This document shows, piece after piece, positions 1 through 64,000 of a DNA stretch of 64,000 nt. The stretch comes from Terrimicrobiaceae bacterium (GTDB lineage: Bacteria; Verrucomicrobiota; Verrucomicrobiia; Chthoniobacterales; JAATET01). A program made the position numbers and the translations under genes. How positions within the stretch are numbered: position 1 is the stretch's first letter; each line of letters starts with the position of its first letter. The notes under the pieces are model-generated. The model made no database searches and was not told the DNA's origin. It worked only from the letters and a program-made list of their open reading frames with translations. The stretch lies in contig JAQTOP010000008.1 in assembly GCA_028713285.1 (NCBI GenBank), positions 1,572 through 65,571 on the forward strand, given 5' to 3'.

Positions 1-643
1 CGGTTGCTCCCGCCATGATCGATGCGCCGTGGAGCCGATACTTCACAAGTGGCCGCCGCAGGGAAATGACTGGAAATTCCGCCGCCACCCGCGTCCACAA
101 ATCCATGTCCTCGCAGGCGGGCCGCTCGCGATAGCCGCCGAAGCGCTCGGTCACGATGCTGCGCCGAAACAAAGCGCTGCCGTGCGCAAAGGGCGCGCGA
201 AAGCACATATCCCACGCCACCAGATCGGCGTGGCCGCCCGTTCGCCACCGCCCGCGGTATCGACCTGCGTCATCGACCAGCCACGCGTCGGCACCGATGA
301 GAGGCACGGCGGGATTGCCCCGCGCGACGGCGATTTGCGCGGCCAGCCTGCCGGGCGCGCTCAGATCGTCCGCATCCTGCCGGGCGATCCATTCGCCCCG
401 CGCCTCGGCCAGGCCTCGATTGAGTGTCGCCACGAGGCCCAGATTGCGCTCGTTTCTCAACACGCGCACACGGGAATCGCGCACGGAAGCGAGCTCATCC
501 GGCGATCCATCCGTGGAGCCATCATCGATCGCCAGCACCTCAAAATCGCAAAATCGCTGGCGCAGGATGCTTTCCACGGCTGCGCGCAAATACCGCCCGC
601 CATTGAAAACCGGCAGCAGCACGGTGACCGCAGGATCGTTCAT
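1..643 (-). CDS. Glycosyltransferase family 2, partial (C-terminus runs off the left edge)
   Basis: Not in the ORF track because it is open at the window edge. My reverse-complement read from the ATG at 643..641 gives MNDPAVTVLLPVFNGGRYLRAAVESILRQRFCDFEVLAIDDGSTDGSPDELASV, the canonical GT2 N-terminal signature. The sequence tcat at 640-643 is an ATGA overlap with the upstream gene's stop. Confidence 0.8.
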   Translation of the reverse strand, partial: MNDPAVTVLLPVFNGGRYLRAAVESILRQRFCDFEVLAIDDGSTDGSPDELASVRDSRVRVLRNERNLGLVATLNRGLAEARGEWIARQDADDLSAPGRLAAQIAVARGNPAVPLIGADAWLVDDAGRYRGRWRTGGHADLVAWDMCFRAPFAHGSALFRRSIVTERFGGYRERPACEDMDLWTRVAAEFPVISLRRPLVKYRLHGASIMAGAT

Positions 644-1806
644 CGCGCACGCTTCGCGAGCTGGCCCGCGAAGATCTCGGCGTGCCGGTCCACCCATTTC
701 TCCCGGTCGAAATTCGCTTCCGCACGCGCCCGCGCCGCACGCGCAAACTGGCCGTGCCGCTCCATGATCCCGGCCACGGCATCCGCCACACGTTCTGCGT
801 CGGGGGCATGATCGCGCGTCCAGTCATCCGGCACATCGACCAGCCTGCCCGCTTCCCCGCCGACGAGCTCCGGCATGCCGCCGCTGCGCGATCCCACGAC
901 GGGCACACCGCAGGCCATTGCCTCGATGGGCACCGTGGGACACGGATCGTTGTATTTCGGGTGCAGCAGGACGTGCGCCTGCCGGTAGATCGCCGGCGCC
1001 TCCTCCTGCGTAAAGCGTGGAAGCAACCGCACCTGATCGGACAGGCCAGCCCGCTTGATGCAGTCGGCAACCTGGCGCGCGCCTCCCTCCCAGCGAAACT
1101 CGCCGGCAATCGTCAATCGCACCGACATTCCGCGATGCATCAATGCCGCGAGCGCATCAAGCGATGCGCGCACCCGATAGAACGCATGATTCGTTCCCAT
1201 CGCGAGCAACTCCCACACGTTCGCCGGCGGCGGTTGCGAGCCGGGAGTGAATCGCGCAAGGTTCACGGGATTCCATAGCACCTCGGATGGCGCATCCACC
1301 CGGCCGAGGTAGCGATCCGCGCAGTCCCGGCAAAACGCGCTTTGATAGACGACGTGGTCCGCCTGCGCGATCAAGCGCCGCATCGGCTCGTTGAACCATG
1401 GATAACCCGGACCGCACCACGCGGGATACGCGACGCCATTTTGATTCCACACGATCGCGATCCCCCGCCGCTTCGCCCACGCCGCGAGTTCGCCGGCGTG
1501 CGGCACGAGATGGAGCACGCTGCTCACGAGATACAGCACGTTGAATCCCTCCGCCGCCTCGCCGAATCGCTCGCGCAAATGCTCCAGCTTCACCCCTCCG
1601 CCGATCCGCGTTTCCTCCGCGCGCGGCGGCGGTTCGATCCAGCCGAAGTTGAGGCGGATGCCCTCTTTCGCAGGCGGCGGCAATGCCTCCAGCTGCCGGC
1701 GAAATGCCGCGCGGCCTGGCGCATGGTAAAGCTCGCCGGCCCTCGCGATGGCCTCCCGCATCGCCCAATCGAGCGCCGGCACGGGCTCGACGATTCTCAC
1801 GCCCAT
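640..1806 (-). CDS. Glycosyltransferase family 1 (GT4-like, GT-B fold)
   Basis: C-terminal motif EAMACGVPVVGSRSGGMPELV...GRLV is typical of GT1. The ORF-track start at 1908 overlaps the upstream sulfotransferase. ATG at 1806 (MGVRIVEP) or GTG at 1800 (a GTGA overlap) is more likely. Confidence 0.8.
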   Translation of the reverse strand: MGVRIVEPVPALDWAMREAIARAGELYHAPGRAAFRRQLEALPPPAKEGIRLNFGWIEPPPRAEETRIGGGVKLEHLRERFGEAAEGFNVLYLVSSVLHLVPHAGELAAWAKRRGIAIVWNQNGVAYPAWCGPGYPWFNEPMRRLIAQADHVVYQSAFCRDCADRYLGRVDAPSEVLWNPVNLARFTPGSQPPPANVWELLAMGTNHAFYRVRASLDALAALMHRGMSVRLTIAGEFRWEGGARQVADCIKRAGLSDQVRLLPRFTQEEAPAIYRQAHVLLHPKYNDPCPTVPIEAMACGVPVVGSRSGGMPELVGGEAGRLVDVPDDWTRDHAPDAERVADAVAGIMERHGQFARAARARAEANFDREKWVDRHAEIFAGQLAKRAR

Positions 1807-2612
1807 GGCAAATCGCGTCCGAGCAAGCGGGAAAGCTCGCGATTGCGCGGCGCATAGAATGCCCTCAACTCCGCCTCGATTTCGGCCGGCATGGACTCCG
1901 CGTAGCATCCTTCGCGCGAGACCGGCAACGGCGGAATGTCCGCCTCCGGCAAACGGATGTGGTGGAGCACGGCGCGCGTCGTCCCAAGCGGATCGGCAAA
2001 AAATTCCTCACTGATGAGAAAGAGACATTGTTCACGCGGAAAGACCGCCAGCCAGCGCTCGAGGGCGCGCGCATACCACCCGCACAGCACGTAGCGCGCG
2101 GGATGCCACGCCTGGCGCGCGGCCGCATCGACCAGCGGATACACGGAGGGCTCGTCGAGCCAGCGCATCGCACGACGCACGGTCGTCGAGAAATCGGCGG
2201 TGTCGGTGCCAAATTTCCGAAACATCTGGTAGTCGGACCATGCACGCACGACCGGATCGCGGAAGAGAAAGACGAGCCGGGCATTCGGCAGGACATCATG
2301 CACGTTCCGGGGCGCGACGGGATTCGTGAAGTATTCCACGCTGCCATCGCCGACGATGAAGTTGGCCCCCGGCCATCGAATCGGATAATTCATGGCGGCG
2401 CGGAGGCGGCTGCCGGGCCAGTGCACGAAATTCGTCGGCTCCTTGCGGACGCCGCGGCGGATGCGGGGATGCGTCACGAGGAATTCGTAAAGCATCGAGG
2501 TGCCGCATTTCGGCGCGCCGGGGATCACAAACGCCGGCAGCGGCCGCAGCAATGCCGTGAACAGCCGCCACGCCTTCTCGATTTCAAAACGCAGGTCCGG
2601 TGGTCGCGTCAT
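1797..2612 (-). CDS. PAPS-dependent sulfotransferase
   Basis: 5-prime-PSB-like motif GAPKCGTSML and 3-prime-PB-like motif FRDPVVRAWSDY. ATGA overlap with the upstream stop at 2609-2612. Confidence 0.8.
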   Translation of the reverse strand: MTRPPDLRFEIEKAWRLFTALLRPLPAFVIPGAPKCGTSMLYEFLVTHPRIRRGVRKEPTNFVHWPGSRLRAAMNYPIRWPGANFIVGDGSVEYFTNPVAPRNVHDVLPNARLVFLFRDPVVRAWSDYQMFRKFGTDTADFSTTVRRAMRWLDEPSVYPLVDAAARQAWHPARYVLCGWYARALERWLAVFPREQCLFLISEEFFADPLGTTRAVLHHIRLPEADIPPLPVSREGCYAESMPAEIEAELRAFYAPRNRELSRLLGRDLPWA

Positions 2613-3715
2613 GGTTCGATCTCCCTTCGCATCCGCGCGGCCATCCTGCCGCAGACCGCCTCCCAGGTGAAGCGATCCCTTGCCATTTCGCGCCCTGCGG
2701 CGCCGAATTTTTTGCGCATCTCCGCATCCGACAAAAGCCGCCGGAGCCTGTCGGCAAGCTCATGAGGTTCGCACAGAAAGCCTGTCACACCGTCCACGAC
2801 GCGCTCGGAGTTGCCGCCCACGCGAGTCGCCACGACCGGCAGCCCTTGCGAGGCCGCCTCGGCCAGCACCGATGCCGACGGATCCATCCGGCTCGGCAGG
2901 CAAAAGACATCCGCCTGCCGGTAGAGGTCAGCCATGCGTTCCGATGCGAGCCGCCCGAGCACGCGCACGCCCGGTTCGCTCAATGCAGGCGAACACCCTG
3001 CTATCCACAGCTCGGCGTCGGAGGTCGCGGCGCGCACCGCGCGAAATGCCGCGACGAGTTCCGGCCCTCCCTTGCGCTCCCAATCCACGCCGGCAAAGAG
3101 GACGATCCGTCCGCTCCGGCGGGCATCGCCGGGCTGCGTCGCAGGCACGTTGCAGCCCGAGAACACACACTCCACGCGCTCCGGCGGCACGGAATAATCC
3201 TCGCGCAACGACCGCGCGGCGAACCCGCTCGAAACGAAATTACAATCCGCCATCGCATACAGGTCACGTTCCATCCGCCGCCATTCCGCGGCGACCGGCA
3301 ATAGCGGCCTCGGCTCGGGATAGCGCAGGTTCGCGAGATACGTGTGGTCGGTGTAAAGAAAATGCGGCACCGCGTCGTGCCGCGCATCGAAGAGCGATTG
3401 CGTCTGGAAAACGAACGCCGTTTGAGCCGGGTCGATGTTGGCCCGCACCCATTCGCGCACGGCGGCGATCACCGTGGGAATGCGAGGAAAAAAGTCCCGG
3501 GGAGGCCGGCGCTCCCGCAGGACGCGCCCGCCATACCGCAACGCCACCTCGGCCGTGGCGCGAAAACGTAGCGCGGCGCTTCGCCCGACAATGTCGCGTT
3601 CGACATCGATGGCCCTCCATTCGAGATCGGAAAATTCCCGGCGAAGGCCGTCCAGAACTGCTTCGTTGATGAGCGAAAAATCACCAATCCGAAAAAAGGC
3701 CGCGCGCCGTTTCAT
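2609..3715 (-). CDS. Glycosyltransferase family 1
   Basis: PSRMDPSASVLAEAASQGLPVVATRVGGNSERVVDGVTGFL is a GT1 EX7E-type C-terminal domain. It shares a 1-nt overlap (TGATG) with the upstream gene. Confidence 0.85.
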   Translation of the reverse strand: MKRRAAFFRIGDFSLINEAVLDGLRREFSDLEWRAIDVERDIVGRSAALRFRATAEVALRYGGRVLRERRPPRDFFPRIPTVIAAVREWVRANIDPAQTAFVFQTQSLFDARHDAVPHFLYTDHTYLANLRYPEPRPLLPVAAEWRRMERDLYAMADCNFVSSGFAARSLREDYSVPPERVECVFSGCNVPATQPGDARRSGRIVLFAGVDWERKGGPELVAAFRAVRAATSDAELWIAGCSPALSEPGVRVLGRLASERMADLYRQADVFCLPSRMDPSASVLAEAASQGLPVVATRVGGNSERVVDGVTGFLCEPHELADRLRRLLSDAEMRKKFGAAGREMARDRFTWEAVCGRMAARMRREIEP

Positions 3716-4827
3716 CAGTTCGAGCGGGCGCAGGTTTCCCCGATCCAGGCCGCATGCCGCTCCGCGACGACACCCGTTTCGTAATGCTGCCGCACCGCTT
3801 CGAAGGCGGCGCGCCCCCCTTCGCGCAAGCGTGAGGAATCCGACAGAAACCCGTCGAAAGCGGATATCCAGTCGGCGAAGGTCTCGCAGAGGGAAACTGC
3901 GTCCGGCTCGGACCGCTCAGCGGCATCGACATAACTCGGCACCGGGCTCGCGATGGCGGGCAGGCCGCATGCCATGCCGAGGGTGATTTTCCATTCGGTG
4001 TGCGAAAGGTTGTATGGCACGTCGAGAAAGCGCGGGGAGACGATCACTCCGCCCGTGGCGTAGAGCCCAAACAGATGTGGAATGTCGCGATAGCGATGCA
4101 GCGCGTGCGGCACGCGACCCAGAAATCGGCCGAACCGTTCGCGCACCTCGACGGGCCAGCGCTTCGCGGCCGTTTCGATATCGTCGGTGACGAGCTGTAG
4201 ATGAATCCGGTCTGCGAGTGCAAGGAACGCCTCCTCCGCCGCGAGGAACTCGAAGAGCTTCGCCGCCGTGCCGCTCCACCAGACCTGCAGTCGGCCATCG
4301 CGAATCGGCTGCGCCTCCGCCGCTGCCGGACGCAGCCGCAGATTCACATTGTCGGGCACCCACGTCGCGGCGGAATTGAAGCTGCGGCACACCTCCGTGA
4401 GCCTGCGCGAGGAGCCGATCACCGCGTCGGCGAGTTCCGTGATCTCGACGGCGTCCCTGCGCTGCGAAGCGCCTGGCGCCATGGCGTCGAGGCGCGCCTC
4501 GCCCTCGAAGCGCGTGTAATAATCGACGTTCGCCTCGAATAGGACCCGCGTTCCCTCACCTTTCAGTCGCCGGGCAAGCGCGAGGCAGGCCGGTCCCATC
4601 GACTTGAGGAAAACCACGGCGTCGTAGCTCCTCCACGGCCGGTAGAGTTCATACCGCCAGCCGGAGTTCGCCGCCCGCAGCGCGTCGGCAATCCAGCGAA
4701 AGCGCATCAGTCCCATCGGCGAGGCCGCGTCGTCCCAGCCGGATACCAGCGCCAGCGGCGGCATGCCCGTGCGAAGCGAGGCCACGCCAGGCACCCGGCT
4801 GTTGATGATGAACCCGACTCGCTTCAC
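3715..4827 (-). CDS. Putative GT-B fold glycosyltransferase (divergent)
   Basis: The C-terminal half (SPRFLDVPYNLSHTEWKITLGMACGLPAIASPVPSY) resembles a GT1 donor-binding domain. The first 186 aa of the 556-aa track ORF overlap the upstream gene and are Arg/Pro-rich junk. GTG at 4827 gives a GTGA overlap with the stop at 4824. Confidence 0.55.
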   Translation of the reverse strand: MKRVGFIINSRVPGVASLRTGMPPLALVSGWDDAASPMGLMRFRWIADALRAANSGWRYELYRPWRSYDAVVFLKSMGPACLALARRLKGEGTRVLFEANVDYYTRFEGEARLDAMAPGASQRRDAVEITELADAVIGSSRRLTEVCRSFNSAATWVPDNVNLRLRPAAAEAQPIRDGRLQVWWSGTAAKLFEFLAAEEAFLALADRIHLQLVTDDIETAAKRWPVEVRERFGRFLGRVPHALHRYRDIPHLFGLYATGGVIVSPRFLDVPYNLSHTEWKITLGMACGLPAIASPVPSYVDAAERSEPDAVSLCETFADWISAFDGFLSDSSRLREGGRAAFEAVRQHYETGVVAERHAAWIGETCARSN

Positions 4828-5621
4828 GGGCGGCTCGAAAGAAAGGCGGCGATGCGCTCCGCAACCAGTGGGCCGCGCGCGTATTTCTGCTCCTTCCAAT
4901 CCGCCCCGGAGCGGCCGCCGGCCATGGCGCGGAGCCGCGCGAGGAGCTTGCCGACGGTCCAAGCGCGGCGGTCCATGATGTTGCGTCGCGGGCGCCCTCC
5001 GGCGGCATCCCGCGACGAGCGATCGAGAAAGCAAAGGTGCAGGCAGCGAAAATCCGAGTCGTCCCAATTCGACCGGTCGTGAAGATTCAGGCGCTGCGAG
5101 GCAGCAAAGCCGGGGCGAAAGCGGATGTCGCCGCCGTGCAGACGCTCTACGATTTTTCCATCCCACGAATCGATCGCCGCGAAGTTGTAGAGCTTCGTCA
5201 TGCTGCGGCAGGGCGGCGCGAGATGGCCCTCGGCCCGGGCCGCGGCGAGGTCGAGCCGTTTGACGTTGAGCACATTTCCAAATACCGCCCACCACGCATC
5301 GAACTCCCCCGCCTCCAGGCGCGCCCTCAGCCGCGCAAGGCCGGCGGGGTCGTAAATCTCGTCGCCGTCCACGCCGAAGATCCACGTCGCCGTGCCGGCA
5401 TATCGTTCGATCATCCGGTGCGATTCTGCGGAGTCGCGGCAGCGGCGCAAGGTCAGCTTGCGGCCATATTCCCGGGCGAGCCGCCCGAGCACGACGGGGG
5501 TTTCGTCACTCGATTCGTGGTCGCACACGAGGAACTCGTCGCAGAAATCCATCGCGCTGCGAATCGCCCACTCCACGAAGCGGTCTTCGTCGCGCACGAG
5601 CATGATACCGACGATCTTCAC
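4824..5621 (-). CDS. GT2-like glycosyltransferase (GT-A fold)
   Basis: MKIVGIMLVRDEDRFVEWAIRSAMDFCDEFLVCDHESSDETP and a later GVDGDE motif. GTG start at 5621 in a GTGA overlap. Confidence 0.7.
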   Translation of the reverse strand: MKIVGIMLVRDEDRFVEWAIRSAMDFCDEFLVCDHESSDETPVVLGRLAREYGRKLTLRRCRDSAESHRMIERYAGTATWIFGVDGDEIYDPAGLARLRARLEAGEFDAWWAVFGNVLNVKRLDLAAARAEGHLAPPCRSMTKLYNFAAIDSWDGKIVERLHGGDIRFRPGFAASQRLNLHDRSNWDDSDFRCLHLCFLDRSSRDAAGGRPRRNIMDRRAWTVGKLLARLRAMAGGRSGADWKEQKYARGPLVAERIAAFLSSRP

Positions 5622-6493
5622 TCGAAGGTCAGCCGCTGGATCGCCTCAACCCAGTCGTTGCGCCCCACCAGGCTGAGGAAAAAAAGCGCATTGCGATTGA
5701 CGGCGCCCTTGCGCATGAGCCCGCTCCAGATCAGCGGATAGGGCCCGTGGTAGTAATGATGAGCGCCAAGGATGCGCTCGTCCACAGCCGCGCGCTCCGT
5801 CTCGCCGGCGAACTTTCTCACGAGGAAGCGATACAAATCGGTCGCGCTCTTGAACCGTTCGAGCCGTCCGGGATACGGGATGGCTGCATGCGCCCGCCCT
5901 TCGATGCGGTAGCTGTGCATCGTGAGCTCCGCCGGGAGACCCGCATCCTTCGCTCCTCCGCGCCGCTCAAACGCCCATGGCGTGTGCTCGGACTCGGGCA
6001 GGCCCGCGATCAACCGGTCGAGCAGATCGCGCAACGCATCGAGCCTCCACAGCGCGGGATGAAGCGGATATTTCCACAGCGTATCCGGAAGGCACCGATC
6101 GAGCTGCCAGTCGCGCCACTTCACCACTTTGCCGTTTGTCGCGCGCCCCTGCCCGTAGCCCGACAAGGAAATGCTCACCGCGCCGAGCTCGCGCATCATT
6201 GCAGGCAGCGTCTCGTTCAAATGCGCGGCGTGGCAACGCCCAAGCGGCGGGTGGTCGTCGAGAATAAGGTAGGCCTGCGCAAAGCCGTCGGCCATCAATG
6301 CGTCGCACGCGGACCGCACGACCTTCATCCAGTCGCGCGGATCGTCGTGCAGCGGCAGCGCGCAGGGATCGCCCGAGATCCCGCAGAGCCGCAGGGGCGG
6401 AGCGTCTTTCCAAAACTCTTGAATCCGCGCCCGGGTGAAATCCGTAAGCGACCGGTATTTCTCGCAGGTCGAAATGAGGATGCAGGTGTTCAC
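5618..6493 (-). CDS. Hypothetical protein inside the glycosyltransferase string (possible GT-A-like, LILDDHP)
   Basis: Coherent 291-aa ORF starting at GTG 6493 (GTGA overlap with the stop at 6490). I recognise no family. CILISTCEKY ... AYLILDDHPP is loosely reminiscent of a nucleotide-sugar transferase core. Confidence 0.5.
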   Translation of the reverse strand: MNTCILISTCEKYRSLTDFTRARIQEFWKDAPPLRLCGISGDPCALPLHDDPRDWMKVVRSACDALMADGFAQAYLILDDHPPLGRCHAAHLNETLPAMMRELGAVSISLSGYGQGRATNGKVVKWRDWQLDRCLPDTLWKYPLHPALWRLDALRDLLDRLIAGLPESEHTPWAFERRGGAKDAGLPAELTMHSYRIEGRAHAAIPYPGRLERFKSATDLYRFLVRKFAGETERAAVDERILGAHHYYHGPYPLIWSGLMRKGAVNRNALFFLSLVGRNDWVEAIQRLTFE

Positions 6494-7470
6494 AGCCGCC
6501 CCGATTCCACCGCGAGCCGTTGGATGGTGTCCGCAAATTCGAGCACCATGCACTCGCCGGACGGCATCTGTTCCAGCAGGCGATGGCGCAAGTCGGCAAG
6601 CCGCACAATGGCCTTGCGGATCGCTCCCGCGACGTCGTCACGAAAGCCGATTCCGTAGCGCATGCCCGCCTCGACGATGCCACCGCCGTCCTCGTGATAC
6701 ACGAGCGGCAGGCCGCACTGCGCGCCCTCGACGTGGTGCATGCCGCACGGCTCCCAGCGCGAGGCCGTGAGGTAGAGATGGCATTCGCGCAGCTTCGCCG
6801 CGAGCGGCGGGCCGGTCATCGGCGCGAGCGTCTCCGTCGCCTTCCAGCGGATTTCCTCCGGCCAGCGGCCGATCACCCGAAATGCCACGCCGGGAAGCGC
6901 ACCCGTCGCGATGATGTCATCGACGCGCTGATAGACGTCGTAGCCCTTGAGCCAGTGCGCGGACCAATGGTGGGTGACGACGCGCACCGTTTCGCCCGGC
7001 CCCGGCAGGTGATTGCCAATCGGATGATACACGCGCGGATCGGCGCCATTGTAAATCACCGCATGCGGAAGGGTCGGGTCGAACCATTTCGCGCTGAAGT
7101 AATCGCGCAGCCACTCGGAGATGAAAACGGTGTGGTCCGCGAGCGCGTTCGTCCGGCGCAGCAGCTCGTCGATGTCGTCAGTGCCCTTGCGCTGATCGCA
7201 TTCATTGATCCGGTGCAGGATGGGCACCTGCGGATGCCTCTCGCGAAAGTTTTCCAGTTCCGCCAGACCGAATCGCTTTGCGCGGTGGTCCCGGCGGGGG
7301 TCGATCACGAGCACGACATCCGGATCGCGATTCAGATCGAAAACGACGCGCCACCCGCGCCGCCACATGCAACTCGCAAGCTGGGATACGAACGGACTTG
7401 CACCGCCCCAAGAAGAGCGCGTGGGCACGAGGCTGATCGCCAGCGTGGGTTTGGGTTTGGAAAAAAACAT
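6490..7470 (-). CDS. Putative GT-B fold glycosyltransferase (GT1-like)
   Basis: TASRWEPCGMHHVEGAQCGLPLVYHEDGGGIVE resembles a GT1 C-terminal domain. ATG at 7470 (MFFSKPKP). The upstream part of the 449-aa track ORF overlaps the next gene. Confidence 0.6.
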   Translation of the reverse strand: MFFSKPKPTLAISLVPTRSSWGGASPFVSQLASCMWRRGWRVVFDLNRDPDVVLVIDPRRDHRAKRFGLAELENFRERHPQVPILHRINECDQRKGTDDIDELLRRTNALADHTVFISEWLRDYFSAKWFDPTLPHAVIYNGADPRVYHPIGNHLPGPGETVRVVTHHWSAHWLKGYDVYQRVDDIIATGALPGVAFRVIGRWPEEIRWKATETLAPMTGPPLAAKLRECHLYLTASRWEPCGMHHVEGAQCGLPLVYHEDGGGIVEAGMRYGIGFRDDVAGAIRKAIVRLADLRHRLLEQMPSGECMVLEFADTIQRLAVESGRL

Positions 7471-7477
7471 CGTGAAA

Positions 7478-8566
7478 TCAGCTCGCTGGATCGGCCGGGC
7501 CAAACAACGCACCGAGCCGCGAAGCGAAGTCTTCGATGCGTCCGTGCCGGAGCACAGCCTCGCGCGCGGAGCGGCCAATCTGCTCGCGGAGAGCCGGGTC
7601 GTCCAGCAAGCGTTGCACAAGTTCGCGAAGGACGTCGAACGATGCCGGCGGAACCAGCAGCAGATCGCGGCCGTCCAGATAATCGCCGCCGGTCCACAGC
7701 CCGCGGGTGCGCGTGAGGATGACGGGCCGCCCGCACGCCATCGCCTGCAACGCGACGCTCTGACCCGAGGGCTGGATCGAATCCTCGAGCGGGACGACGA
7801 CCGCCAGGGCCCGCCGATAAAGGTCGCGCAGCTCTTCATCCGTCACCGCCGGCGCGTGCCAGGAGCCGCTCAAATGCTCGACGTGGGCGGGCAGCGGCCG
7901 CGGCAAGGGGCGCGCGGTCACGATCTTCACCGGGATGGCGAATTTTGCGATGGCCGCAATCAACGTCGCATAGTCGCGGCGGCCATCGTTGCCCACCGCG
8001 AGGAGAAACTCCCCTTCGCGGGAGGCGGGCGACCAGAAATTCACGTCCACGCCAAAGGGATTCGCGTGAAGGCGGGCGGGTTCGACGCCGCACTGGCGGA
8101 TCGTTTCGTCGCGCTCCGAGCCGGCGAAAAGCACCACCTCCTGGCAGCTCATCGCGCGCCGGGTCGCACGCCGCCTGGCCCCGGCAAGCGCGTAGTTCAC
8201 GTGCCCGCAATGGATGCCCACGAGTTTGCCGCGAAAAAATCCAAGCCGCTTCCAGAGCGCGAGCGCATTCGCGTGCGATGTGGAAGCCGCCACGACGACA
8301 TCGGCCGATCGCAAGCGGTGGAGCACCCGGGCCGTTGCGACGAGATGCTCTCCCCGGGTGCGCGCGGGAGTGCGCGCGCCGAACAGCTTGTTGCACACGG
8401 CGGCGAGCAGCGAGCGCCCCGGGTCGGGCGCGTCGATGCACAGAATCTCGTTCCCGTTGCGCGCCAGCTCGACCGCGCCATAAAAAAAATCGGACGGCGC
8501 GCGCCCGTTCAGCGCCGCCGTCCACCGGACCTCCCGTCCCCCCGCATAAACAAAGGCGATCCTCAC
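7478..8566 (-). CDS. Glycosyltransferase family 1
   Basis: VPLEDSIQPSGQSVALQAMACGRPVILTRTRG, a GT1-like domain. GTG at 8566 (VRIAFVYAGG) forms a GTGA overlap with the stop at 8563. Confidence 0.75.
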   Translation of the reverse strand: MRIAFVYAGGREVRWTAALNGRAPSDFFYGAVELARNGNEILCIDAPDPGRSLLAAVCNKLFGARTPARTRGEHLVATARVLHRLRSADVVVAASTSHANALALWKRLGFFRGKLVGIHCGHVNYALAGARRRATRRAMSCQEVVLFAGSERDETIRQCGVEPARLHANPFGVDVNFWSPASREGEFLLAVGNDGRRDYATLIAAIAKFAIPVKIVTARPLPRPLPAHVEHLSGSWHAPAVTDEELRDLYRRALAVVVPLEDSIQPSGQSVALQAMACGRPVILTRTRGLWTGGDYLDGRDLLLVPPASFDVLRELVQRLLDDPALREQIGRSAREAVLRHGRIEDFASRLGALFGPADPAS

Positions 8567-9408
8567 GTGCGGCCCATCCGGAGTATTCGACGCTTCACGA
8601 AACGAAGCATCCGCTCCGCCCAAACAAACGGAGCGGCAACGGCATGAATCGACGCGCCCACCAGACGTCCCGGTCGCGACAGAATCGTGAAATGTGCCGC
8701 CGTGAGCTGCAATGCGCCGGGAAGGAAAAGGCGAATCCGCCGGCTGGCATTCACCCAGCGCTCCAGTTCCGCCATGTCGGGCCCGCGTCCGTGAATGATG
8801 CGCACGGTGCAGCGGCCAACCGCCGCCGGCATGACGGTGCGCAGGTTGTATTCCGGCGTGAGCACAAACATCGACACCGTCGAGCGCCAGAGGGCCTCGC
8901 GAAAGGCGGGCTGGTCGCTGTCCAGTCTTCCCGTTTTCCGAACCTCCTCTTCGTAGATGCGCTGCCATCTCGAGAGCAGGCTGTCGATTGAAGCTGTTTT
9001 TCGATACGCGATGACGCCGGTGTTCAACTCGCAGAAGCTCGCCGGCGCGACGAAGGGCCGGTCGTGCCGATACGGCGCATGGGCGACGGCGATTTCGACC
9101 CGGTCGAGCAGGTCGAACAAATCGTCGATCGGAGCGCAGACGCGCGTATCGGTGTCGAGAAAGACCGTGCGCTCGAAAGGCGTCTCACGCATCGGTACGA
9201 TCTTGTCCATGAACGAATGCCGAGGATTTTCGAGCGGGCGCACGTCCGCAAACAGCGAGGCGGAGAGTCCGCCTTGATCGGTATAAACGACGATCGGCGC
9301 GTCGGGCATGTGCCGCTTGAGCGATTCCGCGGACTCGATCATCTCAGCCGTGTGCCGCGCGCCCGTCGCCACATAGAGGAAGCCCCGGCTCGATTGCGAA
9401 GCCGTCAT
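8563..9408 (-). CDS. Putative GT-A fold nucleotide-diphospho-sugar transferase (GT8-like, DTD motif)
   Basis: FLYVATGARHTAEMIESAESLKRH...VFLDTDTRVCAPIDDLF. ATG at 9408 in an ATGA overlap. Confidence 0.5.
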   Translation of the reverse strand: MTASQSSRGFLYVATGARHTAEMIESAESLKRHMPDAPIVVYTDQGGLSASLFADVRPLENPRHSFMDKIVPMRETPFERTVFLDTDTRVCAPIDDLFDLLDRVEIAVAHAPYRHDRPFVAPASFCELNTGVIAYRKTASIDSLLSRWQRIYEEEVRKTGRLDSDQPAFREALWRSTVSMFVLTPEYNLRTVMPAAVGRCTVRIIHGRGPDMAELERWVNASRRIRLFLPGALQLTAAHFTILSRPGRLVGASIHAVAAPFVWAERMLRFVKRRILRMGRT

Positions 9409-10046
9409 TTCCACGTCAGGTCGATGATGGCATCGAGCTTCTCGCTCGCGACGCGCGCGCGCAGCGCATCCGTTTCGGCCTTCAGTTCCGGGATGCGATG
9501 ATCGTGGGTCTCGACGAAGAGATGCTCGATTCGCGAGATCGCGCCGGAGTCGATGAGGCGATTCACAACGGCGCATTCGACACCTTCGATGTCCATTTTC
9601 ACAACCTTGACGGGCGAATCGAGCGCGAGAACAAATTCCGCCAGATCGACCAGTTCGACCTGCGCGAAGGTGCCGGTATCCACGTTGGATTTGAAATCCA
9701 GCAGGCTGGAGCCGGTGGACCAGAACACCGGATCCTCCGGCGCATTCACGTGCATGAACAGAGGGGCGGTCCCGGCCTGGGGCGCGACGCCCTTGGGAAT
9801 GCAAACGACATGGGGCCGCTTCGCGAATCGCGCCGCAAGCCGGGCGAAGGCATTCGGATTCGGCTCGAACGCATGGACCGTCGCGCCCCGGCGGGAGAGG
9901 ATGTCCGTGATGTCGCCGACGTTCGCGCCGCAGTCCACCGCGACATCGCCGGGCCCAAGCGGAATGCGGGACAGCGCGCGGATCGTGTCCTTCGTGGGAT
10001 CGAGCATCGCCTGGATGCGATGGGCGATATGGCGGATCGGGTTCAT
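9405..10046 (-). CDS. FkbM-family SAM-dependent methyltransferase
   Basis: VAVDCGANVGDITDILSRRGATVHAFEPNPNAF ... VVKMDIEGVECAVV is the typical FkbM pattern. ATG at 10046 in an ATGA overlap; the alternative ATG at 10079 is less likely. Confidence 0.75.
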   Translation of the reverse strand: MNPIRHIAHRIQAMLDPTKDTIRALSRIPLGPGDVAVDCGANVGDITDILSRRGATVHAFEPNPNAFARLAARFAKRPHVVCIPKGVAPQAGTAPLFMHVNAPEDPVFWSTGSSLLDFKSNVDTGTFAQVELVDLAEFVLALDSPVKVVKMDIEGVECAVVNRLIDSGAISRIEHLFVETHDHRIPELKAETDALRARVASEKLDAIIDLTWK

Positions 10047-10900
10047 CTGGCGGGCGGAGTCTGAAACCATTTCGGCCATCCCTGCACCATCACCGGCGTG
10101 GAACCGAAGGCGCGCCGCAGGGCTTCGTCGGTGATTCTTTCTGCCACCCGGGAATCCAGCCGGCTCACCGCGCTGCGAATGCGATAGGAAAGAAAATTCC
10201 GGTCGAATACGCCGTTGTGGCGGCGGCCGATTTCCGCAATTTCGCGCATGCGCTTCCAGCCGCCGGTCGAAGTCTTCGTGTCGTCGTAGTAGCGAATCTC
10301 GGCGAGCGTCTCGTTGATGGCGATGACCTCGCATTTTGCGGCGAGGCGAATGAGGAGGTCCCAATCCATCGCGTAGTGCAGATCTTCGTCGAGCCCGCCG
10401 ACTTCCAGATAAAGGTCGCGGCGAAAGAACATCGCAGGCTGCACCACGCGGTAGGCGGTCCTGAGATGCCGGCGATTGAAGGGCCGGAAGGGCACCGTGT
10501 AAATCTCGCGCCCGTCTCGCGCGACCTTCGCCCCACGCCCGAATACGACGCCGGCATTCGGATTCGCAAGGAAAGCCTCTCCGACCGCGCGCAGGGCGCC
10601 GGGGCGAAACCGATCGTCGGAGTTCAGCCAGCAGGCGATCTCGCCGGTGGCCAGGCGCACGCCCTTGTTGATGCCGTCGCTCTGGCCGCGATCCGCCTCG
10701 CGCAGGATGCGCATGGGCAGGCGCTGTGCGTAGCGGGCGAGAATGTCCGGCGTCGCGTCGGTGGAGAGGGCATCGACGACGATGTGTTCGAGATTCGGAT
10801 ACGCCTGCGCCTCGATGCTGAGCAGCGTCTCCTCGATGAACTCCGCCTGATTGCGGGTCGGAGTGATGACCGAAATTTTCGGCGGCACAGAAAGAATCAC
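10043..10900 (-). CDS. Glycosyltransferase family 2
   Basis: ISVITPTRNQAEFIEETLLSIEAQAYPNLEHIVVDALSTDATPDIL...DRGQSDGINKG...WLNSDD. GTG at 10900 in a GTGA overlap. Confidence 0.85.
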   Translation of the reverse strand: MILSVPPKISVITPTRNQAEFIEETLLSIEAQAYPNLEHIVVDALSTDATPDILARYAQRLPMRILREADRGQSDGINKGVRLATGEIACWLNSDDRFRPGALRAVGEAFLANPNAGVVFGRGAKVARDGREIYTVPFRPFNRRHLRTAYRVVQPAMFFRRDLYLEVGGLDEDLHYAMDWDLLIRLAAKCEVIAINETLAEIRYYDDTKTSTGGWKRMREIAEIGRRHNGVFDRNFLSYRIRSAVSRLDSRVAERITDEALRRAFGSTPVMVQGWPKWFQTPPAR

Positions 10901-12894
10901 GCGGCCGCTGCGGCCGTCGGAAAGGGACGCAGTTTGGGAATGTGCTCGTGACGGGGAACGTGTGAGCGCGACTTCATGCTGAGGTTGCTGAAATGCACGG
11001 CCCCCGCCGCCTCCCACCCCGGACGTCCATACTCGGCGCACCCCTGCGACTGCTCGAACATCCAGGTATTCTTCGTGAGGATCATCATGTCGGAAACGTG
11101 CGGCTTGCCCTGCAGGCGGTCGTCGGATGCGACGGAGTAGGCCGCAAAAAATCGGGCCACGCGCTCATACTCCGCCGCCGTCCCGCTGACGAGGCAGGGC
11201 ACGCTGCGCTCGTAAAGCGCCATCTTTCCCACCGGACGCGGACGGAAGCCGTAGTTCACCACGTCGTAATCGCACATGAATCCGCCGCCCGCCTGGGCGA
11301 CCGCGAGCCAGCGCACGTAGCAATAGTAGTCGAGCTTTTTGCGATTGATGCTGGGCAGGGCGCGATAGGCGAGAAGCATGCGGGCGACTTCCTCATCGAC
11401 AGCCACAGACGATTCGTCGAGCACAACGGCTTCCCAGCCGTTCGCAGTCCAGCTTTCCCTCCACAGATCGACGAGCGCGGCCTCATGCTCGGGAATTTTG
11501 CCATGGATAGGCGCGCAGAATGTGTAAACGACCGGGCGCTCGTCCGCGGGCCTCGAACCGGAATCCGAAAAATCGCGCCGCGCGAGCCCGGGAACGTGGG
11601 AAGTGGTGATGTTGCGAAAAATGTGGCCGGCCTGTTCACCCTCCTGCATGAGCAACTCGAGGGTCTCGCAGTGCTGGTCGTAATAATCCGTGTAGCTGAT
11701 TCGGAAAAATCCGGGATGGGACTCCTTCGCGGCGTCCATTTTATCGACGATCTGCGATGGCGCGTGGTGGCTCCAGAAATATGCCTGGGCCTTGTCGGAG
11801 CGTCCATCGCAGCCCCCGATGCAAACCTCGCGAGCCAGGGTGGAGGCCACTGGCAGCATGAGCATCGTGAGGATATTGCCCGTTTGATTGACCTCATAAT
11901 CCGACAGGAGGTCGAAGTTGAAATGGCCGAGCTTATTGATGGGCACTCCGAAAATGCGCTTCATCAGGCTGGCCGGGAAATGCGCTCGATAGTAGGGGTA
12001 ATGCGTGATCGGCACGACCGCGTAGAGCGGGTGGCGCTGCATCGCATCGGCGAGGTTGCGTCGAAACTCGGCCGCATAGCCGGAGCAGCCGGCGTGGAAG
12101 ACCGGATCGCCGCAACACACGATGGATGGCCGGATTTTCTCCATCAGCCGCTCGTTCCGCACGAGGCTGTTCGAGACGACGCGCACGCCCTGAAGCAGCT
12201 CCATCTCCGCGATCTCCTCGAGACACGGGCCGGTGCCAAAAACATAGGCGCGCTGGCCGCCGCCGAGCGCCGCGGCCATCTCCGCGAATTTCTCCCGGCA
12301 TTCGGCGACCACCGACGAGCGGGACGAGCCGAGCAGCCGGGGCACGTCGAGCCAGGTCGAGGCTTCGCGGGAATACGTCTGACGATCCACGTTGAAGAAT
12401 GTGCGCCGGCCCCGCCGAAAAACGCCGTAGGACGACAGGCGCGCCGGCGGATCCCACAGCTTCGAATCCCACACGAGCACGATGTCCGCGTCCGCCACCA
12501 GGCTGCGGATATCATCGAGGGTCACGCTCTCGCGAAACTCGAGCAGGTCGCGGATTTGCCCCCGGCAGCGGGCGACTTCTTCGTCCATGTAGGCGGGCGA
12601 TCCGTCCTGCGCGCCGACTCCCGGCGCAACCGGGAAGACCACTTTTTTGACCTTGTCGAACACCGGACTGAGATACCAGCTCGCACGGTAAACGAGGTCC
12701 GCCAGCACGGCGGCATCGGGGATCACGGGCAGGAACGTCACCTTGACGGTTCTCTTGCCGCCCAGGGCCGCGATCGCCGGGCCCATCACGCCGCGGCGCG
12801 GCGGAAACGCGATCAGCCGCTCCGCGAGGGAGATGAGACGCGTGTATTTCGGAAGGAAGTCTCGGGTTCGCACGGAATGGTTCTCGGAATTCAA
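10897..12894 (-). CDS. Bimodular transferase: a DUF115/MptE-like (sialyltransferase-like) module plus a C-terminal DXD module of Caps_synth/GT32-like type
   Basis: Module 1 (about aa 200-440) contains FGTGPCL, VVSNS, YAAEFRRNL, NILTMLMLPVASTLAREVCIGGCDGR and HPGFFRISYTDYY. Module 2 contains WLAVAQAGGGFMCDYDVVNYGF. The track start is TTG 12894; GTG 12789 or ATG 12786 are alternatives. Confidence 0.6.
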   Translation of the reverse strand: MNSENHSVRTRDFLPKYTRLISLAERLIAFPPRRGVMGPAIAALGGKRTVKVTFLPVIPDAAVLADLVYRASWYLSPVFDKVKKVVFPVAPGVGAQDGSPAYMDEEVARCRGQIRDLLEFRESVTLDDIRSLVADADIVLVWDSKLWDPPARLSSYGVFRRGRRTFFNVDRQTYSREASTWLDVPRLLGSSRSSVVAECREKFAEMAAALGGGQRAYVFGTGPCLEEIAEMELLQGVRVVSNSLVRNERLMEKIRPSIVCCGDPVFHAGCSGYAAEFRRNLADAMQRHPLYAVVPITHYPYYRAHFPASLMKRIFGVPINKLGHFNFDLLSDYEVNQTGNILTMLMLPVASTLAREVCIGGCDGRSDKAQAYFWSHHAPSQIVDKMDAAKESHPGFFRISYTDYYDQHCETLELLMQEGEQAGHIFRNITTSHVPGLARRDFSDSGSRPADERPVVYTFCAPIHGKIPEHEAALVDLWRESWTANGWEAVVLDESSVAVDEEVARMLLAYRALPSINRKKLDYYCYVRWLAVAQAGGGFMCDYDVVNYGFRPRPVGKMALYERSVPCLVSGTAAEYERVARFFAAYSVASDDRLQGKPHVSDMMILTKNTWMFEQSQGCAEYGRPGWEAAGAVHFSNLSMKSRSHVPRHEHIPKLRPFPTAAAAA

Positions 12895-12984
12895 AGGCGG
12901 GCCTCCTCATGCATGACACGGATGAGCGGTCCGATCAAAGGCTTCCCGTGGCACGATTTGGGCTGGCAGAGACTTTTCGGCTCT

Positions 12985-15348
12985 TCACGGCTCGACGGCA
13001 TGGTATTCCTTAAGCCCGGGCGGTGCAAAGGGCGTGAATGCCCCGGCGCCCATCTGCCTCCCGTTCGCATCCGCCACCTCGATGCGAAGTTGCAGCTTTT
13101 CCGCCGGCGTACCGGCAATCGGGAATTCCCTCCCAGCCGAGGACGACCAGTCCGCCGTCGCATCCGCCTTGCCCGGCTCGATCACCGCGTAGCGGAAACA
13201 AACCGCGCCTTCGAGTCCCGCCGCGCCAAGCACCAGGGGAGAAATGCGGAGCGTGCGCGCCGCCGGGTTGGTTTCGTCGACGGACGCCTTGAAAACAAGA
13301 TAGCGCGACCGCGCCCGGGGCATTCGCATGCCGAAGGAGGGCGCATCGCCGAAAACCAATTCCGGACCGTAAGAGCAAAGGATGGTATCGAGATAGACGA
13401 GCCCGCGACCGGGCGGAACCGCGACTTTCACGGGCAGAAAGCCATCGAAAGCAGGGTTCGCCTCAATGGCGGTCACCACGGGACCGATCGCGGATATCGA
13501 GTTGCTCTTCAAATGATAAGCGACCAATGGCGCGGCTTTCATGATCTCGTAGTAGGGAACGGCCCAGTGCGCAGCGACCAGAGTGACCCGCTCCAATCCA
13601 GCCAGCGCCTTCCCGAGGCCAAGGCGCGGCGACGACGAGTCGATGGGTTTGCCCGCCACGATGGCCCGGACGACCTTCGAAAGCGAGCGGTCGTAACCGA
13701 ACAGAAGAATGTTCCGGCAAAGCGCCAGATGCCCGACCGCCACCACGCCCGCCAGCGCCCAAATACTCCACGTCCCCGCGCGAGACCTGCCCGGACGCAG
13801 ACCGGCGGCGATGAACGAGCCGCATATGATTACCGGATAGGCGAAATACACGCCGACCGTATCGAAGTATTTCATCGTCGCGCCGTAGGTCACCCACCAG
13901 ACGAGAAGCGTGATGGCAAGAGCTGCCGCGAACCAATCCCGTGGCGCCCGCGCCGCCGCGAGCACGACGCCGCATGCCACGAAGAGCCATGGCAGCAGCC
14001 CCGCCCATTCCGTGTTTTCGAAATGCAAACCCGCCATCGGGTTCGTCACTCCCCGGAAGCGATAGGTGACGTAGGTAAAGGCCGGCGACTGGTCGACACT
14101 CCGGAAGACCTGCGCGTTCCACCAAGCATTCCATTCGTCGATGGGCCGCTGACGCACCGCCGCTTTCGGCGAATCCTCGAAGGTCGGGATCGCGCTGAGA
14201 AAAAGTTGAGCCGTCAGCAACGACAGCGTCTGCTCCGCCACTCGGATTGAAAATGGCGAGTTCCGCGCCTCGTCGCCGCTGTAGGCGAACTTCGGGCTCG
14301 AGAGGCGGTTGTAAATCAGGAAGGGCGTCGACAATGCGACGATCACCACCAGGGCCACCGCCAGATCGCGCAATCGCGCAGGATTCAACGCATAGCTGCG
14401 GACCGCCGGATGCCGCGCCGCCGCGATCAGGAGCCAGACGCCGAGCAGCGGCAGCACCGGCCAGAAAAAATAGAAATGCAGCTTCGATCCGAGTCCGCAG
14501 CCGAGCGCCAGAGCGGCGGTCGAGAGATCGAGGCGTGATCCCTCGCGAAGATAGCGCAGGCCGAAATAAATTCCCGTGAGGACTCCCGCGCCGGCGATGA
14601 TTTCGTCGTTCGTCGAGGTCGCCTCGACAAAAACGATCGGCGCGAAGGCGATAAGAAATGCGACAAATGCCGCGAGGTGCCGCCCGCAGCCCATCCACCG
14701 CACCATCTGGAAGGTCGTGATCGCGACAACGGTCCACGCCGTGACGGAAGGCAGGTTGAAAACGACCGGCGCCACGCCGAACAGCGCGAAGGGCAGGCAG
14801 ACCAGCGATACATTGAACGGATAAAAGACGACGCGCGGATCGACGCTTTCGGCGAAGTGCCGCAGATTGCCCTGGCCCAGATACCACCACACGCGCGGCA
14901 GCCGATACATGAGCGTGTCGGGATTCACCGGCTCGATCGTGAGCGCCACCAGCAGGTTCCACGCGAAGCCCAGGCAAAGAAAGGTCACCGACGCCGCGAA
15001 AAGCGCGCGCGCCCAGGGAGAATGCGCCTCTTCCGCCGGCGGAACCCGCAGCAATCCTTCGACGTCCTCGACCCTGCGCCGGCGCGAAAGCCAGCCGATG
15101 CAAAAAGCCGCGCCGATGCTGAATGCGACGAGGAGCGCGGCATATGCGATGTGGTTGCGGAGTTCGCCGGCCGGCGAAAGGACGTTCGCCACCAGCACGA
15201 GGAGCGCCCAGGCCCAGGCCAGCGCGGCGGGCACGGCATCCGGCCAGCGCAGGCCGGTCCTCCCGAGCGCGAGCAGCAATGGCAGCAGCACCGCCGTGGC
15301 GAGCAGGACCGGCATCATCGGCGGGAAATCGTTCGACGCGGCGCCCAC
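12985..15348 (-). CDS. Large polytopic membrane protein, GT-C-type glycosyltransferase-like, with a C-terminal soluble domain
   Basis: At least 10 hydrophobic helices over about 520 aa, followed by a hydrophilic C-terminal domain of roughly 250 aa. This architecture matches the ArnT/PMT/GtrC class. GTG at 15348 or ATGATG at 15318 (MMPVLLATAVLL). Confidence 0.6.
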   Translation of the reverse strand: MGAASNDFPPMMPVLLATAVLLPLLLALGRTGLRWPDAVPAALAWAWALLVLVANVLSPAGELRNHIAYAALLVAFSIGAAFCIGWLSRRRRVEDVEGLLRVPPAEEAHSPWARALFAASVTFLCLGFAWNLLVALTIEPVNPDTLMYRLPRVWWYLGQGNLRHFAESVDPRVVFYPFNVSLVCLPFALFGVAPVVFNLPSVTAWTVVAITTFQMVRWMGCGRHLAAFVAFLIAFAPIVFVEATSTNDEIIAGAGVLTGIYFGLRYLREGSRLDLSTAALALGCGLGSKLHFYFFWPVLPLLGVWLLIAAARHPAVRSYALNPARLRDLAVALVVIVALSTPFLIYNRLSSPKFAYSGDEARNSPFSIRVAEQTLSLLTAQLFLSAIPTFEDSPKAAVRQRPIDEWNAWWNAQVFRSVDQSPAFTYVTYRFRGVTNPMAGLHFENTEWAGLLPWLFVACGVVLAAARAPRDWFAAALAITLLVWWVTYGATMKYFDTVGVYFAYPVIICGSFIAAGLRPGRSRAGTWSIWALAGVVAVGHLALCRNILLFGYDRSLSKVVRAIVAGKPIDSSSPRLGLGKALAGLERVTLVAAHWAVPYYEIMKAAPLVAYHLKSNSISAIGPVVTAIEANPAFDGFLPVKVAVPPGRGLVYLDTILCSYGPELVFGDAPSFGMRMPRARSRYLVFKASVDETNPAARTLRISPLVLGAAGLEGAVCFRYAVIEPGKADATADWSSSAGREFPIAGTPAEKLQLRIEVADANGRQMGAGAFTPFAPPGLKEYHAVEP

Positions 15349-15379
15349 TCGCGCATAGCGTTCTGACTTTCGGATCTGG

Positions 15380-16573
15380 ATGCTTTCACGGAATCTCTAC
15401 CTGGATGTGCTGCGCGGAATCGCGGTGATTCTCGTCCTGTTCCGCCACGCGACGCTGCCCCCGATGCCGGATGGCTGGGAAAAATCGCTGCTCGACTCGC
15501 TCAACGGCGGCGGCTGGTGCGGGGTGGATTTGTTTTTCGTACTGAGCGGCTTCCTCGTCTCGATGCTGCTTTTCAAGGAATACCAGCGCAGCAATACGGT
15601 GAGGCTCGGGCGTTTCTTCATGCGGCGCGGATGGAAAATCTATCCGATGTTCTGGCTGTTCATTCTCGCGACGGTGCTCGTGCTGACGTTCCATCCCGGC
15701 CAGCGCAAGCCGGAGACGCCGAAACTGATGGCCGAGTTGCTGTTCTATCAAAATTACACCCCGGGCCTCTGGGCGCATACCTGGAGCCTCGCGGTGGAGG
15801 AGCACTTCTATCTGCTGGTCGGGATTGGACTCACGGCGCTTCTCGCCTTTCCGCTGCGAGGACGGCGCGGCCTGCATGCGGTGCCGTGGATTTGCCTGGG
15901 CGGAATGGCGCTGCTCACCGCAGTCCGCGTCATGCACAGCCTGTGGACGCCTTACGACCACTACACGCATTTGTTTCCCACCCATCTGCGCATCGACTCG
16001 CTGCTGATGGGCGTCCTGATTTCGTATCTCTGGTGCTTTCATCGCGAGGCATTTCTCGCGCATGTCACGCGCTGGCGCTGGCCGCTGGCAGTGATGGGCC
16101 TGCTACTCTTCGCCCATCCGTTTGTCTTTCTCGAACCGTGGCGCACCTGGTGGCAGAGTTCGCTGGGATTGACGGCGCTGTATCTCGGCGCGGGCATGAT
16201 CGTGGCGGTGACGCTCTCGCTGCCGGACGTGCGCCAGCCGCTCATTCGCTGGCCCCTGCTCTTCGTCGCCATGGCCGGCGTGTCGTCCTACGCGATCTAT
16301 CTCTGGCACATGCCGTGGAAGGTCTGGGGCCCCACCTATCTCCAAAAGGCGATGGGCATTCGCCGGCCCGTCCAGCTTGGCCCCGAGGACGCATTCTGGT
16401 TTTTCATTTTTGGAAGCCTGCTGCTGGGCATCCTGCTCACGCTGCTCGTCGAGCAGCCCCTGCTGCTGCTGCGCAACAAACTCTTCCCTTCGATTCCCCG
16501 GCAAAAGGACGCGGCCCCCTCACCGCCGACGCGCGAGGATCAAATACTGACCGCCGAGGGGAACCCAACCTAG
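15380..16573 (+). CDS. Acyltransferase family 3 (membrane O-acyltransferase)
   Basis: YLDVLRGIAVILVLFRHA ... GVDLFFVLSGFL ... WSLAVEEHFY are classic acyltransferase_3 motifs. This is the only plus-strand gene in the glycan locus. Confidence 0.85.
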   Translation: MLSRNLYLDVLRGIAVILVLFRHATLPPMPDGWEKSLLDSLNGGGWCGVDLFFVLSGFLVSMLLFKEYQRSNTVRLGRFFMRRGWKIYPMFWLFILATVLVLTFHPGQRKPETPKLMAELLFYQNYTPGLWAHTWSLAVEEHFYLLVGIGLTALLAFPLRGRRGLHAVPWICLGGMALLTAVRVMHSLWTPYDHYTHLFPTHLRIDSLLMGVLISYLWCFHREAFLAHVTRWRWPLAVMGLLLFAHPFVFLEPWRTWWQSSLGLTALYLGAGMIVAVTLSLPDVRQPLIRWPLLFVAMAGVSSYAIYLWHMPWKVWGPTYLQKAMGIRRPVQLGPEDAFWFFIFGSLLLGILLTLLVEQPLLLLRNKLFPSIPRQKDAAPSPPTREDQILTAEGNPT

Positions 16574-17215
16574 CGCCGCCTCGATGGGCCGCAGGCTGCG
16601 CAACGCCGCCGGAAAGTAGAAGTGAAATGACGTTCGCTCCACCTCGAGGCCGCTGTCGCAAAGCAGACGCGCGGCTGCCGGGGGCGGGATCGGCACCGCA
16701 TCACGGTCGAACTCGCAGCGGCTCATCACCCAGCGCGTGCCGGGATTCCACGGGTTGTTCTCCCAAAATGCGAAGCGGCCGCCGGGGCCCAGAGCATCCC
16801 GCACGAGAGCGACGGATGCGGCGCGCTCCGCCGGCGCGATGTGATGAAAGACGCCATTGCAATAGGCGAGGTCGAAGCCCGGCAGCCCGGGCACTTTCTC
16901 GATCGGAACGAAGCGGGCGGCGAATTCATTCCATTGCGCGGCGGCCACCTCCAGAGAGGCGAGCGACGGATCGGTGCCGACCAATTCGGCAAGGGGGAGG
17001 TGCTCGAATAGAAACGGCGTGGCCGAGCCCGTGCCGCAGCCGAAGTCGAGCATGCGGGCGGGTGCGCAGCCCAGCCCGGCCAGGACGCGCGCCGTGATGA
17101 CCGCACGACGGCGCGCGAAGTAATTCTTGTCTTCGCCCGTGACGCTCAACGCGCTTTCCAGCGCTTCGTCGTAGTTCGCGGCGTAGGCGTCGAAGTTGAC
17201 CTTTTCCGGCGTCAT
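16520..17215 (-). CDS. Class I SAM-dependent methyltransferase
   Basis: ARMLDFGCGTGSATPFL (motif I) ... FDLAYCNGVFHHI ... LGPGGRFAFWE. ATG at 17215 in an ATGA overlap with the stop at 17212. The 3-prime end overlaps the convergent acyltransferase by 54 nt. Confidence 0.8.
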   Translation of the reverse strand: MTPEKVNFDAYAANYDEALESALSVTGEDKNYFARRRAVITARVLAGLGCAPARMLDFGCGTGSATPFLFEHLPLAELVGTDPSLASLEVAAAQWNEFAARFVPIEKVPGLPGFDLAYCNGVFHHIAPAERAASVALVRDALGPGGRFAFWENNPWNPGTRWVMSRCEFDRDAVPIPPPAAARLLCDSGLEVERTSFHFYFPAALRSLRPIEAALGWVPLGGQYLILARRR

Positions 17216-18399
17216 CTTCGGCGAAGCCCCAGCACGTCGAGAAAGAAGCTGCCGAAGAGCGTCTGCACCCCGAGCGCGGTGAGCGTCGAGCCGGGAATCA
17301 CAATGCGCATCGTGAAGGCATAGCTCAGCGCCCCGAAGTCGGACAGAATCCACAGGACGACGGCCCAGCCAAGCAGTGCAAATCCGGTGACCATCAGCAG
17401 GGCGCCCGCGACGAGGCCGCGCTCGAGCGGCAGGATGTTCCGCAATTGCCCGATGCGCGCGTCCTCGGGCAGGATGCCTTCGGTGATCGCGAAAACTTTC
17501 GTGAAGATGGCAAACCACACCGCCTGATAGCCGCAGAGCATGCTCAGACTGGCAAACAGGAGCGTGTGCGCGTCGAAGGTGGCGGGGCCGATCCGCGCGC
17601 CGGGAAGGGCCAGGGCGTATCCCGCAAACCCGAGCAGAATCAGCGCAGCTCCCGGCAAAAGGAACAACCAGCGCGGACTGAAAAGGAGGAAGAATCGCAG
17701 CGTGCGCCAGCCGTCGCGGAAGGTTCGCAAATGCGGCGTCCTGCTTTTGCGGCCGTCGGGATGCAGGGTGATCGGCACCTCCGCAAACCTGACCTTCCGC
17801 AGGCTCGCCTTGATCACCATTTCCGTGGCGAATTCCATGCCCGTGCAGCGCAGATCCAGCCGGCGGTAGAGATCTTTCGTGAAGCCGCGCAGGCCGCAAT
17901 AGACATCGTGAATCGGCGCATCAAACCATACGCGCGCCATCTTCGAGAACATCGGATTGCCCCACCAGTAGTGCAGGAACGGCATCGCGCCCGGCAGCAC
18001 TCTGCCGCCGCCCGCGCGCAGGCGGCAGCCCTGCACGAGCTCCGCTCCGGCGCGCAGTTCCCGCACGAATCCCGAAAGGTCGCCGAAGTCGTAGCTGTCA
18101 TCCGCGTCGCCCATGATGATCAAATTTCCCCGAGCCGACTCGATGCCGCCCATCAAGGCGTTGCCATAGCCCCTGGCCTCGACCCGCTCGACGCGCGCGC
18201 CTTCGCCCTCGGCGAGTTCGATGGATCCGTCCGTGCTGCCATTGTCGGCGAGAATCACCTCGCCCTTCACGCCGTTGTCGCGCAGCCAGGTCACCGCCTT
18301 TTTCACGCAAATGCCCACCGTATCCGACTCGTTCAGACACGGGATGATGATCGACAGCTCGACGTCCGAGGCTTCGGCGGCAGGCGGGGGATCCGGCAT
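17212..18399 (-). CDS. GT2 polyprenyl-phosphate glycosyltransferase (GtrB/ArnC/DPM1-like) with C-terminal transmembrane helices
   Basis: LSIIIPCLNESDTVGICVKKA...ILADNGSTDGS...IIMGDADDSYDF, then about four hydrophobic helices (FFLLFSPRWLFLLPGAALILLGFAGYAL ...). ATG at 18399 (MPDPPPAA); the upstream 262 aa of the track ORF are low-complexity. Confidence 0.8.
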   Translation of the reverse strand: MPDPPPAAEASDVELSIIIPCLNESDTVGICVKKAVTWLRDNGVKGEVILADNGSTDGSIELAEGEGARVERVEARGYGNALMGGIESARGNLIIMGDADDSYDFGDLSGFVRELRAGAELVQGCRLRAGGGRVLPGAMPFLHYWWGNPMFSKMARVWFDAPIHDVYCGLRGFTKDLYRRLDLRCTGMEFATEMVIKASLRKVRFAEVPITLHPDGRKSRTPHLRTFRDGWRTLRFFLLFSPRWLFLLPGAALILLGFAGYALALPGARIGPATFDAHTLLFASLSMLCGYQAVWFAIFTKVFAITEGILPEDARIGQLRNILPLERGLVAGALLMVTGFALLGWAVVLWILSDFGALSYAFTMRIVIPGSTLTALGVQTLFGSFFLDVLGLRRR

Positions 18400-18413
18400 G
18401 GTTTTGTCGCAAT

Positions 18414-19199
18414 TCACGCCGGGATGACCTCCTTCGACATGCGCTTCCGATAGACAGCGATTTTCCCTTCGGCACCGACGGAGTCGAATTCCGCAAAACT
18501 CCCGATGCCCCTGTCGCCGGCGGACAAGCCCAGGACCACAAGCGTGCCGCCGTCCTTCACGAGATGAAAAGCGTCGGCGGCGGGCAGCCCCGCGGCATCG
18601 ACAATCAGCGCATCCACCCGCGCGGCCCGACCGATGGACTCGACCTCGACCCGCTCGAACCAAATGGGCGCCAGCGCTCGCACCAGTGCTGCGAAATCTT
18701 TCGAAATATCCCCCGCTGCAAAAACGTGAACCGGCGCGCCCCTCCACCGCAGCAGCGCGATGACTCCGGCGAACAGGTCGGGCGTTTCCAGCCGGATGGG
18801 GCCAATGCCGTCCGCCTCGGCCCGCGCGATGGCGCGCGTCAATGCCTCGATCTCCCCGCGCCCGAGCGCCACGCCCAGCGCACCGGCCCATTCCCGCAGG
18901 CTCGCGAGCTGGAATTCCCCTGCGAAGCGCGAATTCATCCCCGCGGCGAACGGCGCGAGCCCGCCATGGCGCCGCGCCAGATTCTCCTGGATGCGAATCA
19001 GCCCGCGGTGCAATCGCTGCAGTTGCGGCATCGTCGTGTCGCGCTCCAGACCGAGCTTGATGGAAAGGATCGTCCGCTCGGCCTGCAACAGGCGGCGCTC
19101 GATGTCGTCGAATTGCCGGGCCAGCCGGCGGCGGGTGGCAAGCAGCAGCGCGACCGTCAAAATCGCGCTGAGGAGGACGGAACAAATTACGGCGGGCAT
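18414..19199 (-). CDS. Bitopic membrane protein: N-terminal TM helix, coiled-coil segment, C-terminal globular domain of unknown function
   Basis: MPAVICSVLLSAILTVALLLATRRRLARQFDDIERRLLQAERTILSIK..., with ATG at 19199. I recognise no family. Confidence 0.45.
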   Translation of the reverse strand: MPAVICSVLLSAILTVALLLATRRRLARQFDDIERRLLQAERTILSIKLGLERDTTMPQLQRLHRGLIRIQENLARRHGGLAPFAAGMNSRFAGEFQLASLREWAGALGVALGRGEIEALTRAIARAEADGIGPIRLETPDLFAGVIALLRWRGAPVHVFAAGDISKDFAALVRALAPIWFERVEVESIGRAARVDALIVDAAGLPAADAFHLVKDGGTLVVLGLSAGDRGIGSFAEFDSVGAEGKIAVYRKRMSKEVIPA

Positions 19200-19224
19200 A
19201 AGATCGTCTGGGAATGCAAGGCTG

Positions 19225-19518
19225 TTACGAATCGCGGGATTCCTCCGCGCGTTTGCCGGCTTCCAGCGCGGAAAGCCTGAGGTCGAGGCGGAGACCGACC
19301 GCAGCAACTCCGTCCACCATCGCCGCGAGATTGCGCACCTCGTCGGCGTTCGCTTTGCCGGCAAGGGACGGCTCGATTTGCTGAAGCTTCCCGCTCCACA
19401 TCTTCTCGAGTTCCCGAAGCGAACGCTCGGTGCTCCTGCGCAGCTTCGCGAGCCTGACCGCCAGCGCAATCGTCGCGGCGCTCGAGACGAGTGCGATCAA
19501 TGAGAGCGCGTAAATCAT
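19225..19518 (-). CDS. Small bitopic membrane protein with a coiled-coil tail
   Basis: MIYALSLIALVSSAATIALAVRLAKLRRSTERSLRELEKMWSGKLQQ.... Start chosen at ATG 19518, downstream of the upstream stop at 19541. The N-terminal architecture parallels the next gene. Confidence 0.4.
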   Translation of the reverse strand: MIYALSLIALVSSAATIALAVRLAKLRRSTERSLRELEKMWSGKLQQIEPSLAGKANADEVRNLAAMVDGVAAVGLRLDLRLSALEAGKRAEESRDS

Positions 19519-19540
19519 GGCATGTGTTTCGGCGGCGGCA

Positions 19541-22500
19541 TCATTTCCAGACAATCAATCGTCCCCGCCGCGACGGGGAGAATATTTCCCGAAATTCCGC
19601 GACACGATCGCGAAAAAATCCTGAGACCTGATGCCGCACGTTCAACCGCATGAGGGCCGTCCCCCAGGCGCGCAGCCATTGTTGAATTCGATTCGCGACT
19701 CCGCCCTGTCCCGCTCCGACGTTCGCAACCTCCGCCGGGTGAACATTGAGGGCGGCAACATACGCTTTCCGCAGGTGGACCACTGCGTCGCCCGCGCCGC
19801 GCGGGACCTTGATCACCGACGGATCGAGCAGCAACAGCGTGCCGGGGCGTCCGCGGGGGATCGCCGCGGGATCGGCGATTTCCCGCAACAGGCGATAATC
19901 CGGAAGCGGACTCGAGCCCAGTGGCGCATACCGCTCACTCCACACGGCTCGAATGCCGGGATCGATCTTCATGCAGCCGGCCAGCGCCGCCGACCCGTCG
20001 CCATCGCCTTCGCAAAAGACAAGCGTCGCCGCGGTGCGAATCGGATGGGGCAGCGGATCCACGCGGCAAAGGTCGGCGGCATTGCACAAAACGACGGCGA
20101 CGGCATTCTTCCCAAACCGCTGCGCGAGGGTGGAAACATTCCGTTGCGCGGCGGCGGGCGCCGGGCAGGAAATCACGTTCCATTCCCGGCTCAAAAATCG
20201 ATCGAGCCGGCGCCGCGCCACGTCGCCGACTGCGACGGCGACCGTCGCCGACGCCGCGTCGCGGAAAAATCGCGCGGCAACGTCGCAATCGTCGATGCGT
20301 CGGCGATGCAGCCGCGTATAGGGACCGAGCAGCGTTCGCCCTTCGGATTTGTCCCGGCGGACGCGATCCAGCCGAAAGACGGAGTCCTGGAAAATTCGGC
20401 GCGAACCCTCCACATCGAGTTCCGCGAGCGCCCTCTTGCGCGCGGCCAGCGCCCGTTCCCGAAAGATCGCCGGCTCCTGCGCGAGCCGTCGGAGTGCGTC
20501 GTCGAGGGCGTCCGGATCCGGCTGGGCGACAACAACCGCGGCACCCAGCTCACGGGCTCGTCGAACGGTCGCGATGGTGTCCGGCCCGATGACAATCAAA
20601 GGCGCACCCGAAGCGAGACACTCGGGCAATTTATTCGCCATCGAAAACTGCGTGTAGGCGCGGGTGCGGTCGTCGAAATTGTAGGCGATCAACACGGCGC
20701 CTGCGGACGAGAGCAGCCCCGGATAATCCGCCTGCTCGACAGACGGCAGCACCTCGACGCCGCGGAACTCGCGGAAGCGCGCCTGCGCGATCTTCAGCGC
20801 CGCGGGCAGGGCGTAGATCTCGAAGCGAATCGGCAGCTCCGCGCCCAGCTCGCCCACGGCCCGGGCGAGCATTTCCACGGCCGCCAGCGACATGTCCTCG
20901 GTGAGCCCTCCGCAATACCGGATGACAAGGGGTTCGCCCCGCTCGCGATAACGGTCAACGGGCGGCCAATCGGCGGGATCGATGCCGTTTGCGACGGGTG
21001 TGAAATCGAATCCGTAACGTTCGCGATAAGCCGCGCTCATCGCATCGGAAATGCTCAGCCGCGCGTCGGATCGCCGCAAAAGCTCGCGCAGCGTGGGATC
21101 GACACGGGCATGGAGCGCGGGATTCTCCAGCCGCAGACGTTCCGGCCAATCATCCATGATGTGGGTGATCACGGGCACGCCGAGCCGCTGGACGAGTTCC
21201 CATCCGAGTTCGACAAATTCCGGCGGGCTCTCGGTCGGGCGAAAATAGATCACCTGTGGATCGAAATCCCCGCACTCGCGGAGCACGTCCTCGCGGGTGA
21301 GTTTCGCCTCCTTGAACGCGGGATGCTCCGCCGGACTGTGCAGGCGGAAAAACGAGCCGTCCCGCGTGCTCAATGGCCGCACCTGAAGGATGCTCTCCGC
21401 CGGCCAGTTCCTGAACAGCGCCGACTTCAACTGCCCGGTCGCATTGCGGGCGCCGATCTCGGTGAAGTCGATCACGAGCATCCGGGGGAGATTCGCCGGA
21501 CGGCTTTGCAGGGCGGGGATGTGGGACGGCGTGACCGTGCCATATTCCCGACCCATCTTCTCGCCCTCGCCGATCAGCTCCTCGAGCTGCCGGCAATGGT
21601 CGAGATAGTAGTCGTTGTAATCGATCGCGAAAAATCCCGGATGCACACGGCGGATGTTCTCCATTTGATCATTGATCTGGGTGCGCTGGTTGTGACGCCA
21701 GAAATAGCCGTCCTCGTCCAGCGGACGCCCGTCGCAACCGAGCAGGCAAATCCTCCGCGCAAATGTGGAGGCCAGCGGAAGCATGAGGTAGGTGAGAATA
21801 TTCGCCGTGGTGAAAACGCGAAATTCATTGGAGAGGTCGAGATTGAAGCCGTTGGGCTTGTCGGACGGGATGCCGATCGTGCGCCCGCGCAGCTCGGGCA
21901 TCGCGTCGGTCAGCAAACCGTAATACCGCATCGGGACGATGATCGTGTAATCGTGCCGCGCGCAGGAGTCGCGCAGTTTCCGGCGGAATTCCGCCGCGTA
22001 TTTCGACGGGCCGAAATGGAATATCGGATCGGCGAAAACGAGAAGCCTCGGACGCACCCAGGCCATGAGTTCCTCGTCGAGAATCGCGCTGTTGCAGATA
22101 ATGGAAATCGCACCGTCGAAATTCGTTTCCTTGAACGCCGCGAGCGACGGACCCGTCGCCAGGCAGCAGGCCGTCCCCGCGCCGCCGCACTCCTCCACCA
22201 GCCGCGCGAACCGGCTCCGGCATTGCTCGATCTCCGCGTAGCGATCCGCGCGCAACTGGAAATTCAACTCGACCCAGTTTCCGAATTCCTGCCGGGAGCG
22301 AATCGGATCGCAGCGGAGAATTTTTTTCCGGTTCAGCGCTTCGATCCATTCGCCTTCGGAGAGCAAATCCCATTGCGGCGGATCTTCCGCAAGCACCACG
22401 AAATCGCTCCCGGCCAGATGCTCGATCACTGCCTCCGCCGAAGGCGCTGCGACGAACCGCACCCGCGGCCGCAACGCCGGAAAGTTCCCGGCGATGGCGG

Positions 22501-22720
22501 GATCCATCAGCTCCGGCACGCTCCACTCGACATCGGCGAGCGACGCATCAGAAATAAAAACAACGCATTCGCGGAACGAGGCGGTTCCGATGGCCCAGGC
22601 CATGCGGGCGAGCAGGTCGAGCAGCTCGCTCCCGCTGCGGATGAGCGGCAGCACCGTGAGGCGCGATGCGATCACGAGAAGGACAACGCCCTTTCCGGCG
22701 CGGGTGCGGACTTCAGCCAC
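19541..22720 (-). CDS. Giant multidomain transferase: N-terminal domain, DUF115/MptE-like module, GT4-like GT-B domain, and about 270 aa of unknown C-terminus
   Basis: ATGPSL, IICNS, YAAEFRRKL, NILTYLMLPLASTFARRICLLGCDGR and HPGFFAIDYNDYY are paralogous to 10897..12894. They are followed by VITHIMDDWPERL...ISDAMSAAYRERYG...MANKLPECLASGAPLIV (GT-B like). The start is uncertain: ATG 22720 overlaps the upstream gene by 49 nt. Confidence 0.7.
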   Translation of the reverse strand: MAEVRTRAGKGVVLLVIASRLTVLPLIRSGSELLDLLARMAWAIGTASFRECVVFISDASLADVEWSVPELMDPAIAGNFPALRPRVRFVAAPSAEAVIEHLAGSDFVVLAEDPPQWDLLSEGEWIEALNRKKILRCDPIRSRQEFGNWVELNFQLRADRYAEIEQCRSRFARLVEECGGAGTACCLATGPSLAAFKETNFDGAISIICNSAILDEELMAWVRPRLLVFADPIFHFGPSKYAAEFRRKLRDSCARHDYTIIVPMRYYGLLTDAMPELRGRTIGIPSDKPNGFNLDLSNEFRVFTTANILTYLMLPLASTFARRICLLGCDGRPLDEDGYFWRHNQRTQINDQMENIRRVHPGFFAIDYNDYYLDHCRQLEELIGEGEKMGREYGTVTPSHIPALQSRPANLPRMLVIDFTEIGARNATGQLKSALFRNWPAESILQVRPLSTRDGSFFRLHSPAEHPAFKEAKLTREDVLRECGDFDPQVIYFRPTESPPEFVELGWELVQRLGVPVITHIMDDWPERLRLENPALHARVDPTLRELLRRSDARLSISDAMSAAYRERYGFDFTPVANGIDPADWPPVDRYRERGEPLVIRYCGGLTEDMSLAAVEMLARAVGELGAELPIRFEIYALPAALKIAQARFREFRGVEVLPSVEQADYPGLLSSAGAVLIAYNFDDRTRAYTQFSMANKLPECLASGAPLIVIGPDTIATVRRARELGAAVVVAQPDPDALDDALRRLAQEPAIFRERALAARKRALAELDVEGSRRIFQDSVFRLDRVRRDKSEGRTLLGPYTRLHRRRIDDCDVAARFFRDAASATVAVAVGDVARRRLDRFLSREWNVISCPAPAAAQRNVSTLAQRFGKNAVAVVLCNAADLCRVDPLPHPIRTAATLVFCEGDGDGSAALAGCMKIDPGIRAVWSERYAPLGSSPLPDYRLLREIADPAAIPRGRPGTLLLLDPSVIKVPRGAGDAVVHLRKAYVAALNVHPAEVANVGAGQGGVANRIQQWLRAWGTALMRLNVRHQVSGFFRDRVAEFREIFSPSRRGRLIVWK

Positions 22721-23586
22721 TTCGCGGCGAAGCGCGCCAGCTCGTCGTCGGAATAGAAATGGCGCGCCGTTCGCGAAGCGTATTCGGACTCCAGCAAATT
22801 GGCGTCGAGCGTGAGCAAGTTGAGAAATTCTTCGTAGAGCATTGCGTAGGGCTTGTTATCCGAGTCGTTCGCGCGCCGGAGTTCGAGTTCCGCGGAGGGC
22901 GCGAATGCCGCCGCCCAGGGCGAGCCCGCCAGCCATTCACGCACTCCCGGAGCGAAGGCGGCGGCCAAATCTTCAAGGCGGAGCAGCAGGAGATGGACGC
23001 TTCCGTTTCGATGGATCTCGTATCCCCGCTCTCTCGCGAACGGACGGGCGAACACATCGATGCCGAATACCTGCTTCATTTCCTCATCGAACCATCCGTC
23101 GATAAACTCCCGCGGGTAGGTCCGTTGGAAGAGCGCCACGAGCTCGCGAGCCACGCGATGGATCCCATCCGGCGTCGCGCGCACGGGTCTCCTGCGCAGG
23201 AGTTCGAGGCACAGGTCGCGCGAATCCTGCGGAAGATGATGCACCCAGCCCCGGCGGAGGTTGTCGAAGAACGCCGAGACGTTGCGCCCGACGGGCTCGC
23301 GGACCAGCGAGAGAAGATACCAATCGGCCGCCGCGATGCCCTTTGCCAGACGTCCGCTCAGCTCGATGCTCGCAAGGAGATTCCATTGCGGCTGGAATCC
23401 GGGCCTGGCCTGCGAGCGGCCAATCCATTCGCGAATCGACGCCAGCACGGCCCGCTCGCTGAGCACGTGCGTCTGGAAAATCCTCTCCCGTGGCAAATGG
23501 CGCCGCAGGGTCTCGAGGACGCTGGTCGAGCCGACCTTGCCCACCTGGTGCACGCAGAGGATTGCGGGCTTCATCGCGGCGCTCAT
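22672..23586 (-). CDS. Putative PAPS-dependent sulfotransferase (divergent)
   Basis: LCVHQVGKVGSTSVLETL matches the hhhHxPKxGxTSh 5-prime-PSB pattern with P replaced by G. LVREPVGRNVSAFF matches the RxPxxRxxS 3-prime-PB pattern. ATGA overlap at 23583-23586. Confidence 0.65.
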   Translation of the reverse strand: MSAAMKPAILCVHQVGKVGSTSVLETLRRHLPRERIFQTHVLSERAVLASIREWIGRSQARPGFQPQWNLLASIELSGRLAKGIAAADWYLLSLVREPVGRNVSAFFDNLRRGWVHHLPQDSRDLCLELLRRRPVRATPDGIHRVARELVALFQRTYPREFIDGWFDEEMKQVFGIDVFARPFARERGYEIHRNGSVHLLLLRLEDLAAAFAPGVREWLAGSPWAAAFAPSAELELRRANDSDNKPYAMLYEEFLNLLTLDANLLESEYASRTARHFYSDDELARFAAKWLKSAPAPERALSFS

Positions 23587-26500
23587 TCGGCGCGGGGAAC
23601 CAATGCCATCCCGAACAGGCGAAACGCCGCGCGCTCAGGGGCGGCGGCCTGATGGTGGGCTCGCTGCCGGGGATAGAGCGTGATGCGCTGCGTGCCGACC
23701 GAGCCGAAGATGGGAATCTCCACGGTGCGGAGGTCGTTCGGGGAAAAGTTCAGCTCGAACTCGCCCAGAAAACGGGCGCCATTGCGAACGGACAAGGCCT
23801 GCTGCTTGAGCGGGCAGGTGTAGAGTATCAACAAATGGTAACGGCCGCCGCGTTCGACGGTGAGATCGAATTCCGCTTTCGGGCCGTAAACCCAGGAGCA
23901 CTTCATCGCCCTGCCGCGGCGGGTGGCGGGCTCGAACCGGTCGAAGCCGGATCCCCAGCGCACGAAACCCTGATGGACGCGCGCAACGGCCGGCTCGGCG
24001 GGCTTCGCGACCGGCAGCACGATCTTGCGTCCGAGCCTGCGGCCACGCCCGGCGAGGGCGTCGCCAAGTAGGCGGTGCAATTGGTTGAGCGTTTTCTCCG
24101 GAGCGAAGCGGTTCCTTGCGATCACCGGCGCGAGGCCGGAGAAGGAAGCCGCCGTCGCGGCATTGGACCAGATCTCCAGGATCGCTCCGGCGAGGCGTTG
24201 CGCGGAAATTTCATCCGCCACGATGCCGGTCCACCCATCGAGGACGGCTTCGGAAACTCCGCCGGTGCGAAAGCCGATCGATGGCGTGCCGCAGGCCGCG
24301 GCCTCGGTGAAGACCTGGCCAAACGTCTCGTCGCGACTCGGCCCGACATACACGTCGGAGGCGGAGTAGATGCGCGCGAGCGATTCCGGGTCGTTCACGT
24401 AGCCGAAGCAACGCAGATTCTCGCGCGGGAATTGCGCCGCACTCTCCTCGCGACCGAGGCAGCCGAGCAGCAGATTCGGGATGCCCGCGAGCTCGATGGC
24501 CTCGAGCAGCAAGTCCACGCCCTTGCGCGGATCGTCGAGGCGGCCGGCGGAGAACAGCACGAGGAACGCGTCTCCCGGGATGCCAAGCATTCGGCGGCAG
24601 GTGAGGCGATCCAATGGCTGGAGCGAACCGAGCGGCAGCGGGAGATTCACCACGGCGGCGCGCTGAGCGGCGCCCTGCCGGGCGAGATACGCATCCGCGA
24701 CATCCGCGACCGCGCGGCTGTTCGTGGCGATGCGCACCGGGGTCCCGCCGAAATGAAGCAGCCTCTTCGCCGCCCAGGCGGCGTGAATTTTCTCCGGGGC
24801 GAGCGCCGGGTATTCCGTGGGCGTTGGGCAGGCCGCGTCGCAGCCGGCCAGAAACTTTTCGCAGCCCTGCATGTAGGCGCACCGGCCCGTGATGAGCCAG
24901 TAGTCGTGCATGAAGAAAATCGCGGGACATCGCTCGGAAACGAGCGACACGACTTCCTCGCCGAGGTTCGCTCCGTGGAGATTGCCGAAGAACACCACGT
25001 CGGGGTCGCCCGCCAGGAGAACGTCCGCAAGCTGGATGGGCGACAACGGATCGGCCGGACGCAGGACGTCCTTCGCGCAGAGACAGGTAACGACATGCCC
25101 GCCGAGTTGCAGTGCTTCGACCAGTCGGCGGTGGCCGATTCCCGCGCCGAAGCGAAAGCCGTTGTCGTTGAAAAAAACGATCTTCAGCCGCCTCGTCTCC
25201 TCGACGGGCGATGGCTGCGGCACTGCCAGGCCATTCCCGGAGGCGAAGGCATCGCGCAGCCCGCGCAGCTCCGGCTCGTAGTTCTGCGTGAGGAAGGTTT
25301 TTTGCTCATCGTGCTTCCGGAAGAGCGCGATGGGCGCGCCGATCACCACAAGACGCGCTCCGGCCAATGCCATGCGCAGCCACAGCTCGTAATCCATGCT
25401 GAAGTGCAAATCCTCCCGCACGCGGCTGCCCGCGCGCTCCCAAATCCCGCGGGTGAAGAGCACCTCGGGCTGATAGAAAAACTGCCCGCGCAGCCAGCAA
25501 TCATCGAGGTTGAGCAAATCCTCCAGGGGCAGTAGGCCATCGCGGCAGCTCGTGAGATGCCGGCTTTCGACGCGGCCGTCCTGCCGGACCTCCGCGACGC
25601 CCGCGACCATGTCCGCGCCGCTGGTGACCAGGGCAACGACCGCGGCGGCGAGCGCGCCGGGAGCAAGCATGTCGTCGCTGTTCAACCAGGTGACGATCTC
25701 GCCGGTGGCCTGGCGGAATCCCTTGTTCAACGCGTCGCTCTGCCCCTTGTCCGGCTCGCTCACCCACGAGGCGAGATGCGCATCGTAGCGCTTCAGAATC
25801 GCAACGGTTCCGTCGGAACTTCCACCGTCGCAAATGATGTGCTCGATGTCCGGATAGTTCTGACGCAGGACGGAGAGGATATTCTCCTCGATGTAACGCC
25901 CCTGCTGAAAGGACGCGGTGATGACGGACACGCGCGGCCAGGGCTGGCCATCGGGCATCGCGGAAGGCAGGCAATCTGAAACGGGCGCACGGGGCCATGC
26001 CCGCAAATCCCCCTGCCCTCGAACGGCCTCGCGACGCGTTTCGCCCAGGATTTCCTCCACAGCGCGCCGCAATCCATCGTCTGTCCCGTCACCCGCGAAA
26101 GCTGCTGCCAGCAGCGATGCCGTTCGCGCAAAGGGTTCCGCCCCGAGTCCGGCGGGCCGCCGGCCATTCACCCGCGTGAGCTCGATCTCACCGCCATCCG
26201 ATCCGCGGAAATCCGTCGCGTCGGGCATCGCGGAGCCGTCCAGCCCGGCGATCCGCGTGCCGATAGCGCCATACTCCGCCGCCGCGCGCAGCGCCTTCTC
26301 CAGTCGATCACCGCGCGGCCTTTCCGCGAACCAGATCCAGGACGGACAAATCGGGACTTCGCGCAAGAAATCCTCAAGGGAAAGCGGCGCGACGACCGGC
26401 CGATTTTCGGCCTCGCCGACCTCCGCCAGCGCGGCGCGCGCCGCCGGAACGGAACCGGTCAGCACGTAAACCTCGCGCACACCCGCGGAGGCCAGCTCCC

Positions 26501-26600
26501 GCCAGACCGGCGAGATCGAGCCGGCGCCGGCCACAACGAGAATGGGACCGGACGATTCGCGCACGGAATGTGGCAGCCTTTCCAGATCGAGCGAAGTCAC
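23583..26600 (-). CDS. Giant multidomain glycosyltransferase: unknown N-terminal domain, GT2, GT1, and an unknown beta-rich C-terminal domain
   Basis: GT2: VSVITASFQQGRYIEENILSVLRQNYPDIEHIICDGGSSDGT...DKGQSDALNKG...WLNSDD. GT1: PSRDETFGQVFTEAAACGTPSIGFRTGGVSEAVLDGWTGI. I recognise no signature in the first ~230 aa or the last ~150 aa. Confidence 0.8.
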   Translation of the reverse strand: MTSLDLERLPHSVRESSGPILVVAGAGSISPVWRELASAGVREVYVLTGSVPAARAALAEVGEAENRPVVAPLSLEDFLREVPICPSWIWFAERPRGDRLEKALRAAAEYGAIGTRIAGLDGSAMPDATDFRGSDGGEIELTRVNGRRPAGLGAEPFARTASLLAAAFAGDGTDDGLRRAVEEILGETRREAVRGQGDLRAWPRAPVSDCLPSAMPDGQPWPRVSVITASFQQGRYIEENILSVLRQNYPDIEHIICDGGSSDGTVAILKRYDAHLASWVSEPDKGQSDALNKGFRQATGEIVTWLNSDDMLAPGALAAAVVALVTSGADMVAGVAEVRQDGRVESRHLTSCRDGLLPLEDLLNLDDCWLRGQFFYQPEVLFTRGIWERAGSRVREDLHFSMDYELWLRMALAGARLVVIGAPIALFRKHDEQKTFLTQNYEPELRGLRDAFASGNGLAVPQPSPVEETRRLKIVFFNDNGFRFGAGIGHRRLVEALQLGGHVVTCLCAKDVLRPADPLSPIQLADVLLAGDPDVVFFGNLHGANLGEEVVSLVSERCPAIFFMHDYWLITGRCAYMQGCEKFLAGCDAACPTPTEYPALAPEKIHAAWAAKRLLHFGGTPVRIATNSRAVADVADAYLARQGAAQRAAVVNLPLPLGSLQPLDRLTCRRMLGIPGDAFLVLFSAGRLDDPRKGVDLLLEAIELAGIPNLLLGCLGREESAAQFPRENLRCFGYVNDPESLARIYSASDVYVGPSRDETFGQVFTEAAACGTPSIGFRTGGVSEAVLDGWTGIVADEISAQRLAGAILEIWSNAATAASFSGLAPVIARNRFAPEKTLNQLHRLLGDALAGRGRRLGRKIVLPVAKPAEPAVARVHQGFVRWGSGFDRFEPATRRGRAMKCSWVYGPKAEFDLTVERGGRYHLLILYTCPLKQQALSVRNGARFLGEFELNFSPNDLRTVEIPIFGSVGTQRITLYPRQRAHHQAAAPERAAFRLFGMALVPRAE

Positions 26601-26632
26601 AAATCAGAATGCCGAAAATTCGGCGGGGCAAA

Positions 26633-26968
26633 TCACTTGCCGCGGAAGAGCAGGCGGCGAGCCTGCCAGAGCACCAGCCGCAGCGTGCCGGAGGCGGATT
26701 TATAATCGTTTACAAGCGCCTGCAACCTCCCGAGCCGCTCGGTCATTTTCGCCCGCTCCTCCTTCGCCGCAGCGTGCGCAGCCTCCACTTTGCGCAGCCG
26801 CGCCAGATCGTCGGCCTGCGTGCCGCAAATGGATTCGAGTTCGTGATACTGCCGCTCGAGCATCTCGACGCGAATCCGGCCGTCCTGCGCCTCCGCGCGA
26901 GCGTGGTTCAGCTCCGAAATCAGATCGGCAATCGCCGCGGGCGGCGCAGGTTGCTCCGGACTCGCCAT
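26633..26968 (-). CDS. Small coiled-coil protein
   Basis: The 111-aa sequence MASPEQPAPPAAIADLISELNHARAEAQDGRIRVEMLERQYHELESICGTQADDLARLRKVEAAHAAAKEERAKMTERLGRLQALVNDY has heptad-like charged/hydrophobic periodicity. It starts 2 nt after the upstream stop. Confidence 0.45.
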   Translation of the reverse strand: MASPEQPAPPAAIADLISELNHARAEAQDGRIRVEMLERQYHELESICGTQADDLARLRKVEAAHAAAKEERAKMTERLGRLQALVNDYKSASGTLRLVLWQARRLLFRGK

Positions 26969-26970
26969 CG

Positions 26971-28662
26971 TCAGGCTTCCGCTCCCCGCGGCGAGGTTTT
27001 GACGAACAATCCGCTGCAGCCGGATGCGCCGATGAATCGGGCATGACCGGACTCCGCCCATTCGAGCGCGGCCTGTCTTACGCCGTAGCTGCCGTCGTCG
27101 TTTTCGGGATTCAAAAAATCGTGGAAGAGCACCGGCACCCCGGCGTCGAGCATGCGGGTGAGCATTTCGCAATCGGCCTTCACACCCTCGTAACGATGAT
27201 CGCCATCGACAAAGACCATCGTTGGCGAAATCGGATACGCGGCAAAAAACTCCTCGAGATTGCCCTGGAAGAGACGCGCATACGGCGTGAGTTTCCATGC
27301 GGCAAGCGTGTCGAACGTGCGCCGGATGGACTCGCTGCTGATATCCACGCCGTAGAAAAAAGTGCGGCCCTCGCGGGCGGGATTCGCCAGGGCGCCGAGG
27401 ATTTCGCAAACCGCCGAGCGGCCGCCGTAGGTGCCGATCTCGAGAACCAAGTCGCCGGAGTGATACGCGAGTTCGTATTGCTTGAACGAATCGCCGTCCA
27501 TCGCCCAGCCGGGCACGTCCTTCGTGCGGTCGAAAATCCCTTCATGCCCGGCGTCGATGAATGTCTGCTCGCGGCGATAGGAAGGGCGGAAAATGGCGCC
27601 GCCGCTCCTGCATTCATCCGGGTATTCGATCTCCGGGGCGGCGATTTTTCCGCCGGAAGCGCGGCCGCCATTCTTGCGAAAGAAGCAGCACGCCGTGACC
27701 TGCGGCCAGCTTCCGCCGGCGGAGGCTTCGGTGACGTAATCAAAATATGGCCTGGCGAACTGGTCGAGCTTCTCGATCAACGCCATCGGATACGACATGC
27801 AATATTGCAGATAGCTGCGGAAGAATTCGTAGAAATCGTATTTGCCGATGTGCCTGCCGGAATCCATCGACGCCTCCTGGAAGCTCTGGTTGACATAGAA
27901 CCGGCTGCTCATCCCCAGATCGGCGGCGACATTTGCAAGCTCCGCCAGATCGAAAAGGTGCTTGTCCTCCCACGTGGATTTGTCGAGGTCGCGCCGGTGA
28001 TAGCGCCCCATCGTTCTGGCGAATGCTTTCAACAGCCTGGCCTCCTCCGGCTCGAGCGATACTTTGGCGACCTTCGCAAGGCCGGGCAGCGTGTCGGCGA
28101 GCGCGCCCATGAGCAGATAGCCCTGGGCGCACGGTTCCTGCACGGCGAGGACTCCTCCCGGCAACAGGACGCGCGCGCATTCGCGCAGGAAGGCGGGAAC
28201 GTCGAGAATGTGATGCAGAGTCGAGCGCAGGGCGATCAGCGAGAAGGTATCCGCGGGCAATCGATCCAGCTCGTCGCCCAGCAAAACCCCGTAGCGAACC
28301 GGCGTCTTTGCATCCGCGCCGAGCGCCTCGATTTTTGACCGGGTAATCGCGAGGAATGCGGGCGACGGATCCGTGAGCAGAATCGCGGGATACCGGCTGG
28401 TTGCCGCAAGCCCCACGGACGCAAGGCCGGTTCCGCATCCGATCTCCAGAGCCGGGCCGGTATCCACGCCGCCGCATTCGATCGCCGCGGCAACGAGGCC
28501 GAAACCTGTCTCCAGGTCCCGCGGATTCACGCAATATTGCGTGTCGTATGCGCCCTCCTCGTGCGCGTAGGCGCGCGGCGACGAAATTGCCGCAAACCCG
28601 TCCGTCTGGGGCGTGGCATCCAGCCAGGCGCTGTAGGAATTCATTGTGTCACTCATCAGCAT
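26971..28662 (-). CDS. Dual-domain SAM-dependent methyltransferase (class I MTase plus Methyltransf_24/CmcI-like)
   Basis: N-terminal domain: ALEIGCGTGLASVGLAA ... LLPGGVLAVQEP. C-terminal domain: VLEIGTYGGRSAVCEILGAL ... VFVDGDHRYEGVKADCEML...VLFHDF. Confidence 0.75.
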   Translation of the reverse strand: MLMSDTMNSYSAWLDATPQTDGFAAISSPRAYAHEEGAYDTQYCVNPRDLETGFGLVAAAIECGGVDTGPALEIGCGTGLASVGLAATSRYPAILLTDPSPAFLAITRSKIEALGADAKTPVRYGVLLGDELDRLPADTFSLIALRSTLHHILDVPAFLRECARVLLPGGVLAVQEPCAQGYLLMGALADTLPGLAKVAKVSLEPEEARLLKAFARTMGRYHRRDLDKSTWEDKHLFDLAELANVAADLGMSSRFYVNQSFQEASMDSGRHIGKYDFYEFFRSYLQYCMSYPMALIEKLDQFARPYFDYVTEASAGGSWPQVTACCFFRKNGGRASGGKIAAPEIEYPDECRSGGAIFRPSYRREQTFIDAGHEGIFDRTKDVPGWAMDGDSFKQYELAYHSGDLVLEIGTYGGRSAVCEILGALANPAREGRTFFYGVDISSESIRRTFDTLAAWKLTPYARLFQGNLEEFFAAYPISPTMVFVDGDHRYEGVKADCEMLTRMLDAGVPVLFHDFLNPENDDGSYGVRQAALEWAESGHARFIGASGCSGLFVKTSPRGAEA

Positions 28663-29375
28663 AAAATCTCGTCGAGGATGAGATAAATTCCCTCCTCCGC
28701 TTCAATCCGGTCGATCCAGGCGCCCTGCTCGGGGCTGAGATGGCGCTGCCAGTCTCCCATCACGCCCTTTCGAAAAAAGCGCTTCTCCTCCGGCACGGCG
28801 GGACCGCTGAGCTTCGAAAACTGCGTGTTGCTGCGGGCGGTCTGAATGTCGCGCACCGTCAATTCTCTCCCGAGAAACCGTCCGAGCCGCAGCACCTCGT
28901 CTTCAAAACAGGTGTGCAGCTTTTGATAGGTCGTGAAAAAAATTGCATCCTCGACGCCCCGATTGTCCCAATACAAATGGTAGCGCGTCAACTGGCGGAC
29001 GAGGCTCTCGCCGCGCCGCTCGAAAAACTCCTCGATCGTGCCGTCGAACTGCCCAAGTCGCCGAAAATGGAAGTAAGCCGACACCACGACATCCTTCGGG
29101 TCGCGATAGACGTTGAGAACCTTCACCCCCGGCGTCGCCAGGAGCAGCGGGCGCACTTCGTCCTCGGGCTTGTAGTGCGACTTGATGAGGTAGTCGTTCG
29201 TCGCGATGCCGGCCGTGCGCAGGAAGTCACCCATCCGGGACGGCTCGATCGTATTGTTCTTCCATGCCTCGTTCTTGAACTCCGCCGGCACCTCGATGAA
29301 CGTCCCAATCTGCCGCACCACCAGGGTAAGCCAGGTCGAACCGCTTTTGAACGCTCCGTTGCTTACGATCAGCAT
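28656..29375 (-). CDS. PAPS-dependent sulfotransferase
   Basis: MLIVSNGAFKSGSTWL (5-prime-PSB) and VLNVYRDPKDVVVSAYFH (3-prime-PB). Confidence 0.85.
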   Translation of the reverse strand: MLIVSNGAFKSGSTWLTLVVRQIGTFIEVPAEFKNEAWKNNTIEPSRMGDFLRTAGIATNDYLIKSHYKPEDEVRPLLLATPGVKVLNVYRDPKDVVVSAYFHFRRLGQFDGTIEEFFERRGESLVRQLTRYHLYWDNRGVEDAIFFTTYQKLHTCFEDEVLRLGRFLGRELTVRDIQTARSNTQFSKLSGPAVPEEKRFFRKGVMGDWQRHLSPEQGAWIDRIEAEEGIYLILDEILC

Positions 29376-29394
29376 GAAAAAACGGAAAGTCGCG

Positions 29395-30267
29395 TCAGGC
29401 GCTCCAGCGTTCGATGACCAGCGGCATTGCGGCCCGAACCAGAACCAGACCGATGAGCAGCATCACGAGCATGAGCGCCATCACGCCAAAAAATTGGGGC
29501 AACACCGTCAAGGACTCGCCCGCCACCAATTGCCGGGTCGTCATGACCAGATAGCTCATCGGATTCAGCCGCGCGACCAGTGCGTAAACACCGCCGGGAG
29601 GAAGGTGCTTCGCCGCGAACACGGTCGGCGTCACGACGAGCCACCCCTTCTCGATGATGGGAATGGCGAGCGCGATATCCCGGTAAAGCAGTCCGATGGG
29701 CATGACCAAAAGTCCGACCGCCGTTCCGAATGCCGCCACGCCGATCAGGGCCGGTATCCCCATCAGCGTGGTCGGGGTAAACGGGAGACGAAACCAGAGG
29801 AAGGCGAAGAAGATCAGCACGATCTGCAAGGCCATGGTGATGCCAAGTTTCACCATACTGGAAAGAATGATCGCCTCGGGCGGCACGACCACCTTGGTCA
29901 GCACGCTGCGGTAGCTGCCGACGACCTGGAGCGGCCCGCTGACCGCCGTGGCGAAAACCTGCCAGATGGACACCCCGATCAGGATGTAGGCGCCGTTGGG
30001 AATCTTCGCCGTGCCGAAATTGACGAGGTCATTTTGTTGCGCGACCGTGAGGCCGACGGCGATCACGATCGGCGGCGCCAGAATCCAGAACAGCCCGAGC
30101 AGCGACTGCCGATACTGCGAACGCAAATCGCGGACCGCGAGAATGATCGCGAGCTGGCGGCTGCCGACAATGTCGCGCCACATCATTCGCAGCAGCTTCG
30201 ACGGGCGCAGCAGCGTGCTCTCCGCGCCGTATTCGTGGGTCTGCAGATGTCCGCTTTCCAGGCTCAT
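29395..30267 (-). CDS. wzm: ABC-2 type polysaccharide export permease (Wzm/TagG/KpsM class)
   Basis: ILAVRDLRSQYRQSLLGLFWILAPPI is the hallmark N-terminal ABC-2 motif. About 6 TM helices, 290 aa. Confidence 0.85.
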   Translation of the reverse strand: MSLESGHLQTHEYGAESTLLRPSKLLRMMWRDIVGSRQLAIILAVRDLRSQYRQSLLGLFWILAPPIVIAVGLTVAQQNDLVNFGTAKIPNGAYILIGVSIWQVFATAVSGPLQVVGSYRSVLTKVVVPPEAIILSSMVKLGITMALQIVLIFFAFLWFRLPFTPTTLMGIPALIGVAAFGTAVGLLVMPIGLLYRDIALAIPIIEKGWLVVTPTVFAAKHLPPGGVYALVARLNPMSYLVMTTRQLVAGESLTVLPQFFGVMALMLVMLLIGLVLVRAAMPLVIERWSA

Positions 30268-30321
30268 GATTCGATAGTGACGGAATGAAATGTGTTGTCC
30301 AACGCTGCGTAAACCCGCGCT

Positions 30322-31782
30322 TCAATGCGACCTCGCGCGGCCGCCCCTTCCGAGCCGCCGAAGCATTTCGTCGCGCAATCTGACCCGCATGGGCGTGGAT
30401 TTTTCCCGCCAAAGCTCCTCGGCAAGCGACTCGGCGCGGTGCGTCGCCTCCGCGACCTTTTCCTTGAGCCGCAGCCGATCCTCGCCGGCCTTCTCACGCG
30501 CCAGCCGCGCGCGCTCGGTCCATTGCTCCCTCAGTGCGTCCAGTCGCCGCCGCAGATATTCGTTCTGCGTCTGCAGGTGATCCAGGTGCAGGAGCGGGTG
30601 CTTCCTGATCTCGTCTTCGGGATCATAACCCGACCAGCCTGCGCGGACGCCTGCGGAGCGACGGCGACATTCGATCGCTTCGCGACAGATCTCGATCAGG
30701 CTGTAGGCCCAGCGCTTCCCCCGTTCCCGCTCGAGCTGGAGACTGGCCCGTTCGGCCTCCACGCCCGACCAGCCACCGCACGACCAGTCAATCTCCTGCA
30801 GGTGCCCTGCCAGGGGACCGGCGTCGTAGCATGGGAAGAAAAACGCTCCCGGCGCCTGCTCGCGATTGGACTCTATATCCGAACAAGCCACGCGCTTGCC
30901 GAGGGCGAGGGAATCCTCGATCGTCGTGTTCCATCCCTCGAATCGCGAGGGTTGCACGACCTCGATCGCGCAGCGCATCAGCGCGATGAGGTCCGGCAGC
31001 GGCACCTCGCCCAGCACGCTGATATTCTGAAAGAGCTTTTCCACCGAAAGCCTTCCGAACAATTCCGAGATGTGGGAATTACGCGGATCGCGCGTGTCGT
31101 TCGGGACTCCGACCATCACGACATGCACATCGGGTCGCAACCGCCGGGCGAGTGCGACCGCCTCGACAACCAGCCGATGGTTCTTGTGCTTCCAGAACTG
31201 ATTCGCAACGAGGACAAACGCCCGCGGCAAACCGTATTTGCCGGAGACGAACCGCGGATCGCCTTCCGTCATGCCGCGGGCGTAGGCGAAACTCGACGGA
31301 AAATGCGCGCAGCCGCTCGCCCCTGCATATGATGGATACAATGCCCGGAAATCGGCGAGTACGGCTTCGCTCGAAAACATCATCGCGTCGCAGTTGTCCA
31401 CCAGATATCCGAAGTAGCGGTCGCGCTGCGAGAGTTCCTCGTCGCTGAAATACTCCGGCAGGTGGCGATGCTGGAAATCCGGTATCCAGCCGACCAGCGC
31501 GCAGGCCGTCTGCGGAAGCAGCGCCTCGGTGACCGGGAGCAGCACGTCGAGCCCATGCGCCTCCACCGCCTCCTGGATGTGCGTCAGCGAAACGACATCG
31601 GCGTCGAAGCGAATCGCCTTCGCTCCCGCCGGCAATTCCGCAAGCGAACTTGTGCGTCCGCCAAGGACATGCACCTCGCAATCCGCAATCGACGCGTTCG
31701 CGAGCGCATGGACCATGCTGCGCGTGTAGCTCGCGCCCGCAGTCCAGTTCGCCTGCGTCCGGTCGAGGAAACCGATCTTCAT
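30322..31782 (-). CDS. Glycosyltransferase family 1 with a C-terminal coiled-coil extension of about 90 aa
   Basis: GT1 core: VVQPSRFEGWNTTIEDSLALGKRVACSDI. Tail (nt 30322-30600): HLDHLQTQNEYLRRRLDALREQWTERARLAREKAGEDRLRLKEKVAEATHRAESLAEELWRE. ATGA overlap at 31779-31782. Confidence 0.75.
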   Translation of the reverse strand: MKIGFLDRTQANWTAGASYTRSMVHALANASIADCEVHVLGGRTSSLAELPAGAKAIRFDADVVSLTHIQEAVEAHGLDVLLPVTEALLPQTACALVGWIPDFQHRHLPEYFSDEELSQRDRYFGYLVDNCDAMMFSSEAVLADFRALYPSYAGASGCAHFPSSFAYARGMTEGDPRFVSGKYGLPRAFVLVANQFWKHKNHRLVVEAVALARRLRPDVHVVMVGVPNDTRDPRNSHISELFGRLSVEKLFQNISVLGEVPLPDLIALMRCAIEVVQPSRFEGWNTTIEDSLALGKRVACSDIESNREQAPGAFFFPCYDAGPLAGHLQEIDWSCGGWSGVEAERASLQLERERGKRWAYSLIEICREAIECRRRSAGVRAGWSGYDPEDEIRKHPLLHLDHLQTQNEYLRRRLDALREQWTERARLAREKAGEDRLRLKEKVAEATHRAESLAEELWREKSTPMRVRLRDEMLRRLGRGGRARSH

Positions 31783-32663
31783 CCCACGCGAATGCCGAAT
31801 GCCACGCCGTAGCCCAGGCTGGCATACTCGTGGGTGCGAATCGGGAACGGGGCCTCGGAGATCGCCTGCCGCCAGATCGCCCGCAGGTTCGGATGCTGCG
31901 GATGGCTGATGTCGTCGAAGATGACCACGCCGCCCACATCGAGTCGCGGCAGCACGTCGCGCAAATCCTGCAACGCGCCTTCGTCGCTGTGGTCACCATC
32001 CACCGTCACCATCGAAAGCTTCCGCTCCGGCTGTCCGGCGAAGAACTTCGGCAGCGTCACATGGCTGTCGCCATCGACAAATTCCGCCGTTCCCGAGTGG
32101 CCGATCCTGCGCAACTCGGAGCGGACAAAATCCGGTCCCGGGTTTTCCATTCCGGCGTAATCCGCCATCCACATGTCGAAACCGAACAGCGCGCATTTTC
32201 GCGCGGCGGCCGCAGCCGTGGCCATGCTGCGGCCCCGGCGCACGCCGATCTCCAGATAGCTCACGGGCTGCAAAAGCAAGGCTGCCGCCGCAACGACATC
32301 GACGATGTCCAGGTAGTGCCAGCATTCGCCGAATTTGCGCTCTCCCTCCCGGCGGAACTCGGAAATATACCGCGAATAGGCGTCGGGGGTGAGCCGCGCA
32401 AACATCCGCCGCACGAATCGGCGGCATGCGCCCGAGTGGGCAAATGCCACGATGGTTTCCGGATCCACGAGCACCGGATTATACCACCCCCCAAGGGCCT
32501 CATGCCTGGTGAATACCCCGCGATTGGTCGTCATCGAACAGGAGTGGTCGGCCGGAATTCCGGGCCACTGGCAATGCTGGAATTCCGGATTCCCGGACAG
32601 ATCGAATCGCGTCCGCCGCTGACGGACGTGGCGACAGATAAACGGTTGCAAATACCGCCGCAT
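31779..32663 (-). CDS. Class I SAM-dependent methyltransferase (Methyltransf_24-like)
   Basis: YLEIGVRRGRSMATAAAAA ... VTVDGDHSDEGALQDLRDVLPRLDVGGVVIFDDI. The start is uncertain: 32663 or ATG 32534. Confidence 0.65.
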   Translation of the reverse strand: MRRYLQPFICRHVRQRRTRFDLSGNPEFQHCQWPGIPADHSCSMTTNRGVFTRHEALGGWYNPVLVDPETIVAFAHSGACRRFVRRMFARLTPDAYSRYISEFRREGERKFGECWHYLDIVDVVAAAALLLQPVSYLEIGVRRGRSMATAAAAARKCALFGFDMWMADYAGMENPGPDFVRSELRRIGHSGTAEFVDGDSHVTLPKFFAGQPERKLSMVTVDGDHSDEGALQDLRDVLPRLDVGGVVIFDDISHPQHPNLRAIWRQAISEAPFPIRTHEYASLGYGVAFGIRVG

Positions 32664-32695
32664 GTCCGCTGGAATGAAGTCACCATCGATTCCGA

Positions 32696-32929
32696 TTATC
32701 CGGCCGTCGTCTTGCTTCCGATCACATCGATAAACTGCCGGAGACTTAGAGTTTCCAGCGTCTCCTCATCGCTAAATCTGATCCCAAACTCCTCCTCCAG
32801 GGCCAGGATCAGATTCATTTGCCTCAGGGAATCCCACTCTTCAATCGTTTCCGAGCTTGAGTCGTCTCCAATTTGCGATTCCTCGATTCCGAAGACCGAG
32901 GCCATCACCCGCTTAATTCTGGTTTCCAT
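32696..32929 (-). CDS. Acyl carrier protein
   Basis: 77 aa with IEEWDSLRQMNLILALEEEFGI. The DSL serine is in the usual helix-2 context of phosphopantetheine attachment. Confidence 0.8.
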   Translation of the reverse strand: METRIKRVMASVFGIEESQIGDDSSSETIEEWDSLRQMNLILALEEEFGIRFSDEETLETLSLRQFIDVIGSKTTAG

Positions 32930-34667
32930 ATCGAATGCTTATGTAATGTAAATTCCTGGGTTGATAGACGTCCAATTCCAACCGGTAATTCCTGACTGTC
33001 TGCGTGGATTCCATGGTCTGAAATCCGACCCTCTCATAAAAATCGATCACCTGGTTGTTTTTTTGCGTCTGAATGTAGGTTGCCTCGACGGCTTCGATTC
33101 CCGCGTCTTTCATAAAGGGAATCAGAAAATCGAAGAAGGCCAATTCGATATTACGTCCAATCGTCCGGCAACTCATCAACAGCGTATCGATCGTTGCACT
33201 CCCTGCATCCACCCCGCGACAAACGATGCACAATCCCACCAGTCCATATCCGCCAAACTTATCAGCCACGGAAAAGGAGACTACTGAGTCGGACCGGCTG
33301 TCGATGAAGTTCCGAATGTCCGCTTCGGTGTATCGTTTGGTCGTGAGATTGAATTGGTTTGTCTTCTGCGTCAGTTGGGCAAGGCGCGGCGCGTCCCTGA
33401 TCTCGTCAATGGCAATTGAAACACCCAACTGCAGCGAGGCGAGATATTCCTCGACGTTTTGAAACGCCGAAATTCCCGCCTTGCGTTCGATTTCGCGCTG
33501 ATACATCGCCCCTCGTTCGGCATCCTCCTTCGAGAGGACACCGGAATAAAAGAGCCGCGAAGTCTTCCTCAGCAGTTCAGGATAATCATGCAGACTTTCA
33601 GGAACCCGGACGGCCAGCACCTCCGGCATACCGCTCCGGACCCGCTCAATCTCAAAATCCGAATCATCAATAAACACCAGGCTGTTCAGTCCGATATTCA
33701 AGTCCCGGGCGATCGCCGCAAGATTGGATGCTTTGTCTTCCCAATTGATCCTTTTAATTGCAATCGAGGCATCGCGCAGGCAGGCATCGGGGTGATTCTC
33801 GATGACATGATTCACATCATCGAGGTTATTCTTGCTGCACAACCCGATCAAAACTCCCTTCCGGCTCAACTCGACCGCGATTTGCTGGATTTCTTCGAAT
33901 ATCGCGCCGGCTTTTGACCTCGCGGACATTTCGATGCCGTCAAACCCGTCTTCTCCGAGCACCCCCTTCCAGAGTGTATTATCGCAGTCGAAGATAAGCG
34001 CCTTCCTGGCTTTCCCCGCCACCGATTGGATGATCGCGCCGCAATAGTCCGCATAAGCTCTAAAGAATTCAATCGAGTACAGGGATTTCGAAGAATAAAA
34101 AAATCTGAAATCCACCGCTTTCGATACGGACATCGACGCAAGGATCTTTTCGACATCGACGAGGAAAAGATTGCTGCATGCGTCTTCCTTCGCCGTCAGG
34201 TGGGCATTGAGCTCTTCGCAAATTCGATCGAAGTTATTCCTTCCAATGACATGGTGATTGAATGCCATGCTCGAGAATTGATTGAAGAAAACAAGCGACG
34301 TCCTTGAGAGATTGTTAAGAACAAAGTCAATTTCCGCTTTAACCGCGGAGACCAGGTCCTGAATCTCGACAGCCTCCATTACATTTGCCCTCGCTTGCAG
34401 CAAAGGTCTAATGTTGCAAGCCTCCCAAAATACGATGACCAAATCCGCTTCTCGAAACTTTAGAGAATCCTGCGGGATGTTGTCGTAGTCACCCGAAGAA
34501 ACTCTGGCGTGGATTCCCGCCCGTCGAAGCGGATGCTCGAAAATAGCGTTCAGCTGAGCAACAACGATATTTGACAACACGGCAATTGTGTACGCCGGCG
34601 TGCCTTCCATGCTCTTCCCAAGCAGGGCATTCTCACGCAGAATTTCGCTATAACTCAATCCAGCCAT
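32913..34667 (-). CDS. FkbH-like HAD-IIIC phosphatase/transferase with a C-terminal GNAT-like domain
   Basis: KALIFDCDNTLWKGVLGEDG (HAD motif I, typical of FkbH), LVFIDDSDFE, and a C-terminal FGGYGLVGLCIV...RTIGRNIELAFFDFL...FYERVGFQ. Confidence 0.85.
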   Translation of the reverse strand: MAGLSYSEILRENALLGKSMEGTPAYTIAVLSNIVVAQLNAIFEHPLRRAGIHARVSSGDYDNIPQDSLKFREADLVIVFWEACNIRPLLQARANVMEAVEIQDLVSAVKAEIDFVLNNLSRTSLVFFNQFSSMAFNHHVIGRNNFDRICEELNAHLTAKEDACSNLFLVDVEKILASMSVSKAVDFRFFYSSKSLYSIEFFRAYADYCGAIIQSVAGKARKALIFDCDNTLWKGVLGEDGFDGIEMSARSKAGAIFEEIQQIAVELSRKGVLIGLCSKNNLDDVNHVIENHPDACLRDASIAIKRINWEDKASNLAAIARDLNIGLNSLVFIDDSDFEIERVRSGMPEVLAVRVPESLHDYPELLRKTSRLFYSGVLSKEDAERGAMYQREIERKAGISAFQNVEEYLASLQLGVSIAIDEIRDAPRLAQLTQKTNQFNLTTKRYTEADIRNFIDSRSDSVVSFSVADKFGGYGLVGLCIVCRGVDAGSATIDTLLMSCRTIGRNIELAFFDFLIPFMKDAGIEAVEATYIQTQKNNQVIDFYERVGFQTMESTQTVRNYRLELDVYQPRNLHYISIRYGNQN

Positions 34668-34694
34668 TTATCAATTGCACCCAACAATTCGGGG

Positions 34695-35612
34695 TCACCA
34701 GATGTCGTTCCGTCGCTTTTGCAACACCAAGGCCATGGACCGGGGCAAAAAGCGAAAGTCGGACGGATAGGAACCCGGCGATGCCGAGTAGGTGGATACG
34801 ACGCGAAAGCCGGCGTCTTCCGCCAGTTTGATGATTTCCGATTCGCGTTTGAATTCCGTGATGTGGTCAATTTCAGCGGCGGTTAGCGCCCCCGTTACGA
34901 AAGCATATCCGCCGGGGTTAAGATTGCCGGCGAGGCTCGAAAACAGCAAATCCGGCCGCTCGACATGCTCGAGAAGAAAACAGGAGATCGCAGCGTCGTA
35001 TTGCCCCGCCCCTGTGAACGCCAGCGCGTCCCCGACTATGTAGTTGGTGCGATCCGAGAATCCGATCCTGCGCGTCATGTCAATCGCAAGCTCGACAGAT
35101 TTTTGGCTAATATCCACGCCATCAAGGGTCCATTGCTGCATCCCGTGCAAAAGCAGCAGACCCCAAACGCCCGAACCCGAGCCGAGTTCCAGCAAGGTTC
35201 CTCCCTCATCCGGGAGCACGGGCAGGAAATAGTCCTTGAAAAAGCCGGCGATTTTCAAGTGGTGTTCCCACGCGAAAGTCGTTGTAAAGACTCCCCAGTG
35301 GTAGTTTTGCATGTGATCGGCATTGTTATAAACGCTCTGGTAAACTTCCGCGTAGGTCTTGTTTTTGTATGCACCCCGTTTTTCGTATTCCATCTGCGAC
35401 TTGCCCACATCCAGAACGAAGCTGTTGTATCCGTTGATCAGGACAGACGCGAATTCTTCCGATCCAAGATAATCCGCCGCCCAGCCGACCATAAGGTCGC
35501 CCAGCTCGTCGAACAGGGCCGCGTTCCTTTCGCGATTGGCGAGGACCTTCGGCCCAAAGAGCCGGTTCTTTGCAAACTCCGCGAGGAATATTTTCAGGTT
35601 GGTTGAGATCAT
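34695..35612 (-). CDS. Class I SAM-dependent methyltransferase
   Basis: TLLELGSGSGVWGLLLL (motif I), GVDISQKSVELA, YDAAISCFLLEHV, LNPGGYAFV. Confidence 0.75.
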   Translation of the reverse strand: MISTNLKIFLAEFAKNRLFGPKVLANRERNAALFDELGDLMVGWAADYLGSEEFASVLINGYNSFVLDVGKSQMEYEKRGAYKNKTYAEVYQSVYNNADHMQNYHWGVFTTTFAWEHHLKIAGFFKDYFLPVLPDEGGTLLELGSGSGVWGLLLLHGMQQWTLDGVDISQKSVELAIDMTRRIGFSDRTNYIVGDALAFTGAGQYDAAISCFLLEHVERPDLLFSSLAGNLNPGGYAFVTGALTAAEIDHITEFKRESEIIKLAEDAGFRVVSTYSASPGSYPSDFRFLPRSMALVLQKRRNDIW

Positions 35613-35695
35613 GACTCTTCGTTGGTATTAATGACTGTTTGCCAATCCTTGGGTGGAAAATACCGATGCCCGCAATAGTCGGCAGGCCGACCGGT

Positions 35696-36364
35696 TCATT
35701 CAGAGGGAAGCTTTCCCATCACTCTTGCAGGATTGCCCATGAGGATTGAAAAAGGCGGCGCATCGCTCATCACCACACTTCCCGTGGACACGATGGAGCC
35801 CTTTCCGATGCGCACGCCCCTTAGGATGCTGGAATTGGCATAGATTGCCGCGTAATCTTCGATCACAATGGGCGCGGTTGGGATGTCGCCCTTTTCCGTG
35901 GGATGACCGGTGGCAAATATTCGTTTAACGCCTTCCGCCCGGGTTATGTAGTGCGTTTCGTGAGCAAAGTCGATGATGTTCACATTGTGGGCAACACCGA
36001 CGCAATCGCCCATGACGATACTGTCCCCTGACCAGACCCGGGTGCCTTCGCCGATGTAACATCCCTCACCGATCTCTATTTTCCCACCGTAAGCAAAGAC
36101 GGTGAGCTCGCCCCGAATATGGGTGTTTTTGCCAACACGAACAGACGCTGGATTTTGCTGCAAATTGACGACCCTGGCGGATTCATAGAACCGGGCCGAA
36201 TCGGCGACGCTCGCCCCTTTGTAACACCTGCCAGCCTTCACTTGATCGAGTTGAGCTTCGATGAATTCAAAATCGATCAGATTTGCATCGACCAACTTCA
36301 GAAGGAGTCGCGTCGCCCGCCTCTTCAGCATGCGTTTGATGTTTTCCATCTTTCTTCTGAACAA
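35696..36364 (-). CDS. Hexapeptide-repeat (left-handed beta-helix) acyl/acetyltransferase
   Basis: VGKNTHIRGELTVFAYGGKIEIGEGCYIGEGTRVWSGDSIVMGDCVGVAHNVNII ... IEDYAAIYANSSILRGVRIGKGSIVSTGSVV shows the hexapeptide periodicity. Confidence 0.85.
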   Translation of the reverse strand: MFRRKMENIKRMLKRRATRLLLKLVDANLIDFEFIEAQLDQVKAGRCYKGASVADSARFYESARVVNLQQNPASVRVGKNTHIRGELTVFAYGGKIEIGEGCYIGEGTRVWSGDSIVMGDCVGVAHNVNIIDFAHETHYITRAEGVKRIFATGHPTEKGDIPTAPIVIEDYAAIYANSSILRGVRIGKGSIVSTGSVVMSDAPPFSILMGNPARVMGKLPSE

Positions 36365-36430
36365 AGTATCGTTAACTTGCAGGCAGCCTTTTCCGCCTTG
36401 CTTTGGAAGGCCCGGTCTCGCGGTCTGTGT

Positions 36431-37324
36431 TCATATTCGTTGTTCAAGCGCAGGCTCGCCGGCCTGTGCAGGTTCCAAGGGCTTCATCGCAAAGAACGAA
36501 AAGATCTCATATCCCTCGCTGCGGGCACGAACCGCGCCGGCGTCGTGCCGGACGCCCTCCACGAAGGGCGCAGGGTAGGTGTTGATGACCGAATCGGGCG
36601 GCGCCAGCACTTTTCTCAGGGTCAACTCCGCGTTGACGAACGCGAGGAGGTATTCGTCGAGATAGTAGCAATTCTCGTCCTTCGTGATGAAGTTCAGCGG
36701 GTGTTTGGCGAAAAAATCCGCGCGCTGGCTCTCGTTCCAGATCACCACGTCCCGCAGGCAGCAAACCACCCCGCCCGGCTTCAAAATCGTCCGGATTTGC
36801 CGAAGGAATTCCACGAGGGAATGAATATGGTGCAGCACCTCGCGGATATAGACCACGTCGAAGGAATTGGGCTCGATGTCGAGCTTCTCGCCGGAGTGAA
36901 AGCGAAAGTTGACCTTCACGCCGTCGAGGCCGTTCAACTTCTTTGCCGCGCCGAGGCCGGCAAGCAGCCCGGCTGAGGAATCCATGCCCGTGACGTTGAA
37001 TCCCTCTCGAGCGAAGGCGTAACTCGCCACGCCGTTGCCACAGCCAAAATCGAGCACCTTGCTGGATGGAGAGGGGGCGACGCCCAGCGCCGCGAGCATG
37101 GCAAGCAGCGCGCGAAATTCGTCGCTCGCATGGAACCGCCTGGCATTGTCGGGAAAGTCCGGCGTCTTGTAGCAGAGGCGGAGCAGCTCGCGCATGCCGC
37201 CCTCCTCCCATGCCCACAAGTAGGCGCGATCATAGGCATCGTTTTTGTCGATCGCGATCCGGCGGGAGAAAGCGGTGGAGGCCATCTGAAAAAGTCTTTC
37301 GATCATCACGCTAAAGAGACGCAC
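36431..37324 (-). CDS. Class I SAM-dependent methyltransferase
   Basis: KVLDFGCGNGVASYAFAREGFNVTGMD ... FDVVYIREVLHHI ... LKPGGVV. Confidence 0.75.
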   Translation of the reverse strand: MRLFSVMIERLFQMASTAFSRRIAIDKNDAYDRAYLWAWEEGGMRELLRLCYKTPDFPDNARRFHASDEFRALLAMLAALGVAPSPSSKVLDFGCGNGVASYAFAREGFNVTGMDSSAGLLAGLGAAKKLNGLDGVKVNFRFHSGEKLDIEPNSFDVVYIREVLHHIHSLVEFLRQIRTILKPGGVVCCLRDVVIWNESQRADFFAKHPLNFITKDENCYYLDEYLLAFVNAELTLRKVLAPPDSVINTYPAPFVEGVRHDAGAVRARSEGYEIFSFFAMKPLEPAQAGEPALEQRI

Positions 37325-37369
37325 CGTCCGGGCACGATGCTGCGGCAGGCTTGCTTCGCGGGCATCATG

Positions 37370-38767
37370 CTAATCGGTCTCCATGAGGTCGTCGGCGGCT
37401 TCGACGGTGTTCAGGATTTTTTCGGTATGCAGCCGGGCGCCATCATGCGCAACAACGCTCCACGTCCTGCGCTGATAATACTCGCCGGCATTCCATGGAT
37501 CGTCGCACGAGACGAGGAACTGTGCGCTTCGGCGCGCCGCGATGGTGACGCGGATGGGGCGGGAGAATTTGAGGTGGACCTGATAGACACCCTCCCGCAA
37601 ACCGACGCATGCGAGGTCGATGCGCACTTCGTATTCTCCGGGCTGGACCCTGGACAGGCTTCCGCCATCCCGGCGGGAAAGCATCTTCAGCACCTGTCTT
37701 GGTTTCTCATCCAGCTTCATCGCCTCGAGGGAGGGATGGCGATACACAATCGCTGTAAAGTTTAGCTGCTCGATGGGCTGCTTCACCTGGAACCGCGCGA
37801 CGATCACCGCATCCTCACCCGGCTTCACCGGCCCGCCGGTCGCGGACTGCATGTCCACTCCAAGAATTTCCGCCTCATCGGAGGCTTGCTGATCGCCGTC
37901 CTCCGTCTGGTTGACCATCGCCGCCCGATCGCCCTTTTGATCCTCGATCAGGTGACGTTCGTATTGCTGAATCACCGATCCAATGGGCCCGAAGTCCACG
38001 ACTTCTCCGCGGCGCAAATACAACGCGGTTTCCGCAATCGAGAGCAGGATGCTCGGGGAGTGATGCACCATGACGAGGGACATGCCGCTGGAGCGCATTT
38101 CGAAGAGCCGCTCGAGGCACTTCCTGCGAAAATTCATGTCGCCGACGGCCAGCACCTCGTCGAGCAGAAGGATGTCGGGCTGGGTGCTGATGGCGCAGGC
38201 AAAACCCAGCCGCGCCACCATCCCCGAGCTGTAGGTTTGCACCGGCGCATCGATCGCGTAGCCGATCTCCGAGAATGCCACCACGTCGTCGAAGCGGTCC
38301 TTGATCTCCTGGTAGGTCAGCCCGAGGACCGACATGTTCGCGAAGACGTTCTCGCGGCCGGTCAGCACGGGATTGAACCCAGCGCCCAGCGCGAGCAACG
38401 GCGCCAGGCGGCCCCGCACGGTCACCCGCCCGGTGGTGGGCTTGATGAGCCCCGCGACGATGCGCATGAGCGTCGTCTTTCCGCAGCCGTTGATCCCGAC
38501 GATGCCCACCGCGTCACCCGAGCGCAGTTCGAAGTTCACATCCTGCACCGCCCAGAATTCATTTTTGCGCAGGACACCGGCGCGTTGCGAGAGTCCGACG
38601 ACTTCGCGCCCGATGTCCTGGACGCCGTAGAAAAGCGATCGCTTCAAGTCGCGGCAAAAGCGCTTCGAGACATTCTCGAGCGCCAGCACGACGTGCTTCC
38701 CGGAATTGCCATCGGCAGGCGCCGCAGTTTCGGAGGCCGCAGGGTTGATCAGTTCAGATACGTTCAT
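37370..38767 (-). CDS. wzt: Polysaccharide ABC exporter ATP-binding protein with a C-terminal extension of about 200 aa (Wzt-type)
   Basis: Walker A GINGCGKTTL, signature YSSGMVARLGFA, Walker B LLLDEVLAVGD. About 200 aa of beta-rich sequence follow the NBD (ILGVDMQSATGGPVKPGEDAVIVARFQVKQ...YEVRIDLACVGLREGVYQVHLKF). Confidence 0.9.
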   Translation of the reverse strand: MNVSELINPAASETAAPADGNSGKHVVLALENVSKRFCRDLKRSLFYGVQDIGREVVGLSQRAGVLRKNEFWAVQDVNFELRSGDAVGIVGINGCGKTTLMRIVAGLIKPTTGRVTVRGRLAPLLALGAGFNPVLTGRENVFANMSVLGLTYQEIKDRFDDVVAFSEIGYAIDAPVQTYSSGMVARLGFACAISTQPDILLLDEVLAVGDMNFRRKCLERLFEMRSSGMSLVMVHHSPSILLSIAETALYLRRGEVVDFGPIGSVIQQYERHLIEDQKGDRAAMVNQTEDGDQQASDEAEILGVDMQSATGGPVKPGEDAVIVARFQVKQPIEQLNFTAIVYRHPSLEAMKLDEKPRQVLKMLSRRDGGSLSRVQPGEYEVRIDLACVGLREGVYQVHLKFSRPIRVTIAARRSAQFLVSCDDPWNAGEYYQRRTWSVVAHDGARLHTEKILNTVEAADDLMETD

Positions 38768-39734
38768 TGGCAGAAACCATCGTCAATCGTTCGGTCCTCG
38801 CGCCGGGCCGGTCTGCGGTATCCCATGCGGCAACGCACGCCGCCAGCGACTTCGCGAAGGGCCGGGGTTGCCATCCGGGCAAAAGACGCCGCAGCTCCGC
38901 GACGTCCGCCTGCCAGTGCGCGGGATTCCCACGCAGCATCTCGCGTCCGAATACGATCTTCGCCGGGACATCCGCGCAGTCCCGCACGGCTTCGGCGACG
39001 TCACGCACGGCGACACTCGCACCCGACGCCATGTTCACGGCGCGAAAACCGGGCAGCCGTCCGGCGGTCATCGCCTTCACCACGCCGATTGTGGCAGCCG
39101 CCGCTTCGTCCTCCGCGAGAAAATCCCGCCGCTCATCGCCCGTTCCCTTCAATCGCAACTCCGGCATCCCGGCCCGCAATTGGTCGAAGATCTCCCACAC
39201 GAGCAATCGGCGCTGGCGGGGACCGAAGACCGAGAAAAATCGCAACGAGACGATGGACAGACCGAAGCAGCAGGCAAACTCGACGCCCATCTGTTCCGAG
39301 AGCAGCTTGTGAAATCCGTAAGGGGACTCGGGCTGGCACGCCGCGGCCTCCGATATCGGAAGCTCCACCGGCGAGCCATACACCGCGGCGCTGGATGCGA
39401 GCGCGACCATGGGCCGCCGCCCGGAACGCCGGATCGCCTCCAGCACGCGAAACCACAAGCTCGCGGAAGCTTCGAAATCCTGGAGCGGCGCCGCGAACGA
39501 CTCGCCGACCGAGGCGGCGCCGGCAAAGTGCAGCACGCAGTCCGGATCCTCTTCGCGCATCACGGCCGCCAGCGTGTCGGGCGAGGAAAAATCCACGGAG
39601 CGATAGTCGCCGGGCCAGGCCGGCGGCGGAGTTGCCGCGCGGCCGATCGCGACGACTTCGCATCCCGCGTCGGACGCCGCGCGACCGACCGCGCCGCCGA
39701 GGAAGCCGGAAGCGCCTGTGATCACGCATTTCAT
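38754..39734 (-). CDS. NAD-dependent epimerase/dehydratase (extended SDR)
   Basis: MKCVITGASGFLGGAVGR (GxxGxxG), SPYGFHKLLSE (YxxxK). ATG at 39734 in an ATGA overlap with the nadE stop. The rest of the 798-aa track ORF is an artefact overlapping nadE. Confidence 0.85.
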   Translation of the reverse strand: MKCVITGASGFLGGAVGRAASDAGCEVVAIGRAATPPPAWPGDYRSVDFSSPDTLAAVMREEDPDCVLHFAGAASVGESFAAPLQDFEASASLWFRVLEAIRRSGRRPMVALASSAAVYGSPVELPISEAAACQPESPYGFHKLLSEQMGVEFACCFGLSIVSLRFFSVFGPRQRRLLVWEIFDQLRAGMPELRLKGTGDERRDFLAEDEAAAATIGVVKAMTAGRLPGFRAVNMASGASVAVRDVAEAVRDCADVPAKIVFGREMLRGNPAHWQADVAELRRLLPGWQPRPFAKSLAACVAAWDTADRPGARTERLTMVSANERI

Positions 39735-41704
39735 TGGCCGGACACCTCCTCCGCCAGCGCATCGACTTCGGCCAGCCATGCGGCGGCGCTGGCATCGCTG
39801 GGCATGCGCCAGTCGCCGCGCGGCGAGAGCGCGACCGTGCCGACCTTCGGGCCGTCGGGCATCGCCGAACGCTTGAATTGATTCGCAAAAAATCTTCCGA
39901 CGAACACGCGCAGCCAGCGGAGCAACTCGACTCGCGGGTGGCGGCCGTCGAATGCCATCTCGGCGAGCGCGAGGATTTTCGCGGGGCGGAATCCGCAGCG
40001 CACCATCTGGAACAGGAAGAAATCGTGGAGTTCGTAGGGGCCGACCGTTTCCTCGGTCTTCTGCACGAGACCCGCGTCCGGATCGAGCGGCAGGAGCTCG
40101 GGAGTGATCGGGGTGGCCGCGATATCGAGCAGCAGCCCGCGAATCGGCTCGGCAAACTCCTCCTCCGCGCACCACTCGACCAGATGCCGCACGAGCGTCT
40201 TCGGCACGCCGGCGTTCACGTGATACATCGACATGTGATCGCCGTTGAAGGTACACCAGCCGAGCGCCGCCTCGGAAAGATCGCCCGTGCCGACGACGAT
40301 GCCGCCGCATTGATTCGCGATGTCCATCAAAATCTGCGTGCGCTCCCGGGCCTGCGCGTTTTCGTAGGTGGGATCGTGCAGTCCCGCCGGGTGCCCGATA
40401 TCCGCAAGGTGCCGATCCACGGCCGGACCGATGGGAATCACGCGGGACGATACGCCCAGCGCGGCAGTCAGCGCCGTGGCGTTGTCTTGCGTGCGGTCCG
40501 TGCTGCCCGGGCCGGGCATGACCACGGCGATCAGGTCGGCCGGGCCGCGCCCGAGCTTCCCGAGGGCGCGCACCCCGACGAGCGCCGCGAGGGTGGAATC
40601 GAGCCCGCCCGAGAGCCCGAGCACCAGCTTCGCCGATCCCGTATGCAGCAGACGCCGCGCGAGGCCCGTCGATTGAATCGAAAAGATTTCCCGGCAATTT
40701 TCCGCGCGCCGGCCGGCATCGTCGGGAACAAATGGACGCGGCGGCACGGGACGGCGCAGCGCGATCTCGCGTGTCGCGGAGGCGCCGCCGAGCGTGAAGC
40801 GGACGCGGCGGAACCCACTCTCGCCCGCCGCCGAGAAGCTGCTGTTCTGCAGGCGTTCGTGGGTCACGCGCTCGAGATCGAAGTCTGCCGTCACCGCATC
40901 CGTCTCGAACGAAAATGCCCGCGTCTCGGCCAGGACGATTCCGCACTCGGCAAGAATCCCGTGCCCGGAGGATACGAGGTCGGTGCTCGATTCCCACGGT
41001 CCGGCGGCGGCGTAGGCGTAGGCCGCCAGGCAGCGGGCGGACTGCTGGCGCACGAGGTCGCGGCGGTAGGCGGCCTTGCCCAGCAACTCGTCGCTGGCAG
41101 AGGGATTGAGAATGAGGGTGGCTCCGGCGAGCGTGAGCCGCCCGCTGCACGGTTCAACGGCCCACAAGTCCTCGCAGATTTCAAGGCCGATGCAGGCATG
41201 CGGGCGATCCGTCGCCTCGAATAACAGGTCGGCCCCAACCGGCACGAGCGCGCCATCCAGCAAAACGGTCTCGCGCCCGAGCGCTCCAGCGCGCGAAAAC
41301 CAGCGCTCCTCGTAGTATTCCTGCGAATTCGGCAGATAAGTCTTCGGCACGATGCCGCACACGACGCCGCCCGCCACAAGCGCGGCGCAATTGAAAAGCC
41401 GCCCGTCGATTTCCAATGGCAATCCGACGACTGCCGCGATGGCATGGTCGTGCGTCGCTTCCGCAACCCGGAGCAACGCAGCCACCGCGGCGAGTTGGAG
41501 CGTTCGTTGAAAGAACAGGTCGCCGCAGGTGTAGCCCGTGAGGCACATCTCGGGAAAAAGAGCGACGGCGCAGTCGTCACCCGCAAGCCGGTCGATGGCC
41601 TCGATGACGCGCGCCGCATTGAACGCCGGGTCGCCGACGCGCAACTCGGGCGCGACCGACGCCACGCGCAGGTAGCCGAAATCCGCATGTTCACGGGCGT
41701 TCAT
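39731..41704 (-). CDS. nadE: Glutamine-dependent NAD+ synthetase (N-terminal CN-hydrolase domain plus synthetase domain)
   Basis: LRVASVAPELRVGDPAFNAARV...ALFPEMCLTGYTCGDLF...IGLEICEDLW is the nitrilase-type domain. LVLGLSGGLDSTLAA is the PP-loop SGGxDS motif. 657 aa. Confidence 0.9.
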   Translation of the reverse strand: MNAREHADFGYLRVASVAPELRVGDPAFNAARVIEAIDRLAGDDCAVALFPEMCLTGYTCGDLFFQRTLQLAAVAALLRVAEATHDHAIAAVVGLPLEIDGRLFNCAALVAGGVVCGIVPKTYLPNSQEYYEERWFSRAGALGRETVLLDGALVPVGADLLFEATDRPHACIGLEICEDLWAVEPCSGRLTLAGATLILNPSASDELLGKAAYRRDLVRQQSARCLAAYAYAAAGPWESSTDLVSSGHGILAECGIVLAETRAFSFETDAVTADFDLERVTHERLQNSSFSAAGESGFRRVRFTLGGASATREIALRRPVPPRPFVPDDAGRRAENCREIFSIQSTGLARRLLHTGSAKLVLGLSGGLDSTLAALVGVRALGKLGRGPADLIAVVMPGPGSTDRTQDNATALTAALGVSSRVIPIGPAVDRHLADIGHPAGLHDPTYENAQARERTQILMDIANQCGGIVVGTGDLSEAALGWCTFNGDHMSMYHVNAGVPKTLVRHLVEWCAEEEFAEPIRGLLLDIAATPITPELLPLDPDAGLVQKTEETVGPYELHDFFLFQMVRCGFRPAKILALAEMAFDGRHPRVELLRWLRVFVGRFFANQFKRSAMPDGPKVGTVALSPRGDWRMPSDASAAAWLAEVDALAEEVSGQ

Positions 41705-41836
41705 CGTATGGAGGCCGGCGTTTGCGGCGCGCGGGCATGCTGCCGCCCGTGGTCAGGAGCCGGAGCCTGCGACCGGAGAAAATTCGACTGTTCGCCGAGG
41801 ATCGGCACAAATTCGGACCGCTTCGAGGAGGAACGG

Positions 41837-42391
41837 TCAGGCGAGGAGCTTGAGAGCCACGGGCAGCATCGTCCGGCCCCGGTTGAGCCAGCGACTTAGT
41901 TCATTGATGCGAGCCCGCGTCTCACGGCGCTCCGCTTCGGGCAGCTCAGCCAGCGCGGCCTCCATGCGCTCGACGCGCGAGGAAGCCACCTCGAGTTTCG
42001 GCAAAATCTGTTCCTTGATGAAGGAAGCGGCGAAGCGGCTGAGTTCCAGGTCGGCGACAAAATGGTCGCGCCGCTCGCCGGGGCTGTAAACGGCCTTCAC
42101 GGCGCCCACGGAGCGCAGGGTCTTCAATCCCTGGCTCGCCGCGCCGAGGCTGATGTCCAGACGCGTCATCAGGTCGTCCATCGTGAGCGGATGCGGGGAG
42201 ACGAAAAGCAGGCCGTAAATCTCGCCGATGGACTTGGGCAGGCCGAGGAGCCGGAAGAAATTGATGAACATCTCGATGGCCTCCCTCTCAATCGGGCCCA
42301 GGTGGCCCCCCTTGACGATCGACTGTTCCGCGGGTCTCGACTCCGACAACATCGTGGCACCAAATTTGCGCAATCCCTTCAGGGACTTCAA
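41837..42391 (-). CDS. Winged-helix transcriptional regulator (GbsR/MarR-like)
   Basis: IEMFINFFRLLGLPKSIGEIYGLLFVSPHPLTMDDLMTRLDISLGAASQGLKTLRSVGAVKAV is the GbsR-type wHTH pattern. An alternative start exists at MLSESRP. Confidence 0.65.
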   Translation of the reverse strand: MKSLKGLRKFGATMLSESRPAEQSIVKGGHLGPIEREAIEMFINFFRLLGLPKSIGEIYGLLFVSPHPLTMDDLMTRLDISLGAASQGLKTLRSVGAVKAVYSPGERRDHFVADLELSRFAASFIKEQILPKLEVASSRVERMEAALAELPEAERRETRARINELSRWLNRGRTMLPVALKLLA

Positions 42392-42415
42392 TATAAAATG
42401 AAATGCGTCGCGGGG

Positions 42416-43330
42416 TTAGTTGCCGATGCGCATGACGATCCGCTGCGCGACTTTCACCCGCTTTCCGGCCACCGTGTAAACCTGGAGCCGGATCGTGTTC
42501 GAGCCCGGCTTGAGAGGCACGAAGCGATGCCATGTCTGCACGCCGTAGGCCTTGATGAATCTGCGGGCGCCCAGTCGCGAGCTGGAAAGATAGACCGCCG
42601 TGACCTGCCCGATGTCGGCATGTCCGCGGAACGTGTAGCCTGGCCCGCCGGTCTCGGTCTGGCGCTTCGCCGGGGCGGTGAACGCGGCCCGTGGCTGCCC
42701 GGCCCGCGCGCCGTAAAGGGCCTGGCCGCCGCGGATGTCGTCCGCCTGGAGAGAATCGAGGTTCGACACCCTGCTGTTCATTATGGCCTTGACGGACTGC
42801 CCATGGTCGTCGGGATGATCGAGCCCGAGGGTGTGGCCGAACTCGTGCAACGCGACCCGGCGCAGGTCATACAACGTATCACCGCTCGCGGTGCGTTTGA
42901 GGTTCCCGCGATAGGAGTTCCAGCTCAAGGTCGAGTTGAAAACGGTGTCCGCTTCGATGCGCTGCCGTCCACCGTTCCGGGTCCACTCCGTCGTGATCGC
43001 CACCGCATCGCCGAAGGAAAAACCATACACCGAGTTGTCGAAGAAAACGTTGTTCACGCCGTCGCCGTCACCCGGCGGCGTGTTCGAGCTGGTCACGACG
43101 GAAAATTGCAGGTTCGCGAGATATTGATTCCAAATCGCGAGCGCGCCCCGGGCCACGGCGTTCCATGAGCGCGAGCCGTCGATCAGGCGCCCGCTCGACG
43201 AGCCGAGCTGGAGTTGCATGACGACGGGGCTCGTGGTCCATTTGGAGCCCAGGAATGCGTAGGCCCAGGCCACGGCGCCGGTGCCCACAAACAGGACCAC
43301 CGCGATGAAGATGCGCAGCGGTCGAATCAC
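42416..43330 (-). CDS. Secreted zinc metalloprotease, metzincin (matrixin/M10-like)
   Basis: VALHEFGHTLGLDHPDD is the HExxHxxGxxH metzincin motif. N-terminal hydrophobic signal MIRPLRIFIAVVLFVGTGAVAWA. GTG start in a GTGA overlap at 43327-43330. Confidence 0.8.
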   Translation of the reverse strand: MIRPLRIFIAVVLFVGTGAVAWAYAFLGSKWTTSPVVMQLQLGSSSGRLIDGSRSWNAVARGALAIWNQYLANLQFSVVTSSNTPPGDGDGVNNVFFDNSVYGFSFGDAVAITTEWTRNGGRQRIEADTVFNSTLSWNSYRGNLKRTASGDTLYDLRRVALHEFGHTLGLDHPDDHGQSVKAIMNSRVSNLDSLQADDIRGGQALYGARAGQPRAAFTAPAKRQTETGGPGYTFRGHADIGQVTAVYLSSSRLGARRFIKAYGVQTWHRFVPLKPGSNTIRLQVYTVAGKRVKVAQRIVMRIGN

Positions 43331-43983
43331 GGCTTGTTCGAGAGTTCAGCGATGCGGGTCCTCAGCCGGCGCTCGAATTCCGGCAGCTCGATTGCCCCGG
43401 TAAGAATCGTGCGGCCGCGGGCCGAAACGGCGGGTTCCTTCGACCCTGCGACATCCGGCGAAACCGCGACCGTGGCCACGCCCGCCCGCCGATCCACCGT
43501 CAAGCTGCCCTCGCCCCAGCCCACCACCGGGCAGGCGCGGTGCGGATCGCCGGACACAAAAAGCACAACCTCCTGCCCGACCTGGAATTCCGGCATGCCG
43601 CCGACTTTCATCTCCATGTCGCCGAGCCTCCCTCCGAGAAACTTGAGCGAAACCGGCTGCGCCGCATCGCCCTTATAGACGGCGAGCGGAACGAATCGCA
43701 CCGTGGACACAATCGCCGACCCGCGCACGGTCGCCTCCCGCGCCACGTCGATCTGCTCGACCCGGCCGCGAAAAATCGTCCCCGATTGTTGAATTTGTTC
43801 GTCCTCGGAAATCGGCTGCAAGGTCGTCGCAAAAAGCGAACCCAGCAGCGAGGCAGCGGCAAATCCGGCCACGCCGGCGCGCCGGCGCAAAGTCCGCGCG
43901 GAGAGAGATATCTGCCGATCCACGGCAGACCATTCGCCCGGGTTCTGGCGCGCGCAATGAGATATTGGAATCCGGTCCCGCAT
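43327..43983 (-). CDS. Hypothetical exported protein, translationally coupled to the metzincin
   Basis: RRRAGVAGFAAASLLGSLFATTL is a signal-like segment and the rest is beta-rich. The ATG immediately abuts the yciH stop (TGAATG). I recognise no family. Confidence 0.45.
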   Translation of the reverse strand: MRDRIPISHCARQNPGEWSAVDRQISLSARTLRRRAGVAGFAAASLLGSLFATTLQPISEDEQIQQSGTIFRGRVEQIDVAREATVRGSAIVSTVRFVPLAVYKGDAAQPVSLKFLGGRLGDMEMKVGGMPEFQVGQEVVLFVSGDPHRACPVVGWGEGSLTVDRRAGVATVAVSPDVAGSKEPAVSARGRTILTGAIELPEFERRLRTRIAELSNKP

Positions 43984-44343
43984 TCAGACTCCAACCACGC
44001 GAAAGCCCTCAGCCTCAAAAAACCGCCGCACGCGCGCGGGCTCGTCGCCCTGCAACTCGATCTCGCGCCCCGCCACCGTGCCGCCGCAGCCGCAGGCCTG
44101 CTTCGCCCGACGGGCCAGCATTTCGAGATCGGAATCCGAAAAATGCGACGCGAAATCGCCGGCCACAACGACGGTCTTTCCTCCGCGCCGCGATTTTTCG
44201 CGCCGCAGCACGACGCGCCCCTTCTTCGCCGCGCGTCCGGGCGCAGGTTCCGGCCCGGCAGGCAGCCCGCCGATCTCGAGGCCGGCAAACGGATTCACCG
44301 CCAGCGGTTGCTGCAAGTGCGAGATCGGGATCTTTTTCGCCAT
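43984..44343 (-). CDS. yciH: SUI1/YciH-family translation initiation factor-like protein
   Basis: RGGKTVVVAGDF...LEMLARRAKQACGCGGTVAGREIELQGDEPARVRRFFEAEGFRV is the typical YciH C-terminal pattern. Confidence 0.8.
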   Translation of the reverse strand: MAKKIPISHLQQPLAVNPFAGLEIGGLPAGPEPAPGRAAKKGRVVLRREKSRRGGKTVVVAGDFASHFSDSDLEMLARRAKQACGCGGTVAGREIELQGDEPARVRRFFEAEGFRVVGV

Positions 44344-44361
44344 CCCCGCGCCGAATGGAAG

Positions 44362-46173
44362 CTAGGCCACCTTCCCCGCGGCCCGCTTGCGCATGTTCGC
44401 ATCGAGAATTTTCTTACGCAGCCGCAGCGATTTCGGCGTGGCCTCGACGTATTCGTCGGGCGCGATGTATTCGAGCGAGCGCTCGAGGCTCATGACGAGC
44501 GGAGGCGCGAGCGAGATGCCTTTGCCATCGCCCTGCGAGCGCATGTTCGTGAGCTTCTTCGCCTTGCAGGGGTTCACAGGCATGTCGTCGGTGCGGGCAT
44601 TCTCCCCCACGATCATGCCTTCGTAGATTTCCTCCTGCGGCCCGATGAAGAGGCGGCCGCGTTCCTGGATCGTGTCGAGCGCGTAAGCCATGCTGGTGCC
44701 GCCCTCCATGGAAACGAGCACGCCGCGGCCCCGGCTGGGAATGTCGCCCTTGTGCGGACCGTATTCCTTGAAAAGATGCGAGGCAATGCCGTGGCCCTTC
44801 GTCACGTTCACGAGTTCCGTCTCGAAACCAATCAAGCCGCGCGTCGGGATCGCCGCCTCGACAAGGACGCTGTGCGGATTGTGCTCCATGCTCGTAATCT
44901 CGGCCTTGCGGGTGGCGAGCGATTGCAGAATGTCGCCCAGGTTCTCCGGCGGCACGTCCACGTAAAGTGTCTCGATGGGCTCGACGAGATTTCCCGCCTC
45001 GTCCCGCTTGAAGATCACTTCCGGCCGCGAAACAAGGATCTCGAAACCCTCGCGGCGCATCTGCTCGACGAGCACGGCGATCTGCATTTCACCGCGCGCC
45101 TTCACGTCGAATTGCGCGGCGTTGTCCGTGTCGGAAACGAGGATCGATACGTTGGTGCGCGTCTCGCGGGTGAGGCGATCGCGAATCTGGCGCGCCGTCA
45201 GCAGCTTGCCCTCGCGGCCCGCGAGCGGTCCGTCGTTCACGCAAATTTTCATCGCGATGGTCGGCGGATCGATATCGACGAAGGGCAACCCCTCGCGCTC
45301 TTCGCTATCGACGAGCGTCTCGCCGATGAAAACATCTTCAAATCCCGTGATGCCCACGATGTCGCCCGCGCCGGCGGACTCGACCTGGACCTTTTCAAGG
45401 CCTTCGTGACTGAAGAGCGCCGTGACGTTCGCCCGCTTTTTGCCGCCGTCCTTGTTGATGCAGACCAGGCTCTGGCCGACCTTCACGGAGCCGCTGATGA
45501 TGCGTCCGTAGGCGATGCGGCCGAGATAATCGCTGTAGTCGAGGTTCGAAACGAGAAACTGGAAGAAATCCTGATCGGCCTTCGGCGGCGGCGGGATGTG
45601 CTGCACGATGGCCTCGTAAAGCGGCTCCATCGTGTCGCTCGGGTCGGTGAGTTCCTTCTTTGCGTAGCCCTGCTTGGCGCTCGCGTAAATGTGCGGGAAA
45701 TCGAGCTGTTCGTCGGTCGCATTGAGTTCGAGGAAGAGCTCAAAAACCATGTCGAGCACCTTGTGTGGACGGGCGTTTTCGCGGTCGATCTTGTTGATCA
45801 CGACGATGGGCTTGAGGCCGTTTTCCATCGCCTTGCGCAGCACGAACTTCGTCTGCGCCTGCGGCCCGTCGTGCGAATCGACGACCAGCAGCACGCCATC
45901 GACCATTTTCATGATCCGCTCGACCTCGCCGCCAAAATCGGCGTGGCCCGGGGTATCGACGATGTTTACGTGGTAATTCTTCCAGCGGAAGGCGGCGTTC
46001 TTGGCGCGGATGGTGATGCCCTTCTCCTTCTCGAGATCCATCGAGTCCATCATGCGCTCGTCCGTCTTCTGGTTCGCGCGGAAGGTGCCGGCCTGCTTGA
46101 GCAACTGGTCCACGAGCGTCGTCTTGCCGTGGTCCACGTGTGCGATGATGGCGATGTTGCGAATGTTATCCAT
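44362..46173 (-). CDS. typA: Translational GTPase TypA/BipA
   Basis: [46 protein letters not shown]. 603 aa, full length. Confidence 0.95.
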
Positions 46174-46301
46174 AGTCCCGCCCCGAAAAGCGGACGCGCA
46201 CTATGTCGGCGGTTCCCCGGCGTGTCAATGGGGGCTCCGAATATACCGCGACGTCCTTCATTCGATCAGCGGTCGCGAACGACTTGCCACCCGCCCCGGC
46301 A

Positions 46302-47006
46302 TCAAGCAACACCGGACGATTCGCGTGCGTTTCGTCGGAGGCGTCGAATGAGAAACGCTCCGCACGCTGCGGAAAGCGCCAGGGCCGTGGCGTCCAGTTC
46401 CGGCACGGCCTGGATGTTGTCCACGCCCAGATGGGAGGCAATCGGGTCGCCGTTCAGGTTCGTCGCCCCCACCTCATTGATGATCCGCAGTTCGGCTTCG
46501 CCATTCGTGAAGAACGCGCTGAAGCTGGAAGGGCCGCCGATAGCCGTAAGCGACTCCGGCGTGATCGAAAAAACCGCGCGGTGCCAGCTCGCATCCGCAG
46601 GGAGATCGAAACCCTCCGAGAGATAGCCTGGCGAACTGCCGGAGGTCGTCTGTTTGAACGCAATCCGAATCGTCAGAGTGGTCGCGCCGAGATTTTCCAG
46701 ATCCATGCTGATCCCACTGATTGCCTGTCCGATGTAATCGCCGAGCCACTGGGCGTGATTGAAGACCGTGAGTTTTCCCCCGGCCCCGCTCCCATTCGCA
46801 GTGATATCGAGGAAGTGGTCCCCAATCCCGTCGGGTCCCCCGGTCGAGAGGATCGGTTGCGGAACGACGCCGCCATTCGCCCAGCTCAGCGTCGTGCCGG
46901 TTTCGAAGGTGTCGATTTGGCCGGGAGTGACCGCAGAGCCGACGCGAAGCGGTCCGCCGAACAGGCAGAAGACGAGCAGAGCCAGAGCCCGGATTTGGAA
47001 ATTCAT
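46302..47006 (-). CDS. Secreted protein with a PEP-CTERM-like C-terminal sorting signal
   Basis: N-terminal signal MNFQIRALALLVFCLFGG. The C-terminus VPELDATALALSAACGAFLIRRLRRN is a PE motif, a hydrophobic helix and an Arg cluster. It differs from the canonical signal in having PEL rather than PEP and 9 extra residues after the Arg cluster. Confidence 0.5.
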   Translation of the reverse strand: MNFQIRALALLVFCLFGGPLRVGSAVTPGQIDTFETGTTLSWANGGVVPQPILSTGGPDGIGDHFLDITANGSGAGGKLTVFNHAQWLGDYIGQAISGISMDLENLGATTLTIRIAFKQTTSGSSPGYLSEGFDLPADASWHRAVFSITPESLTAIGGPSSFSAFFTNGEAELRIINEVGATNLNGDPIASHLGVDNIQAVPELDATALALSAACGAFLIRRLRRNARESSGVA

Positions 47007-47291
47007 TGGAGAATCAGGCGGGTGAATTCGTCTTCCCGGATATCGCCGCGGCGCCCGCAACGCCACTCAAGGGTTCCCTACCGAATGCCCGACGCGGAGA
47101 CCAGCGAAATCCTCCAATCGTCAGGCGGCCCGAATGCGGGTGCCTACTGCATGCAGCAGCAACCCGTCAGGAATGCGAACACGACGAGCAGGACAAGGTA
47201 TTTCCAAAGCGCGGACACCGCGCGAATCTTCCCGCGCGGCGGACCCGAGTAAAGCGGAGAATTTGTCGCGCGATATGCTACGTTTCGCATC

Positions 47292-48173
47292 ATGTTCCGG
47301 CCATTCCTTCTCTTCGCCTCGCTGATGCTTTGCGTCCCGGCCGCCCTCGGCGCGCAGCTCCCGCTCAACAGGACGTTCAAGGGCCAGGCGAGATTCCAGC
47401 GGCTCGTCGCGCAGGCGCAATCGGAGAACTGGCGCGCGCTGCCCATCGGCGAGCGCACCGCGCGCGTGGGCATGGCGCTGCTCGGTACGCCCTACGCGAA
47501 CTACACACTCGAAATCGACGATCACATCGAGGCGCCGAGCGTGAACCTCAACGGGCTCGACTGCTGGACCTTCTACGAGACTTCGCTCGCATTCGCCCGC
47601 ATGATCAAGCAAAAGCCCGTCGGCGCGACGCCGGAGGACCTGCTGTCATTCATCGAGCTCGAGCGCTACCGCGGCGGGCATTGCACGGGCGGCTACCTGT
47701 CGCGCATGCACTTCCTCGAGGAGGTTTTTTCCGACAACTCGCGCCGCGGCCTCGCCGTGAACCCCACGCAGGATCTCGGCGGCGTTCCCATCCGGCGCAA
47801 CATCACGGAAATGACCTCCGCGTGGCGCAGCTATCGCTACCTCGTCCACAACCCCGGCCTGCTGCCCGGAATGGCGGCGATTCAAGACCGCGTCTCCGCG
47901 CTGCCCGTCTATTACATTCCAAAGGCGAAGGTTCCGGCGACCGAGAAATCCCTGCGCACCGGCGATGTCGTCGCGATCGTCTCGGCGGATCGCTCGGGCT
48001 ACACCTCGCATGTCGGCATGGTGGTGAAGCGACCCGATGGCATGCACTTCATGCACGCCACATCGAGCCGCTCCCGCGGCCATCGCGTGATCCTCGACGA
48101 TCGCATCTCGCAATATCTCAAGCGATCGAGCGACCACATCGGCATCATCGTCTATCGGCCGCTGGATGCATGA
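47292..48173 (+). CDS. DUF1460-like (amidase-like) exported protein
   Basis: Signal peptide MFRPFLLFASLMLCVPAALG. LGTPYANYTLEIDD...VNLNGLDCWTFYETSLAFARM resembles the DUF1460 core as I remember it. Confidence 0.55.
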   Translation: MFRPFLLFASLMLCVPAALGAQLPLNRTFKGQARFQRLVAQAQSENWRALPIGERTARVGMALLGTPYANYTLEIDDHIEAPSVNLNGLDCWTFYETSLAFARMIKQKPVGATPEDLLSFIELERYRGGHCTGGYLSRMHFLEEVFSDNSRRGLAVNPTQDLGGVPIRRNITEMTSAWRSYRYLVHNPGLLPGMAAIQDRVSALPVYYIPKAKVPATEKSLRTGDVVAIVSADRSGYTSHVGMVVKRPDGMHFMHATSSRSRGHRVILDDRISQYLKRSSDHIGIIVYRPLDA

Positions 48174-51100
48174 GCGGGCCGGCCGGCGGGACTTCCCGGT
48201 TCCTTCGGCGGTCGGCGAATCCCATGATCACGACGTAAAATACCGGCGTCAGCAGCAACCCGAAGAACGTAACGCCGATCATGCCGGAGAAGACGGCGGT
48301 GCCGAGGGCCTGGCGCATCTCGGCGCCCGCGCCCGTCGCAAGCACCAGCGGAAGCACACCGAGGATGAACGCGAAGGAGGTCATGAGGATCGGTCGAAGG
48401 CGCAGCCGGCAGGCCTCGACGGCGGCGTCGAAGCGGGATTTGCCCTCCTTCACCTGAATCTGTCGCGCGAACTCGACGATAAGAATCGCGTTTTTACACG
48501 AGAGGCCGACGAGAACGATGAAACCGATCTGGGTGAGGATGTTGTTGTCGAGGCCGCGCATCCAGACGCCGGTGATGCCTGCGAGCAGGCACATGGGCAC
48601 GATGAGAATGATCGCGAGCGGAAGGGACCAGCTCTCGTATTGCGCGGCCAGCGTGAGGAAAACGAAGAGCACGCAGAGCGGAAAGATGTAGATCGCCGTG
48701 TTGCCGGCGAGCTTCTGCTGGTAGGCGAGATCGGTCCATTCGAAGGCAAAACCGGCGGGCAGATTCTCCCGGGCAAGCCGCTCGATCGCCTCGATGGCCT
48801 GGCCGGAGCTGAAGCCCGGCACCGTGTCGCCGCTGATATCGGCGGCAGGGTAGAGATTGTAACGAATCACGCGGTCTGGACCGGTCTTTTCCTTGATCTC
48901 CATGAGCGAGCCGAGCGGGACGATGGCGCCGGTCTTGCTGCGGGTCTTGAGGTTCGCAATCGCGGAGGGATCATCCCGAAATCTCGCTTCGGCCTGCGCG
49001 GTGACGCGGTAGGTGCGTCCGAAAAGGTTGAATTCATTGACGAATTGCGAGCCGAGATAAACTTGCAGCGTCTCGAAAATCTCACTCAGCGGGACGCCCA
49101 GCTTCTTGGCCTTCGTGCGGTCGATATCCGCGTAAATCTGAGGGGTCGAAACGCGGAAGGGCGAAAAAACCTGGATGAGTCCGGGCTCCGCGCGCGCCGC
49201 CGCGGAGAGCTTGTCCGCGGCCTGCTGGAGGGCGGCCAGACCGGCGCCGCCGCGATCCTGCACGTCGAGCTTGAAGCCGCCTCCCGTGCCCAGACCGCGC
49301 ACCGGTGGAGGCGGGATGACCACGATCACCGCATCGGGAATCGCGGCGAATTTTTTCCGAAGATCCGCCATGATCGAGACCGCGCTCCTGCCGGCTTTCA
49401 CCCGCTCGTCGAAGGGCTTGAAAGGCGTGAAGACGGCGCCTGCATTCGAGGCGTTGGCCCGGGTTGCACCGGAGAATCCCGCGAAGGCGACGGCGTTGAG
49501 CACGCCCGGCGTCTCCATCGCGAGACGGGTGACCTCCTTGACCACGGCGTCGGTGCGCTCGAGCGCTGCCGCGTCCGGGAGCTGGATCGCAACGATGGCG
49601 TAGCCTTGATCCTGGGCCGGGATGAATCCCGCGGGCACCTGCGAAAATCCGAACCACGCCAGGCCCAGCAGCCCTGCATAGACGATCAGGGCGAGCGCCG
49701 CCCTGCGTACGACGCGGCCGACGTCGGCCGTGTAGCGGCGGGTGGCCCAGTCGAACGCCCGGTTGAATCCGTTAAAGAACCACCCGAACAGGAAATTCCA
49801 GATTCGCGTGAACCAATCGCATCTTGCCTCCCTGGGGCGCAGCAATAATGCGCCCAGCGCCGGACTGAGCGTGAGCGAGACGAAGGCCGAGATGACGGTG
49901 GATACGGCGATCGTGAGGGCGAATTGCTTGTAGAACTGGCCGGTGATTCCTGAGACGAATGCGGTCGGAATGAAGACCGCCGAGAGCACGAGCGCGACCG
50001 AAATGACCGGGCCACCCACCTCGTCCATGGCCTTGAATGCCGCATCGCGCGGGCTCATCCCTTCGTGAATGTGGCGTTCGATATTCTCGACGACGACGAT
50101 GGCGTCATCGACCACGATGCCAATCGCGAGCACGAGGCCAAAGAGCGTGAGATTGTTCAGCGAAAAGCCGAGCGCGGCCATCACGGCGAACGTGCCGATC
50201 AACGAAACGGGGATGGCCACGAGCGGAATGACCGAGGCGCGCCAGCTCTGGAGGAAAACCATGATGACCAGCACCACGAGCAGGATGGCCGCAAAGACGG
50301 TATCCACGACCGCGTGGACGGACTCCTGGATGAAAACGGTCGGGTCGTAGATGATGCGGTATTCGAGGCCGGGCGGAAAATTGACGCTCAGGTCCTTGAT
50401 CGCCCGACGCACGGCCTCCGCGGTCGCGAGCGCGTTCGACCCCGGCCGCTGCTGCACGGCGAGAGCCACGGCCGGCTTGCCGCCGAGATAGCTGTTTACC
50501 GAATAGTCGAGGGCGGCGAGTTCGACGCGCGCCACGTCGCGCACCTTCACGATGCGTCCGTTGTCGCCTGTCTTCACGACCACGTCGGCGAACTGCTCGG
50601 GATCCTTGAGGCGACCCAAGGTGGTGACGGTCAGTTGGAAGGCTCTGCCCTTCGGCACCGGCGGCTGGCCGATCACGCCCGCGGCGACCTGAACGTTTTG
50701 CTCGCTGAGCGCGTTGACGACGTCGGTGGCGGTAAGGTTGAGATTGCTCAGGCGCTCCGGATCGAGCCAGATGCGCATGCTGTATTCGCGCCCGCCAAAA
50801 ACGTTGACCTGGCCGACGCCATCGACCCGGCGCAGTTGATCGCGCACCTGGAGATAGGCGTAGTTGCTGATGTAGAGCTGGTCGTAGCGGTTGTCGGGCG
50901 AGATGAGATGCGCCACGAGAAGGAGATCGGGCGAACTCTTGTCCACCTTCACGCCGATGCGGCGGACGTCCTCGGGGAGACGCGGCTCCGCCACCGCAAC
51001 GCGATTTTGCACGAGGACCTGGGCGGTATCGAGGTTCGTGCCGAGTTTGAAGGTGATCGTGATGTTGAGCTGGCCGTCGGCGGTGGCCTGCGACGACATG

Positions 51101-51336
51101 TAGAGCATGTTCTCCACGCCATTGATCTCCTGCTCGATGGGCGTGGCGACCGTATCGGCGATGACCTCGGGATTCGCGCCGGGATAGGAGGCCGTCACGA
51201 CGATGGTCGGAGGGACGACGTTCGGATACTGCGCAATCGGCAGCGACTGGAACGAGATCGCACCGACGAGAGTGATGACGATCGACAAAACCGCCGCAAA
51301 AATCGGACGGTCGATAAAGAAGTGCGAAAACTTCAT
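48145..51336 (-). CDS. RND multidrug efflux permease (HAE1, AcrB/MexB family)
   Basis: MKFSHFFIDRPIFAAVLSIVITLVGAISFQSLPIAQYPNV is the canonical AcrB N-terminus. 1063 aa with 12-TM architecture. ATGA overlap with the adaptor gene. Confidence 0.95.
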   Translation of the reverse strand: MKFSHFFIDRPIFAAVLSIVITLVGAISFQSLPIAQYPNVVPPTIVVTASYPGANPEVIADTVATPIEQEINGVENMLYMSSQATADGQLNITITFKLGTNLDTAQVLVQNRVAVAEPRLPEDVRRIGVKVDKSSPDLLLVAHLISPDNRYDQLYISNYAYLQVRDQLRRVDGVGQVNVFGGREYSMRIWLDPERLSNLNLTATDVVNALSEQNVQVAAGVIGQPPVPKGRAFQLTVTTLGRLKDPEQFADVVVKTGDNGRIVKVRDVARVELAALDYSVNSYLGGKPAVALAVQQRPGSNALATAEAVRRAIKDLSVNFPPGLEYRIIYDPTVFIQESVHAVVDTVFAAILLVVLVIMVFLQSWRASVIPLVAIPVSLIGTFAVMAALGFSLNNLTLFGLVLAIGIVVDDAIVVVENIERHIHEGMSPRDAAFKAMDEVGGPVISVALVLSAVFIPTAFVSGITGQFYKQFALTIAVSTVISAFVSLTLSPALGALLLRPREARCDWFTRIWNFLFGWFFNGFNRAFDWATRRYTADVGRVVRRAALALIVYAGLLGLAWFGFSQVPAGFIPAQDQGYAIVAIQLPDAAALERTDAVVKEVTRLAMETPGVLNAVAFAGFSGATRANASNAGAVFTPFKPFDERVKAGRSAVSIMADLRKKFAAIPDAVIVVIPPPPVRGLGTGGGFKLDVQDRGGAGLAALQQAADKLSAAARAEPGLIQVFSPFRVSTPQIYADIDRTKAKKLGVPLSEIFETLQVYLGSQFVNEFNLFGRTYRVTAQAEARFRDDPSAIANLKTRSKTGAIVPLGSLMEIKEKTGPDRVIRYNLYPAADISGDTVPGFSSGQAIEAIERLARENLPAGFAFEWTDLAYQQKLAGNTAIYIFPLCVLFVFLTLAAQYESWSLPLAIILIVPMCLLAGITGVWMRGLDNNILTQIGFIVLVGLSCKNAILIVEFARQIQVKEGKSRFDAAVEACRLRLRPILMTSFAFILGVLPLVLATGAGAEMRQALGTAVFSGMIGVTFFGLLLTPVFYVVIMGFADRRRNREVPPAGPLMHPAADRR

Positions 51337-52499
51337 GCGCCCGTCCGGCTGTCCGTCGTCTCATCGGGCCTGGCATCCACCTGCGCGCCGGGGCGCACCC
51401 GCTGCAAGCCGCGCGTAATGACGCGCTCGCCCTTGCGGAGACCGTCGCGAATCACTCGCAGGCCATCCGACAGCGGCCCCAGGGCGACCTTGCGATAGTC
51501 CACCGAACCGTCGGGCTTCACGACGTTCACGAATTTGTTGGATTGATCGGTGACGATCGCCTGATCGGGAACGAGGACCGCCTCATATTTCCCGCTGCCC
51601 TGGAGCCGAACGCGGGCGAACATGCCGGGCGTCAGTTGGAGATCCTTGTTCGGAAACACCGCCCGCCCCTGGATCGTCGAAGTCTGCTCATCCAGCGCAT
51701 TTTCCATGAAATCCATCCGACCCTGCCGCCGAAAGGTGTCTTCATCCGCGAGCTGGAGTTCGACGGGATTTGCCGCCGTGCGCGAGCTGGGCAGCTTGCC
51801 CTCGCGGTCCAGCCGCTGATATTTCAAATAGGCCCGCTCGTCGGCCTCGAAGTAACAATAGATCGGGTCGAGCGAAACGATCGTCGTCAGCAGGGTGGTG
51901 TCGGTGCCGTCGCCCCCGCTGATCAGGTTGCCCTCGGTGACGAGCTTGCGGCTGATTCTTCCGGAAATCGGCGCGTGCAGGTTGGTGAAGTCCAGGTTGA
52001 GCTTTGCTTCGTCGTAGTCCGCCTTTGCGGCCAGGTAGGCGGCCTGGGCCTGGATCAGTTCATTCCGGCGGGAATCGATCTCCTCCTGCGCGATTACCCT
52101 GTCGGCGGCAAGCTTCACCGTGCGCTGGTCGTTGAGCTGCGCGAGCTTGAGCTTCGCATCCGCCTGCTTGAGGTCCGCTTCCGCCCGATTGAACTTCGCC
52201 ACGTAGGGCCGCGGATCGATGACAAAGAGCAAATCGCCCTGCTTGACGATCTGGCCATCCTTGAAGTGCGTGGACTCGAGGAAGCCGCTCACCCGGGCGC
52301 GCACTTCCACGCGATCCGGCGCTGCGAGGCGGCCCGTGTATTCGTCCCACTCGACGATTTCCTTCGCGACTGCCGGGGTCACAAAAACCACCGGTTTCGA
52401 AGCGGGCGGGGCGGTCGGCTTCTGCCGGCAACCAGTCAGTCCCTGCCCGACCGCCAGCAAAGCGGCGTACCATAAAAACATACGAAGTTTTCCCGTCAC
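51333..52499 (-). CDS. RND efflux periplasmic adaptor (MFP, AcrA/MexA family) lipoprotein
   Basis: Lipobox LTGC after a signal peptide. VRARVSGFLESTHFKDGQIVKQGDLLFVIDPRPY is the lipoyl/hairpin pattern. GTG start at 52499, or ATG at 52481. Confidence 0.9.
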   Translation of the reverse strand: MTGKLRMFLWYAALLAVGQGLTGCRQKPTAPPASKPVVFVTPAVAKEIVEWDEYTGRLAAPDRVEVRARVSGFLESTHFKDGQIVKQGDLLFVIDPRPYVAKFNRAEADLKQADAKLKLAQLNDQRTVKLAADRVIAQEEIDSRRNELIQAQAAYLAAKADYDEAKLNLDFTNLHAPISGRISRKLVTEGNLISGGDGTDTTLLTTIVSLDPIYCYFEADERAYLKYQRLDREGKLPSSRTAANPVELQLADEDTFRRQGRMDFMENALDEQTSTIQGRAVFPNKDLQLTPGMFARVRLQGSGKYEAVLVPDQAIVTDQSNKFVNVVKPDGSVDYRKVALGPLSDGLRVIRDGLRKGERVITRGLQRVRPGAQVDARPDETTDSRTGA

Positions 52500-52623
52500 G
52501 CGGCGGAAACCTAGCCTCTTGTTCGATGTTCGTCAAACGACCTTCCGATGGCCCGCCGCAGCCCAATGGCAGGCGGCGGACTATTTGCCGGCGGCCGAGA
52601 GTTTTTCTTGACGTGGAAACAGC

Positions 52624-52660
52624 AAAGTGGTGAAAAGTGGGGCCAAGTGGAGGTTAGTGG
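52624..52660 (+). promoter_or_regulatory. Putative MraZ operator: four direct AGTGG repeats with exact 10-bp phasing
   Basis: AGTGG occurs at 52626-52630, 52636-52640, 52646-52650 and 52656-52660 (aaAGTGG tgaaaAGTGG ggccaAGTGG aggttAGTGG). The last repeat ends 20 nt upstream of the mraZ ATG, and tatata follows at 52661-52666. Phased GTGG-containing repeats are the known MraZ binding architecture. Confidence 0.6.
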
Positions 52661-52680
52661 TATATAGACCCTAAATCCGA

Positions 52681-53136
52681 ATGCCGAGGGAATCAACAAA
52701 CGGAACGATTTACGCGGGCGCATTCCATCGCACGATGGACGCGAAGAATCGTGTCACGATTCCTTCCGAATGGCTCGGCGACGGGAAGGAGGCATTCTTT
52801 GTCCTGCCCGCGCGGACGAATCTCAGCGTGATGCCGGAGCAGGAACTCTCCAGGCAGGAGGACGAACTGCGCCAGATGCTGCCTGCCGGCACCGTGCGGC
52901 AGGAGGCATTGCGCCGGATTTACAGCTCCGCGCGGCGCGTCGAGCCCGACAAGCAGGGACGGATCCTGCTGCCCGACGAACTTTGCAAAAAGATCGAGCT
53001 GAGCGGCGACGTGGCGTTCGTCGGCGTGAAAAGCCGTTTTGAAATCTGGAGCGCGGCGAAATGGTCGATCGTCGCCGGGCAGGAACCGCAGCTCTCCGAC
53101 GAGGCGCGCGAGGCGCTCGAGGCTTTGGGACTATGA
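52681..53136 (+). CDS. mraZ: Transcriptional regulator MraZ
   Basis: FHRTMDAKNRVTIPSEW and a second half VEPDKQGRILLPDELC give the duplicated DxxxR(I/V)xxP SpoVT-AbrB motifs. First gene of the dcw cluster. Confidence 0.9.
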   Translation: MPRESTNGTIYAGAFHRTMDAKNRVTIPSEWLGDGKEAFFVLPARTNLSVMPEQELSRQEDELRQMLPAGTVRQEALRRIYSSARRVEPDKQGRILLPDELCKKIELSGDVAFVGVKSRFEIWSAAKWSIVAGQEPQLSDEAREALEALGL

Positions 53137-53347
53137 CAATGAAGGATTCCACCGAATGAGGAGACCCGGCCGATGAGCAAAGCCGGTCGCAAGTTCTTCT
53201 GCGGGTTTTCGCCCGCGAAAGATGCGAACGGCCAGCCCGCCGGCGCAGCGATCATTAAACTCAAACCACGCAACGCATATGAACTGCTTGGACTTCGAAG
53301 ACCCGCTCGACCTGCTCTTGGAAAATTCTGAGCCCGCGCCCGGCTGC

Positions 53348-54268
53348 ATGGACTACCACGTTCCCGTCCTCGCCGACGAAGTCGTCGCCTTTCTGCGACC
53401 CGCGCCCGGCATCCTCTTCCTCGATGGCACCGTCGGAGGCGGCGGCCACTCCGAGCGCCTGCTCCAGGCCGGCGCCCGCGTCATCGCGCTCGACCGCGAT
53501 CCCGAGGCCCTCGCCTACGCGGCCGGCCGTCTCGCGCCCTTCGCCCACCGGCTCACGCTGCTGCAGGCAAACTATGCGGACGCCGCCCAGGCGCTCGACT
53601 CGCTGGGCATCGCGGATATCGGCGGCGCGCTCATCGACATCGGCGTGTCCTCCCACCAGCTCGACACCGCCGCGCGGGGCTTCTCGCTCCTGCACGACGG
53701 TCCGCTCGACATGCGCATGGGCGCGGACACCACAGTCACCGCCGCCGATCTCGTCAATGAAGAATCGCCCGAGAACCTGGTGCGGATTCTGCGCGAATAT
53801 GGAGAGGAGAATTCCGCCGTGCGCATCGTCTCGCACCTCGTCCATCTCCGCAGCTCGATGCGTTTCGAAACGACCGGCCAGCTCGCCGACGCCGTGAGCG
53901 ACGTGATCCCGCGCACGGGCCGCCGCCACCCCGCGACGCGGGTTTTCCAGGCGTTGCGCATCGCGGTGAACGACGAACTCGGCTCGCTTCATCGCGGCCT
54001 CGACGCCATCAGCGGTCGCCTCGCCCGTGGCGCGCGATTCGGCGTGATCACGTTTCACTCGCTCGAGGACCGCATCGTGAAACGCTACTTCAAGCACCGC
54101 AGTTCCGAGTGGCTCGATCGTCCCGAGTGGCCCGAGCCCCGACGCAATCCCGATCGCATCTTCCGGCTTCTCACTCCGCATCCCATCGACCCCGGTCCCG
54201 AAGAGATCGAGGCCAACCCACGCGCCCGCAGCGCCAAACTCCGCATCGTCGAGCACATCCAGCCATGA
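53348..54268 (+). CDS. rsmH: 16S rRNA (cytosine1402-N4)-methyltransferase RsmH/MraW
   Basis: HVPVLADEVVAFL...DGTVGGGGHSERLL...DIGVSSHQLD...RGFS. Start chosen at MDYHVPVL (53348); ATG 53279 is possible. Confidence 0.9.
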   Translation: MDYHVPVLADEVVAFLRPAPGILFLDGTVGGGGHSERLLQAGARVIALDRDPEALAYAAGRLAPFAHRLTLLQANYADAAQALDSLGIADIGGALIDIGVSSHQLDTAARGFSLLHDGPLDMRMGADTTVTAADLVNEESPENLVRILREYGEENSAVRIVSHLVHLRSSMRFETTGQLADAVSDVIPRTGRRHPATRVFQALRIAVNDELGSLHRGLDAISGRLARGARFGVITFHSLEDRIVKRYFKHRSSEWLDRPEWPEPRRNPDRIFRLLTPHPIDPGPEEIEANPRARSAKLRIVEHIQP

Positions 54269-54651
54269 ACGCCACGCTCAATCGCCCGCGTACCCGCGCA
54301 ATCAATCCGCTCCAGCTCTCCCGCGTCTTCGCGTTTCTCCTCCTCGCCCTCGTGGTCGGCGGCGCGGGCCTTTGCTTTGTCTCGCTCAAAAACACCCAGC
54401 ACGCCCTCGGCGAACGCGTGCGCGAAACCGAGCGGCAGCTTCGCGAATTCCGCGCCCGCAATCAGGACTACCAGAGCCGCATCGCCAGCCTCTCGTCCCG
54501 CGTGGCGCTGCGCCGCAAGCTCGAATCCGGATTCATTGCGATGATTCCCGTGCCCGCCACGGCCATTGCCCGTCTCACACCGCCCGCCATCGCGACCGAG
54601 GATGGAGCGATGCGCACCGCCGCCGTCATCAACCCTCTTCTACGTCCGTGA
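54265..54651 (+). CDS. ftsL: FtsL-like cell-division protein (bitopic, coiled coil)
   Basis: Position between rsmH and ftsI. TM segment VFAFLLLALVVGGAGLCFV, then RETERQLREFRARNQDYQSRIASL. ATGA overlap with the rsmH stop. Confidence 0.6.
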   Translation: MNATLNRPRTRAINPLQLSRVFAFLLLALVVGGAGLCFVSLKNTQHALGERVRETERQLREFRARNQDYQSRIASLSSRVALRRKLESGFIAMIPVPATAIARLTPPAIATEDGAMRTAAVINPLLRP

Positions 54652-56429
54652 GGTGGAATGCTCATACCCGCATCACCCTCGCCAGCGCGTTCCTCGGGCT
54701 GATCTTCACCGGCTTTTCCTCGCGGCTGATTTACATCGCGGTCGCCAAGCATGACGAATACTCCACCTTCGCGGCGGAGAAGAATTCGATCCGCCAGCCG
54801 CTCTTCGCGAAGCGCGGGATCATCTACGACCGAAATGGCGAGGTGCTCGCCGAAAACGCCCCGATCCGCACCGCCGTAGCCGACGGCACGCATATCGAGA
54901 ATCCGCGCCGCGTCGCCGAGGCCGCCGCTCCGTTCCTCGACATGAACGTGGACGAACTCACCGCGAAGCTCGCCGACGCGGTCGAATTCAAGCGCAAATT
55001 CGTCGTCCTGCGCCACGACGTCCCCGCGGAAACCGCCTTCGAAAACGCCCATGCGCTCGACGCCGCCAGACTGCGCGGCATCTCCTTCCTCAACGACAGC
55101 AAGCGCGTGCATCCAAACGGTTCGATGCTCTGCCACGTGATGGGCTTCCTCGATCACGAGCGTCGCGGCATACAGGGCGTCGAAGCCGCCATGGAGGACT
55201 ACCTGCGCGGCCAGGACGGCTTCCGCTTCATCGAGCGCGACCGCACCGGCAGGGAGCTCGTCGTCTATCGCGGCCAGGAGCGCGAGCCGCGCGACGGCCT
55301 CAACGTCACGCTCACCATCGACATGGGCCTGCAATCCATCGTCGAGGACGAACTCGACGCCGCCGTGAAGGATCTCAAGCCGCACACCGCGGTCGTCATC
55401 ATGGCCGACCCGAAGACCGGGGAAATCCTTGCCATGGCCAGCCGGCCGAATTTCGAACCAGATACCCTCGGCAAGGCGCAGCCCGAGCAGATGAAAAACC
55501 ACGCGGTCATCGACATGTTCGAGCCCGGTTCGACATTCAAAATCGTCGTCGCCTCCGCCGCCCTCAACGAAGGCATCATCAACACCGAGACCCGCGTGAA
55601 CTGCGAAAACGGCCACTTCGCCTACGCTGGAAAAATCCTGCGTGACCACCACGGCTTCGGCATGATGACCGTGCATGAGATCCTCATGCGATCCTCGAAC
55701 ATCGGTTCCGCCAAGCTGGGGCTCATGGAGGGCGAGCAGACCTTTTACGAATACATCAAGCGCTTCGGCTTCGGGGAGCGCACCGGCGTCGAGCTGCCCG
55801 GCGAAATCCCCGGCCTCGCCCCTCCTCCAGCCCGCTGGGACAAGCTGAGCATCACCCGCATGCCGATGGGCCAGGCGATCTCCGTCACCCCGCTGCAAAC
55901 CGTGCAGGCGATGAGCGTGATCGCAAATGGCGGCAAGCTCCTTGCCCCGCACATCGTGAAATCCCTCGCCGACGGCCCCGGCAATACGATCAAGAGCTTC
56001 CAGCCGTCGGTCATTCGCGAAGTGATCAATCCCCAGACGGCATCGCTCGTCCGGGACGCGCTCATCGATGTCGTGAGCACCAAGGGCACCGCCGTCCTCG
56101 CGTCGGTCCCCGGTTTCCGCGTCGGGGGAAAAACCGGCACCGCGCAGATTCCCAAGCCCGGCGGCGGCTACTACGAAAACAAATACGTCGCTTCCTTCTG
56201 CGGATTCATGCCGGCCGAAGATCCCGCGTTCGTCTGCCTCGTGCTCATCGACGACCCCAAGGTCGGCCCCGAAATGTATTACGGCGGCCTCGTCGCCGCG
56301 CCGATCTTCTCGCGCATCGCCGAGCGCGCCGCCCGCTATCTCGACCTCCAGCCCGTAATGAAAGCCGAGCCCGTCACGCAGGTCGTCTCCACCCGCCTGC
56401 AAGACAAGGGAGACGCCGTCGATCAATGA
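54648..56429 (+). CDS. ftsI: Penicillin-binding protein 3 / FtsI transpeptidase
   Basis: SxxK is present as GSTFK, SxN as SSN, and KTG as GGKTGTA. N-terminal TM anchor. GTG at 54648 in a GTGA overlap with the ftsL stop; the upstream part of the track ORF overlaps ftsL. Confidence 0.9.
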   Translation: MRWNAHTRITLASAFLGLIFTGFSSRLIYIAVAKHDEYSTFAAEKNSIRQPLFAKRGIIYDRNGEVLAENAPIRTAVADGTHIENPRRVAEAAAPFLDMNVDELTAKLADAVEFKRKFVVLRHDVPAETAFENAHALDAARLRGISFLNDSKRVHPNGSMLCHVMGFLDHERRGIQGVEAAMEDYLRGQDGFRFIERDRTGRELVVYRGQEREPRDGLNVTLTIDMGLQSIVEDELDAAVKDLKPHTAVVIMADPKTGEILAMASRPNFEPDTLGKAQPEQMKNHAVIDMFEPGSTFKIVVASAALNEGIINTETRVNCENGHFAYAGKILRDHHGFGMMTVHEILMRSSNIGSAKLGLMEGEQTFYEYIKRFGFGERTGVELPGEIPGLAPPPARWDKLSITRMPMGQAISVTPLQTVQAMSVIANGGKLLAPHIVKSLADGPGNTIKSFQPSVIREVINPQTASLVRDALIDVVSTKGTAVLASVPGFRVGGKTGTAQIPKPGGGYYENKYVASFCGFMPAEDPAFVCLVLIDDPKVGPEMYYGGLVAAPIFSRIAERAARYLDLQPVMKAEPVTQVVSTRLQDKGDAVDQ

Positions 56430-57913
56430 GCTGGGACCTCGACCAACTCCTCGCGAAAGCGGGCCTGCCGTCGCCACCCGGCGCGTCCGGCGCAACAATC
56501 GACGCGCTGTGTTACGACTCCCGCCGCGCCACGGCGGGCTCGTTGTTTTTCGCCCTGCCCGGGGCCCTGGCCGATGGAGCAAAGTTCGCGTCCGATGCCG
56601 TCGCGCGCGGCGCTTCCGCAGTCCTCTCCGAGACGGTTGTTCCCGGCTGCGCCGTCCCGCAGGCGCTCGTGGCCGACGCGCGCGCCGCGATGGCCGATGT
56701 CGCGCGCGCATTCTATGGCGACCCGGGCGCCAGCCTGCGCACCGTCGGCATCACCGGGACGAACGGCAAGACGACCACCGCCTTCCTCGTGAAGCACCTG
56801 CTCGACGCCGCCCGCCTGCGCTGCGGCCTGCTCGGCACGATCCGCTACGTCGTTGGCGACGAGGCGCTGCCCGCCTCCCGCACCACGCCCGAGTCCGCCG
56901 ACGTGCAGGCGCTCTTCGCGCAAATGCTCGACGCCGGCAATCGCGCCGTCGCGATGGAAGTCTCCAGCCACGCCCTCGCCCAGCAGCGCGTGCGCGGCAT
57001 CGAGTGGGACGCCGCGATCTTCACCAATCTCACGCAGGACCATCTCGACTACCACCGCACGATGGATGGCTATTTCGACGCGAAGGCCTCGCTCTTCGAG
57101 ATCATGTATCGCCAGACCGGCAAGCGCGGAAAAAGCATCATCAACTTCGACGACCGCTACGGCGCGCTCCTCATCGAGCGCCTGCCCAAACAGGCGAAAC
57201 CGCTCACCTACGGCCTCACCGTGCGCTCCGACTTCCGCGCCATCGACCCGCGCTCCGACGTTCACGGCACTCAATACCAACTCGACGCCAGGGGCCGCCA
57301 ATACCTCGTCCGCCTCCCGCTCATCGGGCGCTTCAATGTTTCCAATTCCCTCGCCGCCCTCGCCACGGCATTCGCGCTCGGCCTCGATCTCCGCGCCGCC
57401 GTCCAGGCGCTCGCCAGCGCGCCCCAGGTGCCCGGCCGGCTCGAGCGCGTCCCCGCGCGGCGCAACTTCACCGTTTATGTCGATTATGCTCACACGGACG
57501 ACGCCTTAACCAACGTCCTGAGCACGCTTCGCGACCTACGGCCCCGGCGGCTGCTCGTTGTCTTCGGATGCGGCGGCGACCGGGACCGCGCGAAGCGCCC
57601 TTTGATGGCGCGCGCCGCCGAGCAGCTCGCGGACCACGCGATTGTCACCTCCGACAATCCCCGCGGCGAAGATCCCGAAGACATCCTCGCGGACATCCTC
57701 GCCGGCATGCGCGGCTCGAACCACGAGTCCATCACGGACCGCCGCGAGGCCATCCACCACGCCGTCTCCCTCGCGGAACCAGGCGACATCGTGCTAATCG
57801 CCGGCAAGGGCCACGAAAATTACCAGGAAATCCGCGGCCAGCGCACGCCCTTCGACGACGTCTCGGTTGCCCGCAACGCCATTGAGGCGAAACCTGTCCC
57901 TATCGAGCAATAA
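56426..57913 (+). CDS. murE: UDP-MurNAc-L-Ala-D-Glu:meso-DAP ligase
   Basis: GITGTNGKTTTAFL, the DNPR motif (TSDNPRGEDP, a signature of the DAP-adding type), and position in the dcw cluster. ATGA overlap with ftsI. Confidence 0.9.
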   Translation: MSWDLDQLLAKAGLPSPPGASGATIDALCYDSRRATAGSLFFALPGALADGAKFASDAVARGASAVLSETVVPGCAVPQALVADARAAMADVARAFYGDPGASLRTVGITGTNGKTTTAFLVKHLLDAARLRCGLLGTIRYVVGDEALPASRTTPESADVQALFAQMLDAGNRAVAMEVSSHALAQQRVRGIEWDAAIFTNLTQDHLDYHRTMDGYFDAKASLFEIMYRQTGKRGKSIINFDDRYGALLIERLPKQAKPLTYGLTVRSDFRAIDPRSDVHGTQYQLDARGRQYLVRLPLIGRFNVSNSLAALATAFALGLDLRAAVQALASAPQVPGRLERVPARRNFTVYVDYAHTDDALTNVLSTLRDLRPRRLLVVFGCGGDRDRAKRPLMARAAEQLADHAIVTSDNPRGEDPEDILADILAGMRGSNHESITDRREAIHHAVSLAEPGDIVLIAGKGHENYQEIRGQRTPFDDVSVARNAIEAKPVPIEQ

Positions 57914-57914
57914 A

Positions 57915-59273
57915 ATGGACCCCCTTCCGCTCTCCGAAATTGCCGAACTCTGCGGCGGCCAGCTTCATGGCGATGGCGCCATCCGCGTCGCGCGCATCTC
58001 GAAGGACACCCGTTCGATCGAGCCCGGCGACCTCTACCTCGCCCTGCGCGGAGATAACTTCGATGGAAACGACTTCGTCGCCGCCGCCGCCGGCCGAGCC
58101 GCGGCCGCCGCCATCGTGGACCGCGATCCCGCCGTCGCGGGACCCGCCGGCTTCCCCCTCATCCGCGTCGCCGACAGCCTCGCCGCGCTCCACGCGCTCG
58201 CCGCCGCCTGGCGCAGCCGGCTCAGCCTGCGCGTCGTCGGCATCACCGGCAGCTCCGGCAAGACGAGCACGAAAGAATTCACCGCCGCCGTCCTCTCCGC
58301 CCGCTTCCGTGTCAACAAAACCACCGGCAACCTCAATAACCACTTCGGCCTCCCGCTGACCATTCTAAGCGCCTCCCAGGCCGACCAGGCGGCCGTTTGG
58401 GAAGTCGGCATGAACCACCCCGGCGAGATCGCCCCGCTCGCCGCGCTGGCGCGTCCGGATGCCGCGATCCTCACGAACATCGGCGTCGGACACATCGAGT
58501 TTTTCGAGAATCGCGACGGCATCGCCGCCGAGAAGGCCGAACTCATCCGCGCCGTCCACGCCGGCGGCGCCATCATTATTCCGGCCGGGGACGACTACGC
58601 CGGCTTCCTTGCGAAGCGCGCCCAGGGCCGCCGCCTCATCCGCTGCGGACTCGGCGCCGCCGACGTGCGCGCCGAGTCGATCCAGCTGGCTGCCAACGGC
58701 GCGGCCTTCACCGTTCGCGCATTCGGCGAATCCGCGACCGCGCACCTTCCCGCGACGGGCGAGCACATGGTGCGCAATGCCCTGCTCGCCATCGCAGCCG
58801 GCATCGAGTTCGGTCTCTCGCTCGAAGAATGCGTCGCCGGCCTCGCGACCGCGCGCCTCACGGGCGGACGACTCGAGCTGAAACTCATCCGCGGCATCCG
58901 ATTCCTGGACGACACCTACAACGCAAATCCCGATTCCGTCGAAGCCGCGCTTAAAACCCTCGCCGACCTGCCCGCCAGCGGCCGCCGCATCGCCGTGCTC
59001 GGCCGCATGGGCGAACTCGGCAGCCACGCCCTTGCCGGTTACCAGCGCGTGGGCCGCGCCGCCGCACGGGCCGCCCAGACACTCGTCGCCGTGGGCCCCG
59101 AGACCGCGCCGCTTGGCGAGGCAGCCCGCGCCGCCGGGCTCACCGATCTTTACGAAGCGCCCGACCCGCTGGACGCCGCACGGCTCCTGCGAGGCATCGC
59201 CCACGAAGGCGACGTCGTCCTCGTCAAGGGCAGCCGCGCCGCGCGGATGGAACAAGTGATCGGAGAATTCTAA
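57915..59273 (+). CDS. murF: UDP-MurNAc-tripeptide:D-Ala-D-Ala ligase
   Basis: GITGSSGKTSTKEF and dcw order. ATG at 57915 (MDPLPLSEIA), directly after the murE stop. Confidence 0.9.
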   Translation: MDPLPLSEIAELCGGQLHGDGAIRVARISKDTRSIEPGDLYLALRGDNFDGNDFVAAAAGRAAAAAIVDRDPAVAGPAGFPLIRVADSLAALHALAAAWRSRLSLRVVGITGSSGKTSTKEFTAAVLSARFRVNKTTGNLNNHFGLPLTILSASQADQAAVWEVGMNHPGEIAPLAALARPDAAILTNIGVGHIEFFENRDGIAAEKAELIRAVHAGGAIIIPAGDDYAGFLAKRAQGRRLIRCGLGAADVRAESIQLAANGAAFTVRAFGESATAHLPATGEHMVRNALLAIAAGIEFGLSLEECVAGLATARLTGGRLELKLIRGIRFLDDTYNANPDSVEAALKTLADLPASGRRIAVLGRMGELGSHALAGYQRVGRAAARAAQTLVAVGPETAPLGEAARAAGLTDLYEAPDPLDAARLLRGIAHEGDVVLVKGSRAARMEQVIGEF

Positions 59274-60403
59274 TGCTCTACTACCTCTACGAACTCAGCG
59301 AATCGCTGCTGCGCCACGGGCTGGACAGCGACTTCGTGAAGGCGCTCAACGTCTTTCAATACATCTCGTTTCGCGCGATCAGCGCGGCGGTCACCGCGTT
59401 CCTGTTGTGCTTGATTTTCGGCAATCGCGTCATCCGCAAGCTCATCTCGTTGAAGTTCGGCCAGCCCATTCGCACGAAGGAGGAGGTTCACAAACTCTTC
59501 GAGCTTCACGGCGCGAAAAAAGGCACCCCGACCATGGGCGGCATCCTCATTCTCGGCTCCGTCCTCATCTCCTCGCTGCTCTGGGCGCGGCCCACGAATT
59601 CCTTCGTCTGGATCGTACTGCTCGCGACCGTTTTCCTCGGCGGAATCGGCTTCTACGACGACTACCTCAAAGTCGCGAAGAAGAGCTCCGCCGGCATCAG
59701 CAGCCGCCTGAAGCTCGCTCTCCAATGCGTGCTCGCCGCCGCCTTCACGTTCTTTTTCTGGCGCGATCCGGAGCTCTGGAGACAGGCCCAGGCCCTCTAC
59801 GTGCCCTTCTTCAAGGATCCCGTGGTGATGAATCTCGGCGTCTTCGCCTTCTTCCTTTACCTCCTCGTGATCGTCGGCACGTCGAACGCCGTCAACCTTA
59901 CCGACGGTCTCGACGGCCTCGCAGCCGGCTGCAGCACGACGGTCGCCGCCACCTACGGCGTGCTCGCCTACGTCGCCGCGACCGCCCCCGCCGCCCGCTA
60001 TCTCCAGATTCCCCAGGTTCCCGGCGCCGGCGAACTCACCGTCCTTTGCTTCGCCCTCGCCGGCGCGTGCCTCGGCTTCCTCTGGTGGAATTGCCACCCG
60101 GCCCGCGTGTTCATGGGCGACACCGGCTCGCTCGCCATCGGCGGCATGCTCGGCGCCGTCGCCATTTGCACGAAACAGGAACTCCTCCTCGTCATCGTCG
60201 GCGGCGTCTTCGTCATCGAAGCGATGTCCGTCATCCTGCAGGTCGCCAGCTTCAAACTCACCGGCCGGCGCATCATCAAGATGTCTCCCATTCATCATCA
60301 CTTCGAACTCAGCGGCTGGAAGGAGAGCACGGTCATCGTCCGATTCTGGATCATGTCCGTCCTCTTCGCCCTGCTCGGCCTCGCGACACTCAAACTCCGA
60401 TGA
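59273..60403 (+). CDS. mraY: Phospho-MurNAc-pentapeptide translocase
   Basis: GTPTMGGILIL, NAVNLTDGLDGLA, FMGDTGSLAIGG, HHHFE. TAATG 1-nt overlap with murF. Confidence 0.95.
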   Translation: MLYYLYELSESLLRHGLDSDFVKALNVFQYISFRAISAAVTAFLLCLIFGNRVIRKLISLKFGQPIRTKEEVHKLFELHGAKKGTPTMGGILILGSVLISSLLWARPTNSFVWIVLLATVFLGGIGFYDDYLKVAKKSSAGISSRLKLALQCVLAAAFTFFFWRDPELWRQAQALYVPFFKDPVVMNLGVFAFFLYLLVIVGTSNAVNLTDGLDGLAAGCSTTVAATYGVLAYVAATAPAARYLQIPQVPGAGELTVLCFALAGACLGFLWWNCHPARVFMGDTGSLAIGGMLGAVAICTKQELLLVIVGGVFVIEAMSVILQVASFKLTGRRIIKMSPIHHHFELSGWKESTVIVRFWIMSVLFALLGLATLKLR

Positions 60404-61716
60404 TCTACTCCGGGAAAAACGCGATTGTCCTCGGCCTCGGCCACAGCGGCGAGGCGGCGGCCACCCTGCTCAAGGAGGAGGGCGCCACCGTCGTCGCCGC
60501 AGACAGCGCCGACAATGCCGCCGTGCGCGAAAAGGCCGCGCAGCTCGAAGCGGCGGGCATCCGCGTGCTGCTTGGCCCCGCCGCGGAGTCCGACCCCGCG
60601 CCCTACGATGTCTGCGTGCTCAGCCCGGGAATCGATCCGATCGTTCCGCTCGTGCAAAATGTCATCCGCAAGGAGATCCCGATCATCGGCGAACTCGAAC
60701 TGGCCTTCCAGGAATGCTCGTGCCCCTGCGTCGCGATCACCGGCACCAACGGCAAGACGACCACCACCGAGCTGACGACCGCCATGCTCCAGGGCTGCGG
60801 CGTGCGCACCATGTCGAGCGGCAACATCGGCCTGCCCTTCGCCACCGCCGTTCGCCAAAGTCACGAACTGGACGTGATGGTGCTCGAGACCAGCTCGTTC
60901 CAGCTCGAAACGATCCGCCATTTCCGCCCGCACGTCGCCGTCTGGCTGAACCTCAGCCCGAATCACCTCGACCGCTACCGCGATGTCGAGGAATACCGCA
61001 CAGCGAAACTTCGCATCTTCGAGGAGCAAACCGCCGAGGATTTCGCCGTCGTCAACGCGCTTTCCCCGCTCCCGCCGCTCGCCGCACGCCAGCTCACGTT
61101 CAGCGCCAGCGCCGGCAGCGCGGATTTCACCCTGCGGGACGGCGTCATCCATTTCCGCGGCGCCCCCGTGCTCGACCAGTCCCGCACAAAGCTCCACGGA
61201 CTCCACAATGCGGAGAACCTCATGGCCGCCTTCGCCATAGGCCATGCGCTCGACGTGGAATTCGACCTCATGGCCGCCGCCGTGCTCGACTACACCGCGC
61301 CCGCGCACCGCTGCGAATTCGTCCGCGACCTCGACGGCGTCCGCTGGGTCAACGACTCGAAGGCCACCAACCTCGACGCGATGGAGAAGGCGATCCTCTC
61401 CCAGGACCGTCCGCTCCTTCTCATCGCGGGCGGCAAGGACAAGGGCTTCGAATTCGACGACATCGCGCCGCTGGTGAAGGAACACGCGCGCAGCGCCGTC
61501 CTCATCGGGGAAATGAAGGACCGCATCGCCGCATCGTGGAGCGCCACGCCGTGCCGGACGGCCGCCACCCTCGACGAAGCCGTCGCCCTCGCGCGCCGCG
61601 CCGCCCGTCCCGGCGACGTCGTCCTCTTCTCACCCGGCACCTCGTCCTTCGACATGTTTCGCAACTACGGCGAGCGGGGAAATCAATTCAAAGCCGCTGT
61701 CCACGCCCTTGCCTGA
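60400..61716 (+). CDS. murD: UDP-MurNAc-L-Ala:D-Glu ligase
   Basis: VLGLGHSGEAAA..., ITGTNGKTTTTEL, WVNDSKATN. ATGA overlap with the mraY stop; the upstream portion of the 769-aa track ORF is an artefact. Confidence 0.9.
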   Translation: MIYSGKNAIVLGLGHSGEAAATLLKEEGATVVAADSADNAAVREKAAQLEAAGIRVLLGPAAESDPAPYDVCVLSPGIDPIVPLVQNVIRKEIPIIGELELAFQECSCPCVAITGTNGKTTTTELTTAMLQGCGVRTMSSGNIGLPFATAVRQSHELDVMVLETSSFQLETIRHFRPHVAVWLNLSPNHLDRYRDVEEYRTAKLRIFEEQTAEDFAVVNALSPLPPLAARQLTFSASAGSADFTLRDGVIHFRGAPVLDQSRTKLHGLHNAENLMAAFAIGHALDVEFDLMAAAVLDYTAPAHRCEFVRDLDGVRWVNDSKATNLDAMEKAILSQDRPLLLIAGGKDKGFEFDDIAPLVKEHARSAVLIGEMKDRIAASWSATPCRTAATLDEAVALARRAARPGDVVLFSPGTSSFDMFRNYGERGNQFKAAVHALA

Positions 61717-61785
61717 CCTTTCCATCCACCCTTCACAAATCATCCACCAAACGCCGTCCACGCAAAACCCAACGCCAGCCGAACC

Positions 61786-62637
61786 ATGAAAATCAAACTG
61801 CCAGTCCGCAGGCCCGCAACGCCGCTCCAGCGGCCGCCGAAGCTCAAACTGCAAGCCAGCGTCGCCCGCTCGCGCCACGCGCCGATGGTCGAGAACGACG
61901 AGTTTCTCGAGGAACCGGAGCCGAACATGAAGCTCTCGCACGCGTTCGTCGTCGTGCTCGTGCTCCACGTCATCGCGGTGGCGGGCGTCTTCGCCTTCAA
62001 CTCGATCAAGGCCCGCCAGGCCGACATCTTCTCGGCCACGAAGGACGAAGCCGCCCAGGCGAATGCAGCCGCGCCGGCCGCACCGCCGCTGACGCAGAGC
62101 ACGAACGAACCGCCCCCGCTCACCACGGGATCCTCCGATCCGTCGAACGGGACCGGGTCGGTCCAGCCGTCAGGTCCCACCGCGCCGGCCACGGCCGCCG
62201 CGACGGCCACGCCCGCGCCGGCCAGACAGCCCGCGGACGCCTCGAAGACCCACGAAATGCAGCCGGGCGAAACGCTCACCAAAATCGCGACGGAGTATGG
62301 CGTGACGGTCGCCGCGCTGGAAAAGGCCAACAACATCACCGATCCGAAAAAAATCCGCGCCGGCACCGTGCTCAAGATTCCGGAAGGGGGCGCCCCCGTC
62401 GCCGTGAAGCCGGCTACCGCCGCCGCGCCCTCCCCGGCGGCGGCGACCGCCGCGCCTTCGAACATCAAGGACTCCGGCCAGGTCTACACGGTGGTGAAGG
62501 GCGACAATCCCGTGAAGATCGCCAAAAAACTGAAGGTCCCCTACGCCGACCTCATGGCGCTCAACGGCAACCCCGATCCGCGCAAGCTCCAGATCGGCCA
62601 GAAGCTCAAAATCCCGGCCGCCAGCGCAAAAAAATAG
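61786..62637 (+). CDS. Bitopic membrane protein with a Pro/Ala-rich linker and two C-terminal LysM domains
   Basis: TM segment HAFVVVLVLHVIAVAGVFAF. LysM 1: HEMQPGETLTKIATEYGVTVAALEKANNITDPKKIRAGTVLKIP. LysM 2: YTVVKGDNPVKIAKKLKVPYADLMALNGNPDPRKLQIGQKLKIP. Confidence 0.8.
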   Translation: MKIKLPVRRPATPLQRPPKLKLQASVARSRHAPMVENDEFLEEPEPNMKLSHAFVVVLVLHVIAVAGVFAFNSIKARQADIFSATKDEAAQANAAAPAAPPLTQSTNEPPPLTTGSSDPSNGTGSVQPSGPTAPATAAATATPAPARQPADASKTHEMQPGETLTKIATEYGVTVAALEKANNITDPKKIRAGTVLKIPEGGAPVAVKPATAAAPSPAAATAAPSNIKDSGQVYTVVKGDNPVKIAKKLKVPYADLMALNGNPDPRKLQIGQKLKIPAASAKK

Positions 62638-62641
62638 CCTC

Positions 62642-63808
62642 TTGTTGAAGACCTTCACCGCCATTCTGCAGCGCCACAGCATGCACATTCTCCTGCTCGT
62701 CATCGCGGGACTTGTGACGCTCGGCATCGTGATGCTCTTCAGCACGAGCGCGTTTGCGCAGCAGGCCCACGGCGACGTCTATTATTTTGTGAAGCGCCAG
62801 TGCTTCTGGCTCGGCATCGGGCTCGCCGCCTGCACGTTCGGCGCGCTGGTCGATTACCATTTCTGGCAAAAGTGGTGGTGGGTCGCATTCGTGTTTTCGC
62901 TCATCGCGCTCGCCCTCTGCTTCGCGCCGCACATCGGGCTCAAGATCAACGGTTCCCGCCGCTGGATCGGCGTCGGCTTCGCAAATTTCCAGCCGAGCGA
63001 ACTCGCGAAGATCGCCTCCATCTTCTTCCTGGCGTGGTGGTATGACCGCTTCGCTCCCCGCACGCGCGAATTCTTTTTCGGCTTCGTCTTCCCCATTTCG
63101 ATCGTGGCCGTGCTGCTCGCGCTCATTGTCGTCGAGGTGGACCTGGGAGCCACCGCGCTCATCGGCGCCGCGATGGTGGGCACGATGTTCGTCGCCGGCT
63201 CCAGCATGCGCTACCTCGGAGCCTGCGCAGGCATCGGACTCGCCGGCGTCATTTTCGTGGCGACGAAGATTCCCGAGCGCATGGCCCGCTTCCTCGCCTT
63301 CCTGCACCCCGAGCAATACCGGCTTACCGAGGGCCTGCAGCAATGGCAGGCGCTCATCGCCATCGGCTCCGGCGGCATCCACGGCCTCGGCCTCGGCAAC
63401 GGCCGGCAGAAAATGCTCTACCTCCCGGAGGCGCACACCGACTTCATTTTTCCGATGATCGGCGAGGAACTCGGCCTCGTTTTCACGCTCCTCGTCGTCG
63501 CCTCCTACCTCGTCATTTGCGTTTGCGGCTTCCTCGTCGCGATGAATGCCCGGGATCGCTTCGGCATGCTCCTCGCCTTCGGCTTCATCACAACGATCCT
63601 GCTTCAGGCCGCGGTGAACATCGGCATGACGACCTCCCTGCTCCCGAACAAGGGCATGCCGCTGCCGTTCATCAGCTTCGGCGGCTCGAATCTCATGATC
63701 TGCCTTTTCATGGTCGGCGTGCTCATCAACATCCACCGTCACGGCCACCCGGTCGCCGCTCCCGTCGGCCGCGTGCGGCTCGCCGCGAGGGTGACACCGC
63801 GCATCTAG
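62642..63808 (+). CDS. ftsW: SEDS-family peptidoglycan polymerase FtsW
   Basis: FQPSELAKI, LPEAHTDFIFPMIGEELG, PNKGMPLPFISFGGS. TTG start at 62642, or ATG at 62681. Confidence 0.9.
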   Translation: MLKTFTAILQRHSMHILLLVIAGLVTLGIVMLFSTSAFAQQAHGDVYYFVKRQCFWLGIGLAACTFGALVDYHFWQKWWWVAFVFSLIALALCFAPHIGLKINGSRRWIGVGFANFQPSELAKIASIFFLAWWYDRFAPRTREFFFGFVFPISIVAVLLALIVVEVDLGATALIGAAMVGTMFVAGSSMRYLGACAGIGLAGVIFVATKIPERMARFLAFLHPEQYRLTEGLQQWQALIAIGSGGIHGLGLGNGRQKMLYLPEAHTDFIFPMIGEELGLVFTLLVVASYLVICVCGFLVAMNARDRFGMLLAFGFITTILLQAAVNIGMTTSLLPNKGMPLPFISFGGSNLMICLFMVGVLINIHRHGHPVAAPVGRVRLAARVTPRI

Positions 63809-63826
63809 CGGGTTAGATATGGAATT

Positions 63827-64000
63827 ATGCGTGTAGTCATTGCTTGCGGGGGAACGGGCGGCCACCTCTTTCCGGGTCTCGCCGTGGCCCAGGCCCTCAA
63901 GGACCGCGGCCACGAGCTGCTGCTCCTCGTTTCGGAAAAGGCCATCGACACCCAGGCGCTCAAGGGCCACCCCGACTTCCGCTCCGAGCGGCTGCCCTCC
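63827..64000 (+). CDS. murG: UDP-GlcNAc:lipid I GlcNAc transferase MurG, N-terminal fragment (continues past the window)
   Basis: My read from the ATG at 63827 gives MRVVIACGGTGGHLFPGLAVAQALKDRGHELLLL, the canonical MurG G-loop. Not in the ORF track because it is open-ended. Confidence 0.85.
   Translation, partial: MRVVIACGGTGGHLFPGLAVAQALKDRGHELLLLVSEKAIDTQALKGHPDFRSERLPS

Follow-up and report, generated by a model that had tools for sequence, protein, structure and literature searches.

A low-GC FkbH gene module in the variable slot of a verrucomicrobial glycan export locus, with a plausible role in O-methylated glycerate decoration

Enzymes of the FkbH type, which belong to the HAD-IIIC family, load a glyceryl unit from 1,3-bisphosphoglycerate onto a dedicated acyl carrier protein (ACP). 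In the DH*-KR*-FkbH-ACP loading modules of trans-AT polyketide synthases (bryostatin BryA, FR901464), glyceryl-ACP is converted into lactyl-ACP. Cassettes that combine FkbH with glycan genes are already known, though poorly studied. For the locus described here, the closest precedent is the di-O-methylglyceroyl-pseudaminic acid of Campylobacter jejuni. In C. jejuni 11168, pseudaminic acid carries 2,3-di-O-methylglyceric acid (PMC7099621; PMC3068675). Flagella of strain 12664 are devoid of this group, and in that strain alone the fkbH-domain gene cj1302 has become a pseudogene (PMC7099621). Even so, cj1302 is a candidate, the one gene experimentally tied to the modification being cj1295 (PMC3068675).

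Our analysis covers a window of 64,000 nucleotides from a metagenome-assembled genome of the Terrimicrobiaceae (Verrucomicrobiota). The host of the low-GC patch is a soil bacterium, and the patch lies within its surface-sugar gene cluster. The cluster is a locus of ~39 kb for an ABC-transporter-dependent glycan, with many methyltransferases and sulfotransferases. With a probability of roughly 0.6, we conclude that a four-gene module derived from low-GC lineages occupies a variable slot in this locus and adds an O-methylated glycerate-type acyl group to the polymer. The catalytic steps are all predicted from homology and gene neighborhood.

The slot (32487..37380), defined by blastn and gene maps of relatives, lies between wzt, which encodes the ABC-transporter ATPase (37370..38767, minus strand; ABC_tran, with the TagH and Wzt NCBIfam models), and the gene for the O-methyltransferase MT24 (31779..32534, minus strand; Pfam Methyltransf_24), whose reading frame reaches 32663 and whose N-terminal conservation starts near M44. 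DNA homology to four relatives that lack the cassette (L083, L084, L085, and L086) ends at ~37380 and restarts at ~32486. Together with L001 and the JGI locus of P0128, these make up six syntenic relatives, all of which have the order NadE-epimerase-Wzt followed by variable genes, with upstream BipA-SUI1-M10 genes in most. The NAD-dependent sugar epimerase/dehydratase of this conserved frame (38754..39734, minus strand; Pfam Epimerase, E 4e-38) has 60-69% identical orthologs at this point of the locus in L001 and L083-L085; L086 has a gene call for one there, and an ortholog is likewise present in L089. In the window, this gene lay concealed in an over-extended open reading frame (38754-41150). 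Downstream of the slot, the series (MT24)-GT1-Wzm-sulfotransferase plus a protein of ~1030 aa is present where the retrieved DNA extends that far (L001, L083, and L086). MT24 is 74-78% identical to the L001 and L083 copies. The GT1-family glycosyltransferase (30322..31782, minus strand; Pfam) has orthologs in L001 and L083 and DNA homology in L086. Orthologs of the permease Wzm (29395..30267, minus strand; NCBIfam galactan_ABC_perm, E 4e-13) are 73-76% identical, and those of the sulfotransferase (28656..29375, minus strand; Pfam Sulfotransfer_1, E 8e-26) 59-79%; the slot separates wzm from wzt. A further protein with two methyltransferase domains (26971..28662, minus strand; Pfam Methyltransf_12 and Methyltransf_24) is a candidate terminal modifier; an ortholog was sought in L001 and is absent there.

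Inside this frame, the slot is hypervariable. In five of the six relatives it is filled by other cassettes, which include nonulosonic-acid genes in three cases, and L083 has in addition a polysialyltransferase-like gene and a hexapeptide gene without FkbH. The sixth, L001, has the window's cassette in the same place, namely, the methyltransferase gene MT297 and four core genes in the same order (54-81% amino-acid identity, versus 49-82% for flanking genes). L089 is a third carrier (64-77% identity), and P0241 is known only as the closest MT305 homolog (89%) on a 1.4-kb contig. The slot downstream of wzt is serotype determining, and a swappable cassette of such a kind is ordinary for surface-glycan clusters.

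A sequence-only reading had described positions 32690-36900 as a lower-GC island, and G+C, GC3, and tetranucleotide signature all confirm it. The G+C content of this interval is 0.526, compared with 0.645 in the remaining window. Thirteen nonoverlapping windows of the same size outside it average 0.646 (SD 0.013), so that the island is ~9 SD low and the global minimum of the window. Hand counts of G+C given for single 60-nt lines were right for lines 34081 (25), 35941 (29), and 36661 (28) and one too high for line 33001 (27, not 28); line 37081, cited as GC-rich, has 42/60. GC3 is 0.60 for FkbH, 0.62 for the hexapeptide acyltransferase, 0.65 for the ACP, and 0.69 for MT305, compared with 0.795 +/- 0.044 (minimum 0.69) for the other window genes of at least 200 aa, and the island genes are also lower in GC1 and GC2. 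The Markov-corrected tetranucleotide signature correlates with the rest of the window at 0.40 in the island and at 0.59-0.83 elsewhere. Based on change-points, G+C, GC3, codon bias, and tetranucleotide signature, the island proper spans ~3.9 kb (32634..36513) at ~0.50-0.54 G+C versus 0.64. Its left maximum-likelihood change-point, 32634, falls between the ACP and MT24 genes. The right one, 36513, enters the MT297 gene (36431..37324) by only ~80 nt from its 3' end. A shift had been claimed inside this gene, which is only marginally correct: its GC3 is 0.77 overall and flat by thirds (0.77, 0.80, and 0.74), as in the host, so there is no real compositional shift within it. The right-hand step is the junction of the hexapeptide and MT297 genes. 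Thus, the compositional island is exactly four minus-strand genes, encoding the hexapeptide acyltransferase, MT305, FkbH, and the ACP, and the foreign unit of five genes first proposed shrinks to four, with MT297 being compositionally native.

The proposed horizontal origin is supported, with qualifications. Foreign composition, differing slot contents among relatives, and phylogeny speak for it, but the event was not recent or private to this genome. In a neighbor-joining tree of MT305, a single clade unites the window with L001, L089, and P0241. It branches from within lineages of low-GC amino-acid composition, which argues for a horizontal origin. L087 (33% GC) has exactly the four core genes in common with the window (64, 65, 49, and 59% identity), while its second methyltransferase is 32% identical. 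The closest FkbH homologs are encoded at 23-48% GC in their genomes. FkbH of the window is only 54% identical to that of L001, and homologs from other phyla reach 52-53%. The sequence-only reading had held that a foreign origin would be contradicted if orthologous loci in relatives had the cassette with unchanged composition. The outcome is split: among at least three other verrucomicrobial copies, that of L001 also dips in G+C below its flanks, and that of L089 is fully host-like (GC3 0.86-0.88). A single ancient acquisition leaves the difference in GC3 between the window (0.60-0.69) and L089 unexplained. Taken together, the evidence supports a cassette that was derived horizontally from low-GC lineages, is old, and has since been passed on or exchanged among members of the family; it is therefore foreign in origin but not new. 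A tentative alternative, to which we give about one chance in three, is that the window's copy is no unameliorated ancient relic, having recently come in by recombination from a member of its own verrucomicrobial cassette clade with lower GC and displaced the former slot occupant. Sharp compositional edges, patchy distribution among equally distant relatives, and the host-like MT297 beside the island would all be consistent with such an import, as would the span in GC3 (0.60-0.88) of the three copies with DNA despite a single protein clade. A search for mobile-element hallmarks gave none, in keeping with homologous exchange via the conserved flanks. Yet the donor is hypothetical, P0241 is represented by protein only, and the order of MT297 plus four genes in L001 suggests a five-gene unit.

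The gene content of the old, family-borne cassette was described correctly from the start: FkbH, an ACP, a hexapeptide protein, and class I methyltransferases. FkbH (32913..34667, minus strand; long form, 584 aa) scores 262 bits against TIGR01686, for which the cutoff is 147. Its N-terminal domain has an alpha/beta fold; a HAD-IIIC phosphatase domain (D227-x-D229) follows, and the C-terminal domain, of GNAT fold, contains S499-C500-R501. D227, D229, and this triplet are invariant in a 28-sequence family alignment. The catalytic Asp residues and Cys, whose loss would have spoken against the assignment, are thus present. An AlphaFold model (pLDDT 82) has three domains, including HAD and GNAT; in Foldseek, its N-terminal and HAD domains match PDB 3SLR (TM 0.85; E 4e-36 by sequence) and its C terminus matches GNAT folds. 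The ACP (32696..32929, minus strand; 77 aa; Pfam PP-binding, E 2e-7) has the phosphopantetheine-site motif EEWDSL, with the DSL serine present in the translation; an ACP gene directly follows that of FkbH in ~75 of 80 homologous loci. MT305 (34695..35612, minus strand; Pfam Methyltransf_23/25/12/11) is a class I SAM methyltransferase of uncertain start codon (265 aa in the NCBI version). Its orthologs adjoin FkbH in L001, L087, L088, and L089 (59-77% identity), and 36 of 78 loci have a related methyltransferase next to FkbH; MT305 is the conserved partner of FkbH enzymes of this type. The second class I SAM methyltransferase, MT297 (minus strand; Pfam Methyltransf_11, E 3e-20), is also inside the slot. 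An enzyme of this kind accompanies the module in L001 (72% identity), in L087, L088, and L057 (only 32-34%), and in the P0003 locus.

From these parts, a pathway can be proposed. FkbH would use 1,3-bisphosphoglycerate, an intermediate of glycolysis, to form, with dephosphorylation, a glyceryl-S-Cys500 intermediate. It would then hand the glyceryl group over to the ACP encoded next to it, on whose phosphopantetheine arm the group would be carried. Of 78 other loci, 49 encode a MaoC-dehydratase/SDR fusion next to FkbH, and this gene is absent from the modules of the window, L001, L087, and L088, so that the glyceryl skeleton is probably kept and both glycerate hydroxyls should be retained. While tethered, the glyceryl group would be O-methylated by MT305; a second methylation may be due to MT297, which could instead act on a sugar. 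The hexapeptide acyltransferase would take the resulting (di-)O-methylglyceroyl group off the ACP and attach it to a sugar in the growing or lipid-linked glycan, and the polymer would be exported by Wzm/Wzt. By analogy, a glycerate-derived, O-methylated acyl decoration of the polymer is plausible.

Most probably, such a group decorates the glycan in a strain-specific way and is not a signal read by Wzt. The sequence-only reading had pointed to the proximity of wzt and named the cassette as a candidate source of the chain cap. We consider it unlikely, perhaps one chance in five, that the product caps the nonreducing end, terminates the chain, and is recognized by the C-terminal domain of the adjacent Wzt. 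This protein does end in an extension that is a distant relative of Wzt_C (weak match, E 0.004; homologs with 44-47% identity over ~90% coverage carry PF14524), and the cassette is directly downstream of its gene. Furthermore, the nonulosonic-acid genes in the slots of relatives and the polysialyltransferase-like gene of L083 could plausibly supply terminal residues, and the module adjoins Wzm/Wzt in other phyla (L004, L016, L034, L088, and the P0003 locus). However, the position beside wzt is conserved for the variable slot as such, and the C-terminal domain does not covary with the cassette. Across 120 pairs of close Wzt relatives, its identity is linear in that of the ATPase domain, and the pair with the same cassette, window and L001, shows no excess similarity (residual -1.4 points; residual SD 4.6). 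Specifically, the window's domain is 39% identical to that of L001 and 53-58% identical to those of relatives with nonulosonic-acid cassettes. MT24 and the sulfotransferase, conserved where the locus is visible, are better candidates for a shared cap.

The final transfer would fall to the hexapeptide-repeat protein (35696..36364, minus strand; 222 aa; Pfam Hexapep), whose start is likely the ATG at 36349. It is a generic left-handed beta-helix acyltransferase, with partial NCBIfam matches of the WcaF, WbbJ, and galactoside O-acetyltransferase type, a weak match to LpxA, and PDB matches to SACOL2570, WlbB, and QdtC. The best solved relatives use acetyl-CoA. It may therefore be an ordinary sugar acetyltransferase unrelated to the ACP, with glyceryl delivered by another enzyme or made for another end, such as a small metabolite. 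The L083 slot, with its hexapeptide gene and no FkbH, is consistent with this, and only 21 of 78 loci have a hexapeptide gene close to FkbH, with GNAT, FabH-like, or AMP-ligase genes in some of the others. We nevertheless regard this as improbable, at odds of about one in seven. Close orthologs (50-69% identity) are always directly beside MT305-FkbH-ACP (L001, L087, L088, and L089), and the copy in L057, which is 55% identical, is also near FkbH, with a dehydratase/reductase gene in between. In addition, no ketosynthase, PKS, or NRPS gene that might consume glyceryl-ACP was found in the window's locus, and LpxA and LpxD are precedents for left-handed beta-helix enzymes that use acyl-ACP. Finally, that the four genes are native and owe their low G+C to amino-acid or functional constraint or to weak-expression selection is very improbable: GC1 and GC2 are indeed low alongside GC3, K, N, I, F, and Y abound in the FkbH family consensus, O-antigen loci are usually below genomic G+C, and the L001 copy dips as well, but GC3 and the order-corrected tetranucleotide signature deviate too, equally close relatives lack the cassette, the clade is nested in low-GC lineages, and the proteins tolerate high G+C, given the host-like L089 copy and the more distant FkbH genes of other high-GC genomes (62-72% GC), so that the protein does not force a low one.

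The window's module can be placed among known systems as a glycan-directed relative of several of them. Its FkbH resembles the FkbH, OzmB, and tetronate enzymes in its above-cutoff HAD-IIIC/FkbH domain, DxD motif, and C-terminal acyl-transfer Cys, in the small dedicated ACP encoded adjacently, as in methoxymalonyl-ACP and tetronate biosynthesis, and in the predicted chemistry from 1,3-bisphosphoglycerate to glyceryl-ACP. Unlike those genes, it lies in a glycan-export operon and not in a PKS cluster, has neither FkbK/FkbI-type dehydrogenases nor a FabH-like tetronate-forming enzyme, and presumably delivers its product to a sugar and not to a polyketide. It also belongs to the long form of 580 aa: like BF1531 of Bacteroides fragilis (3SLR), its only solved relative, it has ~215 aa more at the N terminus, which make up an additional domain. 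BF1531 is a structural-genomics entry whose construct lacks the C-terminal GNAT/Cys domain. The activities of the DH*-KR*-FkbH-ACP modules are found free-standing in the glycan loci with a MaoC-dehydratase/SDR fusion beside FkbH-ACP; the lactyl analogy fits the wider FkbH glycan family, but not the window's cassette, which has no dehydratase/reductase gene.

Compared by description, the flagellin locus of C. jejuni NCTC 11168 shares with the window an FkbH-domain gene and, as predicted here, an O-methylated glycerate decoration of a surface glycan, and the cj1302 locus presumably also has ACP, methyltransferase, and acetyltransferase-like genes. The acceptors appear to differ. In C. jejuni, a glycoprotein-borne nonulosonic acid accepts the group on its amine, whereas in the window the acceptor would be a polymer exported by an ABC transporter, and no sugar aminotransferase was found in its locus, compared with a DegT-type aminotransferase near FkbH in 33 of 78 other loci. 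In its organization, the locus resembles the variable central regions of ABC-transporter-dependent O-antigen loci, in which cassettes are exchanged via conserved flanks, with a conserved wzm/wzt frame, serotype-specific slot genes, a dip in G+C, no mobile-element hallmarks, and patchy distribution among relatives. It departs from them in its verrucomicrobial host, in a slot that splits wzt from wzm, and in the nonulosonic-acid pathways that take the place of the cassette in its relatives.

Free-standing long-form FkbH-ACP modules may constitute a widespread route by which a glycolytic C3 unit is carried directly, in the form of acyl decorations, onto the surface glycans of bacteria and archaea, a reading to which we assign a probability of roughly 40%. 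The modules occur in varying combinations with one or two methyltransferases, with a transferase of the hexapeptide, GNAT, or FabH-like type, and with a MaoC-dehydratase/SDR fusion, and their possible products include glyceroyl, mono- or di-O-methylglyceroyl, lactyl, and 2-methoxypropanoyl groups. The Terrimicrobiaceae cassette would be a variant without the dehydratase/reductase, placing (di-)O-methylglycerate, which the sulfotransferase of the locus possibly sulfates, on an ABC-exported polymer. A swappable low-GC cassette in a polysaccharide locus is ordinary, and the wider FkbH-ACP glycan module is very common across many phyla and unstudied biochemically; the main interest lies in the module and not in the island. 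Giving FkbH-ACP a role in glycan synthesis would account for a class of glycan substituents that has no assignment as yet and would tie central glycolysis directly to surface decoration.

By its domain score, its HAD aspartates, and its ACP partner, the 584-aa FkbH of the window is predicted to be an FkbH-type glyceryl-ACP synthase. Its sequence matches a protein of a Terrimicrobiaceae MAG at 100% identity. Residues 220-550 score 262.3 bits against the FkbH-domain model TIGR01686 (curated cutoff, 146.65), and the protein scores 59.9 against the HAD-SF-IIIC model TIGR01681 (cutoff, 35.75). HAD motif I reads F226-D227-C228-D229-N230-T231; neither D227 and D229 nor S499-C500-R501 varies across 28 aligned homologues, and S278, K279, D334, and D335 are conserved too. 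C500 is the putative counterpart of the glyceryl-carrying catalytic cysteine of OzmB/FkbH. Thus, the catalytic aspartates (D227 and D229) and the candidate catalytic cysteine (C500), whose loss would have spoken against the sequence-only reading, are all present. An AlphaFold model (pLDDT 82) has three domains, of which the N-terminal alpha/beta and HAD domains superpose on BF1531/3SLR, the sole solved relative, with a TM of 0.85; the C-terminal 180 residues, C500 and the S499-C500-R501 motif included, adopt a GNAT fold. The partner is a 77-aa PP-binding protein with the serine motif EEWDSL, and its gene overlaps the FkbH stop codon.

Proteins matching FkbH at E <= 1e-10 number more than 6000, and we surveyed the neighborhoods (within 6 kb) of the best 80 of at least 592 confirmed matches in species-representative genomes. 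Among these best 80, an ACP lies directly downstream in about 75 of 80 loci, which, with the DSL serine, bears out the earlier pairing of FkbH with a dedicated ACP. The other recurrent neighbors in the same set were the MaoC-dehydratase/SDR fusion (49/78 loci), a methyltransferase like MT305 of the window (36/78), a DegT aminotransferase (33/78), a hexapeptide acyltransferase (21/78), a GNAT acyltransferase (19/78), and a FabH-like enzyme (16/78). The surveyed loci are glycan loci, several of them with Wzm/Wzt. The fusion protein, about 395-480 aa long, sits directly beside long-form FkbH in many phyla (e.g., L018, 8820-10004; L057, 7600-9018), and together with FkbH it represents, as free-standing proteins, what some PKSs have as DH-KR-FkbH-ACP loading modules; it may provide glycans with lactyl-type acyl groups. 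In three loci from Woeseiaceae and Nitrosospira genomes (L051, 6538-12363; L052, 9015-14429; L072, 5689-11976), the FkbH-ACP pair is accompanied by a Glyoxalase_4 protein, a hexapeptide acyltransferase, and a DegT aminotransferase, with a WbqC-like protein in L052 and L072, a set resembling a pathway to an N-acylated amino sugar. Nitrosospira multiformis and N. briensis are available in culture for experimental work. We found almost nothing in the literature searched on FkbH together with polysaccharide, lipopolysaccharide, or capsule, and no paper giving it a function in glycan synthesis.

The low-GC island that the sequence-only reading had placed at 32690-36900 is real. In a sliding-window scan, G+C stays at an even 62-69% along the window apart from a single deep trough: the island has 52.6% G+C versus 64.5% for the remaining window, and 13 comparison windows of the same size elsewhere average 64.6% (SD, 1.3%). 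Four lines whose G+C had been counted by hand were correct to within one base on recount. GC3 is 0.60-0.69 in the four trough genes versus 0.795 ± 0.044 in 38 other genes; GC1 and GC2 are lowered too, and codon-bias distance is raised. The island's Markov-corrected tetranucleotide signature shows a correlation of only 0.40 with the remaining window, compared with 0.59-0.83 elsewhere. With this 64 kb as the host reference, composition departs from that of the host in GC, GC3, and oligonucleotide signature. Change-points at 32634 and 36513 place the right edge at the junction of the hexapeptide gene and MT297, the adjoining second methyltransferase gene. The right-hand shift had been thought to fall inside that gene (36431-37324), a view we reject, as GC3 is flat and host-like (0.74-0.80) along it.

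The earlier gene calls are correct. The genes here, all on the minus strand, are in transcription order nadE (39731-41704), a sugar epimerase/dehydratase (38754-39734), wzt (37370-38767), MT297, the hexapeptide acyltransferase (35696-36364), MT305 (34695-35612), FkbH (32913-34667), ACP (32696-32929), the Methyltransf_24 methyltransferase MT24 (31779-32534), a GT1 glycosyltransferase (30322-31782), wzm (29395-30267), a sulfotransferase (28656-29375), and a two-domain methyltransferase (26971-28662). A 798-aa open reading frame at 38754-41150 is an artifact: only its 3' third is the real epimerase gene, encoding a 326-aa NAD-dependent epimerase/dehydratase and overlapping the nadE stop, the remainder being a shadow frame of nadE. 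The two-domain protein (Methyltransf_12 plus Methyltransf_24), which follows the sulfotransferase and has no counterpart in the syntenic relative L001, might be a candidate terminal modifier of the methyltransferase type. About 26 kb of glycosyltransferases lie past it, and this stretch also encodes an FkbM-type methyltransferase, an Acyl_transf_3 protein, and a second sulfotransferase. The glycan locus as a whole spans about 39 kb (640-39734) and holds at least seven methyltransferase domains, two sulfotransferases (1797-2612 and 28656-29375), an NKWYS-family protein, the Acyl_transf_3 gene on the opposite strand (15380-16573), and four large proteins without a Pfam match (3715-5385, 5618-6553, 10897-12894, and 12985-15348). 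Taken together, this gene content points to a heavily methylated and sulfated polymer. Beyond the locus, the window contains bipA (44362-46173), an AcrB-type efflux pump with its membrane-fusion protein (48145-52499), and then, on the plus strand at 53222-64000, the start of the dcw cluster (mraW, ftsI, probable murE, murF, and mraY), where GC3 is higher (0.81-0.88) and GC skew strongly negative.

The island occupies a slot whose content changes between relatives. Seventeen Wzt homologues share 58-74% identity with that of the window, several of them labelled Chthoniobacterales; we examined the contexts of five (L083, L084, L085, L086, and the JGI locus of P0128) together with L001, which was found through its FkbH. 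All six loci share NadE-epimerase-Wzt, most also with BipA-SUI1-hyp-M10-hyp before NadE, and all six carry variable genes directly after wzt. Where the DNA reaches, in L001, L083, and L086, the frame resumes as (MT24)-GT1-Wzm-sulfotransferase plus a protein of about 1030 aa with weak or no glycosyltransferase matches. After wzt, the window and L001 hold MT297-hexapeptide-MT305-FkbH-ACP; L083 holds NeuB, a CMP-transferase, a polysialyltransferase-like protein, and a hexapeptide protein; L084 a complete pseudaminic-acid-type pathway; L085 another nonulosonic-acid-like pathway; the JGI locus several methyltransferases and a desaturase; and L086 only a long hexapeptide protein and one methyltransferase. 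The cassette is thus missing from five loci with the same frame, and it recurs, otherwise arranged, in a further Verrucomicrobial carrier, L089. DNA homology to L083-L085 is unbroken through wzt up to about 37380 and in L083 restarts at about 32486, so the slot measures 4.9 kb and the island is its inner 3.9 kb. The slot spans 37380-32487 in the window, 11472-16808 in L083, 8625-17720 in L084, and 11428-20696 in L085. The nonulosonic-acid genes of these Terrimicrobiaceae/Chthoniobacterales relatives (NeuB, CMP-transferase, and PseB/C/F/G/H/I-like, plus the polysialyltransferase-family gene of L083) suggest that ABC-exported polymers of Verrucomicrobia bear sialic-acid-like residues. In this genome, from a soil phylum that has hardly been studied, the island marks the cassette that determines the serotype of a large glycan locus. 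It also shows that Verrucomicrobial O-polysaccharide-like loci, like enterobacterial O-antigen loci, diversify by exchanging cassettes in one fixed slot.

Composition, patchiness, and the MT305 phylogeny uphold the proposal that the cassette was acquired horizontally; the idea that this was recent does not survive, given orthologues at 54-81% identity within the family, one of them host-like. Cassette proteins of the window share 54-81% identity with their L001 counterparts, the same range as for flanking proteins (49-82%). By the ATPase domain of Wzt, L001 is, if anything, the most distant relative (79.5% identity to the window versus 83-88% for the others), yet it shares the cassette, whose distribution is therefore patchy relative to the frame. 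A search with MT305 returned P0241, on a 1.4-kb contig, at 89% identity and L089 at 77%. In two loci outside the phylum, L087 (33% GC overall) and L088 (44%), the order is hexapeptide-MT305-FkbH-ACP-methyltransferase-epimerase-GT1; identity to L087 is 64, 65, 49, and 59% for the four island genes and no more than 31-32% for MT297, the epimerase, and GT1, so the unit of high similarity is the compositional island. A neighbor-joining tree of MT305 homologues unites (window, P0241), L089, and L001 in a single clade, whose sister group and wider surroundings in this tree have a low-GC amino-acid composition. Across 78 loci from the best 80 of at least 592 matches in species-representative genomes, the FkbH genes nearest that of the window have 23-48% GC, and those of high-GC genomes (62-72% GC) are more distant. 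These sequence comparisons support the view that the module reached this Verrucomicrobial family from low-GC bacteria before the present carriers diverged. The window copy is the least ameliorated: the cassette of L089, ordered epimerase-hexapeptide-MT305-FkbH (1-3659) with neither wzt nor MT297 between, has a GC3 of 0.86-0.88, matching its own flank and fully host-like, and that of L001 has 0.69-0.74 against flanks of 0.80-0.85. The simplest idea would be that the window copy was imported later, from a member of this clade with lower GC.

No tRNA gene was found in the window and no integrase or transposase among the window genes scanned; scans for repeats, tRNAs, and promoters or terminators around the island gave nothing above chance, the flanking repeats being short and at chance level. 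We infer exchange via homologous recombination in the flanks. A plasmid collection held only distant FkbH homologues (<=35% identity), with no donor or vector among them. FkbH itself (32913-34667) is 54% identical to its L001 counterpart (10001-11737) and 52-53% to homologues from other phyla, and its neighbors in the two loci share 67-81%. Sliding identity revealed no mosaic or recombination breakpoint within FkbH; the sole fast-evolving segment is residues 91-180 of the L001 copy, diverged from every homologue compared.

Adjacency to wzt had made the cassette a candidate source of the chain cap, and adjacency is the only positive evidence for that role. Wzt has a C-terminal extension of about 195 aa that matches Pfam Wzt_C only distantly and below threshold (E = 0.004); PF14524 occurs in homologues sharing 44-47% identity with the window protein and in one sharing 67%. 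Across the 120 pairs formed by 16 close Wzt proteins, C-domain identity varies linearly with ATPase-domain identity (residual SD, 4.6 points), and the window-L001 pair, which has the cassette in common, falls at -1.4 points, with no surplus C-domain similarity and hence nothing to indicate that the binding domain follows slot content, in a weak test that a few differing pocket residues could escape. In the Escherichia coli O8/O9a and Klebsiella O12 type, a chain-terminating cap is read by the carbohydrate-binding domain of Wzt; the co-variation of specificity domain with cap-synthesis genes that would be expected of such a cap is not seen between the two cassette-carrying loci. The conserved MT24 and sulfotransferase are better candidates than the cassette for a common terminal signal.

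An acyl decoration with a known chemical analogue is a reasonable inference for the cassette product. In some PKS loading modules, glyceryl-ACP is converted to lactyl-ACP by a dehydratase and a ketoreductase. The MaoC-dehydratase/SDR fusion is absent from the window, L001, L087, and L088, so the glycerate skeleton should persist. Acting on it, MT305, and perhaps MT297 too, would probably yield mono- or di-O-methylglyceroyl-ACP, for which the co-inherited hexapeptide enzyme is the likely transferase; its longest matches are to O-acetyltransferase-type enzymes, with N-acetyltransferases matched too, and no sugar aminotransferase was found in the window locus. We rejected methoxymalonyl-ACP as the product because the required dehydrogenases are absent from the window cassette, and lactyl-ACP because the dehydratase/reductase fusion is.

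If the proposed FkbH-ACP glycan route is true, it would give the di-O-methylglyceroyl group of Campylobacter the genetic basis that it lacks so far. We found no functional study of cj1298-cj1304 in the literature. The fkbH-domain gene cj1302 is a pseudogene uniquely in one C. jejuni strain whose flagella lack di-O-methylglyceroyl (PMC7099621; PMC3068675; bioRxiv 10.64898/2026.04.20.719630). Flagellin of C. jejuni 11168 bears a 2,3-di-O-methylglyceroyl group on pseudaminic acid (PMC7099621; PMC3068675; bioRxiv 10.64898/2026.04.20.719630), a chemical precedent for the product predicted for the window cassette.

Follow-up and report, generated by a model that had tools for sequence, protein, structure and literature searches.

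The minus-strand gene at positions 37370 to 38767 of the 64,000-nucleotide stretch analyzed here (the window) encodes a Wzt/TagH-type ATPase of a polysaccharide ABC exporter (type V). Predicted structure and profile homology support the C-terminal 170 residues as a Wzt carbohydrate-binding domain (CBD) of divergent sequence, and a cognate Wzm permease is encoded in the same locus. Given the CBD homology and the presence of Wzm, we favor cap-dependent export, by homology only. With a probability of roughly 0.7, the protein is the Wzt of a Wzm/Wzt type-V exporter with a divergent CBD for a determinant at the non-reducing end, allowing export of terminated chains only. The exported glycan is most likely an undecaprenyl-linked, O-antigen-like polysaccharide of this member of the Terrimicrobiaceae (Verrucomicrobiota).

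The open reading frame for this 465-aa protein ends in a stop codon at 37370 to 37372, and its start shares 14 nucleotides with the stop end of the upstream gene, an NAD-dependent sugar epimerase/dehydratase (38754 to 39722, minus strand; PF01370, E = 2e-37). GC content by codon position (0.65/0.41/0.79) is coding-like, and the product has the same sequence as GenBank MDD5198758.1, a protein of a Terrimicrobiaceae MAG. Sequence searches scored more than 7,900 homologs, so the open reading frame is not due to chance. The protein matched PF00005 (E = 1e-20), and its closest solved relatives in a PDB sequence search were TarH (6jbh, E = 4e-54), Wzt (E = 1.5e-51; 8dku of Aquifex aeolicus, E = 3e-51), and TagH (E = 2e-49). 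Its top NCBIfam matches were the TagH and galactan Wzt models, both under their equivalog cutoffs.

The nucleotide-binding domain (NBD) covers residues 26 to 261 (37985 to 38692, minus strand) according to Pfam and PDB matches and a motif scan, which located Walker A at residues 91 to 98, the signature YSSGM at 179 to 183, Walker B at 199 to 204, the D-loop at 207 to 210, and the H-loop histidine at H236. The preliminary description of this DNA had the motifs ending near residue 250, which is about right because the last motif is H236; the NBD fold continues to about residue 261, followed by a 30-residue hinge helix (AlphaFold2 helix 262 to 291). This helix and its linker (residues 262 to 295; 37883 to 37984, minus strand) connect the NBD to the CBD, and in the profile alignment it falls on the hinge helix region of A. 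aeolicus Wzt. NBD strands 1 and 2 are separated by an inserted cytosolic gate helix (residues 41 to 56; 38600 to 38647, minus strand), which appears in the AlphaFold2 secondary structure in the order strand 26 to 38, helix 41 to 56, strand 70 to 82. A gate helix is a known feature of WzmWzt and TarGH (PMC6379404). The protein carries both of its hallmarks, a helix between β1 and β2 and conserved Tyr and basic residues, with K35, R39, K42, and Y47 conserved at ≥90% among 77 homologs. The A. aeolicus WzmWzt structures (7K2T, 8DKU, 8DKY, and 6O14) have this architecture too, from the gate helix and NBD through the hinge helix and linker to a C-terminal β-sandwich.

The region after the NBD had been described as a β-rich extension of about 200 aa (nucleotides 37370 to 38000, corresponding to residues 257 to 465), and the approximately 170 to 200 aa past the hinge helix are indeed β-rich. 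Foldseek, hhalign, conservation, and a sub-threshold PF14524 match place a predicted divergent Wzt_C-type carbohydrate-binding β-sandwich at residues 296 to 436 (37460 to 37882, minus strand). The PF14524 search that had been proposed for this extension stayed under the curated cutoff of 30.4 bits, whether run with the full protein (16.0 bits, E = 0.013) or the domain alone (18.0 bits, E = 0.003), and the C-termini of 8 of 16 close homologs matched Wzt_C at E < 1 (best E = 1.2e-6). Because the match is only sub-threshold, this test alone would wrongly suggest that no CBD is present. When a profile of the clade's CBDs was compared by hhalign with a profile of PF14524-positive CBDs, the two aligned over 143 columns (99.4%, E = 5e-21). 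All 18 members of the second profile match PF14524 (best E = 6e-13), and that profile reaches E = 1.5e-5 against the CBD of A. aeolicus. A family profile of 77 sequences also aligned unbroken through the NBD and CBD of 8dku_A (E = 3e-84). Searching PDB sequences with the clade CBD profile found no Wzt CBD, and a flavohemoprotein match at E = 0.07 was spurious. An exhaustive single-sequence phmmer search with the CBD recovered just 8 clusters among 1.84 billion representatives, reflecting divergence of the sequence and not absence of the family. A sizeable Wzt CBD subfamily thus escapes the Pfam model, and surveys based on PF14524 undercount cap-dependent systems.

Structure prediction points the same way. 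The AlphaFold2 model of full-length Wzt (pLDDT 87.7, pTM 0.80) contains at least nine strands between residues 299 and 419, plus a terminal helix at 454 to 464. Its best PDB matches were full-length A. aeolicus Wzt chains (7k2t/8dku; approximately 430 columns, E = 1e-32), compared with E-values of about 1e-24 for NBD-only structures. For a CBD-only model (pLDDT 81.9), the top Foldseek matches in the PDB were the CBDs of Klebsiella O12 (5hno/5hnp), A. aeolicus (8dky/6o14), and Escherichia coli O9a (2r5o), with TM-scores of about 0.54 to 0.69. Fold and profile-profile homology together support the original reading of the extension as a Wzt-type carbohydrate-binding module. The monomer model superimposes on these CBDs with an rmsd of 2.1 to 2.4 Å over 135 to 138 columns and a high rmsd over full-length alignments, a pattern that would be compatible with C-terminal strand exchange in a homodimer.

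The CBD matches carry modest Foldseek E-values (1e-5), and those of two generic Ig-like sandwiches, the sterol-binding NPC2 and the prenyl-binding RhoGDI, come close (about 4e-5 to 1e-4). Along with the sub-threshold Pfam result, this could mean that the β-sandwich is a generic Ig-like/ML-type domain used for a lipid (such as a polyprenyl carrier), dimerization, or regulation, and does not bind carbohydrate. This explanation is highly improbable. The ML/RhoGDI-like lipid assignment was rejected because those folds have lower TM-scores (0.44 to 0.50, versus 0.54 to 0.69 for Wzt CBDs) and because profile homology to PF14524-positive domains is strong; in addition, the domain follows the hinge helix exactly where the A. 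aeolicus CBD does, in an alignment of one stretch.

In the favored model, homology predicts that the CBD dimerizes and docks on the hinge and H-loop helices of the NBD. In that position, a chemical determinant at the finished chain's non-reducing end would be its ligand. Only terminated chains would enter the Wzm channel, and ATP binding would free the CBD from the glycan. Points against this model are the sub-threshold Wzt_C score, the failure of the clade CBD profile to find a Wzt CBD among PDB sequences, the modest Foldseek E-values, the lack of conservation at the A. aeolicus cap-pocket positions, the absence of a recognizable WbdD- or WbbB-type terminator from the window, and the separation of wzm from wzt. 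By analogy with characterized transporters, we infer that the CBD binds a cap and couples termination to export: all three CBDs characterized so far recognize terminal caps, the described chemistries are methyl, phosphate/methyl-phosphate, and β-Kdo, and the Aquifex cap is 3-O-methyl-Man/Rha (PMC9445017). The CBD also evolves much faster than the NBD (43 to 63% versus 78 to 89% identity within the clade), which is the pattern expected for a specificity module.

Both of these observations argue against a different use of the same fold, in which a Wzt-CBD homolog reads repeat or internal features of the polymer, or tethers polymer or enzymes near the channel, while chain length is set otherwise. 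We regard this as unlikely, although parts of the locus fit it. Pfam and PDB sequence searches of the window gave no terminator of the WbdD or WbbB type with its coiled-coil ruler, and a dual methyltransferase (26971 to 28662) considered as a WbdD-like candidate had only generic class-I methyltransferase matches. The gene content of the locus, with two sulfotransferases and no fewer than six methyltransferases, points to extensive decoration along the chain and not to a single cap. Finally, the clade carries an extra conserved acidic C-terminal tail that could be a protein-docking element (residues 437 to 465, 29 aa; 37373 to 37459, minus strand). This tail, delimited by conservation, charge, and the AlphaFold2 model, has a mean net charge of −4.5 and conserved positions G443, T448, K450, and A458-D-D460; short strands and the helix at 454 to 464 are predicted within it at low pLDDT (52 to 74). 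It is present in 17/17 close homologs and is missing or unrelated in 51 PF14524-type homologs.

The Wzm partner is encoded 7.1 kb from wzt. The wzm gene (29395 to 30267, minus strand) encodes a 290-aa type-V ABC-2 permease with six hydrophobic segments, matching Mycobacteroides abscessus Wzm (9qfx_A, E = 4e-10), TarG (E = 5e-5), and A. aeolicus Wzm (E = 5e-3) in the PDB. It scored 3.8e-13 against the NCBIfam galactan Wzm/RfbD model, below the model cutoff, and had no Pfam match. Directly downstream of wzm is a gene for a 239-aa PAPS-type sulfotransferase (28656 to 29375, minus strand; PF00685, E = 8e-26; PDB SULT family, E = 1e-12), a candidate for modifying or terminating the chain, and a Methyltransf_24/TylF-like O-methyltransferase (31779 to 32663, minus strand; PF13578, E = 1e-17) is an alternative candidate for cap formation. 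Between wzt and this block, composition and Pfam matches define a low-GC (52 to 59%) variable cassette (32913 to 37324, minus strand) encoding, all on the minus strand, two methyltransferases (36431 to 37324 and 34695 to 35612), a hexapeptide acyltransferase (35696 to 36364), and an FkbH-domain protein (32913 to 34667; TIGR01686, E = 5.5e-78, above cutoff).

Comparison with related loci separated a constant core from this exchangeable region. In Chthoniobacterales relatives, wzt, wzm, and the 239-aa sulfotransferase make up the constant core, with the sulfotransferase immediately following wzm at 7/7 loci that contain wzm (60 to 83% identity) and, in locus L010, the order wzt-wzm-sulfotransferase with no gene between. 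A sister clade locus has a sulfotransferase of another family, and two non-Chthoniobacterales loci have none. The epimerase is syntenic in all close relatives, with the order NadE-epimerase-wzt in L001 to L005. The cassette after wzt is hypervariable, and relatives carry different cassettes there. TylF/MT24-type O-methyltransferases are frequent in related loci and not universal: such a gene adjoins wzm in the window, L001, L008, and L009, not in L003, L007, or L010, and in L010 a TylF-type gene lies upstream of wzt. Scanning metagenomes with Wzm yielded 4 loci. A single-sequence Wzm search of genome contigs gave no match, and a 3-sequence Wzm profile found one, already known contig. A 290-aa gene in L004 was considered as a Wzm and dropped, as its alignment shows no relationship.

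These comparisons bear on which enzyme makes the cap. The preliminary description assigned this role to a methyl-, sulfo-, or acyltransferase of the locus. The choice can be narrowed, though not to a single enzyme: among the modifying enzymes, the wzm-adjacent sulfotransferase alone accompanies the transporter without exception in related loci. The best-linked candidate for cap formation is accordingly that sulfotransferase, and an O-methyl cap, or a residue from the variable cassette, is equally possible. A glyceryl cap via FkbH, also raised earlier, has been downgraded because FkbH is strain specific, lying in the low-GC cassette with no homolog in the ten related loci (L001 to L010), whereas the distinctive CBD residues are found clade-wide. 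A literature search returned nothing usable on FkbH in polysaccharide loci or on sulfated O-antigen caps.

Several CBD residues could fit an anionic ligand. The motif S364-R-R-D-G-G-S370 is invariant in the clade, as are R365, R366, K/R400, R403, R406, and R412, which by alignment to A. aeolicus lie on or flank β4, β6, trap-loop, and β7 positions; these positions form the A. aeolicus methyl pocket (PMC9445017). The A. aeolicus cap-pocket residues themselves are not conserved: L300, T346, A348, and H350 correspond to V341, H398, K400, and S402, which have conserved arginines close by. Such replacements are what a different ligand would lead one to expect. Other features are family-wide, including Y395 and an invariant terminal-strand motif (Y/F-Q432-x-R434-x-W436). 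PF14524 proteins from cyanobacteria and others share G377, Y395, F417, and the terminal-strand motif Y/F-Q-P/R-R-x-W with the window clade, which differs from them in an insertion at 345 to 356, an additional Gly within SRRDGGS, substitutions to basic residues at 365, 400, 403, 406, and 412, the acidic tail, and its position below the Pfam threshold. The insertion adds 8 to 10 aa to the NBD-docking loop.

Tentatively, the cap may be a sulfate ester that the wzm-adjacent sulfotransferase attaches and an Arg/Lys-rich CBD pocket reads. In favor of this are the invariant gene order, the distribution of sulfotransferases in the sister clade and non-Chthoniobacterales loci, and the clade-invariant basic residues at or near the methyl-pocket positions. 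The pocket mapping, however, comes from sequence alignment only; R343 aligns to the NBD-docking Arg302 of A. aeolicus, so that some basic residues may serve docking instead of ligand binding, and the CBD core has a net charge near 0. The sulfotransferase could also decorate internal residues, and TylF/MT24 O-methyltransferases are likewise common in related loci. Slightly less probable is the wider proposal that, across the Chthoniobacterales clade, a non-reducing-end sulfate from this enzyme licenses termination and export via a remodeled CBD pocket (S-R-R-D-G-G-S, K/R400, R403, R406, and R412), in which case the acidic tail might be an intramolecular mimic or a docking element.

Among known systems, A. 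aeolicus Wzt has the same overall architecture as the window protein. It heads the structural matches of the full-length model and ranks near the top for the CBD by itself, at about 11 to 12% CBD identity; the window protein adds the docking-loop insertion and the 29-residue tail, and its wzm is not adjacent. The Wzt CBD of Klebsiella pneumoniae O12 and Raoultella terrigena (5HNO, 5HNP) recognizes a β-Kdo cap. It was the top Foldseek match of the isolated domain (E = 1e-5, TM 0.57 to 0.60, rmsd 2.1 Å over 135 columns) at 11 to 13% identity, and its recognition of an anionic cap may be relevant to the Arg-rich motif here; unlike O12, the window has no recognizable Kdo-transferase (WbbB/GT99-like) terminator. 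In E. coli O9a (2R5O), Wzt recognizes a methyl-phosphate cap made by WbdD, and its C-terminal domain has the same fold (Foldseek E = 7.6e-5, TM 0.50 to 0.54). A modifying enzyme is encoded beside the transporter genes in both O9a and the window, but the window has no WbdD-like kinase-methyltransferase, and its transporter-adjacent enzyme is the sulfotransferase. Its place next to wzm mirrors that of wbdD after wzm-wzt in O9a. For O9a, a CBD deletion is reported to be rescued when the CBD is provided in trans (cited in PMC9445017).

The favored reading extends the CBD-dependent, capped-chain branch of Wzm/Wzt export to the Verrucomicrobiota. With its conserved core of wzt, wzm, and sulfotransferase beside a hypervariable and horizontally exchanged cassette, the locus forms a compact, testable system suited to asking whether sulfate can signal termination and export and how the specificity of CBDs evolves. 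The exporter itself is an ordinary kind of system, and its host is a soil bacterium. A sulfate cap, if true, would be a chemistry outside the caps described so far (PMC9445017); a plain O-methyl cap would reduce the finding to routine annotation.

The 465-amino-acid wzt product (37370..38767, minus strand) is identical to GenBank MDD5198758.1 from a Terrimicrobiaceae (Verrucomicrobiota) metagenome-assembled genome (MAG), deposited under the generic annotation "polysaccharide ABC transporter ATP-binding protein." Its codon-position GC (0.65/0.41/0.79) is coding-like, judged against the pattern typical for coding sequence in this GC-rich genome. The ABC motifs comprise Walker A (residues 91-98), the signature (179-183), Walker B (199-204), the D-loop (207-210), and the H-loop (H236). 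In a confident AlphaFold2 model of the full-length protein, based on a 77-sequence alignment (pLDDT 87.7, pTM 0.80), a disordered N terminus (residues 1-20) precedes the nucleotide-binding domain (NBD; 26-261), whose strands 1 and 2 are separated by an inserted helix (41-56). Next come a helix of 30 residues (262-291), a beta-rich domain with strands between 299 and 419 and a terminal strand at about 430-446, and a final helix (454-464). Motif positions and model agree with the preliminary description, in which the motifs ended near residue 250 and gave way to about 200 residues of beta-rich sequence. The N-terminal part matches Pfam ABC_tran (E = 1e-20), and its closest solved proteins in the PDB are the teichoic acid or O-antigen exporter ATPases TarH (4e-54), Aquifex aeolicus Wzt (1.5e-51), and TagH (2e-49). 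Helix 41-56, in a region where K35, R39, K42, and Y47 are near-invariant, is equivalent to the cytosolic "gate helix," a hallmark of WzmWzt and TarGH transporters (PMC6379404). The wzt start and the stop of the upstream epimerase gene share 14 nt (38754-38767), an arrangement suggestive of translational coupling, and synteny of the two genes holds across all close relatives.

The C-terminal domain is strongly diverged in sequence. The Pfam Wzt_C model (PF14524), proposed as a check in the preliminary description, stayed below its 30.4-bit cutoff with both the full protein (16 bits, E = 0.013) and the isolated domain (18 bits, E = 0.003). Exhaustive searching with the single sequence of residues 280-465 against 1.84 billion representative proteins recovered only 8 clusters, and a sequence search of the PDB with a profile of the 16 closest C termini found no Wzt. 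Three independent lines of evidence, however, confirmed that the domain belongs to the Wzt carbohydrate-binding domain (CBD) family. First, the profile of the 16 closest C termini aligned with a profile of 18 more distant ones at 99.4% probability (E = 5e-21, 143 columns); all 18 of the latter match PF14524 directly (best E = 6e-13), and their profile matches the A. aeolicus CBD crystal-structure sequence (E = 1.5e-5). Second, the 77-sequence full-length profile formed a single unbroken alignment with A. aeolicus Wzt, running from the NBD across the hinge helix into the CBD (profile positions 64-406, A. aeolicus residues 32-358), with an E value of 3e-84 versus 3e-78 for the NBD-only chain. 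Third, the best PDB structure matches of the full-length model were full-length A. aeolicus Wzt (about 430 columns, E of about 1e-32, versus about 1e-24 for NBD-only structures), and residues 296-465 modeled on their own (pLDDT 81.9) best matched the three experimentally characterized Wzt CBDs. These were the Klebsiella pneumoniae O12/Raoultella terrigena CBD (5HNO/5HNP; E = 1e-5, TM 0.57 to 0.60, root mean square deviation 2.1 Å over 135 columns), the A. aeolicus CBD (8DKY/6O14; TM 0.57 to 0.69), and the Escherichia coli O9a CBD (2R5O; TM 0.50 to 0.54), the comparison originally proposed. Generic Ig-like sandwiches (NPC2 and RhoGDI) gave similar E values and lower TM scores (0.44 to 0.50). 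One 897-aa protein of the representative library, P0124, has three separate stretches matching the CBD query and may carry tandem Wzt-CBD-like domains.

In A. aeolicus WzmWzt, beta-strand residues and a "trap loop" form the pocket in which the CBD dimer holds the methylated terminal sugar, and the dimer acts together with the NBD hinge helix and is displaced upon ATP binding; for capped O antigens, CBDs are essential for export (PMC9445017). By homology with this transporter, we infer that export by the window Wzt is cap dependent, with only terminated chains being licensed. The preliminary interpretation is supported in part: profiles and fold confirm the module itself, and homology makes cap-dependent export the probable mechanism. 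In architecture and inferred mechanism the protein is the same as known CBD-containing Wzt transporters, sharing every structural feature that could be tested while scoring below the curated cutoff of the Pfam model. We class it as a new, sequence-divergent addition to this type, from a phylum in which the system is unstudied.

The clade formed by the first 17 alignment entries, which derive from MAGs of Chthoniobacterales and from soil or rhizosphere metagenomes, has several conserved features that are not conserved in PF14524-type homologues. An 8- to 10-residue insertion with a short helix (345-356) lies in the loop whose A. aeolicus counterpart (Arg302-Asp308) docks onto the NBD, the motif S364-R-R-D-G-G-S370, which includes an extra glycine, is invariant, and K/R400, R403, P404, R406, and R412 are conserved in the CBD. 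When the pocket residues listed in PMC9445017 are traced through the confidently aligned region of the profile, A. aeolicus N313 aligns to L363, immediately ahead of the SRR motif; the counterparts of T346, A348, and H350 are H398, K400, and S402; and the trap loop (352-356) falls on P404-T408. A conserved cationic cluster therefore appears, by alignment, to take the place of the hydrophobic methyl pocket of A. aeolicus. Part of this basic signal may serve docking rather than ligand binding, because R343 is the aligned counterpart of Arg302, which docks onto the NBD, and the CBD core as a whole is roughly neutral in charge. Within the clade, identity to the window protein is 43 to 63% in the CBD versus 78 to 89% in the NBD, a pattern consistent with a specificity module. 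An acidic 29-residue tail specific to the clade (437-465; window 37373-37459, minus strand; mean charge −4.5) extends past the usual end of Wzt CBDs; G443 and T448 are invariant, K450, A458, D459, and D460 are near-invariant, and short strands and a helix are predicted at low confidence. This tail and the cap chemistry are the points of interest in an otherwise known type of Wzt.

No gene in the window matched Pfam ABC2_membrane, and the 290-aa multipass protein at 29395-30267 (minus strand), 7.1 kb from wzt, had no match to this model even at E = 0.1. It is identified as Wzm because of its PDB matches (M. abscessus Wzm, E = 4e-10; also TarG and A. aeolicus Wzm) and its similarity, at a score below cutoff, to the galactan Wzm model of NCBIfam (3.8e-13). 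Wzm is thus a second transporter component at this locus missed by a standard Pfam model.

Directly 3' of wzm lies a gene for a 239-aa sulfotransferase (28656-29375, minus strand) similar to cytosolic PAPS-dependent enzymes (E = 1e-12). By tblastn it occupies this position in 7/7 wzm loci (the window, L001, L003, and L007 to L010) at 60 to 83% identity, better conserved than the Wzt CBD; MT24, a methyltransferase gene, accompanies wzm in only four of the seven. A locus from a sister clade has a sulfotransferase of a different family, and none was found within 10 kb of a more distant wzt or a cyanobacterial wzt. In E. coli O9a the genes are arranged wzm-wzt-wbdD. Because the constant wzt-wzm-sulfotransferase core resembles this arrangement and cationic substitutions surround the predicted pocket, a sulfate-containing terminal determinant is a reasonable though tentative hypothesis for the cap (probability of roughly 25 to 30%). 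Sulfation restricted to internal residues fits equally well. An O-methyl cap, the commonest known cap chemistry, accords just as well with a locus in which methyltransferases are abundant. The window yielded no WbdD- or WbbB-like terminator. Should sulfate prove to be the export signal, the capped-chain mechanism would gain a new variant.

Among relatives, the flank BipA-SUI1-M10 peptidase-NadE-epimerase-wzt is syntenic and the cassette after wzt differs in each: nonulosonic acid genes (NeuB, CMP-sugar synthetase, and polysialyltransferase-like) in L001, L002, and L005, a methyltransferase/fatty acid desaturase set in L004 and at the P0010 locus, a 561-aa hexapeptide protein in L003, and none in L010, where wzt, wzm, and the sulfotransferase gene are contiguous and a TylF-type gene lies upstream of wzt. 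This looks like serotype-style cassette exchange. The cap may equally well be a terminal residue that the variable cassette synthesizes and that fast CBD evolution tracks. In the window, the FkbH/methyltransferase/hexapeptide acyltransferase/methyltransferase cassette occupies a low-GC island (about 32000-37400) between wzt and the wzm block, with 52 to 59% GC over 32 to 37.3 kb versus 63 to 67% elsewhere. Its 584-aa FkbH-domain protein (32913-34667, minus strand; TIGR01686, 262 bits) has a HAD-IIIC phosphatase core and a faint GNAT-like C terminus, and no homologue was found in ten related loci; it might decorate the glycan with a glyceryl or similar acyl group. The glyceryl cap suggested earlier is the least supported chemistry, since the FkbH cassette is strain specific and apparently horizontally acquired.

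A large glycan locus spans about 41.7 kb to below 1 kb, with all genes but one on the minus strand, in the order NadE, epimerase, wzt, methyltransferase, hexapeptide acyltransferase, methyltransferase, FkbH-domain protein, MT24 methyltransferase, GT1, wzm, sulfotransferase, and dual methyltransferase. A second sulfotransferase (Sulfotransfer_3/1; 1797-2612) and an FkbM-type methyltransferase (9405-10364), both on the minus strand further along, indicate a heavily sulfated and methylated product. A 787-aa protein (12985-15348, minus strand) with about 12 or more hydrophobic segments had no Pfam or NCBIfam match; it is possibly a membrane enzyme resembling GT-C proteins or ligases. Beyond the dual methyltransferase, and followed by many more glycosyltransferases, two very large multidomain glycosyltransferases of 1005 aa (GT2 plus GT1) and 1059 aa (GT4) flank an NKWYS-family (PF10364) protein (19541-26600, minus strand) and are polymerase candidates; the 1059-aa protein has about 470 N-terminal residues without a domain assignment and is 63 to 73% identical in L003 and L010.

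Follow-up and report, generated by a model that had tools for sequence, protein, structure and literature searches.

Upstream of mraZ, in the window of 64,000 nucleotides of verrucomicrobial DNA analyzed here, four AGTGG pentamers follow one another in strict register, and the same intergenic region separates mraZ from a divergently transcribed pair of MFP/RND efflux pump genes. This arrangement raises the question of what the repeats control: they might be an operator for MraZ, a site shared with the pump, or a feature without relevance for either. Our analysis leads us to conclude that they very probably constitute the MraZ operator and serve the negative autoregulation of the dcw promoter, with the divergent MFP/RND genes depending on a separate promoter.

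The four boxes begin at positions 52626, 52636, 52646 and 52656, with start-to-start distances of 10, 10 and 10 bp; a direct reading of the sequence and a repeat search agree on this point, as had been stated in the earlier note. The putative operator, assigned by its phasing, its conservation and its match to published boxes, spans 52626 to 52660 on the plus strand. It consists of four GTGG cores, where at least three repeats are expected of a MraZ operator, every one of them preceded by an A and separated from the next by a 6-nt spacer; 4-nt core and 6-nt spacer together make up one helical turn. Both motif and period are those of the published MraZ boxes (PMC12957436, PMC7761207, bioRxiv 10.1101/2022.02.09.479790). 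The four-box pattern occurs a single time in the 64 kb, even with two mismatches allowed, and for a three-box GTGG-N6 pattern with at most one mismatch the array upstream of mraZ was likewise the sole match in the window. None of 100 dinucleotide-preserving shuffles of the window contained the four-box pattern. The word AGTGG is slightly under-represented in the window, with 45 occurrences observed vs 61 expected, and it is therefore the exact 10-bp phasing that forms the non-random signal. An additional, out-of-phase CGTGG is indeed present at 52612-52616, 14 nt from box 1 and beside the TTGACG at 52608-52613, as had been described; it was rejected as a fifth box, as the bases after TTGACG are unrelated in relatives and the motif is not conserved.

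The gene that follows the array, mraZ (52681-53136, plus strand), encodes a protein of 151 amino acids that matches Pfam PF02381 with E = 2.5e-18, and its ATG, located 20 nt past the end of box 4, is kept in all relatives. It heads a dcw cluster with the plus-strand order mraZ-rsmH-ftsL-ftsI-murE-murF-mraY, in which Pfam matches identify RsmH, a PBP3/FtsI-type transpeptidase, MurE, MurF and MraY downstream of mraZ, and rsmH and ftsI are separated by an FtsL-like ORF. Both DXXXR motifs are present in the window MraZ (D20-R24 and D90-R94). The PDB matches of the protein are 1n0e, 9qlg and 9sx6, and in a residue-level alignment to PDB entries K22, R24 and R94 align with K13, R15 and R86 of M. genitalium MraZ. 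The two DXXXR motifs and the base-contacting Lys/Arg/Arg triad that are expected of a cognate MraZ are thus found in the protein encoded next to the array. Note that its score of 66.6 against the NCBIfam MraZ equivalog remains below the curated cut-off of 98.35, so that the window MraZ has to be considered a divergent member of the family.

The annotation of this gene and of its neighbor deserves some comment. Codon 9 was considered as an alternative mraZ start. Some relatives have ATG or GTG there, but the codon reads ACG in the window and in lineages L082, L168 and L170, and ATA in L162; such a start is not kept across the relatives, and the ATG at 52681 was therefore retained. This start adds a 9-residue N-terminal extension that is specific to the clade. 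Many of the MraZ database entries in the clade, with 133-135 amino acids and including one that is 100% identical, begin only at Met19 (MDAKNR...; segment 52681-52737, plus strand), and such a start loses the conserved YAGxF strand, which in the alignment is matched to the N-terminal end of the Mycoplasma MraZ structures. Between mraZ and rsmH we observed a conserved ORF of 52 codons (MSKAGRKFFCGFSPAKDANGQPAGAAIIKLKPRNAYELLGLRRPARPALGKF; 53173-53331, plus strand). Counted from a conserved ATG/GTG, its length is exactly 52 codons in 13/13 related lineages, and a purine-rich stretch, GAGGAG-like in most, precedes this start in 12 of the 13; in L082 the frame is open further upstream, to a TTG. 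Substitutions are synonymous in its frame and non-synonymous in the overlapping rsmH frame, which makes it probable that rsmH, as usually called (53222 or 53279; 327 amino acids in relatives), is too long. The canonical start of rsmH, MDYHVPVL, is the ATG at 53348. A Pfam search with the product of the 52-codon ORF gave no match, and its homologues are exclusively hypothetical proteins of 52-53 amino acids with 63-90% identity, one of them labelled as originating from a soil metagenome.

By its MraZ homologues and by scans of genomes and metagenomes, the window belongs with Spartobacteria/Chthoniobacterales-type organisms of the Verrucomicrobiota. In order to follow the array through the clade we assembled 16 distinct lineages with 39-78% MraZ identity from MraZ homologues, genome and metagenome scans and the encoding contigs. 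The earlier note had proposed looking for the repeats upstream of mraZ in relatives, and there they are conserved. Fourteen of the 16, all of Chthoniobacterales type and with 50-78% MraZ identity, share one architecture, a T-tract followed by TTGAC[G/T], 13 nt, (GTGG-N6)x4, approximately 20 nt and the ATG. The remaining two hold phased variants of the array: L166 has four phased TTGG/ATGG boxes downstream of TTGACT, and in L175, downstream of TTGACG, four out of five phased slots are GTGG. The array persists while its flanks diverge, and the 13-nt stretch between the TTGAC hexamer and the first GTGG core is fixed in length, its letters being free to vary. One contig, L087 (Ga0137414_1239432), shows MraZ and MFP matches that are broken across several frames around a fully conserved intergenic region; it is probably a low-quality, frameshifted contig.

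Outside the clade, we evaluated 134 distinct regions upstream of mraZ, taken from Clostridia, Planctomycetota, Chloroflexota, Nitrospirota and further groups, for the same register. In 94 of them, three or more exact GTGG cores fall into a register of four slots with a 10-bp period, and in 25 of these 94 the three exact boxes are complemented by a near-match in the remaining slot; in coding controls of equal length, even two phased GTGG cores were found in 0/121. Four perfect cores are thus a feature of the clade within our sample, and the four-slot array as such is common. This bears on the earlier suggestion that four boxes distinguish the present operator from the three of E. coli, a distinction that does not hold: upstream of mraZ in E. 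coli K-12, AGTGGgaaatTGTGGggcaaAGTGGgaataAGGGG comprises AGTGG, TGTGG and AGTGG, with the fourth slot occupied by a degenerate AGGGG, four-box operators have been published (PMC12957436, PMC7761207), and near-four arrays make up the 25/134 distant loci just mentioned. The wide distribution of the motif is also pertinent to the idea that the repeats arose by chance or from low complexity, or are bound by some other protein. Its only favorable point is the shortness of the core, and against it stand the result of the shuffling, the strict conservation over 50-78% protein identity amid diverging flanks, and the occurrence of the same motif upstream of mraZ in other phyla. We consider such an origin extremely improbable, and in comparative terms it appears effectively refuted by the conservation.

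Where the array is placed relative to the promoter bears on its presumed mode of action. The T-tract (52602-52606) and the -35-like hexamer TTGACG (52608-52613) form a plus-strand element at 52602-52613 that recurs as TTTT(C)-TTGAC[G/T/C] in 16/16 lineages, and in 14 of the 16 the hexamer precedes the first GTGG core by exactly 13 nt, the distance also found in the window. As judged from this alignment, TTGAC and T-tract are the best-conserved putative promoter element of the mraZ/dcw operon. From the fixed spacing between the -35 hexamer and box 1, a candidate -10 element is expected at the junction of boxes 1 and 2 (52631-52638, plus strand). The options are TGAAAA with a 17-nt spacer and a TGG before it, or AAAAGT with a 19-nt spacer, both of them weak matches. 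A simple scan for the sigma-70 consensus on both strands of 52300-52900 returned no promoter, a result that says little, as the scan also missed the conserved promoter of the pump. Given that all candidate -10 elements are weak and that the consensus scan was empty, we infer where the array lies with respect to the transcription start rather than read this off directly.

A second candidate lies at the other end of the array, where an extended -10-like TGgTATATA (52658-52666, plus strand) abuts box 4. The earlier note was right about this contact, TATATA occupying 52661-52666, and was off by a trivial single nucleotide in the gap to the ATG, which counts 14 nt rather than 15. The array might still be bound by MraZ if this element were the active promoter; the leader would then be some 7-9 nt long or missing altogether, and MraZ would repress from the -35/spacer region. 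Several features agree with such an arrangement. TGGTAT[A/G]TA is present in the window and, as TGGTATGTA, in 12 relatives, the mraZ ATG lacks a preceding Shine-Dalgarno sequence, the neighboring pump gene appears leaderless in the clade, and the segment [A/G]A[A/C]CCT-N8-ATG resembles the -10-to-start geometry of the pump, with a spacing that survives a 12-nt duplication in L085. The last position of the hexamer is, however, an A and not a T, no -35-like sequence is found 17 nt upstream, and TTGACG is 47 nt off, which makes a pairing with the conserved -35 impossible. Moreover, the motif is replaced by GTGGATCGCA in L164 and by GTGGTGCATA in L174, so that TATNTA is lost in these two deeper lineages although the TTGAC hexamer and the four boxes remain. 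This loss, compared with a TTGAC hexamer that is present in all lineages, is in favor of transcription beginning within the array, with TTGAC as the -35 at about boxes 2-3, and with approximately 35-40 nt of leader. We thus regard a TATATA-driven mraZ as a possibility, if a rather doubtful one, and the TTGAC-based promoter as more likely the main promoter; TGgTATATA may be a second one. With either promoter, the array would overlap core promoter elements.

The segment directly before the start codon, TAGACCC-TAAATCC-GA (52665-52680, plus strand), reads TAAACCC-TAAnnCC in relatives, and these tandem heptads, TA(A/G)ACCC-TAAnnCC, are kept across the clade. The patterns TGgTAT[A/G]TA and [A/G]A[A/C]CCT-N8-ATG occur in most lineages, as weak matches, with altered versions in L164, L174 and L175; in L085 (about 5969-6000), where the pre-start segment contains the duplication, AACCCT-N8-ATG is retained. 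The segment may represent a discriminator or start-site region, or a region for translation initiation independent of a Shine-Dalgarno sequence. An E-value scan of 52350-52850 against Rfam gave no match and hence no known leader RNA. Two further candidates were rejected, a CCCT/AGGG hairpin around the mraZ ATG, which is broken in L168 and L170, and an AUG-UAA 'start-stop' within TATGTAA, which is absent from the window (TATATAG) and from L174.

The GTGG core, the 10-bp period, the position at the mraZ promoter, the conservation and the intact DNA-reading residues of the cognate MraZ all point to the repeats being the MraZ operator of this lineage, as the earlier note had proposed. In the mechanism that we envisage, four subunits of an opened MraZ ring would each insert a beta-sheet 'cradle' with K22, R24 and R94 into four major grooves that follow one another along the same face of the DNA. 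Starting 13 nt after TTGACG, the array would lie over the -10 region of the dcw promoter and its likely transcription start, and MraZ bound there would block RNA polymerase, leading to the repression of mraZ and of the rsmH-ftsL-ftsI-mur genes and thus to negative autoregulation. Boxes downstream of a conserved -35 and over the -10 and start region represent a repressor geometry, as in other bacteria. The opposite sign of regulation has been considered as well, since overexpression of MraZ in M. gallisepticum was reported to be activating (as cited in PMC12957436), and in view of this report the sign cannot be read from sequence alone. In spite of this precedent, an activating MraZ is highly improbable here, given the placement of the boxes and the repression known from E. 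coli, B. subtilis and M. genitalium, complemented by the fact that MraZ binds the dcw promoter in B. cenocepacia.

This leaves the genes on the other side of the intergenic region. They encode, on the minus strand, an MFP adaptor of the MexE/OqxA type (51333-52499), for which the nearest NCBIfam models are MexE/OqxA-type adaptors, and an AcrB-type RND permease (48145-51336) related to the NCBIfam multidrug RND permeases; both assignments are in line with Pfam. The adaptor GTG start at 52499 yields a lipoprotein signal peptide (VTGKLRMFLWYAALLAVGQGLTGC), and the GTG starts in relatives agree with it, so that the 181-nt upstream region shared by both transcription units, 52500-52680, had been delimited correctly. 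The description of the pump as a divergent RND efflux operon was accurate as to the divergent MFP/RND pair, and the operon is limited to these two genes: the next Pfam-matched ORF beyond them (47292-48173) encodes an AmiA-like amidase and is convergent, and neither an outer-membrane factor nor a regulator was found among the neighboring candidate ORFs scanned.

The pump has a candidate promoter of its own on the minus strand (52497-52536), with the -35 hexamer TTGACG (52531-52536), a 17-nt spacer, the -10 hexamer TAGGTT (52508-52513) and 8 nt to the GTG (52497-52499). The pattern TTGAC[G/T]-N17-TA[G/C]nnT-N7-8-GTG was found in 9/9 pump-bearing lineages. A strict leaderless-promoter pattern had one match in the window, at the pump gene, vs 0.02 expected, and the MFP/RND mRNA is predicted to be leaderless and to initiate translation at the GTG. 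We had also considered leaderless expression as a general trait of this genome, a claim that was dropped, as the strict pattern occurs at the pump gene only.

Could MraZ, bound at 52626-52660, nevertheless modulate the MFP/RND genes, be it through looping by the free subunits of the ring or through supercoiling that couples the back-to-back promoters? The MFP/RND pair lies directly upstream of mraZ in divergent orientation in 9 of the 16 lineages, in one more with a single inserted gene in between, and in six it is absent; this divergent arrangement was not seen in the other phyla sampled. Conserved divergent pairs that involve a transcription factor are often pairs of a regulator and its target, which counts for a bidirectional operator. 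A MraZ ring furthermore has subunits beyond the four that contact the array (PMC12957436). A complete and conserved pump promoter argues against this possibility, however. The array lies 90 nt past the pump -35 and 127 nt from the pump start and thus does not overlap both promoters, and across lineages the distance from box 1 to the pump start is 115-128 nt. No GTGG or CCAC box is contained in 52497-52540, the pump promoter, and the distances between the two -35 hexamers, 59, 60, 60, 63, 63, 63, 63, 71 and 72 nt, show no helical phasing. Array and pump do not depend on each other's presence, as the array is unchanged in the six lineages without an adjacent pump, and array and TTGAC hexamer alike are unaltered in the pump-less L001, L002, L081 and L164. 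The control region that the earlier note considered shared with the efflux genes consequently resolves into two parts, as a conserved promoter without a GTGG box, 71 nt off (between the -35 hexamers), is assigned to the pump, and the array is identical where no pump is found. A bidirectional operator is therefore very unlikely in our view, and control of the divergent MFP/RND genes from the array would not be expected.

A separate motif tracks with the pump and adds to the case against such an operator. It is CGGACTAT (52577-52584, consensus C[C/G][G/A][G/A]A[C/T]T[A/G]T), which lies between the two promoters in pump-bearing loci only, at distances from the -35 hexamers on either side that vary; a regulator of the pump might use it as its site. 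In the window, a GC-rich inverted repeat, ATGGCCCGCCGC / GCGGCGGACTAT (52548-52559 / 52573-52584), overlaps this motif, and the enclosing segment 52536-52610 has a fold z of -2.4; the repeat was set aside, as it is not conserved in relatives. If it were true, a tuning of the MexEF/OqxAB-like pump by MraZ would explain why the adjacency of mraZ and MFP/RND is kept in most lineages, and it would tie the division and cell-wall programme to envelope efflux. A brief two-term literature search found no link between MraZ and efflux. This link is the sole conceptually new part of the proposal, and the sequence evidence argues against it.

As to the significance of these findings, the array would extend the known MraZ operator to the Verrucomicrobiota (Chthoniobacterales), a group for which a limited literature search found no description of MraZ boxes. 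Four perfect boxes over the predicted -10 and start of the dcw promoter fit the structural model of four MraZ subunits on four boxes. Other bacteria were already known to have operators with four boxes, and the understanding of MraZ regulation is unchanged. The practical value lies mostly in annotation, regarding the truncated MraZ entries, the apparently over-long rsmH calls and a pump gene that looks leaderless.

In divergent operators of the tetR/tetA type, the gene for a regulator diverges from that for a transporter and the operators overlap both promoters. The window shares the divergence of a regulator gene from a transporter gene, but the whole of its array is on the side of mraZ, and the promoter of the pump is separate. 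Closer parallels are provided by other mra promoters. That of B. subtilis also contains GTGG repeats, three GTGG[A/T]G boxes in contrast to the four in the window; repression was lost once the repeats and the -35/-10 elements were replaced together, and this is the only multi-box array in that genome (bioRxiv 10.1101/2022.02.09.479790). In E. coli the MraZ boxes of Pmra mediate repression (Eraso et al. 2014, as cited in PMC7761207 and PMC8475190). With AGTGGgaaatTGTGGggcaaAGTGGgaataAGGGG they show the same motif, 10-bp period and orientation between promoter and mraZ, but the fourth slot is degenerate there and 31 nt separate the -35 from the first GTGG core, compared with 13 nt in the window, so that the E. 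coli boxes are located downstream of the -10 and not over it. In PmraBc of B. cenocepacia, four repeats of 7 nt with spacers of 3 nt lie over the transcription start, and MraZ shifts the fragment (PMC7761207). Four repeats with a 10-bp period are common to both loci; in B. cenocepacia they lie downstream of the -10 with a leader of 100 nt, whereas the window array extends from 13 nt after the -35 to 20 nt before the ATG.

In M. genitalium, four boxes with a GTG(G/T) core and 6-nt spacers are found directly 5' of mraZ, and cryo-EM revealed an opened octamer of which four subunits sit on these four boxes, the bases being read by K13, R15 and R86 (PMC12957436). Each of the three residues is required for DNA binding, and a R15/R86 double mutant no longer represses (PMC12957436). 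The transcription start is located within a box and repression requires the boxes (PMC12957436), and in mraZ mutants the cluster is derepressed, which identifies MraZ as a repressor (PMC8475190). The window differs from this system in several respects: all four of its boxes are GTGG rather than three GTGT and one GTGG, they are flanked by the G+C-richer AAAGTGGGG instead of AAAGTGT, and the predicted operator belongs to a diderm verrucomicrobium whose dcw cluster is full. The two nevertheless have in common the four direct repeats upstream of mraZ and the contact residues, K13, R15 and R86 corresponding to K22, R24 and R94, and the start inside a box in M. genitalium finds its counterpart in a window array that would overlap the core promoter, with a transcription start predicted to lie inside the array.
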